A stretch of 64,000 nt of DNA from Promethearchaeota archaeon (GTDB lineage Archaea; Asgardarchaeota; Lokiarchaeia; Sigyniarchaeales; SOKP01), in assembly GCA_048938895.1 (NCBI GenBank), contig JBHLLU010000016.1, positions 1 to 64,000 of the forward strand, in the 5' to 3' direction. Below, piece after piece: positions 1 through 64,000 of this stretch (within the stretch, counting starts at the first letter, position 1; every line of letters starts with the position of its first letter). The notes beneath the pieces are model-generated. The model was not told the origin of the DNA and searched no databases. It saw nothing but the letters and a program-made list of their open reading frames with translations. The position numbers and the translations under genes are program-made.

Positions 1-2
1 TG

Positions 3-650
3 ATGGGAGAATTAGGCGTCATGGGTATCGAGGTTCACAAGCAGTATGATGTCTTTGATTGGGTCATGTACAAACTTAACGCTAGTAAACGGAGAAGACG
101 GCTTGAACATACTGCAAGAAATTATATTCCTATGGATATCGGTGGGGAGGCCGTCTGGAACATGGGAAGTTATCTTGAGTGTCAAGAAAAAGGTTTTGAT
201 GGGTTTGTCCACATTTTTCCCTTTACTTGCATGCCAGAAATATCCCTCATGGGAATGTTAGAAGCTGAGAAAAATATGGACAAGTTTTACATGCCCCATA
301 TTCATATTAGTCTTGATGGGAGTTCTGGTTTTGAAGGACTTAGAACAAGAATCGAAGCATTTCATGATTTAATGGTTGGCAACAAGAAAACTAATCCCTT
401 GTTTAGAGATGCCAAGTATGTGGTCCCGGATGAAATAAAAAATATATATTTTAAGCCGAAATCCAATTTTGAATATTTCGTGTCTAGTATTCAAACACCA
501 ATGTCAAAAGTTTTAACAATGCTAAATCCAACCAAGAAATTAGATGTAGGATTCGCTGTTAAGAATGGACTCGAGTTTTTTTCAAGAAATTCGATTTTTG
601 GTATCAGATCTCTTTTAAATTCTGCCAGATCCCACGAAACACAGCCCTGA
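3..650 (+). CDS. PlsR-like / 2-hydroxyacyl-CoA dehydratase-type reductase subunit (5'-truncated by window edge)
   Basis: Clear paralog of the C-terminal half of 975..2162 (LGxMGxEvH, PMDIGGE, GFDGFVH.PFTCMPE, DxxSGxEGxRTRxEAF). The frame is open from the window start. Confidence 0.7.
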   Translation: MGELGVMGIEVHKQYDVFDWVMYKLNASKRRRRLEHTARNYIPMDIGGEAVWNMGSYLECQEKGFDGFVHIFPFTCMPEISLMGMLEAEKNMDKFYMPHIHISLDGSSGFEGLRTRIEAFHDLMVGNKKTNPLFRDAKYVVPDEIKNIYFKPKSNFEYFVSSIQTPMSKVLTMLNPTKKLDVGFAVKNGLEFFSRNSIFGIRSLLNSARSHETQP

Positions 651-974
651 GTTCGTCTGTTTTCGCCTCAAAACTACCTTGGGAACTAAGTAAAAAGCTA
701 ATAACATTTTTTTATAGACAAAATGAGAAATACCTAGTTAGCATTTTTAGAGTTTTATAGTTAGATTAAATAAAATGTAATACCGATAAAAATTATTAAT
801 TAAAACTAAGATTTTTAATAAGGAAAATCATACTTTTGATATTTGGTTTTAAATAGGTATATTTTTATTTTTTGCTTTGTTATTTAAACAATAGTTTATT
901 TAAATAACTGTCGATTATAATCATTCATTAGTTAATTAATACGTGTTATGAAGATTTAAGGAGTTCTAAGACAT

Positions 975-2162
975 ATGATCCTCTCATTCCCGAATATGGG
1001 TCCCAATGTTGTGGCTTTCAAGGCGTTATTCGAACAACTTGATATAGATGTTGTCTTACCTGACCCCACTAATCGAGAAGCTATTAAAATCGGAGTAAAA
1101 TATAGCCCTGAGTTTGTATGTTTTCCATTTAAAGCAACTTTAGGAGATTTTGTCAGTGCTATAAAAAAGGGAGCAGATACATTAATCATGGCAATTGATT
1201 GTGGACCATGTCGATTTGGATTTTATCATGCAGTACAAGAACGCCTTTTACATGATATGGGATATAAAGATGTGAATGTAATACCCCTGGATCAGGCTGA
1301 TCTACTCGAGTTTCATTGGGTCAAAACTCTACAAGAATTAAGTGGAAGAAGTGATTTGTTTTCTTATCCAAAATTCGTAAAAGCGGTCATTTTTTTCTTG
1401 AAAAAAGCTAAATTATTAAATGATATTCAAACCGCAGAAGGGTTATTCCGTGCATATGAACGAAATCAAGGAGATACTACAAAGATTGTAAAAACTCTGC
1501 ACAAAAAGCTTGATGAAACAAATAAACTCGCAGAATTAAGAAGATTTAAGAGTGTAATTAAAGAAGATTTCAATACTATCGATGTGGATAGAACCAGAAG
1601 TCCTCTCCGAGTTGGTCTTTCAGGAGAGATTCATATTAGTTTAGAACCCTATGTAAATCTCGATATACGGCGCAAGTTAGGGGAAATGGGTGTGGAAATT
1701 CATCAATCTATGAGTCTTTATGATTGGGTTGTCCATAAGTTTCATCTAAATTATCATAGAAAATGGCTAATGTATTTATCCCATGATTACCTCCCTATGG
1801 ATATAGGAGGTGAATGTGTCTGGGTACTTGGGGAATATATTGATAAGGCTAAAGCAGGATTCGATGGTTTTGTCCATGAGTATCCGTTCACTTGCATGCC
1901 AGAAGTAACGGCAAGGACAATCATTACCAATAAACTTAAAGGAATTTATGATTTACCCATTATATACTTTTCATTTGATGAGCATTCTGGAATGGAGGGC
2001 TTCCGTACGCGATTAGAAGCATTTGTGGATTTAATGAATGACAGAAGGAATCAGGAAATAAAGACAAATACTGAATTCCAAGCAAATGGAAATAAAAAAA
2101 TATATCCGCATTATGGGGATAATTTTTATAATGAATGTTCCAAATTATTACTAACGCAGTAA
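975..2162 (+). CDS. PlsR-like / CoA-activase-associated Fe-S reductase/dehydratase subunit
   Basis: Three-Cys pattern SPEFVCFPFK, GPCRFGFY, PFTCMPE. AGGAG Shine-Dalgarno upstream; adjacent to an activase. Confidence 0.75.
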   Translation: MILSFPNMGPNVVAFKALFEQLDIDVVLPDPTNREAIKIGVKYSPEFVCFPFKATLGDFVSAIKKGADTLIMAIDCGPCRFGFYHAVQERLLHDMGYKDVNVIPLDQADLLEFHWVKTLQELSGRSDLFSYPKFVKAVIFFLKKAKLLNDIQTAEGLFRAYERNQGDTTKIVKTLHKKLDETNKLAELRRFKSVIKEDFNTIDVDRTRSPLRVGLSGEIHISLEPYVNLDIRRKLGEMGVEIHQSMSLYDWVVHKFHLNYHRKWLMYLSHDYLPMDIGGECVWVLGEYIDKAKAGFDGFVHEYPFTCMPEVTARTIITNKLKGIYDLPIIYFSFDEHSGMEGFRTRLEAFVDLMNDRRNQEIKTNTEFQANGNKKIYPHYGDNFYNECSKLLLTQ

Positions 2163-2173
2163 AGGTAAATTAA

Positions 2174-3196
2174 ATGGTAGAAGTTTCAGATAAAACCGTA
2201 GAAAGTGAAGGAAAGCTAGATGCTTTTCTTGGAATTGATATTGGGAGTGTAACTTGTAAGTTTGTTTTAATGGATATGGATGGTAACGTACTTACAAGCG
2301 TATTTTTGCGAAATAGGGGTTCTCCTATTGAATCTGCTAAAGCAGGTATGGAGAATTTAAGAAAGAAAGTCGAAGAAAGCGAAGAATTACAAACTTATAC
2401 TATTCGAAGCTGTGGAACTACAGGTTCCGCGAGATATTTAACAAAAGCAATTGTTGGAGGAGATCTTGCTAAAACTGAGATTATTGCTCATGCTGTTGCT
2501 GCTCAGGCACTATATCCCGATGTAAGAACGATCTTGGAAATAGGGGGACAAGATTCTAAAATCATAATTCTTAGAGATGGAATAATTGTTGATTTTGCTA
2601 TGAATTCAGTGTGTGCTGCAGGCACAGGTTCTTTTTTAGACCATCAGGCAACAAGATTGGGGATCCCTATTGAAGAATTTGGAAGTTATGCCGTTAAATC
2701 GAAAAATCCAGTAAGTATTGCAGGAAGATGTACAGTATTTGCAGAATCAGATATGATTCATAAACAAAATGCAGGTTATTCTAAAGAAGATATTATTGCA
2801 GGATTATGTGATTCACTCGTTAGAAATTATATGAATAATTTATCAAAAGGAAAAGAACTGGCAGAACCCGTGGTTTTTCAAGGCGGAGTATCCTATAATA
2901 AGGGGATAGTCCAGGCGTTTGAAAGACATCTGGAATGTAAAGTAATTGTTCCTAAGTATAATGTTCTAATGGGTGCCTTAGGAATGGCAATCTTAGTCAG
3001 AGATTATTACCTTGATCATCAAAAAGAGACTTTGTTTCGAGGTCTTCATGTAGGTGATCTAGAGTTCAAAACCTCGGCTTTTCCATGTGGAGATTGCCCA
3101 AATAATTGTGAAATTGTTCAAGTTAAGATGCCTCAGGATGAAAATAAAGTAATAGCTCGATGGGGTAGTAGATGCGGAAAGTGGGAGGTATTTTAA
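2174..3196 (+). CDS. Acyl-CoA dehydratase activase (BadF/BadG/BcrA/BcrD ASKHA ATPase, [4Fe-4S])
   Basis: GIDIGSVTCK, EIGGQDSK, MNSVCAAGTGSFLD, AGRCTVFAESD and QGGV motifs; C-terminal CxxCxNxC...GSRC. Confidence 0.92.
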   Translation: MVEVSDKTVESEGKLDAFLGIDIGSVTCKFVLMDMDGNVLTSVFLRNRGSPIESAKAGMENLRKKVEESEELQTYTIRSCGTTGSARYLTKAIVGGDLAKTEIIAHAVAAQALYPDVRTILEIGGQDSKIIILRDGIIVDFAMNSVCAAGTGSFLDHQATRLGIPIEEFGSYAVKSKNPVSIAGRCTVFAESDMIHKQNAGYSKEDIIAGLCDSLVRNYMNNLSKGKELAEPVVFQGGVSYNKGIVQAFERHLECKVIVPKYNVLMGALGMAILVRDYYLDHQKETLFRGLHVGDLEFKTSAFPCGDCPNNCEIVQVKMPQDENKVIARWGSRCGKWEVF

Positions 3197-3200
3197 AAAA

Positions 3201-3395
3201 ATGACAGAGTTCTTGAAACAACTAAAAGAATTGGGAGAAGAATTTCTCGAAACATTAAGACATAAAACTAAATTAAGTACAATTTTTGACCTTTATACTG
3301 AGAAAGTTATTCCAACTTTCGTATCTGAAAAGGAGTTAAAAGAATATTACGAAAAACGAATGGAAGAAGTGAATGATTTTATAGATAAGTTATAA
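3201..3395 (+). CDS. Small helical hypothetical protein (64 aa) within the activase operon
   Basis: Starts 4 bp after the activase stop, GGAGG upstream, amphipathic charged helices. Confidence 0.6.
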   Translation: MTEFLKQLKELGEEFLETLRHKTKLSTIFDLYTEKVIPTFVSEKELKEYYEKRMEEVNDFIDKL

Positions 3396-3419
3396 AATAA
3401 TGTAAGGTGAAATTAAATT

Positions 3420-4112
3420 ATGGTTGAAGATCAAGTTATTCAAGAGGAATCAGATAAATTAAATCCAAAAGTTATAGCTACTGATGTCTTATACGGAGCA
3501 GTAAAAGGCTTGAGTGGACTATTCTTTCAAGCATTTATGAATTTAAGAATTGAAGGAAAAGAAAATGTACCAATAAGAGGAAAGGCGATTCTAACTACCA
3601 TAGCAGGAGATATTATACGAGATATGTTAATCCTCAGCCAGGTGACTGGTCGTAAAGTACATTTTATGATTGACCCAAAAATGATGAAGCATCAAATATT
3701 AGGCCCAGTTCTTAAAAGCCTTGGTATGATTCGAGGGACTGAAAGTAAAGAGGACACTGAGCCTATTGAGAAGATTTTTGACATTTTAAACAATCAGGGT
3801 GACCTTGTTGGGATGACTCCCGAAGGAAAACGTGATCGGGAAGTACAGGTGAAATCTATGGCAGCAATAATTAAATTTGCAATTGCTACAGATTCCCCAA
3901 TAATTCCAATAGCTATCATTCACGATAAGGCAAAAATATTGAATATGTTTACAGGCAATGCTATTAAAGTGAGAGTAGGCACTCCTCTTCAAATTGAAAA
4001 AAGGTTAAATCGTGAAAAATACCGTGCTGAAAGATATGAACTCGCTGAAGATATAATCAATATAATCGACAAACTTGGAGAAATTCCTGAAATAGAAGGA
4101 GATTTAGAATAA
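3420..4112 (+). CDS. PlsC-like lysophospholipid acyltransferase family protein with degenerate catalytic motif
   Basis: RIEGKENVP.RG, MTPEG.R, PIIPIAI and VRVGTPL blocks are typical of LPLAT, but NHxxxxD is replaced by TIAGDIIRD. AGGTGA SD. Confidence 0.75.
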   Translation: MVEDQVIQEESDKLNPKVIATDVLYGAVKGLSGLFFQAFMNLRIEGKENVPIRGKAILTTIAGDIIRDMLILSQVTGRKVHFMIDPKMMKHQILGPVLKSLGMIRGTESKEDTEPIEKIFDILNNQGDLVGMTPEGKRDREVQVKSMAAIIKFAIATDSPIIPIAIIHDKAKILNMFTGNAIKVRVGTPLQIEKRLNREKYRAERYELAEDIINIIDKLGEIPEIEGDLE

Positions 4113-4172
4113 ATTATCATATTTTCCATCAATTATTTTATTGTTTGAAGGGTTATTTTGGATTTTAATGAT

Positions 4173-5141
4173 TTAGATAAAGAAAAGATTCAATATTAAA
4201 AAAGCTGTTAGTATAACAGTTAATAGTATTCCATCTTTTCGATTCATGGCTTTTTTCTTTGAAATCAAGTTAAAATATATAATAACAGTTAGTAGAATCA
4301 ACCAATTCCAAAATATTACCCATAAAAATTTGAAATTCATAATAATAATAGCGCTAATTCCGAAAGTCAAAGTTAAGTTCCATATAACTTTTCCAATCAT
4401 TCCCCCCAAACCAATTTCGACACTTTTCTTTTTTATTGATTTAAAAACAAGTGTTATTTCTTCGACATTAGTTACAAACGCAATTATAACAAGCCCAAAA
4501 AATGTTTCAGGTATGTTAGTCGCTATTATAATTTGTCTTGCTGAATAAATTAACAATTCTCCACCAAGAAATATAAAAAAAAAGCTTAGGAGAATATAAA
4601 TTAATATTCTCAATCTTGATTCTTTTGCTATTGCGGTTGTTTGACTATCAGAAATTACCAATTCTTCCATTGGTGCATTCTCCACAATGTTATCTTTAGA
4701 TATTTGTTTTATATTCCTAAAAGTATAGATAAAATAAAGAATGATAACCATAATTCCGATTATGAATAAACCAAAATTAATCAGGATCCCGATGAGAATT
4801 AGAATAAGAGAAATATAAAGTAAGGAGAAATAAAATTGATGGATAGATTTAATATGGATTTGATAAAAATAAGCAGGGATAGCAAAACTTATAGTTAATG
4901 CAATTATAGAATTCCCAATAACATTTCCTACTGCTATATAAGAAAGATCATTAATCGCAGCAACAATTGAAGCAATAGATTCTTCGGGATCAATACCTAT
5001 GATTAACATGCCAATAATGAAAGGAGATATTCTATAAATAATGCATAAATCTTTTAAATTGTCCAAAAAGATATCTGCAGAAAAATATATCGTTAAATAT
5101 CCAACAATGAATAATACAATCCACAAAATAATAACATTCAT
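4173..5141 (-). CDS. Sodium:calcium antiporter (CaCA/YrbG family)
   Basis: About 10 TM; alpha-1 repeat GIDPEE...GNVIGNS and alpha-2 repeat TNVEE...GGMIG. Confidence 0.85.
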   Translation of the reverse strand: MNVIILWIVLFIVGYLTIYFSADIFLDNLKDLCIIYRISPFIIGMLIIGIDPEESIASIVAAINDLSYIAVGNVIGNSIIALTISFAIPAYFYQIHIKSIHQFYFSLLYISLILILIGILINFGLFIIGIMVIILYFIYTFRNIKQISKDNIVENAPMEELVISDSQTTAIAKESRLRILIYILLSFFFIFLGGELLIYSARQIIIATNIPETFFGLVIIAFVTNVEEITLVFKSIKKKSVEIGLGGMIGKVIWNLTLTFGISAIIIMNFKFLWVIFWNWLILLTVIIYFNLISKKKAMNRKDGILLTVILTAFLILNLFFI

Positions 5142-5147
5142 TTTAAA

Positions 5148-5753
5148 TTATGCTTTTTTATTCCAATGGATAAATATTTGGAATTTAAAACTTTTACCTT
5201 TATATTCACCGTCACTAATTGCGGAAAACTCAAATCCGTTATGCTCATGCCAATAAACAGAAGCTTTATTGAAAATAGGTTGCTCTACTATAAAAGCAAC
5301 TATAGGAGTATTAATTTTTTGTAAGGCTTCTTGAATAATTTTAGTACCAATCCCTTTACGCTTAAATTGAGGCAAAATACTAATCTGGTCTAAGTATGCA
5401 AACTCTGTTTTTTCATTAAGGAGTAAATCTTTCGTTTTATTATTTTCGAAGGAGAGATTTCCAATAACATCTCGTACTTTAACTATATTATACTTTTTCA
5501 TGTGGATGCTAGCAAATCCAATAATCTTCCCTTCATCACTTACAGCAATGTAGATATCGATGTCCCGATCCGCAATCAACTTTTTATAATAATCAATGTC
5601 GACTTCTTTTCTTAAAAAACCTTCTTCTTCTAACTTCTTTCGTTCTTGTTTTGAGATTTCATCGACATCCCTAATTTCAAACAGATTTTGCTTAAGGGCA
5701 TTAAGAATTCCTTCAGTGTCTTCTTCAGTAGCAATTTTAATTTCTGATTTCAA
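5148..5753 (-). CDS. GNAT family N-acetyltransferase
   Basis: Acetyl-CoA motif LDQISILPQFKRKGIGT and N..S..WHE.NGF; TTG start. Confidence 0.85.
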   Translation of the reverse strand: MKSEIKIATEEDTEGILNALKQNLFEIRDVDEISKQERKKLEEEGFLRKEVDIDYYKKLIADRDIDIYIAVSDEGKIIGFASIHMKKYNIVKVRDVIGNLSFENNKTKDLLLNEKTEFAYLDQISILPQFKRKGIGTKIIQEALQKINTPIVAFIVEQPIFNKASVYWHEHNGFEFSAISDGEYKGKSFKFQIFIHWNKKA

Positions 5754-5991
5754 AAAATAACCTTTGTTTAATATTTTTAGAACTTAATAAAAATAGAATA
5801 TTTGATACTAATATAATTCCTGTTATTTCATTAATTATCTTATATTAAGGTAGATTTAGTAGATTAGATTAATATCTAAATTTGATAGATTGAAATAAAT
5901 TAGATCCTAACTCCTTAATTTTTATAAAAAATAAGAATATTTTAAATTTCTAAGAGACATAGAATGTATTATAACTAATTAAGGGATATTT

Positions 5992-7398
5992 ATGGCGCTT
6001 TCAACTCCAAGTGATGAATATACATTTAAAGTGACTCTTGTTTTCTGGAAATTTTATGAAATAGGTAAGTATTTCGAATTACCCGAATTAAGAAGATTTC
6101 TCCAGGGAGAGGGAAAATTAAAAATCTATGAGCAATACCATTGCCAATTATCACATCCAATTACAGGAGAAAAATGCCATCAACCGTTGAAATGGATTTC
6201 AAGCCAGTCTCACAACTATGCTCCTGTCTGTTATAAAATTGGTAAATCAGAACGATTTTCCTGTCTTACGAACCCAAATATTGTAGGAAAAATCCGATTG
6301 GAGGGTCATATTCACTATGGATCAGTTTTAGTAATTCATTGTGAATTAGTATTCGATAATTATCATCCCATCGAAGATTTTATTGAAATCTCGCAACCAG
6401 AAAATATTATCCTTGCAAGTACTTCAAAACCCATAACAGAAAGATTTATTGAAATACGAGATGAAGTGATGGAGGTTCTTTCTAAAGGAAATTTCGCTGA
6501 TAAACCAAAACTTGAATCGGTATTGGAGCCCTGGCACCACACATGGATTTTGTGGGACGCACAGCCAGATTTCAACCGTTCAGATTATCGTTTTACAGGA
6601 GATAAAATTGGAAAAAATGCTCATTATTCAATTGGGCTTACATTAAGAACTGATAAATATCGTGAATTAGATCCCGTAGCATATAGAGACCAAATCAATC
6701 TTAAGAATTTAAGCCCTTATAAGGATGAATTTGTGATGATCACCCACGCAGGGAATGTCATCATCCCCGGATCAGGACTACTTGATCCTGACGCTATGAA
6801 GAACTTGTTCATCGACACATTATTCGCTCCTGAAGTAGGAAATGTACAAAGGTTTCTGATCTTGATGCATATGGAAAATATCCTAGTTGTTGCTGAAAAA
6901 TTTGATAGAATATTGTCAGAAACAAGAGCAATGGAAGAAGATTTAACTTTAAATGAAAAGATTGATAGGCTTGAAGCATTAGAAACCGAACTAAATAGAA
7001 TCATATTAGAATTAAATAAAGATGTAATAATCTCAAAAATTACTCGTCTATTATTTACAAGTACGTTTAAAACGAGTATGTTCAATGAACAAATCGACAA
7101 ATTGGATGGATTTAAATTTTCAAGAGCAACTGATGATGTTATTGCAAGAATTAGGAAAACTCTAAATAGACAAAGAAATACTCTAAATACGAAATCATCA
7201 GCAATAGAAAACAAATTCTTAGCGATACTTAATTATCTTGCAGTATTCGAAATTGCTATTTTGGTTATCTCTTTAGCATTAGGCGATTTAATCGGGCAAG
7301 AATTTTCCCCAGTTGTAGGGGTGATTCAAATAGTTATCGCATTTTGTGTTGTAATCATTGCATTTGCTATATATAGATGGCAGGCGAAAAAATTATAG
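5992..7398 (+). CDS. Hypothetical membrane protein with CorA-like architecture (soluble domain, long helices, two C-terminal TMs)
   Basis: 468-aa ORF with a coiled stalk followed by two TM segments. No GMN motif. Confidence 0.5.
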   Translation: MALSTPSDEYTFKVTLVFWKFYEIGKYFELPELRRFLQGEGKLKIYEQYHCQLSHPITGEKCHQPLKWISSQSHNYAPVCYKIGKSERFSCLTNPNIVGKIRLEGHIHYGSVLVIHCELVFDNYHPIEDFIEISQPENIILASTSKPITERFIEIRDEVMEVLSKGNFADKPKLESVLEPWHHTWILWDAQPDFNRSDYRFTGDKIGKNAHYSIGLTLRTDKYRELDPVAYRDQINLKNLSPYKDEFVMITHAGNVIIPGSGLLDPDAMKNLFIDTLFAPEVGNVQRFLILMHMENILVVAEKFDRILSETRAMEEDLTLNEKIDRLEALETELNRIILELNKDVIISKITRLLFTSTFKTSMFNEQIDKLDGFKFSRATDDVIARIRKTLNRQRNTLNTKSSAIENKFLAILNYLAVFEIAILVISLALGDLIGQEFSPVVGVIQIVIAFCVVIIAFAIYRWQAKKL

Positions 7399-7446
7399 TA
7401 AGTAGTTAACTTTTATTGTTTGTAAATTAAAAAAAAATGTATTATC

Positions 7447-8595
7447 ATGGTTGATTTCGTAAAATTACAAGGAAATCACGCTGAAAGAGGCTTTCAACAG
7501 GGAGATATTCTAAAAGATAAAATCCATTATATGTTTGAGGTTGTCTTTCATTCAAAGATGTTTTCAGAAGTGACATCCAAATTAGTTCCCCTCTCAATCA
7601 TAAAATTTGCTTTAGGAATCATGGGCAAGAGGAATATAAGAAAGCCTCTGAAAGAAGAACTCCCAAACCAGTATGAGAAAATGATTTCACTTGGAAAAGC
7701 GGCAGAAATAAACCAGAACATTTTATATGGCTCTCATTACATAGAAGTAATGTCTGGAGATCCGAAATCGATATATAAAAATCCGCCAGTTCAAGCTTGC
7801 TCCATGTTATTTGCCCTTTCAAATGCCACTGAAGATAATTCATTAATTTTTGGTCGAAATTATGATTTTCCTAATGTTTTACAACCATTCCAAGTTGTTC
7901 GAGAAGAATCTCCTGAGGAAGGATATAAAAATATAAATTTTACCCAATATCCACTTACAGGATGTCATATGGGATTAAATGAGAGAGGGTTAGCAATTGG
8001 TTACAATTATGGACGTTCTTGGAAAAAAGAACCACTTGATTTTAGATTAAGAGGTGTTCCTGGGAGTTTTATAGTCCAAGAGGTATTAGAAACTTGTGCA
8101 TCAACTAAAGAGGCTCTTGATTATATAACGAAATTCCCTTCTCGTTCAAATGGATGTCATTATGGACTTATGGATGCTTCGGGGGATACATGTGTAATAG
8201 AAACTACATGCACTCGACATGCTATTCGTCACCCTGAAGAAGGAATTTTGGCTCATACAAACCATTACCAAACAGAGAAACTTAGAGATGCCAATCTACC
8301 TGAGTATGTACGATTTAAAATGGATGATATGGATATCTCTCCTATAGAATCTCCCATAAAACGCTATGAGAGAGAAATAAAACTACTTAAGGAAAAGAAA
8401 GGGGGGATTACCTTTGATACTTTTAAAGATATTTTAAGTGATCATGACAATAGAGACCCTGATGACTTTACAGTTTGCACACATGGATCTTCTGCAGGTA
8501 CATTAGGTTCGATAATAATCCTGCCCAATAAAAAGGAATTTTGGGTTACTGATAATTATCCTTGTAGTTCCTATTATGAGAAATTTAATTTATAA
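7447..8595 (+). CDS. Peptidase C45 / acyl-CoA:6-APA acyltransferase-like Ntn hydrolase
   Basis: Autocleavage site QA|CS, GRNYD, GLNERGL, HTNHY. Confidence 0.85.
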   Translation: MVDFVKLQGNHAERGFQQGDILKDKIHYMFEVVFHSKMFSEVTSKLVPLSIIKFALGIMGKRNIRKPLKEELPNQYEKMISLGKAAEINQNILYGSHYIEVMSGDPKSIYKNPPVQACSMLFALSNATEDNSLIFGRNYDFPNVLQPFQVVREESPEEGYKNINFTQYPLTGCHMGLNERGLAIGYNYGRSWKKEPLDFRLRGVPGSFIVQEVLETCASTKEALDYITKFPSRSNGCHYGLMDASGDTCVIETTCTRHAIRHPEEGILAHTNHYQTEKLRDANLPEYVRFKMDDMDISPIESPIKRYEREIKLLKEKKGGITFDTFKDILSDHDNRDPDDFTVCTHGSSAGTLGSIIILPNKKEFWVTDNYPCSSYYEKFNL

Positions 8596-8619
8596 AAAAA
8601 GATAAACAAATTTAATTCT

Positions 8620-9108
8620 TTAATATCTTGTTCTGGTCGCTTGTATTCTGAGTTTTGCTTTAGTATTTTCTTTTTCGTCTTGCAGTATGACATACTGAGT
8701 TTTTGACGGCAGTTTGATCTCAAATTCTTGTTCAGCAACAGTGTGATCCTTTTTCAACGCATCTCTTTCCCGTAAAATGATAATAATCTTTTCTACTGCG
8801 GGTTGATCCACCCTAACTGTTTTAAATTGACTCCATAGAGACATATCTGCTCTTGATGTGAACTCTTGATTTCTCTGCAATTTAATAGTACCTTTATTAG
8901 GGAATCGCGCTTTGAAAAGCTTAGGTCCATCTACTTTGAAATAAAATTCTCCTCGCCATCCTAAGATATCATAATCTTTTAATGTCTTCAAACTCATTAA
9001 TTCGATACTAATAAAATAACGTTCTTTTTCTTCTCCTACTTGATCTTGGTCAAAAGATTGATCTTTCGCATGAGTCTTTTTCGATTTAGCATAATAACGT
9101 CGTGGAAT
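8620..9108 (-). CDS. C2-domain-like beta-sandwich protein; probable non-canonical ATT start at 9108 (first ATG at 8997)
   Basis: The frame stays open 37 codons upstream of the ATG, to an ATT 7 nt after an AAGGTG SD. Patterns LKDYDILG..GEFYFKV and IIIILRERD..KDH.V resemble C2 calcium-loop segments. Confidence 0.55.
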   Translation of the reverse strand: MPRRYYAKSKKTHAKDQSFDQDQVGEEKERYFISIELMSLKTLKDYDILGWRGEFYFKVDGPKLFKARFPNKGTIKLQRNQEFTSRADMSLWSQFKTVRVDQPAVEKIIIILRERDALKKDHTVAEQEFEIKLPSKTQYVILQDEKENTKAKLRIQATRTRY

Positions 9109-9250
9109 AAATATACACCTTAAGTTTTTTTATGAAAATCATGTTTTGAATTCTATATAGAGTCAAAATATTTATTTCTTTTTAGGATCATTATTAAAAA
9201 CTTAATAGTAGACAAGAAATAATTATTTAATTTTATATTCCCATATTTCT

Positions 9251-10012
9251 ATGATAAATATAATGATTTTTATAGCATTAGATGATTTGACACAATTATC
9301 GGGATTTTTTGGATTTATAGCGGTTTTGATAGCGTGGGCTTATGGAGTAATTGTCTTCTTTAAATTTCTTAAGACAAAGGAAAGAACTCTTTTATTCTTT
9401 TTCTTAGCAATCATGTTTACGATGTCTCCATGGTATCCAAGTGGATTGGGATATATATACTGGTTATTTACTCGGCAGGAGATATCTTATCCATTATATG
9501 TTTTACTTGGCACAATCGGAGTTCCTATTGCACTGATCTCATGGCTCCAAATATATATGCCTGTCTTGCATCCTAAAAGGAAAGACGTTGTCACGTTGAT
9601 AATCGCTTGTTTATCGTTATCGTTTTATATTTATTTATTCTATTTCGTCTTTTTAGCGCCTGGAGCTCCTGTGACAGAAGTTATTGGTATTAAAAGAAAT
9701 CCACTAGATATCGACTATAAAGGTTTTATATTGGTGTTTTTAGCAATTTCGCTACTAGTGAGTACAATTACAGGGAACGAATTTGCAATTACTTCACTTA
9801 AAGTAAAAGATAATCCAATTGTTAATTGGAAGGGGAGATTTCTAATAATTTCTTTCAACGTATTTGCGATTGGCTCTATTGGTGATGGATTCATCACCTT
9901 AACACCTGTTACTCTAATAGTATTTCGGACTTTTATGATGATTTCTAGTACCACGTATTATATTGGTTTTATTTTGCCAAAATGGATGAAAAAAATTCTC
10001 AAATTACAGTAA
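9251..10012 (+). CDS. Stand-alone 7TM membrane protein (HisKA_7TM-like sensor topology, no output domain)
   Basis: Seven hydrophobic segments and a short basic C-tail (LPKWMKKILK). Confidence 0.6.
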   Translation: MINIMIFIALDDLTQLSGFFGFIAVLIAWAYGVIVFFKFLKTKERTLLFFFLAIMFTMSPWYPSGLGYIYWLFTRQEISYPLYVLLGTIGVPIALISWLQIYMPVLHPKRKDVVTLIIACLSLSFYIYLFYFVFLAPGAPVTEVIGIKRNPLDIDYKGFILVFLAISLLVSTITGNEFAITSLKVKDNPIVNWKGRFLIISFNVFAIGSIGDGFITLTPVTLIVFRTFMMISSTTYYIGFILPKWMKKILKLQ

Positions 10013-10037
10013 TTTTCTAATTGAAATTTATTTTTTT

Positions 10038-10976
10038 TTATTTATAATTTATTATAAGAACAGCAATTAAAACTATAATAGCTCCAATTATATTCCAGAT
10101 TATAATCGTTTCACTTCTTTGTAACAAGAGGGAGAATAAAAGAGTAATAAAAGGTTCAACATATAAAAAAGAGGCTACTTTAGAAGATTTTAAGGTTAAT
10201 TGGGATTTTTGCCATATATAATAACCCAGAATATAACAAAGTATCCCAACATATATACCGCATAGAATTAAAATTACATCAAACATGTTTGAAATAAATA
10301 TAGAAAATTCATTAGTTAATAATACGAAAAAAAACAGTTCAATGGTTCCTAAATATGCAATATATTTTAACATGATATAATTAGAAAAATCTCCACCTAT
10401 TTTTTTCGTTAAAGTTGAATATGTTGCCCATAAAAAGGGAGTAATAAGTGCAAATAGATATCCTAAAAAATTTGGTTCATTTGGAGTAAGTCTGTTCAAA
10501 TCTCCTCCCGTTATTAGTAAAAATCCTCCAAAAGAAGCAATGATAAATCCTATTATTTTTTTAAAGTTTAGATGTTCTTTAAAAAATATTAAAGCTAAAA
10601 TGCTAATAACGACTGGAGCTAATAAGCACACAAATAAAGCAGGTAATGAAGGACCAATTAATTCTATAGCAGAATATTGAGCAAAAAAGAAAAAGGAAAC
10701 TCCAGTAAAACTAGCTAAGACGACAAGAATAATATTATTTTTAGAAAACTTCTCTTTCCTCTCAATATTCTCAAAAAAGTTACTCTTTCTAAAGATTTTA
10801 AGGTAGATATCGATAATAAGATAGGTAATTGAAACAATGAAAAAACGGTAAAGTGCAATTGAAAGTGGAGGTATAATTTCTACAGCAATATCAACGATTA
10901 CAAATGAAAATCCCCATATAATCACCAAGAAGATTAATTGTAAATATGATTTTATCATCAGATTAAAGAATTTCAA
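10038..10976 (-). CDS. DMT/EamA family transporter
   Basis: IWGFSF, ALYRFF, LFVCLLAPV, FKEHL and SFLYVEPF motifs; two EamA repeats. Confidence 0.9.
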   Translation of the reverse strand: MKFFNLMIKSYLQLIFLVIIWGFSFVIVDIAVEIIPPLSIALYRFFIVSITYLIIDIYLKIFRKSNFFENIERKEKFSKNNIILVVLASFTGVSFFFFAQYSAIELIGPSLPALFVCLLAPVVISILALIFFKEHLNFKKIIGFIIASFGGFLLITGGDLNRLTPNEPNFLGYLFALITPFLWATYSTLTKKIGGDFSNYIMLKYIAYLGTIELFFFVLLTNEFSIFISNMFDVILILCGIYVGILCYILGYYIWQKSQLTLKSSKVASFLYVEPFITLLFSLLLQRSETIIIWNIIGAIIVLIAVLIINYK

Positions 10977-11028
10977 TTGTAATAGATTAAGATATTGCCT
11001 TAAAATGATTTATTAATAATTAAGAATT

Positions 11029-11670
11029 ATGAACTATAATAATCTTCTTCCAGAATATACAAAAATGAAAAAAATTAGCTATAACTTACGAATTGGAATC
11101 GTCGCTAATAAAGAATATTATGAAGTTATTTTTTTAGATAATTTAAGGGATTATGCTACAAATTCCAAGAGTTTAGATGATCATTCAGAATATTTTATAG
11201 TCTTTAACAGAATTCCAATCAAAATTTTAACATTTTCGGCTGAAAGTCTTGAAGATATAATCTTTAAAGCCAATAAAATAGAAAAATTAGATGTAATTAT
11301 ACTTACCCTAGATTTAGCTGATAAAAATTCAATAAATCAATATGATAAGAATATTATTGATGATTTTTTTGAAATGTTTTATTTTCAAGGAATTTCCATC
11401 CTTGTGGGTATAGATAGAGCTCAGATTTTTAAAAAAGATGTTACTAAAGGTATTAGAATTAGTAGATATAGTTTGAAAGATTTAGCAAAATACTTGAATT
11501 TAATATACTGCTTTGAAATCTGTAATAAAGAGAGTGATGTAAAAGAGATTTACAGAAGAATTTTAAATGATTTTGTTTTTCGATTTCGATATACTAACTC
11601 TGAGTTATTTAAACAGGCAAGAATTTATGGAAATGCATTAATAGAAAAAGGAATGAAGAATATTCATTGA
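11029..11670 (+). CDS. Degenerate Ras/Rab-fold protein (pseudo-GTPase)
   Basis: Keeps the Rab scaffold (LRIGIV, DVIILTLDL.DKNS, SILVG, YCFEI...DVKEIY) but the P-loop GxxxxGK, DxxG and NKxD motifs are lost. Confidence 0.55.
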   Translation: MNYNNLLPEYTKMKKISYNLRIGIVANKEYYEVIFLDNLRDYATNSKSLDDHSEYFIVFNRIPIKILTFSAESLEDIIFKANKIEKLDVIILTLDLADKNSINQYDKNIIDDFFEMFYFQGISILVGIDRAQIFKKDVTKGIRISRYSLKDLAKYLNLIYCFEICNKESDVKEIYRRILNDFVFRFRYTNSELFKQARIYGNALIEKGMKNIH

Positions 11671-11817
11671 ATTTAAATAACCTTTAAACATAGGATTAAA
11701 TCTTATAAATGTCAAAAAGAGAAAAGTTATAAAAACAATATAATACATTTTAAAATATATTCCGTAAAATATGAGTTTTTTATCAAAAATCGATAATTAG
11801 GAGTTGAAAAAATTAAT

Positions 11818-12009
11818 ATGGGAGAATCAAATGGCTTATTGACTATTGAGAAAACTGAAGGCCGTAGAAAGTGTCCTAGTTGTGGAGAAGAAAATAAATA
11901 TATGATCCATGAATCTACTGATAAAACAAATATTATTAGTGATTATCCAAGAGTTTACGGAAAGAAGTACAGATGTGGAAAATGCGGGCAAGAATGGCGA
12001 GAAAAATAA
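11818..12009 (+). CDS. Small zinc-ribbon protein (CxxC-x30-CxxC, TFIIS-C-like ending)
   Basis: RRKCPSCG...YRCGKCGQEWRE; AGGAG SD; T-rich tract downstream; paralogous domain at 61770-61904. Confidence 0.8.
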   Translation: MGESNGLLTIEKTEGRRKCPSCGEENKYMIHESTDKTNIISDYPRVYGKKYRCGKCGQEWREK

Positions 12010-12023
12010 CTTAAAAAGGTTCA

Positions 12024-12050
12024 TTTACTTTTTCTTTTTTCCTTTTTTAT
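12024..12050 (+). terminator. Oligo-T archaeal-type terminator
   Basis: Consecutive T-runs immediately after the zinc-ribbon gene. Confidence 0.45.
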
Positions 12051-12204
12051 ATATAAACCTTATAAAAAGTTCTTCTATTCCGTTCTAGTAATACTAAAAA
12101 TAGGTTTAAATCATAATGTTTTAAATTAAAAAAAGACAAAGTAAATATTATTATTGTTTTGACATACTTATTTTGCTATTTCATAAACAGGGGATATTGA
12201 AAAA

Positions 12205-12897
12205 ATGGATTTTGCTCGATTTCTACAAATTTATGTAATTCAAGGAGGTTTTGCTCTTTTTTTTCTTTTTATGGCGATAATTGTTTTAAAACGAGGTAGA
12301 AAAAGAATCAACCTGTATTTAAGTAGTTTTTATCTTTCTACTTTCATTGGTGGAACGATAAATATTATTTATGCCAATATTTTTAATGAAGCTGTTGTTT
12401 ATGTTTTATATTTCTTAACTTATTATACTTTATGTTTTTCTATGATATTTTTACTTATATTTGTAATGCTTATTTTAAAACCGACCAACTTAATTAGTAG
12501 GAAAATACAGCTATTAATTTTAATTCTAAATAGTATCTTTTTACTGAGTTTATTGATTATTCCTGGGGGAATAGTAATTAATGAGAGTACAAATTGGAAG
12601 CCTGATTGGAACTGGATGTTCTTATTTATTTCTCTTATAGGTTGGAGTACATTCGTTATTATTCCAACTAGTCATTTTTCTTTAAAAATATATAAAAAAA
12701 TGGGGAATTTTCAATTAAGGAAAAAGTGGAAATTCTTTTTAATTGGTATTTCAGCATATTTCTTTTTATTTTATGGTACTTCGTTATCTAATACTCTAAA
12801 TAATGATACTTTTCGCTTGATATGGTCATTTTTTTCATTGCCAACACTCTTAGCGTTGTATTTAATATATTATGGAGTAGGTCGAGAATTAGAGTAA
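12205..12897 (+). CDS. Stand-alone 7TM membrane protein (paralog A)
   Basis: Seven TMs; shares KR.N..S.FYLS, NE.T.W.P.W, LxKKWKFF and Y.GVGR.LE with 13042..13782. Confidence 0.75.
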   Translation: MDFARFLQIYVIQGGFALFFLFMAIIVLKRGRKRINLYLSSFYLSTFIGGTINIIYANIFNEAVVYVLYFLTYYTLCFSMIFLLIFVMLILKPTNLISRKIQLLILILNSIFLLSLLIIPGGIVINESTNWKPDWNWMFLFISLIGWSTFVIIPTSHFSLKIYKKMGNFQLRKKWKFFLIGISAYFFLFYGTSLSNTLNNDTFRLIWSFFSLPTLLALYLIYYGVGRELE

Positions 12898-13041
12898 TAT
12901 CAAGATCTGTGATATATGGTTTTTTCTAAATTCCCTTTTTAAATGTAAAAAGAGCAATAATATAAATATAAAATTATAAATAAGTGCAGTAACATAATTA
13001 TTTTTAACAAATTAAAATAAGCTTCTAAAAGTGATAAACAC

Positions 13042-13782
13042 ATGGTATTATTCCAAAACCCATTGGGAGATCCAATGAGAATTATTACTATTTATGTTGC
13101 TCAAGGACTCGTATGTGCATGGTTTGCTTATTTAGCCTATAAAATTTTAAAAAGAGATAGAAAGAGATTAAATGTGATATTTTCTGGATTTTATCTGTCA
13201 GCTGTAATTGGTCTCATTTTTAATTTTATATATGGTCCGATTGCTCATGAAGGTGTTATACTTGTTTTAAGTTATTTAACGTATTTTGGAGTATTCTACT
13301 CGCCGATTTTTCTTGTAGTATTTGATTTAATATTACTTAAATCTGAAAAAGTCATTACTCCCATTAAACAATATCTTTTACTTATAGGGTTCGGTATATT
13401 TATGTTCTGTTTGATTTTCTTTATAATTACTCCTAAATGGGGTGTCAGACTAAATGAAGATACTGATTGGACACCTATATGGTATTTACCTTTCTTTCTC
13501 TATTTGGCAATTGGTGAAGCTTTGTTTGTACTCATTCCGATTTATTATCTATCGTTTCAAATTTATAATAAATTTGAAGATGAGCAATTAAAAAAGAAAT
13601 GGAAATTTTTTATATATGGCTATAGTGCTTTAATAGTTTTTATGTATGGAATTATGATTTCAAATTTCTTAGCTTCTCTTGAAATTAATATCAGGACAGT
13701 AATGGGGATTATAGGTATCATTTCTGGTATTGCCGGGGGTTACTTGATGTATAATGGAGTAGGACGCCAACTCGAGAAATAA
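13042..13782 (+). CDS. Stand-alone 7TM membrane protein (paralog B)
   Basis: Tandem paralog of 12205..12897, followed by a T-rich terminator-like tract. Confidence 0.75.
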   Translation: MVLFQNPLGDPMRIITIYVAQGLVCAWFAYLAYKILKRDRKRLNVIFSGFYLSAVIGLIFNFIYGPIAHEGVILVLSYLTYFGVFYSPIFLVVFDLILLKSEKVITPIKQYLLLIGFGIFMFCLIFFIITPKWGVRLNEDTDWTPIWYLPFFLYLAIGEALFVLIPIYYLSFQIYNKFEDEQLKKKWKFFIYGYSALIVFMYGIMISNFLASLEINIRTVMGIIGIISGIAGGYLMYNGVGRQLEK

Positions 13783-13931
13783 ATATCCTTTTTTTTATTT
13801 TATTTACTTAAATTTTATTTTTACTCATTAACATTAATATATAATAGAGTTGAAACTACAGATATAAACCAGTAATTTTAGATAGATATTATAACTTTAG
13901 TTACTCGTAATCCTTTTATGCTGCCACATTC

Positions 13932-14279
13932 ATGATTGAAGAATTGATCCGTGTAAGGGGCATTGGACCAGCTGCTGCAGAACGATTAATTGATGCGGGA
14001 GTCAAATCAATTGAGGAGATTGCTAATTCTAAACCTGAGGAATTAGCATGGATTAAAGGAATTGGTATGATATCCGCAAGTAAAATCATTGAAAATGCTT
14101 TAGAATTATTAAAATTAGAAAAAGGAATCCAAATAGTCTTAAACTCAATAAAAGAGAATTTTGCAAGTAGTTGTCCAAAATGTGGAGGAGAAATGATAGA
14201 AAAATTAATTATACTTGGTCCTGAAAGAAGATTAAGAGCGAATCAATGTACTTTATGCAAGTTTTATTTACCAAAGTAA
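13932..14279 (+). CDS. Helix-hairpin-helix protein with C-terminal zinc ribbon
   Basis: Two HhH motifs (VRGIGP, IKGIG) and CPKC...CTLC. Confidence 0.8.
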   Translation: MIEELIRVRGIGPAAAERLIDAGVKSIEEIANSKPEELAWIKGIGMISASKIIENALELLKLEKGIQIVLNSIKENFASSCPKCGGEMIEKLIILGPERRLRANQCTLCKFYLPK

Positions 14280-14299
14280 ATTTGATTTTAAACTACAAT

Positions 14300-15271
14300 T
14301 TAAACCTGAATCCAGAAAGAAAATAAAAATATATAAGATAGAAGATAAAGTGAAATAAAGAATATTCCTGCTTTCTTGTCTACTTTTTTTCTGGTAGCAA
14401 TAGTTATAAAAACAAAAAAACTAGCAATTAAAGTATATAAAACAGTAGGAATTGCTAGGGCTGCTGTTATATTATTAGGGTTTTGATTAAATACAACATT
14501 TCCAATACCAATAGAAAGAGTTGAATCTACTATACACGAACCTACTATATCACCAATAGCAATTTGATGATGCCCCAATCTTAAGGCATTTATATCAACG
14601 GCCAGTTCGGGTAGGGAAGTACCAATTGCTACTATGAAGAAACTTATGATATATTCATTGACATCTAAAATTTCAGAAATAAATATGACAGATTCAACAA
14701 TCATAATGGAAGCTATTGTTACTCCCACAAATCCTAAAATTGCGAGAAAAAGGTGAAACATTTTACTTTTTGGTGCTTCTATTTTCTCAATCATTTCCAT
14801 TCTTTGCAAAATACTCTCTTTATTAGCGTTATAAATTAACCATATGTAAATCCCTAAACACCCAACCAGTAAAATACCATCTAATCGAGTAACGTAACTT
14901 TTTTCAATAATTGTAAAAATTAAAACTAAAGACAATACTTCACATGTTCCTAAAATAATGATATCCTTTCTGTGAATATAAATCACTCCTGTGACTATTG
15001 GTAATATACCAAAGATCAAGGTAAGTTGTGCTAAATCCGATCCTACAGAATCACCAATATCAATATCAGCATGACCTATTGAACAAGATACAAGTGAATT
15101 AAAGATTTCTGAGATATCCGTGCCTATTGAAACTAATGAAACACCAATTATTAAAGGTGAGATTCCTAAGGCTGCTGCAAGAATAGCAGAATGTTTCACT
15201 GCCTTTATACTGCAATAAATTATTAATGCTATTCCAGCTATTAACAATATATATGCTATTAATATATTCAT
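14300..15271 (-). CDS. Sodium:calcium antiporter (CaCA/YrbG family)
   Basis: SIGTDISE...GDSVGS and AIGTSLPE...GDIVGS alpha repeats. Confidence 0.9.
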   Translation of the reverse strand: MNILIAYILLIAGIALIIYCSIKAVKHSAILAAALGISPLIIGVSLVSIGTDISEIFNSLVSCSIGHADIDIGDSVGSDLAQLTLIFGILPIVTGVIYIHRKDIIILGTCEVLSLVLIFTIIEKSYVTRLDGILLVGCLGIYIWLIYNANKESILQRMEMIEKIEAPKSKMFHLFLAILGFVGVTIASIMIVESVIFISEILDVNEYIISFFIVAIGTSLPELAVDINALRLGHHQIAIGDIVGSCIVDSTLSIGIGNVVFNQNPNNITAALAIPTVLYTLIASFFVFITIATRKKVDKKAGIFFISLYLLSYIFLFSFWIQV

Positions 15272-15439
15272 AAGTTTTGGGATAGTATTTTTTTATTATA
15301 GAATCCTACTGTCTTAAACAATATGCAATATATTTATAAATCATTGGAACTCTTCAATTATGAGACTTTGAATAATAGCTTATTAATCTAATATTATTTA
15401 TGAGTATCTATTTCTCCATTTCTATTAGTGATATTTTCG

Positions 15440-15487
15440 TATATAAAGCTATCCATTTTTCATCCAAGGATATCCATATTATATCCA
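15440..15487 (+). promoter_or_regulatory. TATA box followed by four phased ATCCA direct repeats (putative RHH operator)
   Basis: TATATAAA at 15440-15447; ATCCA at 15451, 15462, 15472 and 15483 (spacing 11/10/11). Confidence 0.5.
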
Positions 15488-15529
15488 TAATTCGAAAATT
15501 TATTATATTAAAAAAAAGAGAACTAATTA

Positions 15530-15685
15530 ATGGTTGAACACAAAGAATTTCATATTTCTCTAGAGGCAGATGTTTTTGATAAATTAGAGGTTATTAGAGA
15601 TTATCATGGAATAAAGAATGTAACTGAAATTATACGTTTTCTAATTACCAAAGAGTACAGGGAAATAAAAAAAACAGATTTTTAA
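15530..15685 (+). CDS. Ribbon-helix-helix (CopG/Arc/MetJ-like) protein, 51 aa, not in the ORF track
   Basis: Manual translation MVEHKEFHISLEADVFDKLEVIRDYHGIKNVTEIIRFLITKEYREIKKTDF fits strand-helix-G-turn-helix. Confidence 0.7.
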   Translation: MVEHKEFHISLEADVFDKLEVIRDYHGIKNVTEIIRFLITKEYREIKKTDF

Positions 15686-15713
15686 AATGATTGCTCGTTT
15701 ACACGACCAATCA

Positions 15714-18218
15714 CTAGAAATAGTAAAAACCCCAATACATTCCAGATAGAAATATCACTAATACGAAGGATAACAGTAAAGAGTTGGTCTTTGTAGTTAG
15801 GTAGGCACTAATAAATCCAAATAACAAAAATATCCCAGAGCTAATGAGGGGAAACCATAATAAAAAACTTGTCCATATCCAGAAAATGAAAGCATTTAGA
15901 ATTATTGATAATGCTTTAGAATATCTAATTAGAAGGATTCGTAAAATTATTCCTCTAAACAATACTTCCTGCCAAAAGAAAAAGGTAATTGTCGACAAAA
16001 AGGTAATAAATTCGTAAATATAAAACTCTGTTCCGATAAGATAAATTGAAAATTGAATGGATAATAGAAGATCCAATATTAGGACAGAAATTATAAGAGA
16101 AGCAGCCCATATGATTCCCCGTAACAAGGAGATTGTCCAACCCAATCCAATACTAATCGTATAATCTTTTATTGTTTGTCTTCCGTATGGTAAGCCTAGG
16201 AAAAAAGGTACTATGATTAATAATAATGATATAAAAATTAAATTACTTAAGATCAATTGTATACTACTCTGAACATACCCAAAAAAGAAAAATCTATCAC
16301 CTGTGTAAAAAGAGGGAGAAGCCATTACATTAAACATGCTTATCTGGTAAAAAATATAATATAGAAATAATAGTAGTAGGATAGATGCCCAGGGATGGGA
16401 ACATAAGATAGTTGGATTTTGTATTATCATTGGTTCTGGGGTCATTTCTTCATAAACCATTTTTTCTTCATTAAAAACTAATTTTTCTCTTTTTCTTTTT
16501 GAGGGGAATATTTTATTATAAATCATTAAAACGAAAACAAGAAGTGAAACTCCAACGAGAACTATAAACCAGATCATTCCTACAAAATTTCTGAAAATAA
16601 AAAACATAAACACGAAAGATATAATCCAAAAACTAATTATATACTGTAAACAAAAAATTAACACCCATTTGAATAACTTGTTTGTTGCATTCACCTCCCT
16701 GAGAACATAATGTTCACCTATTTTTCCAAAAAACATAAGTTTTAACTCAAAGATGAGTAATAAGAATAGCCAAATAAATGGTAGTGCGACAAAGGTTGCA
16801 ATTAGAATTCCTTGAGAGTTGGGATCATTTATAAACATCAAATTAGGTAAAAATGTCGCAATTGTCTGGATTGTAAAAATAAGAAATAATTTTGTTCTAG
16901 CTTGCTGTTCAGGAATGATTGGTAAAGCTGTGAGAACAGATTGCCCCGAATCCTCGAGACTCAGAATACTATAAATAAGCATTATCGAAAGAATAGGATG
17001 GAAAATTAACATCCCTATCCAATTATTGTAAATCACACTTACTATATATAGTGGTACCCCAATGCTCCCTTGATTAAAATAAAACATATAAATAAATGCC
17101 AAAATAACAGAAGTCACAATTGCTAGAAATGTTTTTAGATCATGAGTAATTAAAATCAAATCCTTACGAAGATAAGCTCGTTTAGGGGAACAGGGTTTAA
17201 TCTGAACTTTTATCTTTTTTTTACCCTTTTTGGAGATTTTTTTATCTTTAGAGCTTCGAAATTTAGAAAATGTCAACTTTTCAAGTTGTTTCAAAACTAC
17301 AACATAAAGACCCCAAATTATAAGGATATAAATAATCAATCCAATGATTGAACTCACCCATAATCCCAATGGAGTGCGATCTTTTACAATCAAGTTTAAG
17401 ATTAAATAGCTTGAATTAAACGGATAGGGAATACCACTAAGAAACATATTAGTCATTTCTGGATTTTGGATATGTAAGAATAAACGAAAGAACCTATCAA
17501 TTGACCCAAATGCCCACTGAATTAAATACATGCTTCCTAGAGTTATTATTATATAACTTATTATATTAAATAGCCGAATCGTATAGGATCGTCTTGAATT
17601 TATCTCGTTTACGTCTAAGACACGATTTATTCTTCCCCCAACTAAAATAAGGATATTAAGAGAAAACATAACGTTTAACACAGAAATTCCAATGCTCATT
17701 AAAAAAATCAATATATTTGAAGTTCCGAGAAATAATACTATTGGAAAAGTTAATATAATCACAAGAATAGGAATATCAAAACTACGGAAGATGGTAACGA
17801 ATACTATTCTCTTTAATTTTTCTCTTGGAATTGGCAGAGTTTCAAACCATTGAAATATTCTACCTGACATTATCATACCGGTTTCTAACATACCCATTAA
17901 AAAGAAGTTAAAAAATTGAAGCATAAAAAATAAGCCAAAATATAAACTCCCATGGAATATAATTATTTCAACCGAAATTAAACTATTGATAAGGTAATCT
18001 GCGATCTGAAAATAACCCAGAAGAGGAAAAATAGGAAGAATACCAAAAATAATAGCATAAAAAATCTTCACCCGAATAATTTTTAATGACATAGATCTTT
18101 TTCTTTTCTTGGTTTTCTCCCATGATCCTAATTGATTAGTTAAAATTAACCCATCAATCAGTAATTCATGATTTGTGTATTTTGCTAAATAGTAAAGCGC
18201 TAGTTTTTCACTTGTCAT
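15714..18218 (-). CDS. Polytopic membrane protein: ABC-2/exporter-permease-like region fused to a degenerate CPBP (Abi/CAAX protease) domain
   Basis: Two permease-like repeats (LPIP..L; KDL...LPII) and a C-terminal FFWQEVLFRG resembling EExxFRG, with the downstream His motifs absent. Confidence 0.6.
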   Translation of the reverse strand: MTSEKLALYYLAKYTNHELLIDGLILTNQLGSWEKTKKRKRSMSLKIIRVKIFYAIIFGILPIFPLLGYFQIADYLINSLISVEIIIFHGSLYFGLFFMLQFFNFFLMGMLETGMIMSGRIFQWFETLPIPREKLKRIVFVTIFRSFDIPILVIILTFPIVLFLGTSNILIFLMSIGISVLNVMFSLNILILVGGRINRVLDVNEINSRRSYTIRLFNIISYIIITLGSMYLIQWAFGSIDRFFRLFLHIQNPEMTNMFLSGIPYPFNSSYLILNLIVKDRTPLGLWVSSIIGLIIYILIIWGLYVVVLKQLEKLTFSKFRSSKDKKISKKGKKKIKVQIKPCSPKRAYLRKDLILITHDLKTFLAIVTSVILAFIYMFYFNQGSIGVPLYIVSVIYNNWIGMLIFHPILSIMLIYSILSLEDSGQSVLTALPIIPEQQARTKLFLIFTIQTIATFLPNLMFINDPNSQGILIATFVALPFIWLFLLLIFELKLMFFGKIGEHYVLREVNATNKLFKWVLIFCLQYIISFWIISFVFMFFIFRNFVGMIWFIVLVGVSLLVFVLMIYNKIFPSKRKREKLVFNEEKMVYEEMTPEPMIIQNPTILCSHPWASILLLLFLYYIFYQISMFNVMASPSFYTGDRFFFFGYVQSSIQLILSNLIFISLLLIIVPFFLGLPYGRQTIKDYTISIGLGWTISLLRGIIWAASLIISVLILDLLLSIQFSIYLIGTEFYIYEFITFLSTITFFFWQEVLFRGIILRILLIRYSKALSIILNAFIFWIWTSFLLWFPLISSGIFLLFGFISAYLTTKTNSLLLSFVLVIFLSGMYWGFYYF

Positions 18219-18396
18219 TTGGCTTTTAGTATTAATAAAGAATTTTTTTGAATTCTCATATGAAACTAGTTAATACGGATTTTTAAGAATTATATTTAAG
18301 ATATTAATAATGATTAAATGACATTTAAATAAATAAGTATTAGCTTTGATTCATTGAAAAATCTTGAAATAAGAAATAATCTTATGTTTGCAGATT

Positions 18397-19422
18397 TTAC
18401 CAACGCCAAAAAATATCCTCAGCATGACCCAACATATTTTTAATTACTATATTTTCACCATTATCTAACACAAGTTCCCCTGAGTATAATCCATGTAACA
18501 ATGAAGAATTTAGATAAATAATTCCAAAATTAATCTTCTCTCTATGTGGAATAAGTGGTTCTAAAACCATATTAAATCGATTATCATTGCTCGTAAATGT
18601 CCAAGGTTTAGTAGGATCACGATTTTTGTGATGAAAGATCACCTTATCGATTTTGTGAGCCTTACCATCGTAAAATATGATATTTTCTGTGTGAGTTGAT
18701 AAATCACCAAACCCATAACCGATATTAAAAGCAACAGGTATATCATCTACTAATCCGCAGGCAGAACCCCATAACCAATGAGTTCGATAAGGCCATATCC
18801 CACGTCCCCAATCCATGAGTCCAGAGGAAGAATCTGGTTCGAAGTTATAATCAACCTTCCCAATCTGAATTAATCCTTTAGCAGGCATCATGTTAACTTT
18901 ATGATTATAATAAAATCGTTTAGGGTCTTCTTTGTAGCCAGTAACTACAACTGTATTATCCCAATCTGGTTTATCATCAAGTGATATAGTTCCTTTAATC
19001 CCTTTATCCATAAAAACAGGATCTTCAATTTCTAATATTCTCTGGTTTCCTTTTTTGGTTATAATTGCATGAAATTTCTTTGAAGGAAACTCAATTCGAT
19101 TATCTTCTATAGAACTACGAGGCAATAACTTAGATTTTGTAAAAAACTTAAATTCACCTTTTCCTTCTCTCTCTTTTTTATTAAAATCAAGCCATACATA
19201 GCTCATCTGGGTAAGAAATCCAATATCTCCGATAGTAAGTTGAAAACCAAAATCTCTATTTAGAACGGAATAATGAACCCACTCCTTTATGCGAAGCCAT
19301 CCTTTACCTATGTTTTCCTTATTATAATTTAATACTGGTTTTCTTGCCCATCCACATTGAACAAGAGATCCATCATTTTTAAACAAGTTAGAAGCTTCTG
19401 TTATTTCGGTTTGTGTACCCAT
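18397..19422 (-). CDS. DUF2804 family protein
   Basis: GWARKP, RIKEW, FYYNHK, DWGRGIWPY.T.W.W, NIGYGFGD...TEN. Confidence 0.8.
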   Translation of the reverse strand: MGTQTEITEASNLFKNDGSLVQCGWARKPVLNYNKENIGKGWLRIKEWVHYSVLNRDFGFQLTIGDIGFLTQMSYVWLDFNKKEREGKGEFKFFTKSKLLPRSSIEDNRIEFPSKKFHAIITKKGNQRILEIEDPVFMDKGIKGTISLDDKPDWDNTVVVTGYKEDPKRFYYNHKVNMMPAKGLIQIGKVDYNFEPDSSSGLMDWGRGIWPYRTHWLWGSACGLVDDIPVAFNIGYGFGDLSTHTENIIFYDGKAHKIDKVIFHHKNRDPTKPWTFTSNDNRFNMVLEPLIPHREKINFGIIYLNSSLLHGLYSGELVLDNGENIVIKNMLGHAEDIFWRW

Positions 19423-19519
19423 TTTCTTTCACAAATTGGAATAGTGATAGTTGATAGTTTTAAAAAGAATAGAGGTAAAATAAAATATATTATAATCAGT
19501 GATTAAAATAAGTGATTAA

Positions 19520-20782
19520 ATGTCTTCGAAGTTTGAGAAAAATCTCGAGAAATATGCTGAATTAATTGTAAAAGTTGGGCTTAATTTGCAAAAAGGACAA
19601 CGCTTATTAATTGGATCACCTGCAATATCTAGAAATGGCGTATCACTTGAATTAGCACCCCTAGTAAGACTTATTGTTAAAAAAGCATACCAAATAGGAG
19701 CAAGATTTGTGGAGGTAATGTGGGAAGATGATCAGACACGTCTTTTTCGATATTTGTATGCTCCTAAAGATTCCTTCGAAGAATATCCAACATGGAGAAC
19801 TGATGGAGCATATAAATTTGCAAAAGAAGGTGACGCTATGCTAATTATAGCAGCTCGAAATCCTGATTCACTTTCAGAAATAGATTCTCATTTAATATTG
19901 ACTACAACCAAAACATATCTAAAAAATGTGAAACCTGTAGGTGATTTACGTAGAAAAGGAAAGGTTAATTGGTCAGGTATTACTGCACCTGTTGAAGGAT
20001 GGGAAGATAAGGTATTTCCAGATATCCCTCAGAATGAGCGAAAGGCGAAATTTTGGGATACTATTTTTGAAATATGTCGGGTAAATCAAGAAGATCCTGT
20101 TGCCGCATGGAAGGAACATATCACTCAATTAGTAACTCGGAGTTCATATCTCAATAATAAACAATACGCTTCACTTCACTTCAAAGCTGAGGGAACAGAT
20201 CTAACTGTAGGACTACCACCTAGCCATATTTGGAAAAGCGCTTACTTCACTACTCAAGGTGGTATTAGTAATGTCGTTAATATACCAACAGAAGAAATAT
20301 TTACCACACCTCATAAAGATAAAACAGAAGGAACGGTATCTGCCACCAAACCTCTTGTCACGGCAGTTACAGTAGAAGATTTAAGCATTACTTTTTCTAA
20401 TGGAAAAGTTGTAGAAATTTCTGCTACTAAAGGAGAAGAATATATGCGCGACTTAATTAAAACTGATGAAGGTGCCTCAAAATTAGGAGAGGTGTCATTA
20501 GTTCCTCACAGTTCTCCAATCTCTCAGACTGGTCGTCTCTTTTATAACATATTAATAGATGAAAATGCTTCCTGCCACTTAGCTTTAGGTAGCGGCATTA
20601 AAACTTGTATAGAAAATGGAATTCACATGTCTGAAAAGCAGTTTTCTAAAATAGGAGGAAATTCTAGTATGATGCACTTGGATTTTATGATAGGTTCGGA
20701 AAAAATTAATGTTGATGGAATTATGGAAGATGGGGCAACAGAGCCAATTATGCGAAAAGGAGAATGGGCTTTTAAAGTTTAA
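19520..20782 (+). CDS. Aminopeptidase, thermophilic metalloprotease family M29 (AmpS/AmpT)
   Basis: NIPTEEIFTTP, LGEVSLV, DENASCHLALG, HLDFMIG. Confidence 0.92.
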   Translation: MSSKFEKNLEKYAELIVKVGLNLQKGQRLLIGSPAISRNGVSLELAPLVRLIVKKAYQIGARFVEVMWEDDQTRLFRYLYAPKDSFEEYPTWRTDGAYKFAKEGDAMLIIAARNPDSLSEIDSHLILTTTKTYLKNVKPVGDLRRKGKVNWSGITAPVEGWEDKVFPDIPQNERKAKFWDTIFEICRVNQEDPVAAWKEHITQLVTRSSYLNNKQYASLHFKAEGTDLTVGLPPSHIWKSAYFTTQGGISNVVNIPTEEIFTTPHKDKTEGTVSATKPLVTAVTVEDLSITFSNGKVVEISATKGEEYMRDLIKTDEGASKLGEVSLVPHSSPISQTGRLFYNILIDENASCHLALGSGIKTCIENGIHMSEKQFSKIGGNSSMMHLDFMIGSEKINVDGIMEDGATEPIMRKGEWAFKV

Positions 20783-20785
20783 GAA

Positions 20786-22183
20786 TTAATCTATTTTTTG
20801 ACAAATATTATCAATTTTTTGTATAGTGTCATCAATAATCTCATCTGTATGAAGTATACAAGTGTAAAAACGACTTCCTGCGACAGAAATCAGTTCTTGA
20901 TCTACAAGAGCAGCACCCATCTCTCCCATAAAGTCTTTCCGAACAGGGATTTGACCAGATTGCTTTGGATCACTCAAATCCAATCCAAACACACAACTCG
21001 TTTGAAAGTGAACAGTACCACCAAAATTATATGAAAACCACGGTAAATTGTACTTAGCGAAAACATCATTCAAACCAGTAGATAAACGTGTAGCAGCATG
21101 CCCAGCAATTTCAGTAGCATTCGTTTCTTCTACAAACTTAATTGCCCAATATGCAGCTGCGCAGGTTAGCGGATTAGCTGCGATAGTTCCTCCAGAATAT
21201 GCTCTTTTTCCTCCAGTCACTCCTGCACCACAGACCGCCATAACATCTGCACGTCCACCGATTGCTGCAGCAGAAGGGAAGCCATGACCAACAATTTTAC
21301 CAAAAACAGAGATATCTGGAGTATAATTATAATAGGCTTGCCCCCCACCCATATGTAATCGAAACGCACATACCACTTCATCTGATATCATAAGTGCTCT
21401 ATTTTCATGGCATAATTCTTCCACTTCTTTATTGAATCCAGGTCTTGTTGGCATTGCTCCACTCTCCCCACCCATAGGTTCGATTATAACTGCAGCCACT
21501 TTACGTTTTTCTTTAAACATTATTCGAAGTTCTTCGATATCATTAGGAGGGCAGGAATCTGTAAATTTAAATACTGGTTTTGGAATTCCATGTGATTCTA
21601 ATAATTTGGTACCTGGTACATGCATATCATAAGTGAGTTGATCACTCCAACCATGGTAGCTACCTCCTATTTTAATAATCCATTTTCTATTTGTAAAAGC
21701 TCTCGCAATTCTAATTGCAAGCATATCTGCTTCTGTACCTGACTGCAACCACCTAATTATTTCACATGAAGGAAAGTGCTTTTGTAGTTGCTCCGCAGCT
21801 AAATATTCATATTCTTGCGTTATTCCATGACAAGGTCCAACTTTTTGAATTGTTTCTACAACTTTATCAATCAATGGTTTGTATTGATGTCCTAATATTA
21901 TTGGTCCGCCACACATTAAATAATCAGTCATAACAATATCATCCACTGTCTCCATATAACATTCATAAACTCTCTTACTTGCTAATGGAAATGGATGATT
22001 AAATGCCAAATTATGCTCGACTCCTCCAGGAATAATTTTAAGCATTCTATCATATATTTCTTTGGATTTAGGATGATTATTATTATATCTTTCAATAATT
22101 CCCTTTAATTCTTCCGGTTTAAAGCGACGTATGGGATTATTAACGATATAATCTATTTTTGCTTTAATTTCTTCATATTTCAT
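20786..22183 (-). CDS. Class III PLP aminotransferase (glutamate-1-semialdehyde aminomutase-like)
   Basis: GPIILGH, SGTEA, YHGWSD, SDEVVCAFR, PD..VFGKIVG.GFP. Confidence 0.88.
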   Translation of the reverse strand: MKYEEIKAKIDYIVNNPIRRFKPEELKGIIERYNNNHPKSKEIYDRMLKIIPGGVEHNLAFNHPFPLASKRVYECYMETVDDIVMTDYLMCGGPIILGHQYKPLIDKVVETIQKVGPCHGITQEYEYLAAEQLQKHFPSCEIIRWLQSGTEADMLAIRIARAFTNRKWIIKIGGSYHGWSDQLTYDMHVPGTKLLESHGIPKPVFKFTDSCPPNDIEELRIMFKEKRKVAAVIIEPMGGESGAMPTRPGFNKEVEELCHENRALMISDEVVCAFRLHMGGGQAYYNYTPDISVFGKIVGHGFPSAAAIGGRADVMAVCGAGVTGGKRAYSGGTIAANPLTCAAAYWAIKFVEETNATEIAGHAATRLSTGLNDVFAKYNLPWFSYNFGGTVHFQTSCVFGLDLSDPKQSGQIPVRKDFMGEMGAALVDQELISVAGSRFYTCILHTDEIIDDTIQKIDNICQKID

Positions 22184-22310
22184 TTAAAAAATCACACTTA
22201 AAACTTTAGAAACTCAAGGTAACTAAATTAATTATTAAATTGAACCATCAAAAATTAAGTTTTTGTTAGTCTCAAAATGAGTTAGTAATGATCGTTAAAC
22301 TGAGGAATTT

Positions 22311-24473
22311 TCAACTCCCATAAGGGAGGATTAATCTTTGTTCAATTAATTTCTCTAATCCATCGATTATTAGATCCTCGTTTTTATCTCTAAATTCCTC
22401 GATAATATCCATTAATCTAAATGTTCTTTTTTCTTCAAGAATCAGAAATATCTTTTCCAAGATATGGACTTGGATTTTTGAAAGTCTGTATTTTTTCTTT
22501 ATATTCTGTAGATCTTTATTAGCATATTCAGTTATAAAACTATCCTTATAAAACAAATCAAAATATTCATCTAAAAGAGGAGAAATCAATTGAGAATATT
22601 CGGTGACATCATTATCAAAATCTTTTAGACTTTTTGAAATTTTCAGATAGGATGCTAATGTGAAATTAAATAAAGTTTGTTTTAATCTTTTGGAAGATCT
22701 TGATTTTAGAATAAGTACAGAACGTAATTCTTCAATATCTAAGATTAGACAGAAAAATTGTTTTAGATCTAATTCAATTACTTTTTGACTATCAATTTTT
22801 TTCAAACTTTTAATTTTATCAATATTACTAGGGTCTTCTTGAGAAATTTCCTCACCTATAATTGATATCGCTTGAATGAAACCTGAAAAAAGTGTTTTCT
22901 TACTTTTTATCAACGAGGAATATTCTTTTGAGAAGATAGGAAGACCACTCTCACGATGAATCAAAATTATTCCTTGTATATTCCTTATATCCTTAAATTT
23001 TTGAGTTCTTAACATAAGATAAGTCTCTCGTTTCTTATGATGAGGTAAAAAGATATAGGATCTTAAACTTAATGCGCCTAAAATCCCAATAACTACAAAT
23101 AACAAAGTGAAAATTATTAATAGTGAGAAATCTTTTTCAGGTATTATTTCTTTATAAGAAACCTCAAAGATAACATCATCTAATGTAATTGTAATTATAT
23201 CCGGTAAGGTAAACTCATCTGCGAGATATAATTCAATAGCTACAGAAACATTTTCTTCTTCTGAAATTAATGTCTTAATATTAAAACCTCCTGGTTTTGC
23301 TTCTTGAAAATCTGTAGTAAAATTATTCTCAATGAATTTAATAGTCTCTAAAAGTTTGTTATTGTTTACTAAAATTCTTATTTCAGAATTAGGAGATAAG
23401 GAAGTGGGCCATTCATCCTCAAGTTTATATTTAAAATTGAGCTTTGCATCAATTAATTCGATATTATTATGACTTAGATCATTAATTTTTCCAGTAATTT
23501 GATTCCAAGACAAAGTTGTAAATTTGTTAATTTTTTTCTCATAGGTAAACGTGAGATTTACTGATTTTATCCTTAAGAGTTTCCACCAATCACTATCTTG
23601 AGGAAAATTGTCTTCACACCAAATTCTCATACCGATTGTTAAGGTGAAATTATGATTATCACTATTGAGTACTGAAGTTAGGTATATAATCAGTGACTCC
23701 TCAGTTATAGGGATCAATTGAGTATCATAAAGAAATTCAATTTCAGGACCCGAATCTTGACCTAAATCAGTTGTTTGAAAGTGTGCAATCTCATATTTTT
23801 TACTTTTTTCCAAATCTGAAATTTTTACATAAAATCTAACATAATCACCCATCGAAAATTCTTCACATCCATCGTTAGCAGTATCAATGCCATCTGAATA
23901 ATCAGGAGGATCAGCAGAAAAAGTTGCAACACTCCCATTTACAATAGAAGAAATATTTGCAGAAGTGATCACATAGTCGGACATGTCGACGGGTATAGTT
24001 AAATTTGTATCCCAATTAACAGCAACTGATTGATCTGGTCCTTCTCTCCAATAATGAGAAACCCACGCTCCGCTTTTACCAATACCGTAAAAGTCTGGAA
24101 AAGAGGGATAATCAAGATTGGGAACTGCATCCCAGGTAGAATTAAGAACGGGATTTGAAAGAAATGAAAAAGTCTTGTGTTCTCCCCTTATATTATAATG
24201 TACTTCGCCTGGGCTTAGTGATGAATTAACATCAGAAAAATCCCCCTCTATTGTTGAATTCCAATATTGTAAAGGAGAATCGAAAGAACAGTCTTTAAGT
24301 AGCTGTGCCGTGCAAGATTTAGTACTTGAAATATTTAGTTTTTGACCACCATTCTTTCTTACATTTCTTGAAGCTAAATCGCTTATTTTGAGCGTGATCG
24401 TACTTGATAAAAATATAATTAAGATTAAATAAATGAATTTATGTTTATATTTTCGAATTCTTCTATAGAACAA
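22311..24473 (-). CDS. Receptor-like membrane protein: N-terminal anchor, large extracellular beta domain, TM, cytoplasmic longin-like domain and C-terminal winged-helix-like region
   Basis: Hydrophobic N-terminus, many NxS/T sequons, TM near aa 450-473, then IILIHRESGLPIFSK...LFSGFIQAISIIGEEI. Confidence 0.6.
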   Translation of the reverse strand: MFYRRIRKYKHKFIYLILIIFLSSTITLKISDLASRNVRKNGGQKLNISSTKSCTAQLLKDCSFDSPLQYWNSTIEGDFSDVNSSLSPGEVHYNIRGEHKTFSFLSNPVLNSTWDAVPNLDYPSFPDFYGIGKSGAWVSHYWREGPDQSVAVNWDTNLTIPVDMSDYVITSANISSIVNGSVATFSADPPDYSDGIDTANDGCEEFSMGDYVRFYVKISDLEKSKKYEIAHFQTTDLGQDSGPEIEFLYDTQLIPITEESLIIYLTSVLNSDNHNFTLTIGMRIWCEDNFPQDSDWWKLLRIKSVNLTFTYEKKINKFTTLSWNQITGKINDLSHNNIELIDAKLNFKYKLEDEWPTSLSPNSEIRILVNNNKLLETIKFIENNFTTDFQEAKPGGFNIKTLISEEENVSVAIELYLADEFTLPDIITITLDDVIFEVSYKEIIPEKDFSLLIIFTLLFVVIGILGALSLRSYIFLPHHKKRETYLMLRTQKFKDIRNIQGIILIHRESGLPIFSKEYSSLIKSKKTLFSGFIQAISIIGEEISQEDPSNIDKIKSLKKIDSQKVIELDLKQFFCLILDIEELRSVLILKSRSSKRLKQTLFNFTLASYLKISKSLKDFDNDVTEYSQLISPLLDEYFDLFYKDSFITEYANKDLQNIKKKYRLSKIQVHILEKIFLILEEKRTFRLMDIIEEFRDKNEDLIIDGLEKLIEQRLILPYGS

Positions 24474-24683
24474 TTGATCTCATCTTCATATTTATGAAAT
24501 GAAATTAAATACCTAATTACCCATAACCTTTTATCGATATGATAATGCAATTTTATCTATATAAAAATATGTACAAAAAAGTAATTAAGCGCTTTATATA
24601 ATCAATTTCTTTAACTTACTTTTTCTATTTCTTGTTAACCTACCAATGAATGTTTATTTACTTTAACAACATTTAGTTAAATT

Positions 24684-26306
24684 ATGACGATTACAGAAAA
24701 AAAATATATTCTTGTAATTGACCATGGAACGCAAGGTCCAAAAACAGCAATAGTGTCAACAAAAGGAGAAGTCCTCGAGTGGGCATATGAAGAAACACCA
24801 ATTCATGCATTCAGTGGGGGAATTGTTGAACAAAACCCAGATGATTGGTGGGATGCGATAAAATCTACTGCTAAAAAAGTTATTGAAAGTGGTCGTGTAC
24901 AAGTAGAAGATATAGTTGGAGTTTGTAATACAAGTCAATGGAGCGGTACCGTTGCGGTTGATAAAGATGGATATCATTTAATGAATTCTATTATTTGGAT
25001 GGACACTCGTGGAGCAAAGCACATTGAAAAACTGAATAGAGGATTAATAAAAGTTTCGGGATATAATTTAAGAAAAATTCTAAGTCTTTTAAAAAGAACT
25101 GCTGGGGGACCGGCATCACATGGTAAAGATTCAATTGCACATATCCTAGTTATTAAGGATGAGCTTCCAGATATTTATGAACAAACATTTAATTTTCTAG
25201 AACCCCAAGACTATGTAAACCTTAAATTAACTGGGAAGTTTGCTGCTTCAACTGCATCAATTCATCTCCACTGGCTAACAGATACGAGAGATCTATATAA
25301 CATTCATTATTCAAAGAAATTATTGAGGATGTTCAGAGTTGATAGAAAAAAGTTTCCTGAACTAAAGAATTGTACAGATATTCTAGGTTTACTTAAAAAG
25401 GAAGTAGCAGATGAGCTTGGTTTAGAAAAGAGCACACAAGTGGTTATGGGTGCTCCTGATATTCATTCTGCTACGATTGGTTCCGGTGCGGTAAACGATT
25501 ACGAAGCTCACATTTATATTGGCACAAGTGATTGGATTTTTACTCATATTCCATACAAAAAAACAGATATATTCCATAACTTGGGTTCCTTACCATCTGC
25601 TATTCCCGGAAGATTTATTGTGGGAAATGAGCAAAACATAGCGGGTGGTTCTTTAGCTTTCCTGAGGGATAAGATTCTCTATCACAAGGATGAATTATTA
25701 AGAGATGAAGCTGTTCCAGATGTATACAAGATTTTTGATAAAATAGTGGAAAATGTCTCACCTGGCTCAAATAATTTGATATATACTCCGTGGCTTATTG
25801 GTGAACGCTCTCCGGTTGATGATGCTACAATTAGGGGTGGTCTATATAATCTATCATTTGAAATGTCAAGAGAGCATATAATTAGGGCGATATTTGAGGG
25901 TGTTGCTTACAATATCAAATGGCTATTGTCAGTTATAGAAGATTTTATAAGAAAATGGGTAGTAAGAGAACGGGGTGTTCCGAAAAAAGGAATAATTATA
26001 CCAGAGCTTAATATGATTGGTGGAGGGGCTCAGAGTGATATCTGGTGTCAAATTATAGCTGATGTTCTTGATAGAAAGGTTAAACAGGTAGTAGATCCGA
26101 TCCAGGCTAATGCTCGTGGTGCTGCTTATATAGCTTCAGTAGCATTAGGGTATTTAAACTGGAATGAAATTCAAACTTGTTGTGAGATTTCAAAAGAATT
26201 TATACCTAATCAGGAAAATAGGAATATTTATGATAAACTTTTTGGGGAATATGTTAATATTTACAAAACAATGAAAAAAGCTTATAAAAGACTAAATACT
26301 CAATAA
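24684..26306 (+). CDS. FGGY-family carbohydrate kinase (xylulokinase-like)
   Basis: IDHGTQGPK, IWMDTR, YIGTS, PWLIGERSP, RAIFEGVA, GGGAQS. Confidence 0.92.
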   Translation: MTITEKKYILVIDHGTQGPKTAIVSTKGEVLEWAYEETPIHAFSGGIVEQNPDDWWDAIKSTAKKVIESGRVQVEDIVGVCNTSQWSGTVAVDKDGYHLMNSIIWMDTRGAKHIEKLNRGLIKVSGYNLRKILSLLKRTAGGPASHGKDSIAHILVIKDELPDIYEQTFNFLEPQDYVNLKLTGKFAASTASIHLHWLTDTRDLYNIHYSKKLLRMFRVDRKKFPELKNCTDILGLLKKEVADELGLEKSTQVVMGAPDIHSATIGSGAVNDYEAHIYIGTSDWIFTHIPYKKTDIFHNLGSLPSAIPGRFIVGNEQNIAGGSLAFLRDKILYHKDELLRDEAVPDVYKIFDKIVENVSPGSNNLIYTPWLIGERSPVDDATIRGGLYNLSFEMSREHIIRAIFEGVAYNIKWLLSVIEDFIRKWVVRERGVPKKGIIIPELNMIGGGAQSDIWCQIIADVLDRKVKQVVDPIQANARGAAYIASVALGYLNWNEIQTCCEISKEFIPNQENRNIYDKLFGEYVNIYKTMKKAYKRLNTQ

Positions 26307-26384
26307 TTCTCCATTTTTTTTATCTAACGACCTAATACGCTAATGTAGTAAAATTAAAAAAAAAGTTTTATGAAAAAGGAGAAG

Positions 26385-27512
26385 TTACTTAATCTTACCT
26401 GTGGCATTCTTCAATAGACTTTCAGCTTCAGATACCATGTCATTAATGATTTTTGATACACTCTCAATGCTATTAATTACACCAATACTTTGTCCTAAAA
26501 GAACTGCTCCAGAATTAACATCACCTCTGTAAGCTGCAAGATATGCATTAGATGAAGCGATAAGTTCTTTAACATAATCTTCACGAGACATACTCCGGAG
26601 TGCTTGTTCTTCTGCAATTTTTGCTTCTTTATCAGCAACAAGTCCATGATGCAATGAATAATCGTTTCTCCATAATCTTATTGGCCCCAGAGCACCAGTA
26701 ACTAAAATAGTATCTGATGCTTTTGAAGGAGGGACAACACCTTTATAGTTTTCATGAAATTCTGAATCTTCACTGGCAATGAATCGTGAACCCATAGCTA
26801 TCCCACCTGCACCCATAGCAAGAGCTGCTGCTAAACCTGCTCCATTAGCAAATCCACCACACGCAATTACTGGGAAATCAGGATATTTTGCATGGACTTG
26901 TTGAAGCAATACGAGAGTACTAACCTTTTCATAAGATTGATGTCCTCCTCCTTCACCACCAGTCACAACCATACCGTCTACACCCGACGCAACGCATTTA
27001 TCTGCTAACCATAAAGCCGGAGCAACATGAAAGTGTTTAATTTCAGATTTCTCCTTTAATTCCTGGAATGACTTACTAGAGGGTAAAATTTTAGAAGATC
27101 CGGCACTAGTAAGTGCATAAATACACTGATCTCTAATCCTCTGGTTCTCCATTATAAATTTTGGGATTTCTGAACAGAGTTTTGGTGCTTGAATTTCATT
27201 TCTTGAGGTTCTAATATTAAAACCAAAAGGTTTATCCGTATGTTCCACTACAAATTCCATATTATTTTTCATTGCTTTTACTACATCAATACCCATCCTT
27301 CTCATAGTTGTTTCATCAATTTCAATATCTGCAGATGTAGTTTCCTCCCTAATATCAGATCCTCGTTCTATTGATGTATGGGATAACACACCTAAACCCC
27401 CTGCTTCACTAACAGCAACGCATAGGTCTGTGGTATAAAAAGGGCCCATTGCAGCACTAAAAATTGGATGTTTAATTCCAAACATCTTGGTAATATTTGT
27501 TTCAAATGTCAT
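26385..27512 (-). CDS. Nitronate monooxygenase / FabK-like FMN oxidoreductase
   Basis: AVSEAGGLG, GGEGGGH, PVIACGG, MGSRFIAS, GQSIG. Confidence 0.88.
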   Translation of the reverse strand: MTFETNITKMFGIKHPIFSAAMGPFYTTDLCVAVSEAGGLGVLSHTSIERGSDIREETTSADIEIDETTMRRMGIDVVKAMKNNMEFVVEHTDKPFGFNIRTSRNEIQAPKLCSEIPKFIMENQRIRDQCIYALTSAGSSKILPSSKSFQELKEKSEIKHFHVAPALWLADKCVASGVDGMVVTGGEGGGHQSYEKVSTLVLLQQVHAKYPDFPVIACGGFANGAGLAAALAMGAGGIAMGSRFIASEDSEFHENYKGVVPPSKASDTILVTGALGPIRLWRNDYSLHHGLVADKEAKIAEEQALRSMSREDYVKELIASSNAYLAAYRGDVNSGAVLLGQSIGVINSIESVSKIINDMVSEAESLLKNATGKIK

Positions 27513-27785
27513 AATATCACTTCTTTTTTCTTTCTGTCTTCTTAATTCATTTATATCATTTTAATTACGATTTAAATTTTGATCTTTATAATGTTTTCTA
27601 TTCGTTATCAATTCTTCTTAGCAAAAATAATAGTTTAAGAGGATTAAGACTTTTATTGAAAAAATGTATATAAAAAAAATTAGAATCATTTAAGGTGCTC
27701 TGTTATATGAAGAATTTTATATTACGCTAATGCAATCGTAATTAGAGCTTAAATTAGTTAATTAAAAAAAAATATAAAATAAAGA

Positions 27786-28274
27786 TTAACTTGATATGTC
27801 CATTTCGATATGACAAATTTCTGCTGTTTGAAGACGATTTTTAGTTACATTAGGATCGATTCCTCTAGCAAATGAAATTGCTCCCGTTAAGATTCCTCCT
27901 ACAGGACAAGCAGTATTTCCTTCAAGATCATATCCTCCAATTCTTTTCGGGCAAATTAGGCATTTTTGCACGACTAATTTTACTTGTTCATCTGTTACAT
28001 CCACATCCAATTCTTCTGCTAAGTTTATAACACTCATTAAACCATTTATCAATTTTTCATCAGTATCTGAAACACTTACAGCTTTATTTTCTAGCATTGT
28101 CTTCATTAATTCTCTCCCAATCCAAATACTTAATGAATCCATCGCATCTTGGGTAGAAACACCAAATTCTTTATTTAAAATAAAATCTCTAGTTTTTATC
28201 AAACCATGCCCTAATCCAATGATCACTCTATTTAGATATTTAGTATCTTTAGCTTTTTTTTTGAATATCTTCAC
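27786..28274 (-). CDS. Stand-alone V4R-like domain protein (V4R/Bet3/H-NOX superfamily)
   Basis: Helical N-half (WIGRE), then V.KCLICP...CPVGGILTGAI...CHIEM metal-binding pattern. GTG start overlaps the upstream stop by 4 nt. Confidence 0.6.
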   Translation of the reverse strand: MKIFKKKAKDTKYLNRVIIGLGHGLIKTRDFILNKEFGVSTQDAMDSLSIWIGRELMKTMLENKAVSVSDTDEKLINGLMSVINLAEELDVDVTDEQVKLVVQKCLICPKRIGGYDLEGNTACPVGGILTGAISFARGIDPNVTKNRLQTAEICHIEMDISS

Positions 28275-28855
28275 ATTACATCACCTCTTAAGGTTGTCTT
28301 AATATCGTTCAATTTATGGTTATTTTTTTCTATTTTAATGAATTGTTTATTAATCATTCCCTTTTCAACATATTTATCAATTATTTTTAATATAGATTCT
28401 TGATCAATCGTCCTATTTATCGCTTTGTTTAAAATTGAAAGTTTTTGTAATAAACTTGGAATACTTATCTTGTTAGATTTAGAAATTTGTAATATAACTT
28501 GTTTTTCTATAACATTAGGGAATATTTCTTTTGTTATATATTCAACATCATAGTTCGAGCTCAATACTAATTTCTCCTCTAACTTTGTAGCTGGAATAAC
28601 ACTAGGTATAATTAGTTCTTCTTCAATATTATTATCGTTGGTTTGAGTTCTCTTTTTTATTATATTATTAACGGGTTCTATTCCCTTTACTTCGAAATTC
28701 TCATCCACATAAGCAATTAATGATGCGTTACAGTGCTCAACTAGAAATTGAACAGGGAAACGATCCGATTTCAGAATAAACTCTTTATCTATATCAAAAA
28801 TAATTGTCTTATTACAGATTGGACAATTACTCCTAATAGATATTTTCTCAGACAT
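28271..28855 (-). CDS. Zinc-ribbon protein with winged-helix-like domain (domain shared with the neighbouring GTPase)
   Basis: N-terminal CPIC...EHC..LIAYVD.NF; the C-terminal ~80 aa are clearly homologous to the C-terminus of 28957..30258. Confidence 0.7.
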   Translation of the reverse strand: MSEKISIRSNCPICNKTIIFDIDKEFILKSDRFPVQFLVEHCNASLIAYVDENFEVKGIEPVNNIIKKRTQTNDNNIEEELIIPSVIPATKLEEKLVLSSNYDVEYITKEIFPNVIEKQVILQISKSNKISIPSLLQKLSILNKAINRTIDQESILKIIDKYVEKGMINKQFIKIEKNNHKLNDIKTTLRGDVM

Positions 28856-28956
28856 TTCTTTTACCTTTATATCACTATATATAAGACAAGCTACTAAATA
28901 TGAAGAAAGTTAAAATAATAATAAAGTAATGGATATATAAATTTATTAAAAATAGA

Positions 28957-30258
28957 TCAAATATCTTCTTGTTGTGTAATATTTGATTTTTCAAATTGTT
29001 CTATATCTTTATCAAATTTTAAAATTTGTTTTTTAATTTGACCTTTTTGGATATATTTTTCAGTTATGTTTAACACTGTAGTTTTATCAATCTTTCTATT
29101 GAGAGCTTTTTCTAAAGGTGCTATCTTATTCAATAGTATTGCTAAGCTTATTTCCTTATACCTAGCTATATTCTTTATTACGTTTTTCTCTAAAACATTT
29201 GGTATGTTGCTTTTATCGACGGTTTCAACATCGATATTACAAATGAATACAATTTTTTCATCCTCAGTTAACTTTTGAATAAAATCAACTGTAATTGGTG
29301 TAGCAATAACTTTATCATCATAATCAAGAAAAAGATAATTAATTAAGTACTCAATCAATTCATTTAATCCTTGTTTAGTCCGCATTGATGATTCAAAGAA
29401 TTGACAATTGTTATTTAAAGCTATTTTTTCAGCAATATTCTTGATCTCATATCTATTAGGTACAAGATCAATTTTATTTCCGACAATTAAAAAAGACACT
29501 TCTTTATTATCAACAAACTGATTTACTTCTGAAATCCAATCTTCAACTTCGTGGAGAGACTCTTCTCGGGAGTAATCAAACATTATTATTATGACATCAG
29601 AATAATTGAAAAAATACCTTCTTATCTTTCCAAAACTTCTAAGACTTGATAAATCAAAAATGTTAATACTGAATTTACTACCTATCTTCGTTTCAAATGA
29701 TTTTTCAATTAAGGAAATTCCGATTGTAGGATGATAATCGTGAATAAAAGTATCATTACATAACCTCCTAACTAAAGCTGTTTTACCTACCGATTCAGAT
29801 CCAATTATAATTAAATTTCTACTTCTTGATTTCAAAATAAGATTAGCTTCTTTATTGATACTTGGTAATTCACATGAAATGTCGAATTTATTTAAACATA
29901 AAGAAATTCTATCAGCCACGATATGAGCATAAGGAATATAATCATCTAAATGAGAATAAGGATCTCCGATTAACACTAACAATGCTCCCGGATTTTTCCC
30001 TAATTGAATATAGAATAATCGGAATTGATCGATGTCAAATGATCCACTCCCTAATTCTGATTGAGTAAATCTTTTTATTTTATTCAAGGTTTGGTCTAAA
30101 AGTGATGTAATACCACCAATTAACTCCTCATCAAATGTTTTTAATGAACTCTTTACTACAATAAATCCATTAAAATCAACAACTAGGGCAGATAATAGAT
30201 CTGGAACTTCTCTTATGAAATTATCTAATAAAATCTGTAAATCCGATGATTTACTCAT
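28957..30258 (-). CDS. Roadblock/LC7 + Rab-like small GTPase + winged-helix-like fusion
   Basis: N-terminal LLSALVVDFNGFIV roadblock pattern; G1 GSESVGKT, G2 PTIG, G3 degenerate DLSS, G4 NKID, G5 ESSMR. Confidence 0.85.
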   Translation of the reverse strand: MSKSSDLQILLDNFIREVPDLLSALVVDFNGFIVVKSSLKTFDEELIGGITSLLDQTLNKIKRFTQSELGSGSFDIDQFRLFYIQLGKNPGALLVLIGDPYSHLDDYIPYAHIVADRISLCLNKFDISCELPSINKEANLILKSRSRNLIIIGSESVGKTALVRRLCNDTFIHDYHPTIGISLIEKSFETKIGSKFSINIFDLSSLRSFGKIRRYFFNYSDVIIIMFDYSREESLHEVEDWISEVNQFVDNKEVSFLIVGNKIDLVPNRYEIKNIAEKIALNNNCQFFESSMRTKQGLNELIEYLINYLFLDYDDKVIATPITVDFIQKLTEDEKIVFICNIDVETVDKSNIPNVLEKNVIKNIARYKEISLAILLNKIAPLEKALNRKIDKTTVLNITEKYIQKGQIKKQILKFDKDIEQFEKSNITQQEDI

Positions 30259-30419
30259 AATTTTATTACATATAAAGATTTAATTAAATATTTAGTTAAT
30301 TTTTAATAAATATTGACAAATAAAAAGAAGAAAACATAATTTATATAATATTTTTCACGATAGGTATAGTAATCATTCATAATTCAAAGCATAAAAAGAA
30401 AAAATATAAAATTGAAAAT

Positions 30420-32282
30420 TTATCCTTTAATCTCTTTTCCTTGATTAAGTTTATCAAAATCCTTTTCTTGAAGTTCCCTTCTCTGAACCTTTCCAGTCAT
30501 GCTCACTGGCATTTTTCTAACGAATTCAATATATTTTGGACTTTTCCATTTCGCCATGTTCTCTCTTGCCCATTCTTTTAGCTGTTCGCTCTCGATGTCT
30601 CTTCCTGCCTTAAAGCCTTTCTTGAGAGTAATCCATGCTTTTACTGCTTCTCCAGTCATCTCATCCGGAATACTGGCTACAGCAACTTCATCCACCATTT
30701 CATGATGACCTAGCAAATCTTCAACTTCTTTTGGAAATACAGAATGACCAGAAACCTTTATCAGAGATTTCTTTCTGTCTCGTATTTCCACAAAACCATG
30801 TTCGTCCATGAAGCCGATATCGCCAGTTAAAAGCCATCTTTTTCCGTTCCACGTTTTCAAATTATCTTCTTGTTCTTTCTGAATTCCTAAATAACCCATC
30901 ATCACATGAGGTCCAGCAATGCAAATCTCACCCGTATTTTCGACTCCAAAACCTCCTTTAGCTTTTGTTCCATCAGCAATAGGACCTGCCTCAAAATTAT
31001 CAGAAGGAAAGATAGCCCAATCCGCACCAGGCATGGGTAATCCTAATTTCCCCGTTTTAGTCAGTCCCCAGAAAGGAGCTACGCTGTGAATAGGAGAGGT
31101 CTCCGTTAATCCATATCCTACTCGAATCGGACAAAAAATCTCTTCGAATGGTATTCTCACATAATCGTGTAAGGGTCCTGCACCACTTGTACAATATTTA
31201 AGTTTCTTCCAAAAATTGTATTTCTCCTTAAATTTTTCTACACCCATACTTTGTACGAATTCTGTTAGTCTTTTGAATAGCATTTCAACTCCTACGTAAA
31301 TAATCCCTTCAGGAGCATCTAATTTATTTATTACTTCACAAAGAGTTTCATCATCTGGAGGTTTTGGAAATAGAAGCATCTGCATACCTAGTGAGAGAGC
31401 TCCATTCATTACGCATGTCATCCCAAAACTATGGAAAAAGGGGATACTTCCTATAGTTATCATTCCAGGGCTTAATTTTACCCATTCTTTAACCATATAG
31501 ATGTTAGCTACTAAATTGGCATGACTAAGCATCGCTACCTTAGGTAATCCCGTAGTCCCACCAGTCATAAGGTAAACAGCAGGTGTGGTCCATGGATCTA
31601 TATCAACCTTTATTTCTTTGGATATAGTATTATTCATAATATCATCCATCCAATGCACTTTATAATGTTCTGTCTCAGTTGGTAGTTTGTCTCGTGCATT
31701 AGGAATTCCTAAAGTTTGAATTGTTGCATCATCCGCAGTTAAGAAATCTACAAAATTTGTTGGAATTACGTGTTTAACACTTGTTTTTGGAAGTATATCC
31801 TTAGGGCCAGCGATATAGAGCATATCCATCATTACAAAAACTTTTGCATTAGTCATAGCTAAAGAATGTAAAAGTTCCAAAGGACGATATGTTGGATTTA
31901 TACCTTGGGCTATTGCTCCAATATATTGGCAGCCCATATAAGCAACAACAAAATTTATAGAATTAGGCAAATCAATCGCCACCACATCTCCTTGTCTAAT
32001 ACCCAAAGTATCATACATAAAAGTTCCAAATTTTTTAGCGTATTCAAAGAGAGTTCTTAACTTTACTCGTTCCATATATGGTCCATACACAAAAATACAG
32101 AGATCGTTGTCTATCGATCCATAATAATCCGCAGCATGTAGATATCCCTCCCACATTGGGGTGATTTCCACACCATCGACATCTTTTAATTGCTTTGGAA
32201 CTCCTTCTGGCCAATATCCCTCTGTAAACCAGACTTTATTCTCATCAACTAGAAAATCATCTAAACTTGGCATATTTTTCAC
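30420..32282 (-). CDS. Long-chain fatty-acid-CoA ligase (AMP-binding family)
   Basis: MTGGTTGLPK, GYGLTE, TGDIG, DRKK.LIKVSG, GKVQRR. Confidence 0.92.
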   Translation of the reverse strand: MKNMPSLDDFLVDENKVWFTEGYWPEGVPKQLKDVDGVEITPMWEGYLHAADYYGSIDNDLCIFVYGPYMERVKLRTLFEYAKKFGTFMYDTLGIRQGDVVAIDLPNSINFVVAYMGCQYIGAIAQGINPTYRPLELLHSLAMTNAKVFVMMDMLYIAGPKDILPKTSVKHVIPTNFVDFLTADDATIQTLGIPNARDKLPTETEHYKVHWMDDIMNNTISKEIKVDIDPWTTPAVYLMTGGTTGLPKVAMLSHANLVANIYMVKEWVKLSPGMITIGSIPFFHSFGMTCVMNGALSLGMQMLLFPKPPDDETLCEVINKLDAPEGIIYVGVEMLFKRLTEFVQSMGVEKFKEKYNFWKKLKYCTSGAGPLHDYVRIPFEEIFCPIRVGYGLTETSPIHSVAPFWGLTKTGKLGLPMPGADWAIFPSDNFEAGPIADGTKAKGGFGVENTGEICIAGPHVMMGYLGIQKEQEDNLKTWNGKRWLLTGDIGFMDEHGFVEIRDRKKSLIKVSGHSVFPKEVEDLLGHHEMVDEVAVASIPDEMTGEAVKAWITLKKGFKAGRDIESEQLKEWARENMAKWKSPKYIEFVRKMPVSMTGKVQRRELQEKDFDKLNQGKEIKG

Positions 32283-32570
32283 ATTTTAAGATAAAGCTTA
32301 TTTTAAAATTGTTGATTTTAAATTAATTTACAATAATATAATAATTTAACTTGGATAGGAATATGTTCGTATTGTAAGGATGTACATTTTTAATATAAGA
32401 AGGGCTTCAACAGATAGAATATGAAGAAAATAAGTTAACTTTCAAGCAATTTGAGTTCGTTTCTAGAATCTCTTTCGTCTTTTTATGAAATAATACGCAT
32501 TAATAAAAAGTAATATACCCACTACTACCCATTGATATTATAAATATTTTATTTATATTTTGGTATTAAA

Positions 32571-33428
32571 ATGAAATTTAAGAAAAAACTTTCTGAGAAA
32601 CTAAGAGATGTATTGACACCACAGGAACTTTCAGTTCTTCCGCGTGGTTTTCAAACTTTAGGAGATATCATAATTTTCAAATTAAATCCTATGTTAAATA
32701 GTAAAAAAGAAATAGTTGGGAACGCCTACTTAGATTTACTTCCTAGTATAAGATCCGTCTATATTAATAAAGGAAAAATAGTAGGCACTTTTAGAGAGCC
32801 AGAAGAAATTGAATTTTTAGCAGGTATAAATGACCCAATTGTAGAGCATAAGGAACATGGAATACGATATCGATTTGATGTTACTAAAATCATGTTCAGC
32901 AAGGGAAATTTAAAGGAAAGAAAATTCTTAGCAACTTTAGTAGAAACAGGAGAAATAGTAGTAGATATGTTTGCAGGAATTGGTTACTTTTCATTACCAA
33001 TCGGAAAACATTCAGAAGTGAAAAGAATATACAGTATAGAACTTAATCCAGATGCTTTTAAGTATCTTATCGAAAATATCAGGATAAATCATTTAGAAGA
33101 AAAAATTATGGCAATCAATGGTGATTGCAAGAATGAAGTCTTAAAATTAAGTAAATCCGGTATAAGAGCTGACCGTGTTATCATGGGAATATTCCCAGCT
33201 CCTATAGATTATATAAAAGAAGCATTAACATTAACCAAAAAGGAGGGTACTATTTATCATTTTGAGGGTGTGGTTGAAAAAGATAAACATTTATCACTTT
33301 TTGAGGATTTTAATGAAATAGCTACTAATGAACATTACAAGAGCGATTTAAAATCTTTTAGATATATAAAAAGTTATGGACCAAATTTATTTCATGTTGT
33401 TTTAGATATATTTGTATTAAAAAATTAG
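32571..33428 (+). CDS. taw2: Trm5/Taw2 (Met-10+) family tRNA G37/wyosine modification enzyme, most like Taw2
   Basis: GDIII, G.FREP, HKEHGIRYRFD..KIMFSKGN..ER, VDMFAGIGYF, ADRVIMG, KSYGP. Confidence 0.75.
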   Translation: MKFKKKLSEKLRDVLTPQELSVLPRGFQTLGDIIIFKLNPMLNSKKEIVGNAYLDLLPSIRSVYINKGKIVGTFREPEEIEFLAGINDPIVEHKEHGIRYRFDVTKIMFSKGNLKERKFLATLVETGEIVVDMFAGIGYFSLPIGKHSEVKRIYSIELNPDAFKYLIENIRINHLEEKIMAINGDCKNEVLKLSKSGIRADRVIMGIFPAPIDYIKEALTLTKKEGTIYHFEGVVEKDKHLSLFEDFNEIATNEHYKSDLKSFRYIKSYGPNLFHVVLDIFVLKN

Positions 33429-33527
33429 ATAATTTTATTTAAGGAATAAGAGAAATATAACTTATAAGGGACATGGAATGAGGTTTTTTTTTTAATAAAA
33501 ACTCAATATTAAAGGATATGAACTAAT

Positions 33528-34784
33528 TTGACAAGAGAAGTAATTATTGGGCTTGATTATAGCCATGGTAATATATTAACCATAGAAGCGTCCAGTTTTG
33601 CCGAATTTACACAATTTTTATTTACTTCGGGTTATAAAATCGGAAAAATAGAAACTGGATTTAACTCTATTTCCGAATTAAGAAAATACAGAGTTATTAT
33701 ATTATCCACGCCTAAGAATTCAAAACTCAGTCCAAATGAAATTGAGAATCTTAAGAAATACGTGAAGGGAGGAGGTAATCTTTTAATAACTAGTTCTAGT
33801 GGTGGCGATTATGGAAATAATACGAATTTAAATGAACTGACTCAAAATTTTGGTTTTGAATTTTTAAATGATGAAATAAATGATTCAGTGAATTTTGTTC
33901 ATCTTCAAAAAAGACCTCTAATAACAAATTTTAAACCTCACATTGTCACTGAACAAATAAAGAAAGTTGTTTTTTCGAGTTCATGTTCTATTCATACTTT
34001 GGATTTCATCGATGATGAGAAAAATATCAAAGTAGATGGTATCCTCATCTCTGGGTTAAATAGCTGGCATAGAATATATAATGGAGAAGACTGGGTTGAG
34101 GAAGATAGTCCTAAAGTTCCTCTTTTAGCAGCATCAGAATATTATGCAGGAAAAGTTGTTGGATTTGGTAATATAAGTATATTTTCTTCATTGGCTAGAG
34201 AATATGGTTTTAGTGCTTTTGATAATGATATATTGATTGCGAACATCATTAATTGGTTGATAGGTACTTTAGAATCTGAAGGAAAGGCAGTAACAATAGA
34301 GCTAAATCTTGATTTATTTTATTGGGCAGAAAAAGTAGTAAAGGAGGAAAAATGGGATGGCATCTCAGATCTTATTAATGTTAGTCTCAAGTACTTTAAA
34401 GATAATTACAAGAGTATTATAGAAGAAATAAAGAAAATTAGACAAGAAAAGCTAGAGAAAAAGAAAGCTTATGAAAAAGCAAAAAAGGAAGCTGAAAAGG
34501 AAGTTACTGATGAAGAAGTACTGGAAAGGATCCCTATTTTTGAAAGAAAAAAAGAAGATCTTGTTGACATTATAAGCGAATTAGAAGAAGTTACTGGAGA
34601 ACATTATGAGCTCTCAATAGATTTAGGAGAGGAAGAAGAACAACTAATAGACGAATCAACTCACTTAAGTTATACGAATGATGATATTGTTGAGTTTGAA
34701 CGTGGATTTCCCAAGAAAGCGATATGGAAAGGTCAAGCTACTATCGCGTTTAAAACTTGGTTAAAAAAGAAATATAAAACTTAG
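33528..34784 (+). CDS. GIFT/DUF4350 (GldG/IFT52-like) domain + RHH-like segment + acidic coiled coil
   Basis: LDYSHG, L..YVKGGGNLLI, LNELTQNFG, GKVVGFGN..IF, DN.ILIANIINWL; then VTIELNLDLFYWAEKVV...ISDLINVSL. Confidence 0.65.
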   Translation: MTREVIIGLDYSHGNILTIEASSFAEFTQFLFTSGYKIGKIETGFNSISELRKYRVIILSTPKNSKLSPNEIENLKKYVKGGGNLLITSSSGGDYGNNTNLNELTQNFGFEFLNDEINDSVNFVHLQKRPLITNFKPHIVTEQIKKVVFSSSCSIHTLDFIDDEKNIKVDGILISGLNSWHRIYNGEDWVEEDSPKVPLLAASEYYAGKVVGFGNISIFSSLAREYGFSAFDNDILIANIINWLIGTLESEGKAVTIELNLDLFYWAEKVVKEEKWDGISDLINVSLKYFKDNYKSIIEEIKKIRQEKLEKKKAYEKAKKEAEKEVTDEEVLERIPIFERKKEDLVDIISELEEVTGEHYELSIDLGEEEEQLIDESTHLSYTNDDIVEFERGFPKKAIWKGQATIAFKTWLKKKYKT

Positions 34785-34868
34785 CCAAAAGATTGCTTAA
34801 TTCAAATAATTGAAAAATAGATATGGGATCTTTGATTCAATATTCTTGATAAATAAATTTCTTTAATT

Positions 34869-36278
34869 ATGGATAGGTTTATTTTTGTTTTAGGGTCAAA
34901 TTGGCAGCTTTCTATAGCAGAACTTGATAATTACCTTTGCTATTCTCCAAATAAGGGTAAAATTATTGATTACTCAGCAAATATCGCTATAGTTGAATTT
35001 GAAGAATTACATAAAAAACAATTTTATGTAAATGATTTAATGGAAATACAATTTATTTTAGGGGGATGTCAGAAGATCGCTCGTATATTTGATTTTATTG
35101 ATATAGAGACAATTCAAAATGGCTTTCCCTCTAAAATTGAGAAATATTCAAATATAGAAACAGCACGTAAAAAAATTATAAATAAAATTGACAAAATTCT
35201 TATAGGAAAAGATTTAATCTTCCCCAAAGTTTATGAAAGTATGTTCTTCGCAATATCAATTTATCCCAACCTGTTTGATGATGAATATTATTCTGACATT
35301 TTAGTAAAACATTTTCTACCATTTCTCAATAAGGAACTTATGAGAAAATTAAAACAAAAGGGCGCAATAAAAACACTTTATTACAAATATCCAGAAAAAA
35401 ATATGAAATCTGGGAACTTAAATCCTTTATTTCCTCATAACGTAATAAAATATGATCTGTTAACAGAAAATCGAGCTGAAATTATTTTTGGGTTCACAGA
35501 TGATGGTTTATATATCGCAAGAACATTTACGGTTGATAACCCTAGTTTTAAGAGGAAAATCGATGAAGAACGCCCCTTTAAAGAATTTAAAAGTAGTATT
35601 TCTCCTAAATTAACTCTTATTATGTTAAATTTTTTAAATTTATTTGAAAAAAGAGAAAACATGAAAATTCTCGATCCTTTTGTAGGAAATGGTACCATTT
35701 TTTTATTCAGTCTCTTACAAGAATTTCAAATCTACGGCTCTGATATTGATGAGAGAAAGGTGAAAAATGCAATTCGTAATGTAAATTGGTTATTCGAATT
35801 ACTAGAAGAAGAAATTCCATTTTTTATCAATAACAGAATAATAAATGCGGATATAAAGGAATTGTCTCACCATTTTGAAGATTTGGATGGAATTTTAACA
35901 GAACCAGAATTAGGACCATATTATTTAGAAAAACCTTATTATCTTCAAGTAAAAAACGTTTTTGAGACAAAACTAAAACCTTTATACAATGATTTTTTTA
36001 GAGAAGCTTACAAAGTATTGAAGAATAAAAGAAGAATTTGCCTTATTGCCCCAATTATCAATACAGTTGATGAAGATGACATTCAAATGGATATTAAAAA
36101 GATTGCTCTTGAAAATAATTTTAAACAGATTCCACTCCTTAATCCTGATAGGTTTTTTCAAAAATTAAATCCAAAGCTTCAGATTTTAAAGAAATCCCAT
36201 AAAACACTAATTGACGCTAAAAAAGGTCAGATAGTTAAAAGAAAGATTTTTGTTTTTGAAAAAAATGAGAAAAAATGA
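34869..36278 (+). CDS. Trm11/TrmG10-like SAM-dependent RNA methyltransferase
   Basis: LSIAEL N-terminus, SISPKL..IMLN, ILDPFVGNGT, GSDID, ILTEPELG. Confidence 0.7.
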   Translation: MDRFIFVLGSNWQLSIAELDNYLCYSPNKGKIIDYSANIAIVEFEELHKKQFYVNDLMEIQFILGGCQKIARIFDFIDIETIQNGFPSKIEKYSNIETARKKIINKIDKILIGKDLIFPKVYESMFFAISIYPNLFDDEYYSDILVKHFLPFLNKELMRKLKQKGAIKTLYYKYPEKNMKSGNLNPLFPHNVIKYDLLTENRAEIIFGFTDDGLYIARTFTVDNPSFKRKIDEERPFKEFKSSISPKLTLIMLNFLNLFEKRENMKILDPFVGNGTIFLFSLLQEFQIYGSDIDERKVKNAIRNVNWLFELLEEEIPFFINNRIINADIKELSHHFEDLDGILTEPELGPYYLEKPYYLQVKNVFETKLKPLYNDFFREAYKVLKNKRRICLIAPIINTVDEDDIQMDIKKIALENNFKQIPLLNPDRFFQKLNPKLQILKKSHKTLIDAKKGQIVKRKIFVFEKNEKK

Positions 36279-36934
36279 ATTATAAACAAATTTTAGATAA
36301 AATCAGAGCTTCCCTGAAAGGAAAGGCACATCTTGATGAATTAACAATAACAAAACAAGATCCTTTTAAAATTTTGATATCAACAATATTGTCTGCTAGA
36401 ACTAGAGATTCTAATACTAAACTTGCAACTGAACGACTTTTCTCGAAATTTCCTACTCCTAAGTTAATTGCTGAAGCGGATTTAGAAGAACTTGAAGATC
36501 TTGTGAAAATCTCAGGTTTTTATAAAGTAAAGGCAGCACGTATAAAAGATGTTTCTAAAATAATAAAAAATAAATATAATGGAGAAGTTCCTGATAATTA
36601 TGAAGAATTGATTAATCTCCCTGGGGTGGGTGCGAAGACAGCAAATTGTGTGTTAGTTTATGCATTTAAAATTCCAGCAATTCCAGTTGATACTCATGTA
36701 CATAGGATAAGTAATCGTTTGGGTTGGGTAAATACAAGAAATCCTGATAGTACGGAGCAAGCTTTAAAGAAAAAATTACCAACGGAATTATGGATAAATG
36801 TAAATAGATTATTTGTCAGATTTGGTCAGCAGATATGTTTACCTAATCGCCCCAAATGTGATATTTGTCCTATAAACGAGTGTTGTCCTAAAGATTTTAC
36901 AATGGAAAACTCAATGAAAAAGAAAAAGAAATAA
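36275..36934 (+). CDS. nth: Endonuclease III
   Basis: ILSART, HhH LPGVGAKTA, PVDTHV.R, C-x6-C-x2-C-x5-C Fe-S motif. Confidence 0.95.
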   Translation: MNYKQILDKIRASLKGKAHLDELTITKQDPFKILISTILSARTRDSNTKLATERLFSKFPTPKLIAEADLEELEDLVKISGFYKVKAARIKDVSKIIKNKYNGEVPDNYEELINLPGVGAKTANCVLVYAFKIPAIPVDTHVHRISNRLGWVNTRNPDSTEQALKKKLPTELWINVNRLFVRFGQQICLPNRPKCDICPINECCPKDFTMENSMKKKKK

Positions 36935-36954
36935 ACTCATTAAAAAAAGAGATT

Positions 36955-37425
36955 ATGATGAAGAAACGATATGATGCTTTCTGTGGTTTGTATTGTGGTG
37001 CTTGTGAAATATTTCTTATGAATGAACTCGGTAGAATTAAAGAAAAAGCTAAAGAATGGGATATGAAGATTGAAGACTTAGAATGTTTTGGGTGTAAAAG
37101 TAATCAAAATGCAATATATTGTAGAGATTGCTTTTTTAAAGAATGTGCTGCATCAAAAGAACTTGATTTTTGTGTAGAATGTATTGATTTTCCATGCAAT
37201 AAACTTCGAGATTTCAGAAATGATAAATTTCCTCATCATTCTATCGTACTGAAGAATTTAGAGATCATTAAAGAAAAAGGTTACAAATATTGGTTGGTGG
37301 ATCAAGAAAATAGATGGAAATGTAAAAAATGTGGATTAAAATTTACGTGGTACGAAGAATCGTGTGATAATTGCGGAGAAAAATTATATAATTGCATAGA
37401 AGAAGAAAAAAATCAGATAAGTTAA
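36955..37425 (+). CDS. DUF3795 Cys-rich protein
   Basis: CGLYCGAC, CFGCK, C..C..FC.EC.DFPC and a terminal double CxxC. Confidence 0.8.
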   Translation: MMKKRYDAFCGLYCGACEIFLMNELGRIKEKAKEWDMKIEDLECFGCKSNQNAIYCRDCFFKECAASKELDFCVECIDFPCNKLRDFRNDKFPHHSIVLKNLEIIKEKGYKYWLVDQENRWKCKKCGLKFTWYEESCDNCGEKLYNCIEEEKNQIS

Positions 37426-37440
37426 TTGAAATAAATATTT

Positions 37441-38031
37441 CTACCAATATACATTATATTTTCTATTTTTTCTATAGTAAAACAAATATCCAAACAGGAT
37501 TCCACCTAAAAGACCTAGAATATGAGCCCATATATTAATACCGGGAAGGAACGAGGCAATAATATAATAAAACACATATATTAATGCAAAGGGCAACATA
37601 GATTGATCTTCAGTTATAATCATTAGCACCATTACACCTAATAATCCAAAAATTGCTCCTGAAGCCCCTAAACTAATGACATCAAGGGGTAATAGAAATA
37701 AAGAAAAAAGGTTTCCAATTACACCTGAAATAAGATATATAAATATATATTGGAGACTAGTTATTCTTAAATTTAATTCAATAACAGAGCCAAATATCAA
37801 TAAGGCAAACATATTGGAAAATAAATGTATTAGATCGGCATGGAAAAAAATTGGAGTTATAAGTCTCCATATTTCAAAGTTGAATAATATGTTTCTGTTA
37901 ATTTGAACAAATAATAAAAGATATTCGACTGGTAAGAAAATATTAAAAATGATAAAGAAAATGCTATTAATTGCAATTAAACATAGGGTAATTTTTGCAT
38001 CTTTTATCTTATCTACATCTAAAAGAATCAT
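37441..38031 (-). CDS. Rhomboid family intramembrane serine protease
   Basis: WRLIT..FFH...HLFSNM, GASGAIFG, AHILG. Confidence 0.95.
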   Translation of the reverse strand: MILLDVDKIKDAKITLCLIAINSIFFIIFNIFLPVEYLLLFVQINRNILFNFEIWRLITPIFFHADLIHLFSNMFALLIFGSVIELNLRITSLQYIFIYLISGVIGNLFSLFLLPLDVISLGASGAIFGLLGVMVLMIITEDQSMLPFALIYVFYYIIASFLPGINIWAHILGLLGGILFGYLFYYRKNRKYNVYW

Positions 38032-38132
38032 AATTTCAAATCTCTATTAATGTAGAATTGAACTAAACAGTTAAAAATTATTATAACAAAATATAATAAA
38101 CTAGTTTTATATTATTCTTTTAACACCATTAG

Positions 38133-39371
38133 ATGATAAAATTGGACAGAGAAGAATCGCTTAAAGAAGTATTAAAAAATAAGAAAAAACGTTTATTAGA
38201 TACTTTAGTTGTAAATCAAATCCTAAAGGATAAAAGATTAATTAAGGCTTTTATGGAAATTCCTTTAGAGCGATTTATACCTGACAAATTGAGAGAATTG
38301 GTAAAACTTTATGAAGATGTTCCAAATCTGTTCTATTATGATGAACATAACCCAAAAAATTATCGTACAATCTCAGCACCCCATATGATTACGATAATGC
38401 TCCAGGGCTTATCTTTAGAATCTAATGATGATCTTCTTATTCTGGGAGCTAAATCGGGTTATATCGCCGCTCTCGCTCATCATTTAGCACCAAAAGGAGA
38501 AATCGTAATTCTTGAAGCGAATGCTGAAATCGCTAGAATTACTGCTGAAAATCTTAAGAAATTAAAATTAGATAATAACATTACTATTATTGTAAAAAAT
38601 CCCTTAAACGGAATGCCAGATTTATCTCCTTGGCAAAAAATTTTGGTTACGGGTGCGATTGAACAATCAAAAATATATCCTTTATTATACCAACTTGATA
38701 AAGATGGTGGAGTTCTATTCGCTCCTATAGGACAGGATAAAGTTCAAATCTATACTCAAATTTTAAGAGAAAAAGATGAATTCTATGGTAAACAGCAACT
38801 TCAAGTGAAATTTTCACCGTTAATTACTCAAGTTGAAATTGATGAGTTGGAATTGATAACCGATATAGATGAGTTTGATCTCATAAGTCAAAAAGTACCC
38901 TTTAATTCAGGATCGGAGAAATGGGATTTAAATAAGAAAATTGAAATTAGATATACTACTGACATTCTTGAGAAGATTAGTCATGATTTACCTAAGACAA
39001 AGAGCAAAACAGTAAGTTCTAAAGATCATAAATTAGTATTATCTCATATAGAAAAAATAGTAGAAAATATACTTAAATTAAAAAAAGAAGAGAATCTTGA
39101 TGAATGTTTTAGGATTCTTGATGATAATGAACAAATTTTAGGAGAACTTAGAGCTTATAAAAGCGAATTTGAAATAAAAATTAAAAAAATGCAGCAAATC
39201 TTAAACCAAATACGATCTTACATTATTGTTAGAAAAGAATTAGAAATGAAAGATCTATCTGAATCGATTAGAATTCAACAGAAATTGGCAATTATTAACA
39301 AGCAAATTGAAGAGATTAATGGTTTTCTTAGTTTTCTAGCAAATGAAAAGAATAGAATTAAGGCAGTCTAA
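38133..39371 (+). CDS. pcm: Protein-L-isoaspartate O-methyltransferase-like protein with long helical C-terminal extension
   Basis: AFMEIP.E.F, TISAPHM..IML, LILGAKSGY.AA, ILVTGA, L.QL..GG.L.APIG, V.FSPL. Confidence 0.75.
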   Translation: MIKLDREESLKEVLKNKKKRLLDTLVVNQILKDKRLIKAFMEIPLERFIPDKLRELVKLYEDVPNLFYYDEHNPKNYRTISAPHMITIMLQGLSLESNDDLLILGAKSGYIAALAHHLAPKGEIVILEANAEIARITAENLKKLKLDNNITIIVKNPLNGMPDLSPWQKILVTGAIEQSKIYPLLYQLDKDGGVLFAPIGQDKVQIYTQILREKDEFYGKQQLQVKFSPLITQVEIDELELITDIDEFDLISQKVPFNSGSEKWDLNKKIEIRYTTDILEKISHDLPKTKSKTVSSKDHKLVLSHIEKIVENILKLKKEENLDECFRILDDNEQILGELRAYKSEFEIKIKKMQQILNQIRSYIIVRKELEMKDLSESIRIQQKLAIINKQIEEINGFLSFLANEKNRIKAV

Positions 39372-39481
39372 ACAAAATTCTTTCAATAAATTTTATTTTA
39401 AAATACTTAATCTTAAATCTTATTTTAGAGAGTAAAAATATTTTAATTCTTACAATTATATTTTGAAGTAGTGTATTAATT

Positions 39482-40678
39482 ATGATATCAATTGTTCGAG
39501 TAGAGACAGAATCGTTAGAGGATGTTAAAGATGCAATGGGGAAATTAATTGATCAACTTGGTTATAATCCATCCAAACCACGAGTATTCTTAAAACCAAA
39601 TATTGTAGATGCTTTACCTCCTGATCATGCTGTAGATGTTGATCCAATAGTAACTGCGGGATTAATTTTAGCACTTAATGAGCGATTTGATATCGAAGAA
39701 TTTTTAATTGGGGAAAATTCAGGTTATTTTTCAGAAAAACCTAAAAATTTTGAACGCCTGATTAAAACTTCTGGCTATAAGGATATGGTTGAGAATCTAA
39801 AAAAAAACTATAATATTCCCTTAAAGCTTATTAATCTAGAATATGTAGATATGGATGATTATAACTGGAAATTCAAGCCATTTAAATTAAAGCTTCCTTC
39901 TATTTTAAAAACCCATAGTTATGTTAATATCCCTAAGATGAAGACTCATGGCACCTGTATGGTCACTTTGGGAGTTAAAAATCAAAAAGGTCTTCTTCTT
40001 CTTAGAGATAAGAAAAAGTTCCATCTTGGGTTTAGAGATGATGATGGGAAGTACCATAGTACCTTGCATGAGTGTATTTTTGAATTGGGCAATCTTATAA
40101 AACCTGAACTTACAATATGTGACGCTACTACCGCACTGGAAGGGAATGGCCCTACAACAAGTCCAAGTACTACTTGGGTAAGAAAATTAGGGATATGCAT
40201 TGGAGGGACTGATATGATTGAAGTGGATAATGCCTGTTGTCAAATCATGGGCATTCCAGTGGATCTCGTAAAACATTTGCCTAAAGTTGAAGTTTCTCTA
40301 GCTCAAAGTAGTCTATCATTAGAATGTAAAAAGCCATTTAAAAGACCGATTAAACGCACTGAACCCTATGGAAATATGTATCATCATTCATCTATGTGGA
40401 CATGTACAGGATGCCAAATGACCTTAAGTAGAATGAATAGAAAAATATATTATACGCCGGAATTGAAAGAAAAATTAAAAGAGAGAACGAAGAAATATAA
40501 GAGAATTGACTTTTTTGTGGGAAGGACTGAGGAAGAGGATATTCCTGAAGACCATGGTGTTCTTTTATTTTGTGGGAATTGTACAGCTAAAGTAGCTAAA
40601 CTATATCCCAGTGCAGTATATGTGCCGGGATGCCCTCCACATTATCGGGATTTAGCAGATAAATATGTAAACATGTGA
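39482..40678 (+). CDS. DUF362 domain Fe-S protein
   Basis: VFLKPN, IGENSG, NIPKMKTH...TLGVKN.KG, EGNGP, CTGC, GNC, PGCPP. Confidence 0.85.
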   Translation: MISIVRVETESLEDVKDAMGKLIDQLGYNPSKPRVFLKPNIVDALPPDHAVDVDPIVTAGLILALNERFDIEEFLIGENSGYFSEKPKNFERLIKTSGYKDMVENLKKNYNIPLKLINLEYVDMDDYNWKFKPFKLKLPSILKTHSYVNIPKMKTHGTCMVTLGVKNQKGLLLLRDKKKFHLGFRDDDGKYHSTLHECIFELGNLIKPELTICDATTALEGNGPTTSPSTTWVRKLGICIGGTDMIEVDNACCQIMGIPVDLVKHLPKVEVSLAQSSLSLECKKPFKRPIKRTEPYGNMYHHSSMWTCTGCQMTLSRMNRKIYYTPELKEKLKERTKKYKRIDFFVGRTEEEDIPEDHGVLLFCGNCTAKVAKLYPSAVYVPGCPPHYRDLADKYVNM

Positions 40679-40808
40679 TTTATTGCTGAGAGTGCTCAGT
40701 GAACACATTCTATAGCAAGATATTAATCATTGATTATACTAGCTTACATTATTGATTATATAATTCCATTTATTATATATTGAAACTAATTGTATTTTTT
40801 AATTTTAA

Positions 40809-41321
40809 TCAATTTTCAAGAAACGCTAATACCGACTTCATAAATTGAGGTAAATCGTCTGGTGTTCTTGAAGTTATGAGATTACTATCAATCACAACAG
40901 CAGAATCTTCAAAAAGTGCGCCTGCATTTATCATATCATCTTTAATAGCAAAATAACTAGTTGCTTTACGATTCCTTATTATATTCGCAGAGATTAAGAC
41001 CCATCCTGCATGACATATAGCACCAACTAATTTTTTTTGATCATTAAGTTCTTTAACAAATTTTAAGACACCAGGTTCCCTTCTAAGATGATCTGGATTT
41101 GTTGTGCCACCAGGTATTATTACCCCATCATAATTATTTGGATTTGCTTCTCTAATTAATTTATCCGGTTTAAAAGGATATCCAAATTTTCCCTTTATTT
41201 CTCTTCTATGTAAACTAATTAATTCTGTTTTATATCCCGCTTCAATCAATCTTAATCGTGGAAAATGGAATTCTAACTCTTCATAACCATCAGTAGCGAG
41301 AAATGCTATTATTTTTACCAT
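40809..41321 (-). CDS. pfpI: PfpI/DJ-1 family protease/deglycase (C56)
   Basis: GYEELE, IIPGG, AICHAG, D.NLITSR.PDDLP.F. Confidence 0.92.
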   Translation of the reverse strand: MVKIIAFLATDGYEELEFHFPRLRLIEAGYKTELISLHRREIKGKFGYPFKPDKLIREANPNNYDGVIIPGGTTNPDHLRREPGVLKFVKELNDQKKLVGAICHAGWVLISANIIRNRKATSYFAIKDDMINAGALFEDSAVVIDSNLITSRTPDDLPQFMKSVLAFLEN

Positions 41322-41400
41322 AATAAATTATCTCATTACATTATTTATACTTTTTTATACATTATAATATATCAAATTTCCTCATAATTTTTATAAAATT

Positions 41401-42033
41401 TTAGGAGATATTGAGAAATCCTACATATATCACCAAAATTGTAATTATTAGAAGAAAAAAGTTTAATGGGGTCGGTATAATGCGATTTGGTGTTTTTTCC
41501 ATAAATTTTTTATAATCCTTCCCATATTTTGGGATTAAAATTAGTTTTTCTTCACATAAAGCATGTATATCTACTATTATAAGTAAAATAGGACATAATA
41601 TTAATGAAGTTATTGAATCTGATATTAAAGCTATTCCAAAAAAGATTATTACCCAACCAGAATATATTGGGTGCCTTATAATTCTAAATACTCCCGTTGT
41701 CGCTAATTTAGAACTTGTCTCATCTAGGGATTTAACCTTATACACTTTTTTTGCTCTTTTTGCAAAATTAATACCAACAATAATAAATATTAGCCCCAAT
41801 AATGCAAATAAATTCCAATAGTCTTTAAAATAACTCCAGTTATCTTTAATAAAAAATCTTAAGAGCCCTGAATTAACAATAGGTATAGAAATTAATGTTA
41901 TTGCCCATATAACTGGAAAAAGTTTAAAAAACAACGAAAAATCTTTTTTTTTGACTTTTAAGAATATTAACCAGTAAAAAAAAATATTAAACATAAAAAC
42001 TACAAGGAAGATAATCGTTAAGAATAGTATCAA
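41401..42033 (-). CDS. Isoprenylcysteine carboxyl methyltransferase (ICMT/PEMT) family membrane protein
   Basis: L.TTGVFR.IRHP.YSG and EEKL....YG.DY..F motifs. Confidence 0.85.
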   Translation of the reverse strand: MILFLTIIFLVVFMFNIFFYWLIFLKVKKKDFSLFFKLFPVIWAITLISIPIVNSGLLRFFIKDNWSYFKDYWNLFALLGLIFIIVGINFAKRAKKVYKVKSLDETSSKLATTGVFRIIRHPIYSGWVIIFFGIALISDSITSLILCPILLIIVDIHALCEEKLILIPKYGKDYKKFMEKTPNRIIPTPLNFFLLIITILVIYVGFLNIS

Positions 42034-42165
42034 TTTTTTCTAAACTATTTTGTTATGTGTTAAGTAATAGAATTTTTAGAAATGAAATATATTTTTTTGA
42101 AATTGAATATTTTTAAAATTGGCTATTTAATCTTACATATTAATATTATTATTTAGGTAATTAGA

Positions 42166-42516
42166 ATGGAAGAAGAAGACAATTTAACAGGAAAGGAATT
42201 AGAAGTACTCTATGAAGTTCTGTTTAAAAGAATAATGGAGATAATGAAAGTACCAGAAAGTGATTTAGATCCATTTGGGGAAATGATTAATAGATTATCA
42301 GTATTATCCGGTATATTTTCATTTAAAGGGATGATATCTTTAATTCCAGAGTTAATAGCATATGCTATAAAATATGGAATGATGGTAGAAAAGGCATATG
42401 AAGAAGAATTAATAAATTTAGAAGAAGATACTCAGGGTATTGGAACAGAGGAACAACAGGAAAGAAGAATTTCTCGGATTAGAGACGACATTGATAAACT
42501 AAGCATGTATTTATAG
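42166..42516 (+). CDS. Acidic helical hypothetical protein
   Basis: 116-aa ORF with AGGT SD; divergent from the ICMT gene. Confidence 0.65.
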   Translation: MEEEDNLTGKELEVLYEVLFKRIMEIMKVPESDLDPFGEMINRLSVLSGIFSFKGMISLIPELIAYAIKYGMMVEKAYEEELINLEEDTQGIGTEEQQERRISRIRDDIDKLSMYL

Positions 42517-42627
42517 CATTATAACATTTCACTTACTTTATTTTTTTCTTATTCTTTATAAGCGTTATATAAAAACGAAGTAAAAAAAATAAAATAAAAT
42601 AGAATAAGGATATTAAAATTAAGGAAA

Positions 42628-44739
42628 TTAAGTATATTTATTTTTAAAGCTCTTCAATTTGACCATCACTTCGTCTCTAAGAGAACCTACAATTATTTTA
42701 TCTCCCAGAGATTTCATTTCTTTAGCAAAAGCTAACATTTGGTGCAGTACAGGACCTGGTGGGAATTCATCTCTCCTTTGTTCTAGGATATTACCTAATA
42801 CTTCACCAGTTGGAGCTCGATCGACAGCTTTATAAATCTCAACAAATGTATCATGTATTTTTCCCGCTTGAGAATCTGCAACATGAGCTTTTGGAGTTCC
42901 TGTAGCTGATTGAGGCATACTAGAGGAACTCGATGATTCACCTCCCCCCCTTCCTAAAACTATTATGACAGGTTCAGATCGATGATAATCACCAGCACCA
43001 GAGCAATTATAATTTATACTTACTGAAGCTCCTCCTTTAATCTCCGGTACTTTTACATGCAATTCTGATAAATCTCCTTCTTGTACTACTTCATGGGTTG
43101 CACCAGCTGGAGGTGTAAATTCAGTAAGACTAAAACCAGTTGGAATGATATCTTTAACAAGTACATTTTCTAATTCTACATCTCCTTTATTTTGAACTCT
43201 TACACCAATAGTAAACTCTCCTTCACTAAGACCCGGTTTTATACTTTTAAGAGTTTTTAACTTACGTTTAACATATCTTACTTTAAGCTCTGGTTTTTCA
43301 TCAGGGCTTTTTATGAAGGATTTACCTTCCACTGGACTATTAATATCTATTTTTACGGGAGTCATGTATTTAGTTTCTGTGGGAGGTCGAGGATTTCGTG
43401 CTAAAAGTGGATAAGATATTACCATTTGCTTTCCAGGAAGAAATTCATTAGCAAGGTTATATAACTCTACATAAATTTGATGCTTGTGAGAAAAATCCTG
43501 ATCACTTGGATCAATCAAAATCTTTTGAACAAATTCCTCTCTTGAACTTATGTCAATATCCCCTAAAAGGATTTTAATATCTTTTACTAAGGGAGGGATA
43601 AAATCAGGGGGAGTTTCGTCTGATAAGAAAAATTTATCAATTATAGAAGACCCATCATTTACTATATTGTTTGCAATTACCATATCTGTATTAGCATAAG
43701 CATCTACCTCAGGGGGATTTATATTTTTATCAACTGTAGCACTTAAAACAGTGTAAATTGTGGAGTCTTTTATGATCTTACCGACAACCCTAGGAATTAA
43801 AACAAACAGGGGAGTAAATCCGATTTCAGAACTTAATTCTGGTACATCTTTTGCTTCGACTTGAAAATCAAAATCCCATGATTCGTCAGGATTTAAGACT
43901 TTGTCTGGTGTTTGAGACACTACTGTTTCTGTTCCAGTGGTAATTGATTGGGAGACTTTTACATCCTCAAGTCTAACTTGAAAACCAGATTCATTAATAA
44001 ATTCAACATTACAATCCCACATACCAGGTTGAGTCCCCTCATCTCTATCAATCCCACTCATCGAGTCAGTGAGTCCCCTAATTTCAGGGTTTACCATCGT
44101 TAATTTGTAATTGTTTATTAAATAATCAATAGTTAAAACCCCAAGTTCTTGTGGTGTTAATTCTTTCATATTTACTGTAAAAAATATCTCGAGCTGAGCA
44201 TTATTTCCTGCATCCAGGGATGTTAACTCCCAAACTAACGATTTTTTGCCATCCTCTTCTTTTATATTCGCATCTCCGTTACTAGGATTTCTCATTTCGA
44301 TTTCTTGAATAAATGCAGGTATATCCCTTCTAACTTTTATCTCTAAAACAGGTAAATTCAAAGGATTTGTTAAAACGAGTTTTAGACTACATTTATTATC
44401 AGTATTATAAAGAAATGCATTATTTACTTTACCTGAATCGGATTTATCAGTATCAAAAATTTCCTCAACTTTTAGAGTAGAAGCTTTCAGTTCTTTTATC
44501 TCATACTCTTTTCTAAATTCTTGACTTGGATTCAGTGACCCTACAGTTAGCTCTTTTGATTCAATAGAAGTATTTACTATTTCTTTAACATTACAATTTA
44601 GATTCCATAATCGACTCTGTTGAGAAGGATTTTTAATTATAAGAGTTCCACTACCTGAAATTTCTTTTAAATTTTGAGATCCGTCGAGAACTATGTGCTC
44701 GCGTTCAGTTAAATCAATTATTACTAGATTTTCTGACAT
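42628..44739 (-). CDS. Large cytoplasmic beta-sandwich protein with putative N-terminal mu-homology (adaptin mu / delta-COP-like) domain and DUF11/Ig-like repeats
   Basis: No signal peptide; VIIDLTERE.IVLD...L.EI.GSGTL.I and LVWELTSLDAGN.AQLEI; N.GD..L.NV.V.D.IP.GF; Ser-rich linker and helical tail. Confidence 0.5.
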   Translation of the reverse strand: MSENLVIIDLTEREHIVLDGSQNLKEISGSGTLIIKNPSQQSRLWNLNCNVKEIVNTSIESKELTVGSLNPSQEFRKEYEIKELKASTLKVEEIFDTDKSDSGKVNNAFLYNTDNKCSLKLVLTNPLNLPVLEIKVRRDIPAFIQEIEMRNPSNGDANIKEEDGKKSLVWELTSLDAGNNAQLEIFFTVNMKELTPQELGVLTIDYLINNYKLTMVNPEIRGLTDSMSGIDRDEGTQPGMWDCNVEFINESGFQVRLEDVKVSQSITTGTETVVSQTPDKVLNPDESWDFDFQVEAKDVPELSSEIGFTPLFVLIPRVVGKIIKDSTIYTVLSATVDKNINPPEVDAYANTDMVIANNIVNDGSSIIDKFFLSDETPPDFIPPLVKDIKILLGDIDISSREEFVQKILIDPSDQDFSHKHQIYVELYNLANEFLPGKQMVISYPLLARNPRPPTETKYMTPVKIDINSPVEGKSFIKSPDEKPELKVRYVKRKLKTLKSIKPGLSEGEFTIGVRVQNKGDVELENVLVKDIIPTGFSLTEFTPPAGATHEVVQEGDLSELHVKVPEIKGGASVSINYNCSGAGDYHRSEPVIIVLGRGGGESSSSSSMPQSATGTPKAHVADSQAGKIHDTFVEIYKAVDRAPTGEVLGNILEQRRDEFPPGPVLHQMLAFAKEMKSLGDKIIVGSLRDEVMVKLKSFKNKYT

Positions 44740-44910
44740 TCAATAATCTTCTCGTGTTTTTATTATTATGATTTAGAAAATATTTTATACAAAATTTGTT
44801 ATCAAAATAATAAAGTTGATCTTTTTATACTTTAGGAAATGTTAAATGAACGGAATTATTAAATGAATACTTTATAATTAGATATAATAATTAATTTAAT
44901 TAGAATTATC

Positions 44911-45735
44911 GTGGTTAACGACAAATTTTGGGAAGTTGTTAAAGAGTTTAATTTATTAATGAAGTCAGCGATTAAAGGTCCAAATTGTTTAGATATATGT
45001 AATGGTGATTGCTGTTCGATTAAGATTGATGTCCCCAAATTACTAGCTCAAGAGTATATTGAACGAGGATATGCTGTCAAAACAGATTTTGTTAGAAGCG
45101 ATGTTTTTAGCCTTAAGCTGAGATTTGACGAAAAAAAGGGAAAATGCTTTCTTTTCAACAAAGAGATAAATGGTTGTTCCGTCCATAATTCAGGAATAAA
45201 ACCCCCTCAATGTTGGATTTACCCTACGAATTTTTCAAATTCAGAAAATAACGATTTAAGCTGCAAAAAAGCAGGAGGATGGAAAATTGTTGATCCAGAA
45301 AAAGCCATTGATGCTGAAAGACTCTTAAAATACTATGTTTTTTTATGTAAACTAGAAGCCAGAAAAGAACAAAAAAATGTTATAAATCGTATAAATAAGA
45401 GTATGGTAAATAGAAATTTGCAAAATCTACTAAAAAAGATCTCTCCAAGCCAAATTTCTGGATTTAAAGATAGTTGGGACTGTATTTCTCTATTACCTGC
45501 AGAAGGTATCTCTTTACAATTAAAAAAATTATGTTTATATACGAACCCTTCATGTGAACTAGTTCTATATAATAATTTTTTAGAATGTAAATCGATTTGT
45601 GCTAAAGTTACAGAAAATATTCTTTTTTTTTTACAACAAACTCTGCAGAACTATGTAAACAAAAATGGTGCAGATATAAATGGGGAATATCTTTTCAATG
45701 ATTTAAAATTAAAAGATTTTTCTGTCGGAGAATAG
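44911..45735 (+). CDS. YkgJ/CxxCxxCC family cysteine-cluster protein
   Basis: C..IC.GDCC, C.LF...GCSVH...KP.QC.IYP. Confidence 0.75.
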   Translation: MVNDKFWEVVKEFNLLMKSAIKGPNCLDICNGDCCSIKIDVPKLLAQEYIERGYAVKTDFVRSDVFSLKLRFDEKKGKCFLFNKEINGCSVHNSGIKPPQCWIYPTNFSNSENNDLSCKKAGGWKIVDPEKAIDAERLLKYYVFLCKLEARKEQKNVINRINKSMVNRNLQNLLKKISPSQISGFKDSWDCISLLPAEGISLQLKKLCLYTNPSCELVLYNNFLECKSICAKVTENILFFLQQTLQNYVNKNGADINGEYLFNDLKLKDFSVGE

Positions 45736-45862
45736 AAGAATCCCAACTCGAAAATTCTATTTAATTGAAAAATCATTGTATTCTCTGCATATTACTTATT
45801 TTTAAGTAATATTATGTAAATGTTATTCCTATAACATGGTTATATAACAATTGTGAATTTTT

Positions 45863-46231
45863 ATGGCATTTTCTGATAAAACTTTAAATGATTTAGCCAA
45901 AAATGTTTTTTCTGATAAGTATGATTTTGTTAAAGGCCCAATTCAAGTAAAAGGAGATTCTGGAAAATTTTGGAAATTCGATGCAGTGGTAAAAAATAAA
46001 CTTAGTACATTTGGAGTGTTTATTAGAGATTGGAAAAGAGAGATTTCAATCACCCAGCTTCGTCAATTGCATAAAGCTTGTATTGACACGAAAATTCAGG
46101 GAGGTATCATGGTATGTAATATTATTACAGATTTTTCAAGAGATTACAGTTCACAATTTGGAATTCAACTATTATCAAGAGGTCATTTAATTTCTACATT
46201 ACGTAGAAGGAAATTTCAGAATAATTTTTAA
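45863..46231 (+). CDS. Stand-alone Mrr-cat-like PD-(D/E)xK fold protein, catalytic ExK degenerate
   Basis: KG.SG..W.FD, VFIRDW (instead of ECK.W), I....LRQL, GGIMV...T, A/S...GI.L. Confidence 0.6.
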   Translation: MAFSDKTLNDLAKNVFSDKYDFVKGPIQVKGDSGKFWKFDAVVKNKLSTFGVFIRDWKREISITQLRQLHKACIDTKIQGGIMVCNIITDFSRDYSSQFGIQLLSRGHLISTLRRRKFQNNF

Positions 46232-46253
46232 TCATAAATTAGGGTTAATTTAA

Positions 46254-46418
46254 ATGTGTAAAGGTTTCAGTTGTTTAGATTGTCCCGCATTTACTACTAC
46301 CCATTGTTATTATTATGGTAAAGATTTTATGGATTACTATAAAAAAGTTCGACTCGAAAGATATAATGCACCTAATAAATATTATCATAATTTAGAGATA
46401 GTGGAATTTAAAACTTGA
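46254..46418 (+). CDS. Small Cys/Tyr-rich hypothetical protein (54 aa), not in the ORF track
   Basis: Manual translation MCKGFSCLDCPAFTTTHCYYYGKDFMDYYKKVRLERYNAPNKYYHNLEIVEFKT; starts 22 bp after the upstream stop. Confidence 0.5.
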   Translation: MCKGFSCLDCPAFTTTHCYYYGKDFMDYYKKVRLERYNAPNKYYHNLEIVEFKT

Positions 46419-46545
46419 AGTTCCTTTAGGTTAATTTGAAGAAGCAAAAGGAATAATACCTACTCTTACAAATGTTAAATATTTATAAATTCCCAATCAA
46501 AAATAATATAATATAGTACAACTTAGAAATTCAAAGGATAGAAAT

Positions 46546-46839
46546 TTGATATTCTTGTACGACTTAAATGAAGAATCTGAGAAATTTGAAGAAATTGAGA
46601 TAAAAGAGAATGTCCCCTTGTTTGAAGTATTGGATTCTGATAAGATTCTGCTTTTTGTAGATATGCATAATGAAAAAGTGTGGGTATGGGAGGGTAAAAA
46701 CACTTCTACAAGACTTAAATTTATCTCCACTCAGGAAGCACCTAAAATTCGGGATAAATACGATCTTAGTTTTACAATCAGTTCCGTTGATGATGGCGAT
46801 GAAACTGCTGCTTTTAAAATATTAGTAGGACTCGTATGA
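46546..46839 (+). CDS. Single-domain gelsolin/villin-like protein (Asgard ProGel type)
   Basis: LDSDKILLFVD...VWVWEGKNTS.R.KF...I..VDDGDET.AF matches the gelsolin repeat consensus. Confidence 0.8.
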   Translation: MIFLYDLNEESEKFEEIEIKENVPLFEVLDSDKILLFVDMHNEKVWVWEGKNTSTRLKFISTQEAPKIRDKYDLSFTISSVDDGDETAAFKILVGLV

Positions 46840-46908
46840 GTTAATTTTTTATTTTCGAGTAATAGTTTTATATTATATATTTTAAAATTATTTCTATTAG
46901 TCTAATTA

Positions 46909-48000
46909 ATGGATATTTTATTAAAAATGGAATTTTTAAAAAATACAATTGGTATTAGTAATAAAAAGGGGCGCCCATATGGTCAAATCTCTTCAAAAGG
47001 AAATTATAAAGAGATGTTAATAGAATCTAAAAAGATTGTAAATGAACTCGCAAAGGAAGAAGGTGTAATTGGTATAACTTTATGTGGAGGCCTTAGTAGA
47101 GGATATGCTGATGATTTATCTGAAATAGATCTATTAGTGTTTTTAGAAGAAGAGATTTATGATAAATGGATTACTGGTATGGGTCCAATCCCTCATGGTG
47201 ATGCATTATGGAGAGGGAATTATATAGATGTTGAATTTCTATCATATGAAATGGAAAAAACAGAAGATTGGGACTTAATTAAGAAGTGGGATGCTTCCTA
47301 TAACTTAATTCTATTTGATCCTCAGGGAAAGATAGAGGCTTTATTTAAAGAGAAAGACATATTTAGTTCAAAGGAAAAATTTCAATGTATCTCAGAATAT
47401 TTTGGGAAGTGTGTGTATATTGGCAACGTAGTAATTGAACAATGGATTAAAAGAGGGGACCCTCTCGCAGCCAACCAATTGGTTAATAGCGGAATCTACG
47501 GTTTAATAGGGTTAGTATTTCTAGCCAATGACGAATATCCTCCTTTTGAGAAATGGGCTTTGAACTATTCTTATTCTCTCAAATGGTTACCTAAAGATTG
47601 GAAAAAAAGAATTTCTGAGATTCTTCTTACTAAAGAAATTACTATTAAGGAAGCTGAAAGAAGACATAGATTATTTATTGAGCTATACAAGGATTGCTGG
47701 GTAAAGGTCGTTGGTAAAGAGTTAAAAGATTTGGAATTTATTGACATTATCACTTTAAAAGAGTTACAATTCATAGTAGATAATTCTCCAGTACTTTTTG
47801 ATAAATTTAGTGAGACATTTGATATAAAACACTTATCATATGAACCAATATATAAATTAACAAATATTATTACAAAAAAAGGGAAAAAATACATTAATTT
47901 CAACCATGAAAAGTTCTTCGAACAAAAAAAAGATAATTTCCCCGATATCTTAGAGTGGAGTAAACCTTTACTTAATAAATTAAAATTATATAAAGAGTAA
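46909..48000 (+). CDS. Pol-beta-type nucleotidyltransferase with DUF4037-like helical domain
   Basis: GGLSRGYADDLSEIDL, RGD, LFLAN-like/YPP..KW motifs. Confidence 0.75.
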   Translation: MDILLKMEFLKNTIGISNKKGRPYGQISSKGNYKEMLIESKKIVNELAKEEGVIGITLCGGLSRGYADDLSEIDLLVFLEEEIYDKWITGMGPIPHGDALWRGNYIDVEFLSYEMEKTEDWDLIKKWDASYNLILFDPQGKIEALFKEKDIFSSKEKFQCISEYFGKCVYIGNVVIEQWIKRGDPLAANQLVNSGIYGLIGLVFLANDEYPPFEKWALNYSYSLKWLPKDWKKRISEILLTKEITIKEAERRHRLFIELYKDCWVKVVGKELKDLEFIDIITLKELQFIVDNSPVLFDKFSETFDIKHLSYEPIYKLTNIITKKGKKYINFNHEKFFEQKKDNFPDILEWSKPLLNKLKLYKE

Positions 48001-48009
48001 CATGTAAAA

Positions 48010-50175
48010 TTGAATCAGAATAAAGAAAAGTCGAATGAGGAGTATGTTTTTGAGTTTTATGATGAAGACTACATTGAATCCTTAGAAGTAGAAGTACCAA
48101 AAATAATAGAAGAATATAAACAAATTAATTTTGAAGATGATTTGAACGACGAACAACTTGAAATTATCAATAACATTAATGGCCCCATGCTTGTAATTGC
48201 TGGTGCAGGAAGTGGTAAAACGAGAACAATAACTTATTCTGTAGCAAAACTATTATCATCAGGAGCAAGGCCTAGTGAAATTATGCTTGTCACTTTTACC
48301 AATAAAGCCGCTAATGAAATGATAAGAAGAGTTGAAACTCTTTTAGGTAGACGCCCTAAGGGAATATGGGGTGGAACTTTTCATTCAATCGCTAACCGTT
48401 TTATAAGAATGTATGCAAAAACATTAGGATTAAAAGTGAATTACACAATAATGGATGAAACAGATGCGAAAGCATTAATAAAACTTTCAATTGAGAAAGC
48501 TAATGTGAAAGAAATCGAGGAACGCTTCCCTAATTCAAGAATGGCTAAATCGATATTATCCTACTCAATCAATTGTCATAAAACGATCCAAGAAGTCATT
48601 CTATGGAAATATCCCCAATTTGATACTGAAGATGTGATTAAAAAATTAGAAGAAGTATTTAAAATCTATAAAGAAAAAAAGGCTCAAGAGAATTTAGTTG
48701 ATTTTGATGATCTTTTGATTTATTGGAATCAATTATTGGACGAAAGATCTATAGCCCAGTTGATAGCAAGAAAAATAAAATATATACTTGTTGATGAATA
48801 TCAGGATACAAATTATATCCAAGATGAAATTATACATAAAATAGTAAATCAAAACCCAGATCAGAATGTTATAGCCGTTGGAGATGATGCTCAAAGTATT
48901 TATGCGTTTCGTGGTGCTAACTTCCATAACATTTTAGATTTTGAAAAAAAATATAAAAATTGTAAGAGATATAGTATAACTTATAATTATAGAAGTGTAC
49001 CTCAGATATTAGCTTTAGCAAACAATTCAATTCTTAATAATAAAAAACAATTTAAAAAATCAATGCGTGCTACTCGTCTTGAGGGGATATTACCTTTTCA
49101 AGTTAACGTAGGAGATGATAAAGAACAAGCTTATTTTATTGCCAATCAGATACTAAAATTACGCTCAGAAGGATATAAACTTGAAGAGATGGCTATCCTT
49201 GTTCGGGCTGGTTTTCATTCATTAAGAATAGAACTTGAATTAAAAGCAAAAAACATTCCATATGAAGTACGGGCAGGAGTAGCATTTTTTGAAAAAGCAC
49301 ATATCAAGGATATTATAGCTCATTTACGTATAATTGAAAATCCATATGATGAGATTTCATGGTCTCGGATTTTTTCTATTATCCAAGGTATCGGAACTTC
49401 TTCAGGAACAAAAATATTTGAAGCTATATCCAAAACTGAATATCCGATTGATGCTTTAATAGATAAAATGTTTTATGCAGAAAAATTAAAAGGATCAAAA
49501 ATATCTAAAGAGGGTATTAAAAATACAATTGCCTATGTTAAGAAACTTGTAGGCTTTTCCTCAGATGATATTCCATCTGAAGTTATTAATAAACTAACTT
49601 TAATAATTCAAGATTATATTAAATCAAAGTATGATAATTGGCAAGATCGAATTGATGATCTTAACCAGTTGAGTATATATGCTAACAACTTTCTAACCAT
49701 TCAGAAATTCTTAGAAAATTTAAGTTTAAATTTATCAAATTTAGAATCTAAAGCTGTTGTTGCTGGAAATTCAGAAGAAGAAAAACCTTTAATTTTATCT
49801 ACAATACACCGAGCAAAAGGTCTTGAGTGGAGAGTAGTATTTATACCAATGTTGTGTGAAGATTATTTCCCCTCATCAAGAGTGAAAGGTGATTCTGAGG
49901 GACTTGAAGAAGAACGACGTGTTTTTTACGTAGCTATAACTCGAACTAAAGACCTTTTGTACCTTATATCTCCTTCAGTTATGAAAGGATTTCGAGGAGA
50001 ACAGATAGTAAGAATCTCTCCCTTTATTTCTGAATTAAATCCTAAAGTATATAAAAAATCCTCAGTGTTTATTGGCCCTGTAAAAGAAAAGGGTAAAAAA
50101 AGTCCCAAAAACCTACAACAATCGCTCTTTCAAACTGCGGACGAATTATTTAAAAAAAAAAAAACAAAAAGATAA
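48010..50175 (+). CDS. pcrA: UvrD/PcrA/Rep superfamily 1 helicase
   Basis: AGAGSGKT, TFTNKAA, GTFHS, VDEYQD, VGDDAQSIYAFRG, NYRS, STIHRAKGLEW, EEERRVFYVAITR. Confidence 0.95.
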   Translation: MNQNKEKSNEEYVFEFYDEDYIESLEVEVPKIIEEYKQINFEDDLNDEQLEIINNINGPMLVIAGAGSGKTRTITYSVAKLLSSGARPSEIMLVTFTNKAANEMIRRVETLLGRRPKGIWGGTFHSIANRFIRMYAKTLGLKVNYTIMDETDAKALIKLSIEKANVKEIEERFPNSRMAKSILSYSINCHKTIQEVILWKYPQFDTEDVIKKLEEVFKIYKEKKAQENLVDFDDLLIYWNQLLDERSIAQLIARKIKYILVDEYQDTNYIQDEIIHKIVNQNPDQNVIAVGDDAQSIYAFRGANFHNILDFEKKYKNCKRYSITYNYRSVPQILALANNSILNNKKQFKKSMRATRLEGILPFQVNVGDDKEQAYFIANQILKLRSEGYKLEEMAILVRAGFHSLRIELELKAKNIPYEVRAGVAFFEKAHIKDIIAHLRIIENPYDEISWSRIFSIIQGIGTSSGTKIFEAISKTEYPIDALIDKMFYAEKLKGSKISKEGIKNTIAYVKKLVGFSSDDIPSEVINKLTLIIQDYIKSKYDNWQDRIDDLNQLSIYANNFLTIQKFLENLSLNLSNLESKAVVAGNSEEEKPLILSTIHRAKGLEWRVVFIPMLCEDYFPSSRVKGDSEGLEEERRVFYVAITRTKDLLYLISPSVMKGFRGEQIVRISPFISELNPKVYKKSSVFIGPVKEKGKKSPKNLQQSLFQTADELFKKKKTKR

Positions 50176-50272
50176 GATTATTAAAATTTAGGTTTATGTA
50201 CTTATTTTCTGGTTAATTTCTAACTTTAAAATTGTTAGAGTCTTCTTCTTTAAATAATAAAAGAGTTATTAT

Positions 50273-50965
50273 GTGTATATGGGAGAGAAGAAAAATTCAG
50301 GGAAGTCATTGATGGAATTTATTGAGTCTCATCAACAAGATGATACAATATCAGATGATCCTTTTATTAATAAGGATATTTCTAGATTAGTGGCTATTCG
50401 GCTTTTTGATTTCAATTTCTTTTTTGATGTTGCTGAATTAGACAATATTACCAAAAAAGAATTAGCATATATCCTCGATGAAGCAAAATTGTTACCCGCA
50501 GCATTAGGAAACTATCATGGTGCTTATCCTGGAGGCCTATTTGACCATACTCTATTGGTAGTTAATTATTCTTACTACATTTGGAAAACTTTAAAAGATC
50601 AATCTTGGCTTAGACAAGTTATTTTAACCGCAATATGCCATGATTTTGGTAAAATTCCATATTATGGGACTAAACTTAACCTAATAGATAGAAAAATTAG
50701 TATCCCTCTTAATAAAACTGAGGTTATTCGTTCAGAAATTAAGGAGAGATTTAGAGTAACTGGGAAGGATAGGCATGTAGAAAACGCCATTGCCGTAATT
50801 AAGAAATATATAAGTGCATATGACTTATTATTTGATGATGAGATGTATATTGGTTTAATTTTCCATCATGGTAGTTGGAGTAAATATATTCCACAAGAAA
50901 TGAACGAATTGGCTTCTGTTATTCATGTAGCTGATATGATCGCGAGTCAAGTATTAAAAATCTAG
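50273..50965 (+). CDS. HD-domain phosphohydrolase (YhaM/Cbf1-like HD, no OB fold)
   Basis: PAA...HGAY.GGL.DH, CHDFGK, H, HHG, HVAD. Confidence 0.85.
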   Translation: MYMGEKKNSGKSLMEFIESHQQDDTISDDPFINKDISRLVAIRLFDFNFFFDVAELDNITKKELAYILDEAKLLPAALGNYHGAYPGGLFDHTLLVVNYSYYIWKTLKDQSWLRQVILTAICHDFGKIPYYGTKLNLIDRKISIPLNKTEVIRSEIKERFRVTGKDRHVENAIAVIKKYISAYDLLFDDEMYIGLIFHHGSWSKYIPQEMNELASVIHVADMIASQVLKI

Positions 50966-51015
50966 AATAAATAATTATTTTCTCTCTTGAAATTCAAAAA
51001 AATTTACTGGTTTCA

Positions 51016-52371
51016 GTGAGTAAAGAAAATTCTGTTGTAGAAATAATAATTCAAGATCTTATCGCAAGATATAAAGAACTGATTATTGCGATTTATGGAA
51101 TAGGAAGCTTTTTTGATGAAGAAATCCCAAGTTCATGGAAAAGAAAAGATATTGATATTATTGTAATTGTAGAAACATTAAAACCATTTCCTAAAGTAGA
51201 TTGGACTGAAGCAAAATTCTTAAAAAGAAAAATAGAAGGAAAAGAAATTTGGATTGGTTTTAATACCTTAGAAGGATTTCAAAATAAAGAAATTTTTGAG
51301 ATCCAATCTTTTTCTAATTATGAATGGAGTGTCTTAGATATTAAGTATCCTCAGAATTCTGTGTTATTATTTGGTCAAGATATTAGAAATCTATTACCCA
51401 ATAATAAGAGTTTGAAATTTGATTTTAATGATGTTTTAGCCAGAGGATTATATCATTTGGATAAAAGTTTAGGTGAAAGAGATCCAAATGATGCTAAGAA
51501 TGAATTTTCTAAAGCAGTGTTTAAGATAAGCTTTTATCTTTGCAAATTTTTTAATCCTAATTTTAAAAATACAGGTATTCTACGTATCGGAGAAAAATTG
51601 AAAGAAACATGTAGAGAAGTAAAGGAAATTAAAGAAATCGAACAATTTTTTGAAGAAACAATAGTTTTTAGGACTACTGGATATTATATCACTAAATTTG
51701 AGAAACTTCGAGATAATTTTATCAAATTTGTTTTCTTCCTGTTAAAAAATGGAATTTTACATAAAATGATGCAATTTTCTGAGTTAAAAAACTATTTGGC
51801 TAGTTCTTTTAGCGGATTTCATCATCTAATTCAATTGATGAATAAATTCAAAACATCTAATGAATCAGATATAAGATTTACAAAACAAGATCAAGGTTTA
51901 CATAGTATTAATATTATTGGAACTGTCACGAAAGTTGGAAGAATGCATAGTTTTACAAAAACAGATGGTTCAAAAATAAGTTATGCATCATTTATTGTAA
52001 GCGACGTGATTGGAGTTCTTCGTGTTGTAATATGGAATGATCAAGTGCGAATCAGACTATTTAATAACAAAAATTTTCAAAGGAATTCTAAAGTAGAAAT
52101 TATAAATGGATATTTGAGAAAGGGATATGATGATAAAATAGAGATTCATATTGGGGATTCTAGTAATGTAATTGTACAAGAGATGCCCTTTAGTCCCGCT
52201 GGTAGTATAAAACTAGAAATAACTAAGCTTGATATTATGACACGCCTAAAGTATTTAAATATTAATGAAACAACAATTTCTAAAACTCCATGCCATCATT
52301 GTGGTGGATTGTGTTCCCCTTCTGCAAAAATATGCCCAAAGTGTGGAGAACCATTAACTTTCAGATTTTAA
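51016..52371 (+). CDS. Nucleotidyltransferase + helical domain + RPA-like OB fold + zinc ribbon fusion
   Basis: YGIGSFF...DIDIIV; INIIGTV.KV...F...DG......V.D..G..RVVIW...NGYLR.G...EIHIG; CHHC...CPKC. Confidence 0.75.
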   Translation: MSKENSVVEIIIQDLIARYKELIIAIYGIGSFFDEEIPSSWKRKDIDIIVIVETLKPFPKVDWTEAKFLKRKIEGKEIWIGFNTLEGFQNKEIFEIQSFSNYEWSVLDIKYPQNSVLLFGQDIRNLLPNNKSLKFDFNDVLARGLYHLDKSLGERDPNDAKNEFSKAVFKISFYLCKFFNPNFKNTGILRIGEKLKETCREVKEIKEIEQFFEETIVFRTTGYYITKFEKLRDNFIKFVFFLLKNGILHKMMQFSELKNYLASSFSGFHHLIQLMNKFKTSNESDIRFTKQDQGLHSINIIGTVTKVGRMHSFTKTDGSKISYASFIVSDVIGVLRVVIWNDQVRIRLFNNKNFQRNSKVEIINGYLRKGYDDKIEIHIGDSSNVIVQEMPFSPAGSIKLEITKLDIMTRLKYLNINETTISKTPCHHCGGLCSPSAKICPKCGEPLTFRF

Positions 52372-52432
52372 AGATTATTGAGACTTACAAAAGAGATAAG
52401 AATTTCTAATTTGGGATTCCATTTTTCTCTCT

Positions 52433-54520
52433 TTATGAGTTTAATTTTAATACTCTCGTTAAATGGTTTTCTTTTTTAAAATGAAAGATATCGGTTACAA
52501 AAGAATCAAGGTTCCGTTCATGGGATATTATTATCATTTGAGATGTATTTAAATTTTCAAAAATAGATTGCATTCGATTTATTTGTTGTTGGCTAAAACC
52601 ATCCGTTGGTTCATCTAAGATCAAAAGATCTTTTGTTTTTACTTCCTGATATCTCTCATTGATTATTTTATTTAAAGCTAATCGATATGCTAGAGAAAGA
52701 GCACTTTTTTCCCCTCCAGATAAATCTTTAAATGGTGATTCATATCCGTTTACATGTATTATGGGTTGAAAGTCATCGGTCTTGATCTCAACTTCAATAT
52801 TTCTATCTTCAACTAATTCATGAAACCATTCCTTAAAATAAGAATTAAAATGATAAGCACTTGAGGATAGGATATTCTTCTCAATATCTCGAATTAGTAT
52901 AGGAAATTCTTCAGCTATCCAATTTCTTAACTGTGAATAATAAGATAGATTATTCTCTAAGGTTTTTTTCACTACTATATTGGTATTTAATGAAACTAAA
53001 TCTTTTTGTAAGTATTCCAACGCCTTTTTTTGTGCACTTGATTCATTTCCTAACATTTCTCTTTTTGAATTTAACTCTTTTAGAGATTTTTTTCTCTTAT
53101 CGAGTTTAGATTTTAACTCATCTCCAAAAATTTTAAATTTTTGTAAAGAAGTATTATTAAATTCTGAGAGAATTCCAATTATCTCCTGTTGATTATTATT
53201 TATTTCAATAAAAAATTCATTTATTCGATTTTCTAAGTCTGCTTTCCTTTTCCGTGTTTCTGAAATTAATGTATTTAGTGATTCTTTTTTATCTTTAATT
53301 CTATGATATTCACGTAAATTCTTTAACAACTGTTTTTTTTCTTCAATGTTAAGAGTTTGGGTTCTAATTTCTTTTGTAAGCAGTTCAAACTTTGATCTAG
53401 CATCCTGTAATTCCTCCTCAAATCTTTCTTTCTCATGAATTGCTTGTCCACATAAAGCACACTTTCCATCTTCTAATAATTTATCAATATCTGCTAAAAT
53501 CTTTTCGATAACGGCTTTTTCTTTTTCTTTTTGAGATTTTAGATTTTGTATTATCTCCATTTGAGATTCTAATTCATCTTCGTTAGATTTTGTGTTTGGT
53601 TTGACTTCCTTTAAGTTTTTTAATTCTTCTTCCCTTTCAAAAATCTCATTTTTAATTTCATTTAGAGAAGACTTACTTTTCAGTTGTTTCCCCTTATTTT
53701 TTTTAATAGTTTTTTCTTTATTTTCGATTTGATTTAAGTTTTTAATATAGTTATCCAATTCTTTTTGAATTCCTTCGATAGAGTTTTCATGAGAGGCTAT
53801 TAATTCTCCTTTTTCTTTAATTTCAGTTTCTTTTTTGTTAATATTCTTTTTTGTTTCTTCTATTTCTTTTTCTTTTAGAAGTATTTCTTCTTCAGGTTCG
53901 CCAATTTGTTTAATTTTAATCTGGATTTCTTTTACTATATCATTTAAAAACTCCTTGATGGTTTCTGCGTTTCTTAAAGCGATTTCATATTTTTCAATGC
54001 CGAAAACTTCCTTTAATATCTCAAAACGATCATCTGGATCTGCTTGAATAATATCCTTTATCTGTTCTTGAGGTGTATAGACAGTATACCTGAACAAGGG
54101 TAATTTTGTTGCTTTTTCATAACGCGATACAGAATATGAAAGTAATTCCAGAATTTTCCGTCTCATATCAGTAGGAGCATAAGTTGTTGTTGTTCCTTTA
54201 TTGTGATCTACAAATTTACATTCCTTTTGAGAAACTCTGCCCTTTTTATCTTTAAATAAGCTACGTTTAATTGAAAATTTCTTACCTTCAATTGAAAAAG
54301 TTAAATTTACAGAAGCTTTAGTTTTACCCCTTCTTAACAAAGAATCCCCACTTAAGTCTCCATGAATTAAGGTGCCAAATAATGCGAACTCTATTGATTT
54401 TAAAACTGAAGATTTACCACTTCCTACATCTCCAAAAAATAGTAGAGTTGATGAGGGAAATTCAATAGCCTCGCTTTGAATACTCCGTATATTTTTTATT
54501 TCAATAGATTCTAATATCAT
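52433..54520 (-). CDS. rad50: Rad50 ATPase
   Basis: GDVGSGKSS, Q-loop, coiled coil with CALC zinc hook, LSGGE, LILDEPT, ISH. Confidence 0.95.
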   Translation of the reverse strand: MILESIEIKNIRSIQSEAIEFPSSTLLFFGDVGSGKSSVLKSIEFALFGTLIHGDLSGDSLLRRGKTKASVNLTFSIEGKKFSIKRSLFKDKKGRVSQKECKFVDHNKGTTTTYAPTDMRRKILELLSYSVSRYEKATKLPLFRYTVYTPQEQIKDIIQADPDDRFEILKEVFGIEKYEIALRNAETIKEFLNDIVKEIQIKIKQIGEPEEEILLKEKEIEETKKNINKKETEIKEKGELIASHENSIEGIQKELDNYIKNLNQIENKEKTIKKNKGKQLKSKSSLNEIKNEIFEREEELKNLKEVKPNTKSNEDELESQMEIIQNLKSQKEKEKAVIEKILADIDKLLEDGKCALCGQAIHEKERFEEELQDARSKFELLTKEIRTQTLNIEEKKQLLKNLREYHRIKDKKESLNTLISETRKRKADLENRINEFFIEINNNQQEIIGILSEFNNTSLQKFKIFGDELKSKLDKRKKSLKELNSKREMLGNESSAQKKALEYLQKDLVSLNTNIVVKKTLENNLSYYSQLRNWIAEEFPILIRDIEKNILSSSAYHFNSYFKEWFHELVEDRNIEVEIKTDDFQPIIHVNGYESPFKDLSGGEKSALSLAYRLALNKIINERYQEVKTKDLLILDEPTDGFSQQQINRMQSIFENLNTSQMIIISHERNLDSFVTDIFHFKKENHLTRVLKLNS

Positions 54521-55815
54521 ATCTCAGACTCCTTAATTTTTTGAATTTCAAATATCCTTAGGAAAGACTGCTTTAAGGTTTCATTGTAATTCATGACTTT
54601 TGATCCAACCTGCCTTTCTTCTCCTAGGGTTGTCAAAAGTTGATGTATTTTTTTTTCTAATTCATTCGGTGTAAATTTTTTTATTTTTACTTTATTGGCA
54701 TGCTCCTTTATAATTGTGAACTCAATTTCTTCATTAGATTTACCTGTCGAAACACTAATCGCTTGATATTCCATTGTTGTTAAAGCATGTTTATTGATTA
54801 AGACTTCATAAGCATCTTTAGACCTAAAATTCTGAATAATTTCATGATTTTTTATATCATAAGTTTTTCCTGATGTTAAAGCCCCATATAAACGGATTGT
54901 AACTATTTTGTCTTTAACATCTCTATTTGATAGTTCGTGCTTTAATTTATTTAGCACTTCAGGAACTGTAATATTTGTACAATCAACAATTATGTTTTCT
55001 ATATCAATGATTTTGATTGGTTTGAATTTCACATTCAAGTCTAATTTATCCCCTACAATATCACCTGAAACAAGACAAAATCCTCCATATTTAATTTTTT
55101 CAATTTCTCTGAAATTCGTAGGAAAAACAAAACCTGGATATATTACATTATTTTTGTCATTGATTTGTAGTACCACTCTATCTGCCCTCAATTTATCTGG
55201 AACTAATTTATGGAGATGACCTCCGGCATAATAATCAAAATTTTGAGGTAATAAAGATTTTGGAGCAGATTCCATGTCTTTAAATTCTTTAGGTTTTAAT
55301 TCACTTAACATTGTATGGAGAATGAAGATTTTCGGTCCTTTTTCAACTTCTAAGCTTTCTCGATCCAGTTCTTGATATTCTTCAATCTCTAAACTCCGTT
55401 TTCTTGCTCTTAAACCTGCTATTTTAATGTGGGTTTTTGGATCTAAGATAAAATTTAATTTTATTTTATTATCATCTGTAAGCTCTGGAAGCCAAGCATC
55501 TATAAATAAGCCTGCTGTAATTAATGGTCTAATCATAGACTTGTTTGAAGGAGAAAAGTCATGAGAACCCATTATCCCATATAACGGAATTTCAAGATCC
55601 TTTAATCTCTTTAATAATTTTGTTGCTAAGTCGATTACCTCGACTTTTGGATTGCTTACATCATAAAGATCACCACTAAGGATAACAAAATCCACTTCCT
55701 CCTCAATAATGTTGTTAACTACTTCTTCAAAGGCTTTATATCCTAATTCATTTATTCGTTCATTTCGCCATGCTCCCAAATGAACATCGGAAATGTGTGC
55801 GAATTTGATTTTCAT
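54517..55815 (-). CDS. mre11: Mre11 nuclease
   Basis: SDVHLG, SGDLYD, GSHD, LH, GGHLH; overlaps rad50 by 4 nt. Confidence 0.93.
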   Translation of the reverse strand: MKIKFAHISDVHLGAWRNERINELGYKAFEEVVNNIIEEEVDFVILSGDLYDVSNPKVEVIDLATKLLKRLKDLEIPLYGIMGSHDFSPSNKSMIRPLITAGLFIDAWLPELTDDNKIKLNFILDPKTHIKIAGLRARKRSLEIEEYQELDRESLEVEKGPKIFILHTMLSELKPKEFKDMESAPKSLLPQNFDYYAGGHLHKLVPDKLRADRVVLQINDKNNVIYPGFVFPTNFREIEKIKYGGFCLVSGDIVGDKLDLNVKFKPIKIIDIENIIVDCTNITVPEVLNKLKHELSNRDVKDKIVTIRLYGALTSGKTYDIKNHEIIQNFRSKDAYEVLINKHALTTMEYQAISVSTGKSNEEIEFTIIKEHANKVKIKKFTPNELEKKIHQLLTTLGEERQVGSKVMNYNETLKQSFLRIFEIQKIKESEI

Positions 55816-55836
55816 ATCTTACACTTATTATATATT

Positions 55837-57420
55837 TTAATTTATTCCGGGAAATGCTTTTCGAATCTTTTTATCTGATTGTTGATTATCTGTTTTACCT
55901 TTTAGTAAATCATCAAATAAAGGAATCTTAATTGGAATTGCAAATTTAGTAAAATTTGAGGTAACAATGGCTTCACCAATATCTAAGCTAGCAATTGCCT
56001 GGCTATCATCAGAGAGATCTTGAGCTGAGCTTTCTATTAAGGTTCGTCTTTCAGGACCCATTTCATTACCCAATATTATTTTAGTGTTCATATTAGCTAA
56101 TATTTCGCGGGGAATTAAGCTTGGTAACTGAGTTAATGCGATTAATCCGATTTTGAATTTTCTTCCTTCCCGTGCTATTTTTCCAAAAACATTTTCTCCC
56201 GCTTCTAACACTTTTTGACCAATAACTCTTGGAGCTTCTTCCAGGACAATTGTTACTACTGGTTTGTCTAGTAATTTGTCTTCATATTTTAAATTCTTAT
56301 ATTTTTTAAATAATCCATCAACAATAATCGTTGCTATAAATATTTCTTCAGAGCTACTAAATAATGAAGTGTCAATGATAACTGTTTTTCCTTCCATCAA
56401 AAAGTTTATAATAGAATCAATTGTAGTTTCATGTGTATTAAGAGTGTATATACCCCTTTCTCTGATTACTTTCCCTGCTTCATCTGTCTCAATATCCAAT
56501 AGAAGGGATAGTCTTCTTCTTATTACCGATATTGTTACGTCTTGAATACCATTAGGAACTTCTAATGTTTCGTCGAACACTTTTTCGATCCAAAGTTTTT
56601 GATATTTTTTGTAGTAGGTATATAGAGCATCTTTTTGAGGTGGACTAAAACTCAGAGTTCCTACTACATGTGAAGGATATAAACTTTTAATGTTAAATTT
56701 AAGATCTAATTTCCCGGGGATATTTCTAATTGTAAAATACTTCAAATAATCTGAGTTTTTTGGATGATCTTTAAGTCCTTTTTGACTAAGAGTTCCATAA
56801 TATTCATTATGAGGATCAAATATGAGTTTCCCACATTCATCATTTTCCATTAAGTTATATAAGATTGTTTTTACTAAATTTGATTTTCCTCTTCCTGTAG
56901 TAGCTGGAATTAAAACATGGTGACTTAATACTTTATCTGCCTCAAGTGACACTTCTGTTTTGAGTACTTTAGAACCAGAACGAATCTTTCCCAAGGGAAT
57001 GGGATTTTCGATTTTCTCCTCTTTGAAAAATTCAAGATGGTTATCATCAATATCAAAAACATCTAATAAAAAGTCAGGTAATCGTTTAGGAAGGAATAGT
57101 TTATTTTCTTTAACATATATTAAAGGTCTTGCTAGAGCTAATACATAATTTCTTAATTCAGGTTCATAAACTTTCAAATCTGTTCTGTCTCTTTCTAACC
57201 CATAACCTGCCATCAATTCAAGAACGTTATCTGGAATCTGACTACCATAAAAAAGATCCTTAATTTGATAAATACTGTATTCTTTTCGGTTTTTCCCTGC
57301 GATAAAGAGTTGTCCTAACTCGAAATCTTGGTCTGATTTCTGTCTTAATATTAATTTAACCAAAGAAGTACCAGTAACAAAACTTCCAATTTTTTTTCCT
57401 AGATCAACCATTTTTCTCAA
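55837..57420 (-). CDS. herA: HerA helicase/translocase
   Basis: HAS-barrel N-terminus, HVLIPATTGRGKS, DPHNEY, LEEA, AREGRKF, TQLP. Confidence 0.93.
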   Translation of the reverse strand: MRKMVDLGKKIGSFVTGTSLVKLILRQKSDQDFELGQLFIAGKNRKEYSIYQIKDLFYGSQIPDNVLELMAGYGLERDRTDLKVYEPELRNYVLALARPLIYVKENKLFLPKRLPDFLLDVFDIDDNHLEFFKEEKIENPIPLGKIRSGSKVLKTEVSLEADKVLSHHVLIPATTGRGKSNLVKTILYNLMENDECGKLIFDPHNEYYGTLSQKGLKDHPKNSDYLKYFTIRNIPGKLDLKFNIKSLYPSHVVGTLSFSPPQKDALYTYYKKYQKLWIEKVFDETLEVPNGIQDVTISVIRRRLSLLLDIETDEAGKVIRERGIYTLNTHETTIDSIINFLMEGKTVIIDTSLFSSSEEIFIATIIVDGLFKKYKNLKYEDKLLDKPVVTIVLEEAPRVIGQKVLEAGENVFGKIAREGRKFKIGLIALTQLPSLIPREILANMNTKIILGNEMGPERRTLIESSAQDLSDDSQAIASLDIGEAIVTSNFTKFAIPIKIPLFDDLLKGKTDNQQSDKKIRKAFPGIN

Positions 57421-57433
57421 TATAGTCTTTAAT

Positions 57434-58570
57434 TTACCTTCTAATCACATTTAATAAATCATGTGCATTAATAGATCGAAGACGGGGTAAAATAAATTTA
57501 TGATAATCCTCTTGATTAAATTCTGCTATCAATTGGATCTTTTGAGGTTCAAGTTCCTTAATACTAATCGCAGCGAGTTGATCTGTTTTAATTAGTCCGT
57601 AAGGATATCCTGGATAAGAAAGATCATTAGAATTATTTGCCAAATTGGATATTATAGTCTCACATTCGTTTTCAGACATCTGATTTGCTTGCTTTAATAA
57701 GATATCAAATCTAAAAGAATAAAATGAGTTTTTATGTAATTTTACGAAATATAAATCAGCTTGCTCCTGAGCTTTTGTGATTCGATAGATAGGATGATAA
57801 TACCAAGGACTATCTGGAAATTTTTTATTACATATGTAATGAATGAGCGAATTTAATGAATTGCCCGTTTGCGTTATTAATCTGCATGTTTTAGAGAGTC
57901 CCGTTGCTATTACATCCTTTTTAATTGCAGTTTTATATAAGTTATCAGCTAGTTCTGTCTCACCAGTATAACCGGATTGAAGAGAACCATCTCTAACAAA
58001 AATACTTCCTTCATCCAGCTCTTTCAAGATGAATTTAGTAGCATATGTCCATTCGGCAAATCTCATGGCAATTCCCCCAAAAACTTCCATGTTTGGTAAG
58101 CGAGATCCTTTTTCTCTAATAGTTGGATCATTAATTGGGAACTTTATTTCATCTTTAGGTAGATATTCTGAGAACCTAGATTCTGTTGGGAAAAAGTGAG
58201 TAATATAACCTAATGAATCATCCTTGAGAGTATCTAAGACCGTAGCACTATAAAATTCAATTTTTGTTGGTGTTTCAATAGGTTCAGTTAAAGAATTCTT
58301 CGAAAATATAACACCTGCTACACGATTCAAACTGATATTAAAATCAGGACTTCTTAAAATTGGTCCATTTCCACCATCTACAAATCCAATGGTCCTAACA
58401 TCAATATCTTTACATTTAGGGATTTCGAATATTTTTTCTTCTTGAATTTCATAAGTTTCATCTTCAGGATCTATAGAAAAAGGCTTGTCATCTTTTAAAA
58501 ATCCCAATTTACGTTTTTCTATAAAATCAACACACTCTTTCAAAGGGCTTTGTCTTTTATCAGCGCACAT
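57434..58570 (-). CDS. nurA: NurA nuclease
   Basis: FVDGG, RDGSL, GLSK, GYPYGL..D; first gene of the herA-mre11-rad50 operon. Confidence 0.88.
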   Translation of the reverse strand: MCADKRQSPLKECVDFIEKRKLGFLKDDKPFSIDPEDETYEIQEEKIFEIPKCKDIDVRTIGFVDGGNGPILRSPDFNISLNRVAGVIFSKNSLTEPIETPTKIEFYSATVLDTLKDDSLGYITHFFPTESRFSEYLPKDEIKFPINDPTIREKGSRLPNMEVFGGIAMRFAEWTYATKFILKELDEGSIFVRDGSLQSGYTGETELADNLYKTAIKKDVIATGLSKTCRLITQTGNSLNSLIHYICNKKFPDSPWYYHPIYRITKAQEQADLYFVKLHKNSFYSFRFDILLKQANQMSENECETIISNLANNSNDLSYPGYPYGLIKTDQLAAISIKELEPQKIQLIAEFNQEDYHKFILPRLRSINAHDLLNVIRR

Positions 58571-58811
58571 GTTTATTATATTGTTATGAGTTTGACAATA
58601 AATATTATTATTATTAAAAATTCATTAAGACTCAACAGATTTAACAGTTTTCAGACAAATATTTAATTTGTTATTAATAGCATATTGAAATTCTCTATTT
58701 TTAAATGAAAAACAAAACTTGGTTTTCTCATTTGATCTGAGTTATTATAATCTTAGACCGATGTTTAAATAATAAACAAGAAAAAATAAAAAAAATGAGT
58801 AATGATGAAGT

Positions 58812-59012
58812 TTAAAGATCTCGTGCCTTCACGGTCTTTCTATTATTACCTTGTGCACGTTTAACTGCCTTATCAAGCATACCCATGATGATATTGTTTA
58901 AAGCTTCACCATCAAGAACACCACTGCTTGTATTACAGTCCTTCCCTTTAATATATTCCCTAACCTTTGATTTCACAAACAAAGGTTCTACCTTTGCGGC
59001 TTTTTTGGCCAT
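58812..59012 (-). CDS. Histone-fold protein with truncated alpha-3 (face-to-face-type prokaryotic histone)
   Basis: LFVKSKVREYIK...A.KRA..N.RKTVKARDL; ends at the RKTxxxxD motif and has a short MAKKAAK N-tail. Confidence 0.85.
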   Translation of the reverse strand: MAKKAAKVEPLFVKSKVREYIKGKDCNTSSGVLDGEALNNIIMGMLDKAVKRAQGNNRKTVKARDL

Positions 59013-59312
59013 TTTAATTATACCTCTTTTTTATTTTTTATGAAATTTTGTTTAGAATGCTGTTTAAAATTGAATTTAATAATTGTTTTGTTAAGTATTA
59101 TTTTTTCAACTGTATTATTAAATCTTTGTAATTTTAGCAAAACAATTTGAAATTCTTTTTTTTCTAAGGATATTTGGGAAGATTAAGCTAAATTAGATCT
59201 CATATTTTCGAGTTATAAGACGTATTTCTTTTAAATTTTGAAAGGATAAATATTATAAAAAAAAAGTAGAGTGTTGTGATTTTGCTTTAGCGAAGAGAAA
59301 ATGTAAATCTCT

Positions 59313-59591
59313 TTATTTTGGTGGTGCAAGTACTATTTCGATACTAGAAACATTATTATTTTGTCCATTTTCTCCTTCTAATTGTTCAGTGCTAAGTTTG
59401 ATGTCCTTATACTCAGTACCCTTTAAGAATCTATTTCGTAGTATTTCGCATACATCGACAGCATGGGAAATAGCTCTGCCTCGGGCTTTAACAGTACATT
59501 CTTCACCCTTGTTAAGGATCATCATAGTGGCCATCACATAGTTCATAGTTGGACGACGGCCAACAAAGACAGCATTTTCTTCTTTTGCCAT
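59313..59591 (-). CDS. albA: DNA/RNA-binding protein Alba
   Basis: [30 protein letters not shown]. Confidence 0.95.
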
Positions 59592-59858
59592 TTTAATTTC
59601 CTCTTTTGTTTTTAATTTTTTATTGTTTATCTATAATTTTGTTGTTTTATTGTTTTTCCGTATTACGTATTAGCGTTTTCTCGTAATTTCAATCTCAAAT
59701 TACGGTAATAACATTCTCTTCAAATTTTAGAAATTTTTTAAACTTTATCGTCTGATTAATAAAGATTTCAGATAATCTGTAGCATTTTGATTATAACTCA
59801 TATTAAAATAAACTTTATTAAAGAGACAAAAATTAAAGAAAAAAAAGGGACTAAAATT

Positions 59859-60092
59859 TTATAATCCTTTCAATTTTACTCCTAAAAAGAAGATAAACCA
59901 GGAAAGAAATACAACAATTATAGCAATTAAAGACCATGTTTCTATAACGGTAAAATCACCTAGAGTAAAATCAGTATCGATTAAAAATCCGTCAACGTTT
60001 AGAAAGATCAAATCAATTATAATATACACTCCAAATGCCATAAGAAGAAACGCTATTATTACAGTAAATTTACTTGGTGGTGTCCATCCCAT
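59859..60092 (-). CDS. Small two-TM membrane protein
   Basis: 77 aa with two hydrophobic helices. Confidence 0.65.
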   Translation of the reverse strand: MGWTPPSKFTVIIAFLLMAFGVYIIIDLIFLNVDGFLIDTDFTLGDFTVIETWSLIAIIVVFLSWFIFFLGVKLKGL

Positions 60093-60184
60093 ATTTTAAC
60101 AACTCTTTTTAATCAATTTTGATAATTTGTAAATTATTGATATTGTAATAATATTTGACTTAATATTTTATAAATCTAACCAAT

Positions 60185-60853
60185 CTAACTTTCCTTTGTG
60201 TAATCTATTTCAATTTCATTTTTAACATTAGCTTTATTAAACACTTGTTTGTCCTTGCTTAATCCATCTTCGTCTTCTTCTCCCTTAACTAAATCCCAAA
60301 TAATACTTACTACTAACAAAACAGACACAATAACGAGTAGGGGAATTAACAATCCTGAATCTGTTAAAATTATTTTTACCCAACCTAAATACGGAATCCT
60401 ACCCACAACTACACCTAGAATTCTCGTTTCAGGAACCCATGCTTCATCAGGGCTAAGATTTGCGTCCCCCTTTGTTAAAAAAAACCACCCGTTATCATAC
60501 TTTTTATCAACAACCCGATGAACAATAGGATCACTGGGAGCGTGTATCCATAATCCGCGTGCATCAAACACAATAATATCCCCCTCTTTTCCTTCAATAG
60601 TACCATTTTTAATATTTCCAGCATCTTTTCCTTTCAAAAATAATAGATCTCCTTTATGTAAATTAGGTTCCATAGAGCCTGAGACAACCACAACCATCGG
60701 AGATTTTGTATTTAATGCAATTTGCATTACAAAATAAATTAAAAAAGCACCAGAGAAAGCTATACCAAGTAGAATTATTGTTATTATAATTTTTCTCTTT
60801 AGAGATGTCTCTTTTTCATGTTTCACTGGAGCCTTGATATTTTTTCTTTTCAT
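60185..60853 (-). CDS. sec11: Signal peptidase I, archaeal/ER (Sec11) type
   Basis: VVSGSMEP, GD, PIVHRV (Ser-His), TKGD.N..D, IPYLGW. Confidence 0.93.
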   Translation of the reverse strand: MKRKNIKAPVKHEKETSLKRKIIITIILLGIAFSGAFLIYFVMQIALNTKSPMVVVVSGSMEPNLHKGDLLFLKGKDAGNIKNGTIEGKEGDIIVFDARGLWIHAPSDPIVHRVVDKKYDNGWFFLTKGDANLSPDEAWVPETRILGVVVGRIPYLGWVKIILTDSGLLIPLLVIVSVLLVVSIIWDLVKGEEDEDGLSKDKQVFNKANVKNEIEIDYTKES

Positions 60854-61118
60854 AGTTATAATATTGTCGTCTTAAGGAGTATTTAATTATAAAGCTAATT
60901 AAAATTTTCTTTATTCCATGAAACTGTCGACAAAAAATGATAATTTATAGTTCTATTTTTTGAATTTTACTCTGTAGCTCTTCAAGTATTTATGAATTAA
61001 TTATTCTTACATAACACTATTGACAAAGATTTTGCATTAATGTTTTAAACAATAATTCCTTGATTTTCATAATTGATTGAATCTTATTATAAAATGAATT
61101 AGGGTTAAGATTTTTTAA

Positions 61119-61904
61119 ATGTTTGAGAAAACTCAATCATTTGACATGAATGGCCAGAATTATGAGGGTATTCGACAAAAAGTAGTAAATATTTTACAAA
61201 ATGACTTAAACTATACCACCAATACCACAAGATTAAGCAAATCTTTACTCCGTATCAACTATTTTAGCGAAAATTTTGATAAAGAAAAGCAAAAAGAAAA
61301 TAGAATTACAATATTACAAGAGCCCAAGAGAAGAATCTATATCCAAATAAAAGGAAAGTTGAATGATGACCAAATCGGACAAATTTGGATGAAATTAGAA
61401 AAAGATTTAAATCTGAGCAGGAATATTAAAGAGAAAAAGGTCACAACTCCATCTAAGGAAGATATTATCTATCAAATTATTGAATTAATTAAATTGCAGG
61501 GATACACTATCAATTATAGTGATGCTGAAGAATTTCTTGAAAAATTCTTTTTGAAATATAAAAGATTACCCAAAAATGAAGAATTAAGTTCAATAGCAAA
61601 GGGATACATCATAATGATTAATGAAGATTATCTCTCAAAGCGGGTTGAAGCATTAAACAAATCTGAATTAGTATCTGAGTCGATTTCCACGATTTTGGAG
61701 GAAGAGGAGGAAATAAATATTTCAGGATCTAATAATAGTAGTGTCGTAGATATTGAAGACTCAATAAGTCGAAGAAAATGCCCTAGTTGTGGAGATGAAA
61801 ATTCAGTTCATGAGGTCATAGATAAAAGTATTGTTCTAATGGATTATCCCCGCATTTATGGAAAAAAGAAGTATTGTGGTAAATGTGGCTATGATTGGAG
61901 ATAA
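61119..61904 (+). CDS. Hypothetical protein with C-terminal zinc ribbon paralogous to 11818..12009
   Basis: RRKCPSCG..N..HE..DK....DYPR.YGKK..CGKCG..WR. Confidence 0.75.
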   Translation: MFEKTQSFDMNGQNYEGIRQKVVNILQNDLNYTTNTTRLSKSLLRINYFSENFDKEKQKENRITILQEPKRRIYIQIKGKLNDDQIGQIWMKLEKDLNLSRNIKEKKVTTPSKEDIIYQIIELIKLQGYTINYSDAEEFLEKFFLKYKRLPKNEELSSIAKGYIIMINEDYLSKRVEALNKSELVSESISTILEEEEEINISGSNNSSVVDIEDSISRRKCPSCGDENSVHEVIDKSIVLMDYPRIYGKKKYCGKCGYDWR

Positions 61905-62019
61905 ATCTGTTTTCTTTAATTTTATTTAAAATATCTTTGAAAATAGTTTTAAATATTTTATTATTCAAAGTGTTAATATATTTATTTATAATTTTTAAAT
62001 CAATTATCATAATTTCAGA

Positions 62020-62991
62020 TTGATTTGTATGGAAGATTACGCAATTATTTACAATCCTGTTGCTGGTAAAGGAAAAAGAATTAAAAAAGATATTAAGTTT
62101 GCTAGCAAGTGTCTAGATGATTTGAATATATCTTATAAACTTATCGGGAGCGAATATGCAGGAAACGCAATAGAGTTAGCAGCGCAATTTGCAAAAGATG
62201 GTTACATTGTTATTGGAGCAGGAGGAGATGGTACGTGCAATGAGGTTATGAATGGAGTGGTTAGTTCAAAATCAGGAGCATTATGCGGATTTATTCCTAT
62301 GGGATCTGGAAATGATATTCCTGCTGCAATCGGGATCCGTCCTGATATTAAAAGAGCATGCGAGATAATCGCTGAGGGGCATAATTCAAAAGCAGATATC
62401 GGTATCGCGAAAACTGATACTGGTGTTCAACGGTACTTTTTAGGGATAGGAAGTCAAGGATTTGATGCGGAAGTTACGAGAAGAGCGAATGAAGCTAAGA
62501 GAAGCAAAAATTACACCATGCAAACACTTTTGGCATTATTTCCTTGGAAAAATAAAGAAGTAAGGGTAATTATGGATAATGATAGCTATGAGGGGATGGC
62601 GAATTGTTTGGCTGTAGCCAATGGTCCTTCTTACGGTGGTTTTATGTATATCTGTCAAAGAGCTCGAGTAGATGACGGCATTTTTCATGTTAATATTGTT
62701 GATATTGGTAAATTCAAACTTCTTAAACATTTTAATAGAATGTTCAAAGCTACACTCTTGCCTCACCCAAATATTTATGAATACACAAGTAGAAATGTAA
62801 GAGTCGAAATGAAGAATTCTGATAATGAACCATATCACTGCCAAGTAGATGGGGAAGTATTAGGTCCTGTACCCGTTACATATGAAAACATTGAAAATGG
62901 TCAGGAATTTATTCGTCCCGATCTCGATGAAGTTGCTGAAGCTTTTAAGGTTAAATATGGACGATATTTCTGGGAATGTGAAGATGATTAA
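62020..62991 (+). CDS. Diacylglycerol/lipid kinase family protein (YegS/DgkB-like)
   Basis: NPVAG, GGDGT.NEV, PMGSGND, GFDA, YGG, DDG, QVDGE. Confidence 0.92.
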   Translation: MICMEDYAIIYNPVAGKGKRIKKDIKFASKCLDDLNISYKLIGSEYAGNAIELAAQFAKDGYIVIGAGGDGTCNEVMNGVVSSKSGALCGFIPMGSGNDIPAAIGIRPDIKRACEIIAEGHNSKADIGIAKTDTGVQRYFLGIGSQGFDAEVTRRANEAKRSKNYTMQTLLALFPWKNKEVRVIMDNDSYEGMANCLAVANGPSYGGFMYICQRARVDDGIFHVNIVDIGKFKLLKHFNRMFKATLLPHPNIYEYTSRNVRVEMKNSDNEPYHCQVDGEVLGPVPVTYENIENGQEFIRPDLDEVAEAFKVKYGRYFWECEDD

Positions 62992-62999
62992 CTTTTATT

Positions 63000-63623
63000 A
63001 TGCCAGATTGGAATGATATTTTTACCAAGGATGGAAAAGTTTTCTTAGAACCACATTCAGATATGGAAAGACTTTCAGGATTATTTAAAAAAAAGAATAT
63101 TCAAACTATTTTAGATCTTGGATGTGGAACAGGACGTCATCTTATTTTCTTTTCCAAAAAGGGATTTGATATTTTTGGACTTGATGGTTCCCTAAGGGGC
63201 ATAGAAATTGCACAACAATGGCTATCTGAAGAAGGATTAAAAGTAGAAACGGTTTGTAGTAAAATTGAGGATGATTTTCCATTTGATGATAATTCTTTTG
63301 ATGCTGTCATCTCTATACAAGTAATCCATCATAATTTATTGAAAAACATCTTGAAGACAGTTAAAGAAATAGAAAGAGTATTAAAAGAGGGGGGTTATCT
63401 CTTCGTTACCTTCCCATATTTATATGTTAATTCAAAAAATGGAAACTGGGATTTGAAGAGGGTTGAAAAAAACACCTATCTTCCTCAAAAAGGTAAAGAA
63501 AAAGGACTTCTGCACCACTACTTTTCATCGAATGAAATTGAAGATATTTTTAAAAATTTTGAAGTAATAGAAAGTTATATTGATAATACTAATCATCGAG
63601 CTCTTTTAGGAATAAAAAAGTGA
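63000..63623 (+). CDS. Class I SAM-dependent methyltransferase
   Basis: ILDLGCGTGRH, PFDDNSFDAV, RVLK.GG. Confidence 0.9.
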   Translation: MPDWNDIFTKDGKVFLEPHSDMERLSGLFKKKNIQTILDLGCGTGRHLIFFSKKGFDIFGLDGSLRGIEIAQQWLSEEGLKVETVCSKIEDDFPFDDNSFDAVISIQVIHHNLLKNILKTVKEIERVLKEGGYLFVTFPYLYVNSKNGNWDLKRVEKNTYLPQKGKEKGLLHHYFSSNEIEDIFKNFEVIESYIDNTNHRALLGIKK

Positions 63624-63719
63624 AAATTTTCTCAAAATTAAATTCATATGAATCTTTATATTCTATTTTATCTATAATTATAACATTACTTTAAAAATTG
63701 TGAGATTCAATCCTTATTT

Positions 63720-64000
63720 ATGAGTGCTCAATATTCATCATCAATGACAGGAAATAAGAAGACTTCTCGAGCATGTTGTGGTATTATTTTCATTATAATA
63801 GGGATAGTTATAGTAGCAGGCCCGTTTTCTTTCTATATAGGAACCGCTTCCACATTCATAGCTACTATCTTAATCCTAGTTGGGGTGATTCTCTTACTTG
63901 CCGCGGCTAGTTCAAAACAAGGATATTTTAATAGAACGGGATATGACCCTATAGAACAAAATCTTTATAAAAGGTTTGACCGTTGCCCAAAATGCGGAAC
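63720..64000 (+). CDS. Membrane protein (two TM) with zinc-ribbon start, 3'-truncated by window edge; not in the ORF track
   Basis: Manual translation MSAQYSSS...CCGIIFIIIGIVIVAG...ILILVGVILLLAAASS...RCPKCG; frame open to the end of the window. Confidence 0.7.
   Translation, partial: MSAQYSSSMTGNKKTSRACCGIIFIIIGIVIVAGPFSFYIGTASTFIATILILVGVILLLAAASSKQGYFNRTGYDPIEQNLYKRFDRCPKCG

Follow-up and report, generated by a model that had tools for sequence, protein, structure and literature searches.

The window analysed, which covers the opening 64 kb of contig C114 from a Lokiarchaeia archaeon, begins at an end of that contig with a run of five open reading frames in one direction (Table 1). A spacing of 324 bp precedes the second gene, and the remaining intergenic gaps are 11, 4 and 24 bp, in agreement with the claim of an earlier reading, made from the sequence alone, that five co-directional genes lie here with gaps of 4-24 bp from position 975 onward. 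The same reading called the host Asgard-type; the names attached to the 120 top-ranking RedB homologues point to Promethearchaeota, Loki-, Thor-, Odin- or Hermodarchaeota or are metagenome labels, with the single exception of one labelled Nanopelagicaceae. The acyl-CoA ligase, FabK-like enzyme and DAG kinase it listed elsewhere in the window are likewise present as acyl-CoA ligase, FabK/NMO-like and DAG-kinase-like genes, at a distance of 22-58 kb.

Table 1. Features at the start of the 64-kb window.
Feature	Position	Strand	Description
RedA tail	3..650	+	C-terminal 215 aa, Red2-type paralogue
Conserved non-coding element	780..925	+	in the gap upstream of RedB
RedB	975..2162	+	395 aa, Red2-type subunit, split DUF2229 reductase/dehydratase
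Act	2174..3196	+	stand-alone ASKHA activase, HgdC/BcrAD type
s64	3201..3395	+	conserved 64-aa ORF
PlsCl	3420..4112	+	PlsC-fold (LPLAT) protein lacking the HX4D His

RedB scores 44.3 bits against Pfam model DUF2229 (cut-off 29.4), over residues 8-70 only, and a sub-threshold 19.4 bits against HGD-D, PF06050 (cut-off 28.4). An alignment of 44 family members shows three invariant cysteines, C49, C79 and C307, and the C-terminal segment of about 65 residues that carries the third aligns to HadC (3o3m_B) and to DCCP (7yyl_C). Three cysteines are invariant in Red1 and likewise in Red2, and these align with the three of the domain at the PlsR position in PlsA/PlsR-type proteins, as set by a presumed boundary between PlsA and PlsR. 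Profile comparison places RedB closer to split Red1 (E-value 5.8e-36, hhalign probability 99.9%) than to the PlsR-position domain (1.2e-13, 98.1%). In two trees, both built without experimentally validated PlsA, PlsR or Ger sequences, RedB falls in a split-Red2 clade with support of 99 and outside the PlsR-position clade, and all DUF2229-type domains separate from the six HGD-D proteins that this genome encodes, with support of 87 and 93; the deep branching order differs between the two. From this sequence evidence RedB is assigned as the second subunit, Red2, of a split enzyme of DUF2229 type within the benzoyl-CoA-reductase / 2-hydroxyacyl-CoA-dehydratase radical-enzyme superfamily, in the branch to which bacterial plasmalogen synthase PlsA/PlsR and the glycerol ester reductase Ger also belong. 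The Red subunits make up a separate, widespread "split" lineage. The proposal of a split PlsA/PlsR-like system therefore stands as far as an activase-plus-reductase member of the DUF2229 branch is meant, while a position of RedB within the PlsR clade is contradicted by both trees.

Act was described in the sequence-only reading as an ASKHA activase ending in CxxCxNxC...GSRC, and this is borne out by matches to BcrAD_BadFG (PF01869, E 2.9e-51) and TIGR00241 (207 bits, cut-off 125) and by a C-terminus that reads CGDCPNNC...GSRC. Solved activators 4EHT (E 1.3e-38) and 1HUX (5e-34) align with it at the cysteines of CAAGTG and CTVFAES. The motif lies in an extension of about 60 residues, and a four-Cys tail (CxxCxxxC...C) occurs in 96 of 97 activase-like sequences from the loci collected; fused Act-Act-DUF2229 proteins carry it too, in their second activase domain. 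Act is assigned as the dedicated ATP-dependent activase of RedB. Copies of s64, 53-92% identical, occur in 11 loci and are confined to operons having both Red/Act genes and a PlsC-like gene; at locus L040 it is absent along with Red1, Red2 and Act. Neither Pfam, at the cut-offs applied, nor Atlas gave a match to s64, which is assigned as a small accessory protein travelling with the Red/Act module.

Because the window opens at the contig end, ORF 3-650 represents only the C-terminal part of a gene of about 440 codons; full-length copies at L049 and L052 are available, and lengths in relatives are 441-444 aa. With RedB residues 234-364 it shares 46% identity. Its orthologue at L022, 91% identical, lies behind Act' and a DUF2229 protein, and RedA closes an upstream module with the order FAD_binding_4::Red1' fusion, Act', RedA. 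In this genome, this second module has been inserted directly upstream of RedB. The two reductase genes noticed originally are thus paralogues, as proposed, but each is of Red2 type and they belong to two tandem modules, rather than being Red1 and Red2 halves of one enzyme. The element at 780..925 is 83% identical to C53:916-1043(-), upstream of the FAD::Red1' gene; the genome holds these two copies besides three weak matches of 30-45 nt, and a core of it is kept upstream of RedB in two relatives. An Rfam search returned no match to the element, which is probably a promoter or regulatory region common with the upstream module.

PlsCl has the PF01553 fold (42.7 bits, cut-off 23; 38 bits against TIGR00530, cut-off 103), and its family profile matches Thermotoga maritima PlsC, the lysophosphatidic acid acyltransferase 5KYM, over residues 27-206 (E 4.6e-12). 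Like that enzyme it retains the block III "PE" and the proline-rich strand of block IV. Unlike it, PlsCl has lost the catalytic HX4D histidine: none of the 120 best PlsCl homologues has His at this position, which is Ser, Thr or Ala throughout, while the Asp and the "PE" are retained. The fold recognised beside the reductase by the sequence-only reading is thus confirmed, but without the HX4D histidine PlsCl is probably not an acyltransferase and is probably a non-catalytic PlsC-fold protein. The genome's three PF01553 domains are those of PlsCl and of a double PlsC on contig C53, in which both HX4D motifs are intact and which a 4HBT thioesterase adjoins.

Other genera carry the full operon, in the order HAD phosphatase, double PlsC, Red1, Red2, Act, s64, PlsCl. 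It is complete at L039, L053 and L054; at L119 the same operon occurs with s64 undetected, and at L050 the genes from double PlsC to PlsCl are present, broken by inserted ORFs, at a locus that stops short of the HAD position. Among 35 family f1 genomes with a RedB-type match, RedB and a PlsC-like gene share contig and strand less than 7 kb apart in 25 (less than 3 kb in 23 of these), lie on separate contigs in eight, and lack one partner in two; the unit of RedB, Act, s64 and PlsCl keeps its gene order in those 25, an arrangement that is not due to chance. Of the 35, 16 have the double PlsC upstream, sharing contig and strand, and in 14 of these it is within 3.5 kb. At L025, L027 and L031, of families f2 and f3, PlsC genes lie upstream of Red1-Red2-Act, so that linkage to PlsC-fold genes is kept in all three Lokiarchaeial families. 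In genome G198 the layout is HAD, double PlsC, a 202-aa protein and PlsCl, and in G112 it runs similarly from double PlsC to PlsCl, in both cases without Red, Act or s64; this suggests that the reductase module is an optional insertion within an acyltransferase operon, and PlsCl, which adjoins double PlsC even after loss of the reductase, may work with the acyltransferase and not with the reductase. In the genome studied here, the parts of the cluster are spread over more than 30 kb on two contigs, with the HAD phosphatase, double PlsC and Red1 (D350) on C53, this Red1 being the probable partner of RedB. Whether positions 975-4112 form the distal transcription unit of a Lokiarchaeial lipid cluster whose genes are dispersed is nearly an even call, which we put slightly on the doubtful side.

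The lipid-gene linkage, strong in Lokiarchaeia, is patchy elsewhere. Among 80 loci in a scan of bacteria and Asgard archaea, linkage to PlsC was found at one, the Loki-like L119, and it was found at none of 15 Pfam-annotated loci and none of 24 f7/f29 loci, so the synteny does not extend beyond Lokiarchaeia-type loci among those scanned. Lipid-related neighbours occur at five of the 15 annotated bacterial/Asgard loci: a PLD-type cardiolipin-synthase-like gene with glpP/G3P dehydrogenase genes (L067), glpP and a glycerol-kinase-type gene (L114), an LpxL-type acyltransferase with a B12 radical SAM gene and MMPL (L073), MMPL (L086), and a B12 radical SAM gene (L103). At four others, in sporeformers, the three genes are flanked by spoVAF on one side and by a PLP enzyme plus lysA on the other, and at six the neighbours are uninformative. 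DegV and PlsY lie upstream of Red1 at one of the 24 f7/f29 Asgard loci.

Like PlsA/PlsR (CPE1194/1195 of Clostridium perfringens, with single-chain forms in Enterococcus and Lactococcus), the system belongs to a superfamily combining activase domain(s) with Red1 and Red2 domains, as described in PMC12838417. The DUF2229 family, three conserved cysteines per Red domain and the four-Cys activase tail are shared, and a two-gene split occurs in PlsA/PlsR too. Here, however, Act is separate, single-domain and presumably a homodimer, in place of the two activase domains fused in PlsA/PlsR; the genes run Red1-Red2-Act, the operon adds PlsC-fold and HAD genes, and RedB belongs to the split lineage. 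Ger of Thermotoga maritima (Tmari_0479) and Desulfatibacillum alkenivorans (SHJ90043) has the domain order BBDHDDH, a full DUF2229 followed by a short DUF2229 and HGD-D (PMC13159169). Red1 followed by RedB reproduces this as a full D+H, then a short D (8-70) and H (294-352), but Ger is a single chain with two activase domains. A pair on C53, a 985-aa Act-Act-DUF2229 protein plus a 469-aa protein, is the closer two-gene PlsA/PlsR-type system of this genome and a closer Ger-like candidate than the RedB system. The Ger survey in PMC13159169 used E<=1e-50 and coverage of at least 30% of Ger, thresholds that would probably miss short split proteins such as RedB. With HadBC/HadI, the 2-hydroxyisocaproyl-CoA dehydratase (3O3M, 4EHT), the system shares a [4Fe-4S] heterodimer with a separate ASKHA activator, through Act and the aligned cluster-Cys segment at the Red C-terminus; only about 65 Red residues align, the Pfam family differs, and HadI (276 aa) has no activase tail.

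A role of the cluster in converting lipid esters to ethers is plausible, at something close to an even chance and not above it. The Act dimer would accept an electron from a low-potential donor, and ATP hydrolysis would push it into a Red1/Red2 heterodimer at its three-Cys [4Fe-4S] sites. Double PlsC would set an acyl ester on a glycerol-type backbone, and the heterodimer would reduce and dehydrate the ester carbonyl, giving an ether of alk-1-enyl or alkyl type in the manner of PlsA/PlsR and Ger, which turn sn-1 esters into ethers (PMC9702350, PMC13159169); PlsCl may bind a lipid or an acyl chain but not transfer it. Alkyl and alkenyl ether formation are not distinguishable by sequence alone, according to PMC11868695. 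Ger homologues have been reported from Lokiarchaeota (PMC13159169). The locus places an ATP-driven iron-sulfur reductase, kin of bacterial ester-to-ether enzymes, amid a conserved cluster of bacterial-type lipid acyltransferase genes in a Lokiarchaeia archaeon and, if the proposal is true, would offer a way of making fatty-acid-based ether lipids in the archaea most closely related to eukaryotes.

The split enzyme may instead have a substrate that is soluble or lies outside the membrane, for instance an acyl-thioester, an acyl-phosphate or a small metabolite, with the Lokiarchaeial PlsC-fold and HAD genes making or using a small acylated molecule and not a membrane glycerolipid. Enzymes of PF01553 acylate non-glycerol acceptors too, a 4HBT thioesterase adjoins double PlsC here, the sporulation and lysine/DAP neighbourhood (spoVA...lysA) recurs at four of 15 loci, and no lipid gene lies beside 10 of the 15 annotated and 23 of the 24 f7/f29 loci. 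We consider this unlikely, though far from negligible: a pair of intact PlsC domains with a HAD phosphatase would fit the classic acylate-acylate-dephosphorylate logic of glycerolipid synthesis, cardiolipin-synthase-like, glp, LpxL-type and MMPL genes are neighbours at four bacterial loci, and the architecturally closest branches of known function, PlsA/PlsR and Ger, use glycerolipid esters (PMC9702350, PMC13159169). Distinctly less probable is a remodelling of archaeal isoprenoid lipids, for example by acylating and then reducing a lyso-archaeal or head-group position. GGGPS, DGGGPS and CarS are absent from all Lokiarchaeial operons examined, and the sole CarS neighbour, a CDP-archaeol-synthase-like gene 3 kb from one f7 locus, lies on the opposite strand; still, lipid analysis of a cultured Lokiarchaeon gave archaeal lipids only, by a method that may have missed ester lipids (PMC13400652), a finding that also weighs against the ester-to-ether proposal.

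A general ATP-dependent low-potential reductase resembling DCCP, reducing small molecules with no fixed lipid link, strikes us as very unlikely. DCCP is the top solved-structure match of the Red1 profile (7yyl_C, E 1.2e-6), its activase partner is matched as well (7yyl_E, E 9.6e-26), and the family is very large, with 2369 cluster representatives at E<=1e-10, and occurs in many anaerobes. The Red1 match, however, is limited to the C-terminal 70 or so residues of a protein whose Pfam family is DUF2229, not HGD-D, and a conserved Lokiarchaeia operon with acyltransferases argues for a specific substrate. The preference for lipid-linked chemistry over amino-acid fermentation in the sequence-only reading survives in part, through the separation of the Red subunits from HgdAB-type proteins and the PlsC linkage in Lokiarchaeia, and is weakened by the patchy context elsewhere. 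For a 2-hydroxyacyl-CoA dehydratase of HgdAB/FldBC type there speak a weak PF06050 match at the C-termini of RedB and Red1 and the membership of Act in the HgdC family, but the sub-cut-off score of RedB and the split of DUF2229 and PF06050 groups in both trees contradict it, no CoA-transferase or 2-hydroxyacid dehydrogenase was found nearby, and we regard it as extremely improbable. The genome has nine strong PF06050 matches elsewhere (E 7e-105 to 2e-26, on C44, C83, C123, C160 and C120); short activases accompany the HgdAB-type sets on C44 and C83, and another such set lies on C123.

Because contig C114 of this Lokiarchaeial genome (G000) starts where the window starts, the first of five co-directional ORFs, RedA, represents only the end of a longer gene. 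Its product shares 46% identity with residues 234-364 of the next gene product, RedB, and the successive gaps between the five are 324, 11, 4 and 24 bp. The best 120 RedB homologs share 76-100% identity with RedB, which is therefore strongly conserved; all but one have names with Asgard labels. Act, a stand-alone activase of 340 aa with a single PF01869 domain, passes the PF01869 and TIGR00241 cut-offs, and RedB lacks an activase domain, so this unit contains no Act-Act-DUF2229 fusion of the kind seen in PlsA/PlsR (bacterial plasmalogen synthase) and Ger (glycerol ester reductase). The Cys residues of CAAGTG and CTVFAES in Act are conserved in the alignment with the solved activator 4EHT, and these two presumably hold the bridging [4Fe-4S] cluster. 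Act carries a C-terminal CxxCxxxC...C extension that is found in 96 of 97 activase-like sequences, among them the second activase domain of fused proteins. An Atlas search with the 64-residue product s64 gave no usable match, and single-sequence searches of solved structures returned nothing for RedB or the PlsC-like protein PlsCl, matches to which came only with profiles.

Coordinates of features in the window, on other contigs of genome G000 and in loci from related genomes
Feature	Location	Strand	Description
RedA tail	window 3-650		co-directional with next four ORFs; no Pfam/NCBIfam match
Non-coding element	window 780-925; C53:916-1043		about 130 nt; upstream of RedB and of FAD::Red1'
RedB	window 975-2162		DUF2229 (PF09989) 44.3 bits (cut-off 29.4), residues 8-70 only, profile positions 10-73 of 218; HGD-D (PF06050) sub-threshold, 19.4 bits (cut-off 28.4), residues 294-352 only
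Act	window 2174-3196		full BcrAD_BadFG / TIGR00241 activase
s64	window 3201-3395		no Pfam/NCBIfam match
PlsCl	window 3420-4112		PF01553 acyltransferase-fold match, 42.7 bits (cut-off 23)
NMO/FabK-like gene	window 26385-27512
Small-GTPase-domain protein	window 28957-30258	-	433 aa; Ras/Roc/Arf-type domain at 139-309; N-terminal part unassigned
Acyl-CoA ligase gene	window 30420-32282
DNA end-resection row	window 52433-58570	-	Rad50-like (AAA_23/SMC_N), Mre11-like (Metallophos), HerA (DUF87), NurA
DAG-kinase-like gene	window 62020-62991
FAD::Red1' fusion	L049:12128-14641; N-terminus also C53:2-880	-	837 aa; FAD_binding_4 (VAO/PCMH-type) + DUF2229/HGD-D Red1
Two-gene pair (L015)	C53:13090-17459	-	985-aa Act-Act-DUF2229 (C53:14502-17459), 3 bp gap, 469-aa protein without Pfam match
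Red1 (D350)	C53:20370-21422	-	probable partner of RedB
HGD-D clusters	C44:2173-6608; C83:88881-92225		each with short activase (268-273 aa)
Second PlsC-fold gene, f2	L025:2882-3691; L031:6478-7260		upstream of Red1; no HX4D, no PEG motif
Operon without reductase	L040 (G198) 2453-6659		HAD, double PlsC, unrelated 202-aa ORF, PlsCl
DegV-PlsY locus	L047 (G150, f29) 6600-9880	-	DegV (fatty-acid-binding family) and PlsY directly upstream of Red1-Red2-Act

Two trees place RedB, one made with FastTree from 149 rows and the other a quick IQ-TREE run on 126 rows with larger groups thinned to 7 rows each, both rooted on the six HGD-D proteins of G000. All DUF2229-type domains form one clade apart from this outgroup (support 87 and 93, respectively), which bears out the expectation of the sequence-only reading that the subunits would not join dehydratases of the HgdAB type. 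RedB itself falls among second reductase subunits (Red2) of split systems, those with separate Red1, Red2 and activase genes (support 99 in each tree), in a Lokiarchaeial subclade supported at 99 in each. The split Red2 clade takes in no Red2 domain of the fused type in either tree, leaving RedB outside the PlsR-position clade. The trees conflict on the fused-type Red2 domains, which are sister to split Red2 by FastTree but lie outside Red1 plus split Red2 by IQ-TREE. Validated PlsA, PlsR and Ger sequences, which are not among the rows of either tree, are assigned to the fused group by their published architecture (PMC13159169, PMC12838417).

Profile comparisons tie these families together. 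The RedB family aligns by hhalign with the family at the PlsR position, comprising a 469-aa G000 protein and the C-terminal domain of fused proteins, at 98.1% probability (E 1.2e-13, 331 columns), and with split Red1 at 99.9% (E 5.8e-36); the three Cys that are invariant within each family line up. By BLAST, RedB aligns with the C-terminal domain of two of seven fused Asgard proteins (E 2e-16 and 8e-13), while D350, the probable Red1 partner encoded on contig C53, aligns with their first Red domain and matches PF09989 over positions 1-217 (157.7 bits). PF09989 matches are also present in the control genomes of T. maritima and L. lactis. Genuine HGD-D subunits of G000 are encoded elsewhere in the genome, with two clusters, on contigs C44 and C83, as its candidate 2-hydroxyacyl-CoA dehydratases.

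On the minus strand of C53 the order of genes is HAD phosphatase, an 801-aa unknown ORF, a 4HBT thioesterase, a 555-aa double PlsC, a trp gene block, Red1 (D350), an OYE-type flavoprotein, a GNAT/MarR protein, the 985-aa and 469-aa proteins of a two-gene pair, about 12 kb of other genes, and a FAD_binding_4 protein that runs off the contig start after its first 293 aa. Over residues 16-307, an 837-aa FAD_binding_4::DUF2229::HGD-D fusion, FAD::Red1', matches this fragment at 93% identity. In the relatives G140, G136 and G003 the fusion comes first, then a second activase (Act'), RedA and finally RedB-Act-s64-PlsCl. From this order the start of C53 very probably adjoins the start of C114, with some 3.4 kb unassembled between them that would hold the rest of FAD::Red1', Act' and the RedA N-terminus. 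The RedA N-terminus was also sought at the C53 start itself, and that placement was rejected, the sequence there being the N-terminus of the FAD::Red1' gene. The claim that the window carries two paralogous reductase genes holds as to paralogy, but the two are not halves of one enzyme: they are the Red2 subunits of two modules, FAD::Red1'-Act'-RedA and RedB-Act-s64-PlsCl, the second having its Red1 separated off. D350 is 61-75% identical to the Red1 proteins encoded next to RedB in other genera. The nearest solved relatives of the FAD part are cytokinin dehydrogenases (E 1e-19), with a weak match to alkyl-DHAP synthase (E 5e-4); that a flavin domain on the Red1 subunit supplies an extra reduction step is speculation.

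A non-coding element stands upstream of both RedB and the FAD fusion gene, its two copies 83% identical; elsewhere in the genome it has only three short (30-45 nt) weak matches, and its core is kept in two relatives. This distribution suggests that the two genes share regulation. An Rfam scan of window 1-6000 returned nothing, the element included, and a scan for sigma-70 promoters and terminators, whose model is not applicable to archaea, did no better than on shuffled sequence.

The 985-aa protein covers residues 1 to about 970 of all seven fused Asgard proteins (1389-1521 aa), and the 469-aa protein aligns with the C-terminal 420 or so residues of six of them. By these alignments, G000 also holds a two-gene pair of PlsA/PlsR type (Ger-like). 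In G003 the pair directly adjoins the double PlsC and Red1 (locus L029).

Elsewhere in family f1, to which G000 belongs, other genera have the parts dispersed over C53 and C114 in a single operon, in the order HAD phosphatase (261-264 aa), double PlsC (557-563 aa, two PF01553 domains), Red1 (about 350-370 aa, a full-length DUF2229 match with an HGD-D tail), RedB, Act, s64 and PlsCl. Loci L039, L053 and L054 show the whole order, as does L119 except that s64 was undetected there; L050 runs from double PlsC through PlsCl, broken by inserts, and stops short of the HAD position. Families f2 and f3 have PlsC genes followed by Red1, Red2 and Act, with s64 and PlsCl in addition at L027. Of 201 sampled Asgard genomes, 59 have a RedB-type match (E<=1e-20), namely 34 of 40 from f1 plus the genome of the window, 3/3 from f2, 18/21 from f7 and 3/3 from f29; the 23 other Asgard families sampled have none. 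PlsCl was found in 45 genomes (f1 38/40; f2 2/3, where the matches are the canonical upstream PlsC; f24 4/10, weak) and double PlsC in 44 (f1 38/40, f2 3/3, two single matches elsewhere). Among the f1 genomes, 35 have a RedB-type match; in 25 of these PlsCl lies downstream of RedB, sharing its contig and strand, at a distance of no more than 7 kb (no more than 3 kb in 23). In eight others the two are on separate contigs; one genome has a RedA-like match only, and one a RedB fragment only and no PlsCl. Double PlsC lies upstream, again with contig and strand shared, in 16 of the 35, within 3.5 kb in 14, for two of which the adjacent RedB piece is a mere remnant of about 64 aa.

Two genomes, G198 and G112, both listed as 100% complete, show the operon reduced. 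Locus L040 of G198 lacks Red1, Red2, Act and s64, the tblastn map of L041 from G112 has the same layout, and neither genome has a RedB match elsewhere at E<=1e-20. In view of these losses, the reductase module, s64 included, behaves as an optional insert in an acyltransferase operon, and PlsCl may belong functionally to either the reductase or the acyltransferase side.

The entire G000 genome contains three PF01553 domains, two in the double PlsC and one in PlsCl. Both halves of the double PlsC have HX4D and (F/Y)PEGT intact. The PlsCl family profile aligns with PlsC of T. maritima (5KYM) at E 4.6e-12, with the His of HX4D opposite a non-His column. None of the 120 best PlsCl homologs, all Asgard-labelled and annotated LPLAT/PlsC, has His in that column, where the window protein reads TIAGDIIRD, and the Asp is kept across their alignment. 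Block III, (F)PEG(T)R in canonical enzymes, is TPEGKR in the window and PESRH, PEAKR or PEARH in orthologs, with only "PE" constant. In f2 two PlsC-fold genes precede Red1, and the second of them, which has neither HX4D nor a PEG motif, is another, independent degenerate PlsC fold in a Red operon. A 266-aa ORF upstream of Red1 in Helarchaeota (L093) was rejected as PlsC-like (hhalign probability 0.5%).

Outside Lokiarchaeia the split lineage is large. Among proteins longer than RedB, its closest relatives are Red1-Red2 fusions of 693-777 aa from Desulfobacterota, Chloroflexota, Actinomycetota and others, and none of the best 120 is a form of about 1400 aa. Searched with a profile, 1.84 billion representatives yielded 3909 proteins at E<=1e-3, 2369 at E<=1e-10 and 718 at E<=1e-30, the best 150 being 281-506 aa or 671-770 aa in length. 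A long DUF2229 protein (at least 1000 aa) occurs together with a split or Red1-Red2 form in three of five bacterial genomes examined, so the two lineages coexist there, as in G000. An activase gene adjoins the Red genes in 67 of 80 loci from species genomes. Linkage to PlsC-like genes, on which the sequence-only reading had leaned for its lipid assignment, is a feature of f1 and of the f2/f3 operons; in the wider sets such a gene was found in just one of the 80 loci, the Loki-like L119, and in none of 24 Asgard loci from f7 and f29. DegV with PlsY as a recurrent neighborhood, considered for L047, was rejected, with 0/23 among the other f7/f29 loci.

For 15 loci the neighbors were inspected, and their 110 Pfam-annotated flanking ORFs include no PF01553. 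Five have lipid-related neighbors: a PLD-type cardiolipin-synthase-like gene with glpP/G3P dehydrogenase genes; glpP with a glycerol-kinase-type gene; an LpxL-type acyltransferase with B12 radical SAM and MMPL; MMPL; and B12 radical SAM. Six are uninformative. The remaining four, from sporeforming Bacillota (L059, L065, L075 and L132, from Desulfotruncus, Orenia, Natroniella and Pelotomaculum-type genomes), have split Red1-Red2-Act between a spoVA operon (spoVAC, spoVAD, spoVAEB, spoVAE, spoVAF) and a PLP enzyme with lysA, a setting that suggests a forespore-linked role for the genes in those four sporeformers.

Family membership of the parts, conserved Cys and operon structure are seen directly, and a mechanism may be drawn from the superfamily and from PlsA/PlsR/Ger chemistry. 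An Act dimer would inject electrons, coupled to ATP, into a Red1/Red2 heterodimer, which would reduce and dehydrate the ester carbonyl of a lipid that the double PlsC has built; a phosphate would be removed by the HAD enzyme, and PlsCl would bind substrate without catalysis. We put lipid ester-to-ether chemistry by Red1/Red2/Act at slightly under an even chance. The main alternatives are that these proteins act on a non-lipid acyl substrate, that they remodel archaeal lipids, and that they form a DCCP-like general reductase. Returning to ester-to-ether chemistry, we consider its fullest form less likely than not: that Lokiarchaeia produce ether glycerolipids whose alkyl or alkenyl chains derive from fatty acids, the HAD enzyme and double PlsC building the ester, split Red1/Red2/Act converting it to the ether and a catalytically dead PlsC fold presenting the lipid. 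In that case the split family, which has thousands of representatives among anaerobic Bacillota, Desulfobacterota and Chloroflexota, would be a second, unrecognized ester-to-ether machinery beside PlsA/Ger.

PlsC and PlsY homologs in Asgard genomes and, separately, Ger homologs in Lokiarchaeota are already reported (PMC6737245, PMC13159169, PMC13400652), and these reports feed the discussion of how the membranes of an archaeal host could have become bacterial-type in eukaryogenesis. Within the library searched, we found no paper on the Lokiarchaeial operon, on the split reductase lineage or on the PlsC-like gene that lacks the His, although the archaeal Ger hits in the supplement of PMC13159169 may include some of the genes. 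In one Lokiarchaeial family, the PlsC-fold genes of the genome all descend from a single operon that also includes a phosphatase and an ATP-driven reductase related to PlsA/Ger, and what was a loose collection of "bacterial lipid genes" narrows to five to seven specified genes open to expression and assay. One gene of the set commonly annotated "PlsC" lacks the catalytic histidine, which calls for caution in counting it as an acyltransferase.

The acyl-CoA ligase, FabK-like and DAG-kinase-like genes that had been noticed elsewhere in the window are indeed present, all far from the cluster. The window also holds the usual archaeal DNA end-resection cluster and a small-GTPase-domain protein typical of Asgard genomes.

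Follow-up and report, generated by a model that had tools for sequence, protein, structure and literature searches.

Asgard archaea encode dozens of small GTPases together with many roadblock, longin and TRAPPC3-like proteins and, to our knowledge, it is not known which regulator serves which GTPase. According to the text of Tran et al. (2024, PMC10933270), genome layout is of little help in matching regulators to GTPases, and the GTPase genes of MK-D1 do not generally share operons with genes for roadblock, longin or TRAPPC3 proteins. A three-gene locus in the 64,000-nucleotide stretch of Promethearchaeota DNA analysed here (the window) raises the question of whether gene order can, in some cases, pair a Rab-like switch with its regulator. 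The features of the locus are as follows.

28957-30258, minus strand: gene 1, ORF of 433 aa with an ATG start; fusion of roadblock domain, Rab-like G domain and winged-helix (WH) domain
29884-30258, minus strand: gene 1 residues 1-125, roadblock/LC7-type domain, assigned through ESM Atlas structure and the intermediate P0036
29332-29823, minus strand: gene 1 residues 146-309, Rab-like G domain (Pfam Ras) with deviant catalytic positions
29011-29253, minus strand: gene 1 residues 336-416, WH domain paralogous to that of gene 2
28934-28941, minus strand: TTTATATA, TATA-box-like element lying about 80 nt 5' of the gene-2 start
28271-28855, minus strand: gene 2, ORF of 194 aa with an ATG start; Zn module, linker and WH domain
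28658-28855, minus strand: gene 2 residues 1-66, Zn-binding beta domain specific to Asgard archaea, with a putative Cys/His Zn site
28328-28570, minus strand: gene 2 residues 96-176, WH domain (VIA matches; profile A6) and predicted gene-3 contact
28271-28274, minus strand: 4-nt overlap GTGA, comprising the gene-3 start codon and the gene-2 stop codon
27786-28274, minus strand: gene 3, ORF of 162 aa with a GTG start; four-Cys protein with a predicted Bet3/TRAPPC3/V4R fold

The ORF coordinates agree with the first-pass annotation, which had described three co-directional genes, the last two overlapping by 4 nt, and its domain calls for all three genes also stand. Gene-2/gene-3 pairs likewise overlap or abut at other loci, and here a spacer of 101 nt separates gene 1 from gene 2. 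In the TATA-box-like element, alignment columns T35, T36, A40, T41 and A42 are invariant in all nine aligned regions upstream of gene-2 orthologues, irrespective of whether gene 1 is present upstream, and TTTATATA is a putative promoter element. The intergenic inverted repeats are AT-rich palindromes only, and the genes flanking the module are ordinary metabolic genes encoding an AMP-binding enzyme and a nitronate monooxygenase.

Gene 1 has 23 near-full-length homologues (42-77% identity), with Asgard source names. The Pfam Ras family matches residues 149-307 with an E-value of 2.3e-30 (105.7 bits against a cut-off of 21.6), and the best PDB sequence matches are Rabs (Rab39B at 2.5e-19, Rab30, Rab12, Rab21 and Ypt1), with Thor-Rab also present at 1.1e-16 and KRas first appearing at place 55 among the 60 matches listed; the Pfam search of gene 1 returned no match to Gtr1_RagA. 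Small GTPases are recognised by the G1 P-loop GxxxxGK[ST], a switch-I Thr and the G4 motif NKxD. Each of these is retained in gene 1, and in alignment A5 (19 sequences) the P-loop GSESVGKT is invariant at G153, G158 and K159, the switch-I residue T178 is invariant, as are N261, K262 and D264 of the G4 motif NKID. The G3 motif of small GTPases is DxxG followed by a catalytic Gln (the Ras Q61 position). Gene 1 carries D202-L-S-S-L, in which DLSS replaces DxxG and Leu occupies the position of Ras Gln61, and the distant orthologues have DLGG-I, so that the catalytic Gln is absent from all 19 sequences. Eukaryotic Rabs end in a prenylatable Cys motif; gene 1 has no C-terminal prenylatable Cys, the G domain being followed by the WH domain and the end ...TQQEDI.

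The N-terminal region of gene 1 matched no Pfam family at E ≤ 10 in a direct search with residues 1-135, and profile A3 of this domain found no match among PDB sequences. Its ESM Atlas model (residues 1-125) shows TM scores of 0.77-0.79 to Robl_LC7/MAPKK1_Int clusters, and residues 23-131 align in a single BLASTP match (E 5e-33) with the homologue P0036, residues 11-100 of which score above the cut-off for Robl_LC7 (PF03259; 28.9 bits against 23). By modelled fold and through this intermediate, the N-terminus of gene 1 can be assigned to the roadblock/LC7 type.

The C-terminal domain of gene 1 recurs in gene 2, residues 333-418 of the former sharing 45% identity over 86 aa with residues 93-178 of the latter (E 9e-20). 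In gene 2 it follows an N-terminal module of five strands in the AF2 model (pLDDT 74.6 for the protein, with linker 67-88 and tail 176-194 below 50), in which C11, C14 and H41 do not vary across 15 sequences. The nearest Atlas clusters of this Zn module are all archaeal and belong to no Pfam family, with a TM score of 0.64 to Zn_ribbon_21, and the module also matches ORFs of about 200 aa and about 550 aa in most genomes of the family. The modelled WH (gene-2 residues 102-176) resembles many winged helices (VIA Z 6.4-8.6; Foldseek probability 0.97 for 2yu3). The top structural match is the GATOR1 chain 8fw5_C (Z 8.6, rmsd 2.5, 72 aligned) and the second the SEA-complex chain 8adl_S (Z 7.5), yet PerR (Z 8.2) and Fur (Z 7.8) lie within 1 Z of the GATOR1 chain, MecI and MarR-type regulators also match and the cullin WHB domain is level with these, so DNA-binding regulators and protein-binding WHs fit the domain about equally well. 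At the sequence level, Pfam gave noise-level matches only and the closest match to the WH profile is the Lrp/AsnC-type regulator 2ia0_A, which is weak (E 0.079).

The WH family is small: a profile search of 1.84 billion proteins yielded 50 representatives at E ≤ 0.001 and no long or eukaryote-type protein. In full-length matches the domain is mostly C-terminal and is preceded by nothing, by the Zn module, by another domain or by the roadblock-GTPase; the partner in one family is a WH on its own, 81-97 aa long. The gene-1 copies form one group within the near-family Zn-WH clade of the WH tree (85/97; 92% of bootstrap trees), which fits an origin by a single duplication and fusion.

The AF2 model of gene 3 (pLDDT 80.8, pTM 0.78) confirms, at the level of predicted structure, a V4R/Bet3-type two-layer alpha/beta fold across the whole protein, that of the Bet3/TRAPPC3-V4R-HNOB superfamily, in line with the V4R-like call of the first-pass annotation. 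Foldseek returned 19 matches at E ≤ 0.001, with Bet3 in first place, and VIA agrees on the fold (2cfh_C, Z 12.6, rmsd 3.7, 141 aligned; 7yh3_C, 11.4; 5fru_A, 10.9; 2oso, 9.0). Cysteines C105, C108, C123 and C154 are invariant in 21 sequences. Solved proteins of the Bet3/TRAPPC3/V4R fold have a hydrophobic ligand pocket, and in Thor-TRAPPC3 and PoxR a Cys cluster binds Zn. Sequence searches gave a different picture from the models: none of the 21 family members matched the Pfam families V4R, MetOD1 or TRAPP at E ≤ 1, the gene-3 locus was not matched in genome scans with PF18546, PF02830 and PF04051, profile A1 of gene 3 retrieved no PDB chain of TRAPP or V4R type at E ≤ 1, and nothing in the genome matches the Pfam TRAPP model. 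PF27343.1 is precomputed on all of the gene-3 homologues, at least 120, among the matches listed. The orthologue from a cultured Asgard strain, which has the gene-2/gene-3 pair, is P0113 (WP_147665075.1), named 'Metanogen output domain-containing protein' in UniRef; it differs from both MK-D1 accessions analysed in the text of PMC10933270.

The three genes had been proposed to belong together as a set. Their arrangement does recur in many genomes, confirming that it goes beyond chance, but the conserved unit is the pair formed by the WH protein and gene 3 rather than the trio. Of the 39 genomes that have a gene-3 match at E ≤ 1e-25, 38 encode a WH protein in the gene immediately upstream of the gene-3 orthologue (a count summed over this locus, 20 loci, 7 loci, 3 genomes and 7 genomes scored by coordinates), and among 20 loci of 8-13 kb only the WH and gene-3 families are present in all 20, the next family occurring in three. 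The roadblock-GTPase-WH fusion gene is found in nine of the 400 genomes searched, in the order gene 1-gene 2-gene 3 in five and gene 2-gene 3-gene 1 in four. At nine other loci, from distant families, a plain Ras-family small GTPase is encoded just upstream, and at L044, L048, L049, L064 and L067 the GTPase gene is immediately beside the pair in the same orientation. As raw counts, 18 of the 32 loci with flanks have a GTPase in the locus; the fetched flanks of 12 of the 32 contain none, so the pair can occur without an adjacent GTPase. The module has a patchy distribution: 47 of the 400 genomes from the phylum have it, as do 4 of the 53 others in its own genus. Gene-2-like genes are present in the absence of gene 3 in G158, G280 and G281, and there are degraded copies in G159 and G139.

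A joint model of genes 2 and 3 supports the view that gene 3 is bound by the gene-2 WH. The complex scored 0.64, this score being the model's own confidence, compared with 0.00 for the best of three controls; one of three runs of the pair also scored 0.00. Of 80 solved complexes 58 attained the mark, as did 2 of 110 mismatched pairs, counts that apply only roughly because our own alignments were used here. At least 5% of contacts agree between runs, and partner pLDDT is at least 77. The predicted interface on the WH (residues 108, 113-119, 122, 126 and 141-148) involves the motifs PNVxEK and LEKALNR and, on the side of gene 3, the N-terminal helices. Conservation within the WH is highest at the invariant K118 and in the E/K/A/L/N run at 143-147, corresponding to helix 1 and the end of helix 2, and the interface varies somewhat less than the remaining WH positions (mean entropy 1.49 versus 1.87, permutation p ~0.045). 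Of 16 interface positions, 9 have the same residue in the WH copies of genes 1 and 2, compared with 22 of 53 positions elsewhere. None of the three outcomes that the first-pass annotation had named as grounds for rejection was observed: the set recurs across genomes, gene 3 has the V4R/Bet3 fold in its model and a complex of genes 2 and 3 is predicted above controls. The winged-helix heterodimers that it envisaged find no support here, because the model sets the WH against gene 3 and not against another WH.

On balance we favour, with modest confidence, a reading in which the products of the locus form a single assembly centred on a small-GTPase switch, with the WH domain docking the Rab-like switch onto the Bet3/V4R-fold protein. 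Gene 3 would be a zinc-stabilised protein of the Bet3/TRAPPC3/V4R fold with a ligand pocket, both the zinc and the ligand being putative, and would be bound by a dedicated WH that appears to exist almost only for it. In this lineage two proteins carry that WH, gene 2 behind the Asgard-specific Zn module and gene 1 with the duplicated copy, which may bind gene 3 as the gene-2 WH is predicted to do. The WH could thereby act as an adaptor, docking the roadblock-GTPase onto the Bet3-fold protein, and the state of one part, whether the ligand or lipid in the pocket or the nucleotide on the G domain, might be read by the other, in a direction of signalling that we can only infer. The G domain, which keeps the nucleotide-binding motifs but lacks the catalytic Gln and, in this protein, also the Gly of DxxG, is probably slow in GTP hydrolysis alone and dependent on a partner, for which the roadblock domain in cis is a candidate; any GEF or GAP activity within the module would be conjectural. 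The module would then be a conserved case in which gene layout does help to pair a regulator with a GTPase, singling out one Rab-like GTPase family, one Bet3/V4R-fold family and an apparent adaptor domain, and predicting a contact surface formed by the two WH motifs and the gene-3 N-terminal helices. The natural variants (fused, unfused and bare WH) offer built-in controls, and the action of archaeal Bet3-fold proteins on Rab-like switches becomes testable with four small soluble proteins.

A rival reading is a split ligand-responsive transcription regulator, in which the WH binds DNA, the V4R-fold protein senses a small hydrophobic molecule in the manner of PoxR, MopR or DmpR and the GTPase either feeds in as an accessory or is a neighbouring target of regulation. 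We consider this unlikely. The resemblance of the WH to PerR, Fur, MecI and MarR-type proteins, the weak match to 2ia0_A and the similarity of the gene-3 model to the phenol-sensor domains of PoxR and MopR (Z 10.4-10.9) are all in keeping with it, as are the conserved lysines on the third helix and wing (K161 in 20 and K170 in 21 of 29 sequences), but K118 and the 143-147 run sit at the modelled gene-3 contact and not on the third helix, the WH family is tiny and tied to gene 3, and the intergenic inverted repeats have the character of AT-rich palindromes only. One WH copy is, moreover, fused to a roadblock-GTPase, and we know of no regulator with a roadblock-GTPase-WH layout. The WH could also bind both DNA and gene 3.

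Somewhat less likely again is that the WH and Bet3-fold proteins form a unit sufficient in itself for binding a ligand or lipid, carrier or enzyme-like, with GTPase adjacency reflecting the abundance of GTPase genes and the gene-1 fusion being a lineage-specific add-on of no general meaning. Such a pair would account for the 12 loci without a nearby GTPase and for the bare WH partner; small GTPases are abundant in Asgard genomes (74 in MK-D1 according to the text of Tran et al., 2024, PMC10933270) and MetOD1 relatives have been suggested as possible enzymes (Galperin et al., 2018, PMC5847659, as stated in its text). Against this, GTPases recur directly beside the pair and in the same orientation in distant families, a duplicate of the WH was joined to a GTPase and retained in nine genomes, and V4R-like genes elsewhere in the genome show a similar association, since three of five other V4R/MetOD1-like ORFs, all scoring under the Pfam cut-offs, adjoin Ras- or Arf-family GTPases or a Robl_LC7 gene. 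That the three genes are unrelated neighbours, as their ordinary metabolic flanks might suggest, is very improbable indeed, being contradicted by the synteny (adjacency in nearly all genomes with gene 3), the 4-nt overlap, the domain common to genes 1 and 2 and the complex model.

TRAPP, a Rab GEF, combines Bet3-family subunits with the longin subunits Bet5, Trs23 and Trs20 in Rab nucleotide exchange. The comparison with TRAPP made here concerns the joint presence of three elements, a Rab-like GTPase, a roadblock domain and a protein of the Bet3 fold, as known from the genes and models, and no Bet5-, Trs23- or Trs20-type partners were identified for this module. A stronger form of the docking proposal, a minimal archaeal TRAPP-type Rab exchange machine in which the Bet3-fold protein controls the nucleotide state of the docked GTPase through a lipid or small molecule in its pocket, seems to us distinctly doubtful; if true, the coupling of Bet3-family proteins to Rab-like switches would be older than eukaryotes. 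Thor-TRAPPC3 (7yh3, 7yh2), Bet3/TRAPPC3 and TRAPPC6 share a fold with nearly all of the gene-3 model (Z 11.0-12.6, 139-142 residues aligned), with no match to TRAPPC3 at the sequence level. In Thor-TRAPPC3 four Cys bind Zn and there are internal cavities (Tran et al., 2024, PMC10933270, as given in its text), and the four Cys of gene 3 lie in a comparable region; unlike the GTPase genes of MK-D1 generally, as that text describes them, the linkage in this module is conserved. The bacterial V4R sensors PoxR, MopR and DmpR, the archaeal V4R protein MJ1460 and MetOD1 also match the fold (Z 9.0-10.9), and gene 3 has in common with V4R and MetOD1 a Cys cluster (described in the text of Galperin et al., 2018, PMC5847659), but it stands alone, as a 160-aa protein partnered by a WH, rather than being the N-terminal sensor of an AAA+ activator or a response-regulator output domain.

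A description of this module was not found in the literature searched. MglB-MglA, Ragulator-Rag and GATOR1 (NPRL2/3) likewise pair a roadblock domain with a small GTPase; in gene 1, however, the roadblock domain is N-terminal and in cis and the G domain is Rab-like rather than Rag-like by sequence, and neither Pfam nor the profile search among 1.84 billion proteins linked the WH to NPRL2 or NPRL3. An Asgard operon encoding a LAMTOR1-like roadblock protein, a Rab-like GTPase and a DENN protein is described in the main text of Liu et al. (bioRxiv 10.1101/2020.10.19.343400), in which neither 'TRAPP' nor 'V4R' occurs. It is likewise a conserved Asgard neighbourhood, linking a Rab-like GTPase with proteins of the roadblock superfamily and of regulator type, whereas the partners in the present module are a WH domain and a Bet3/V4R-fold protein, with no DENN domain. 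The RB-GTPase-WH architecture was not found in the running text of Tran et al. (2024), who list the RB-GTPase fusions of MK-D1 in Fig. 1f and the supplements. The closest relatives of gene 1 in layout are the Asgard RB-GTPases of 337-357 aa (P0025-P0036), which align with its roadblock and G domains (E 1e-26 to 1e-35); gene 1 differs from these in its additional C-terminal WH and, where P0036 has the canonical WDLAGQ, carries FDLSSL.

The locus at 27786-30258 on the minus strand consists of three co-directional ORFs, of which the last two have the four bases GTGA in common, confirming the arrangement described by the first-pass annotation. The genes lie in an AT-rich window (GC ~0.27-0.35), contig C114 of a 4.65 Mb assembly with 98.7% completeness and 7.5% contamination, and a spacer of 101 nt separates genes 1 and 2. 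The features, in order of transcription, are as follows.

28957-30258, minus strand: gene 1, ORF of 433 aa (roadblock domain, Rab-like G domain and winged-helix domain, WH)
28934-28941, minus strand: TTTAWATA, a TATA-like box ~80 nt before the gene 2 start and 16 nt past the gene 1 stop
28271-28855, minus strand: gene 2, ORF of 194 aa (Zn module and WH)
27786-28274, minus strand: gene 3, ORF of 162 aa with a GTG start (Bet3/V4R fold)

The TTTAWATA element 5' of gene 2 orthologues is kept in 9 of 9 aligned regions, irrespective of the upstream neighbour. This conservation, together with the 4-nt overlap, suggests that genes 2 and 3 form a bicistron with its own promoter and that gene 1 would be transcribed separately. 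Just 3' of the TATA-like box is a T-rich stretch (28900-28933, minus strand; consensus TTTTATTATT..TTTTAA) that is partly kept across the same set of aligned regions. Inverted repeats in both upstream regions were set aside as candidate sites, being only AT-rich palindromes without evident meaning, and the flanking genes were rejected as members of the module since they are not conserved along with it.

Of the 400 genomes from the phylum, 47 have a gene 3 match at E<=0.001; within the genus itself, 4 of the other 53 genomes do. The threshold that we chose for orthologues (E<=1e-25) retains 39 genomes and drops eight with weak matches (G005, G087, G118, G120, G121, G122, G310 and G352), whose matched genes probably represent further V4R-like paralogues. 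Immediately upstream of gene 3 is a WH-domain gene in 38 of the 39 orthologue genomes, a count drawn from the window, sets of 20 and 7 loci, 3 genomes, and 7 genomes by coordinates; in the exception, genome G032, gene 3 is truncated and no WH was matched. The WH and gene 3 families alone are common to all of the 20 larger loci, the next family occurring in 3. The partner takes different forms: Zn-WH proteins occur in three families, that of the window among them, one family has a bare WH of 81-97 aa, and elsewhere the WH follows other N-terminal domains. For such domains in loci L047 and L050 and proteins P0203 and P0224, a roadblock- or longin-like identity was suspected, but they reached an hhalign probability of just 9.8% over 34 columns against the roadblock profile and found nothing in the PDB search or Pfam.

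A GTPase gene is present in 18 of the 32 loci with flanks; 12 have none and 2 stop at a contig edge, and a weak GTPase-like match in locus L042 (E 0.002, ~4 kb upstream) was left out of the count. Nine genomes carry the fused roadblock-GTPase-WH gene, in the order gene 1-gene 2-gene 3 in five and gene 2-gene 3-gene 1 in four, and nine loci of distant families contain a plain Ras-family GTPase of 168-182 aa, which is directly upstream in L044, L048 and L049. The synteny search therefore upholds the WH/gene 3 pair, kept in 38 of 39 genomes, but not the trio as the conserved unit, the fused gene 1 being found in only 9 genomes. Gene 1 homologues bear the source names Promethearchaeota, Lokiarchaeota, Thorarchaeota and Hermodarchaeota. 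Gene 2-like genes without gene 3 occur in G158, G280 and G281. At two further loci lacking gene 3, L059 (G159:C145) and L060 (G139:C535), gene 2-like frames that adjoin small GTPase genes are broken by several stop codons and look like decaying copies. Locus L036 (G271:C19) contains a second gene 3 paralogue (5293-5784, minus strand), 55-56% identical to gene 3 of the window, which follows the fused GTPase gene in the order gene 2, gene 3, gene 1, paralogue.

Gene 3 has no matching family in local Pfam and NCBIfam. Models for V4R, MetOD1 and TRAPP matched 0 of 21 aligned gene 3 members at E<=1 and missed the gene 3 locus in genome scans, and the gene 3 profile gave only chance-level rows against PDB sequences. 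All 120 gene 3 homologues listed carry the precomputed family PF27343.1. One orthologue, P0113 (DSAG12_03938 of Promethearchaeum syntrophicum, WP_147665075.1 at NCBI), is named 'Metanogen output domain-containing protein' in UniRef; according to Galperin et al. (2018, PMC5847659), MetOD1 resembles HNOB, V4R and ATC hydrolase and has three conserved cysteines. Structural comparison bears out the V4R/Bet3-like fold claimed for gene 3: the AF2 model (pLDDT 80.8, pTM 0.78) yielded 19 Foldseek matches at E<=0.001, with mouse Bet3 first, and VIA-align Z scores of up to 12.6, reached with TPC6B (2cfh_C; rmsd 3.7, 141 aligned). Bet3 chains (Z 11.0-11.7), Thor-TRAPPC3 (7yh3_C, 11.4), PoxR (10.9), MopR (10.0-10.6), the V4R protein MJ1460 (9.0) and BcsD (8.9) also aligned, so eukaryotic TRAPP subunits are ahead of bacterial sensors by just 1-2 Z. 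Four cysteines (C105, C108, C123 and C154) are invariant, and the Bet3/V4R-fold protein encoded by gene 3 is probably zinc-stabilised. A search for longer, fused gene 3 forms found none, which is weak evidence.

As had been claimed, gene 2 shares the C-terminal domain of gene 1: residues 93-178 of gene 2 align with 333-418 of gene 1 over 86 residues at 45% identity (E 9e-20). When gene 2 was modelled with AF2 from 15 sequences (pLDDT 74.6), residues 102-176 folded as a winged helix, with a disordered linker and tail. VIA-align matches of this winged helix were a GATOR1 chain (8fw5_C; Z 8.6, rmsd 2.5, 72 aligned), PerR (8.2), Fur (7.8), a SEA-complex chain (7.5), a cullin WHB domain (7.4) and ESCRT-II (1u5t_B, 6.4). 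Because these values are tied, the modelled domain is a generic winged helix with no specific kinship shown. The gene 2 model had no Foldseek match at E<=0.001, and a WH profile made from 29 sequences had a sole, weak match among PDB sequences (2ia0_A, E 0.079). Searched against 1.84 billion proteins, the same profile found just 50 representatives (E<=0.001; 52-433 aa), none of them long or eukaryote-like; the WH sits C-terminally in most of the full-length matches. The near-family Zn-WH clade is split from distant WHs at 100/100 in the WH-domain tree. Since the gene 1 copies form a single group within this clade (85/97; 92% of bootstrap trees), the tree fits an origin of the gene 1 WH by one duplication and fusion.

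Modelling of gene 2 with gene 3 yielded the verdict 'supports binding', with a score of 0.64 against 0.00 for the best of three controls, in line with the complex that had been anticipated; the three runs scored 0.64, 0.00 and 0.64. Of 80 solved complexes, 58 attained this mark, as did 2 of 110 mismatched pairs; these figures apply only roughly to genes 2 and 3, for which we supplied our own alignments. At least 5% of contacts are common to the runs, and partner pLDDT is at least 77. Predicted contacts involve WH residues 108, 113-119, 122, 126 and 141-148 of gene 2 and residues 27-54 and 130-146 of gene 3. Conservation is somewhat higher at the interface positions than elsewhere in the WH (mean entropy 1.49 versus 1.87, permutation p ~0.045), and 9 of the 16 interface residues are the same in genes 1 and 2. 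The dimer interface of Thor-TRAPPC3 is formed by its two N-terminal helices, as described by Tran et al. (2024, PMC10933270). In our model the corresponding helices of gene 3 would be contacted by the WH.

The composite architecture proposed for gene 1 is likewise sustained. Pfam Ras matches residues 149-307 (E 2.3e-30), and the top PDB sequence for the G domain is Rab39B (2.5e-19), followed by Rab30, Rab12, Rab21 and Ypt1; the Thorarchaeota Rab 7ezb matches at 1.1e-16, and KRas does not appear before row 55 among the best 60 rows. The N-terminal 135 residues have no Pfam family at E<=10, and the roadblock profile returned only chance-level rows against PDB sequences. Residues 1-125, as modelled in the ESM Atlas, have a TM of 0.77-0.79 to Robl_LC7/MAPKK1_Int clusters, and residues 23-131 align in BLASTP (single hit, E 5e-33) to a part of the related roadblock-GTPase P0036 scoring above the Robl_LC7 cut-off (28.9 bits versus 23). 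On the strength of this model and alignment, we assign the N-terminus as a roadblock domain. Motifs were read across 19 aligned full-length members of the family, using conventional motif definitions and Ras numbering. The nucleotide-binding motifs GSE[AS]VGK[ST], T178 and NKxD are retained but the catalytic positions are lost: that of Ras Gly12 is Glu, and that of Gln61 is Leu or Ile in 19 of 19 members. DxxG is DLSS in the window's subgroup and DLGG in distant members; P0036 retains the canonical DLAGQ. It is likely that the roadblock domain regulates in cis a G domain that itself lacks the catalytic Gln.

In the N-terminus of gene 2, C11, C14 and H41 are invariant, and the model has five strands and short helices. 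Its Atlas neighbours are archaeal clusters only, with no Pfam family: stand-alone forms of 71-75 aa, ~197-aa proteins and ~275-aa proteins, a quarter of which contain a ubiquitin Pfam family. Against a bacterial Zn_ribbon_21 cluster, the Atlas TM is 0.64. We call this module a putative Zn-binding beta domain and nothing more specific, its modelled fold being one that VIA rates as "barely tested". Many other proteins of the family also carry it, with matches to ~200-aa and ~550-aa ORFs in most of the family's genomes. Examples are a 197-aa protein with the module at its C-terminus (L053:1489-2082, minus strand), a 166-aa protein with it at the N-terminus (L054:1441-1941, plus strand) and, just downstream of the pair in G163, a 281-aa protein with an N-terminal copy (L039:6674-7519, plus strand).

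The best-supported account of the locus is a protein assembly that joins a Rab-like switch to a pocket protein of the Bet3/V4R fold, with a dedicated WH as the dock. The role of the pair may be that of exchange factor, effector or sensor, and the WH may also bind DNA. The interpretation in the first-pass annotation is partly supported: its domain identities are retained and a complex of genes 2 and 3 is predicted, but the trio is not the conserved unit. Several components have precedents: Tran et al. (2024, PMC10933270) report roadblock-GTPase fusions, a 4-Cys zinc site in Thor-TRAPPC3 and AF2 modelling of two MK-D1 TRAPPC3/V4R proteins, both of which differ from P0113 (WP_147665075.1), and state that GTPase genes of MK-D1 do not, as a rule, share operons with such regulators. 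In the main text of Liu et al. (10.1101/2020.10.19.343400), most Asgard ESP genes lie outside conserved neighbourhoods, the exceptions being an ESCRT neighbourhood and a LAMTOR1-like/Rab-like/DENN operon, and neither TRAPP nor V4R is mentioned. In the literature searched, neither the WH/Bet3-fold pair nor the roadblock-GTPase-WH fusion was described, although the supplementary architecture lists of Tran et al. and the supplementary asCOG and ESP tables of Liu et al. may include the families or their neighbourhood.

Five other small ORFs in the same genome have sub-threshold V4R or MetOD1 matches, and three of these sit among switch genes. One lies between two Ras-family GTPases (L072, G000:C61:30628-33765), in a locus that also holds a 99-aa ORF with, by eye, a thioredoxin-type CxxC; another directly follows an Arf-like GTPase (L070, G000:C83:38073-41213), and the third directly follows a Robl_LC7 gene, with two more small ORFs there (L069, G000:C53:3777-6983). 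The ORFs in L068 and L073 have no such neighbours. Within the window, a 720-aa membrane protein (22311-24473, minus strand) was rejected as a module member (hhalign 0.4% against the WH profile, no Pfam match); it has one hydrophobic segment, and its cytoplasmic end appears roadblock-like and WH-like by eye only. At 33528-34784 on the plus strand, a 418-aa protein matches the Pfam IFT52 GIFT domain (E 2.1e-10) and ABC_transp_aux, and ends in a Glu/Lys-rich tail.
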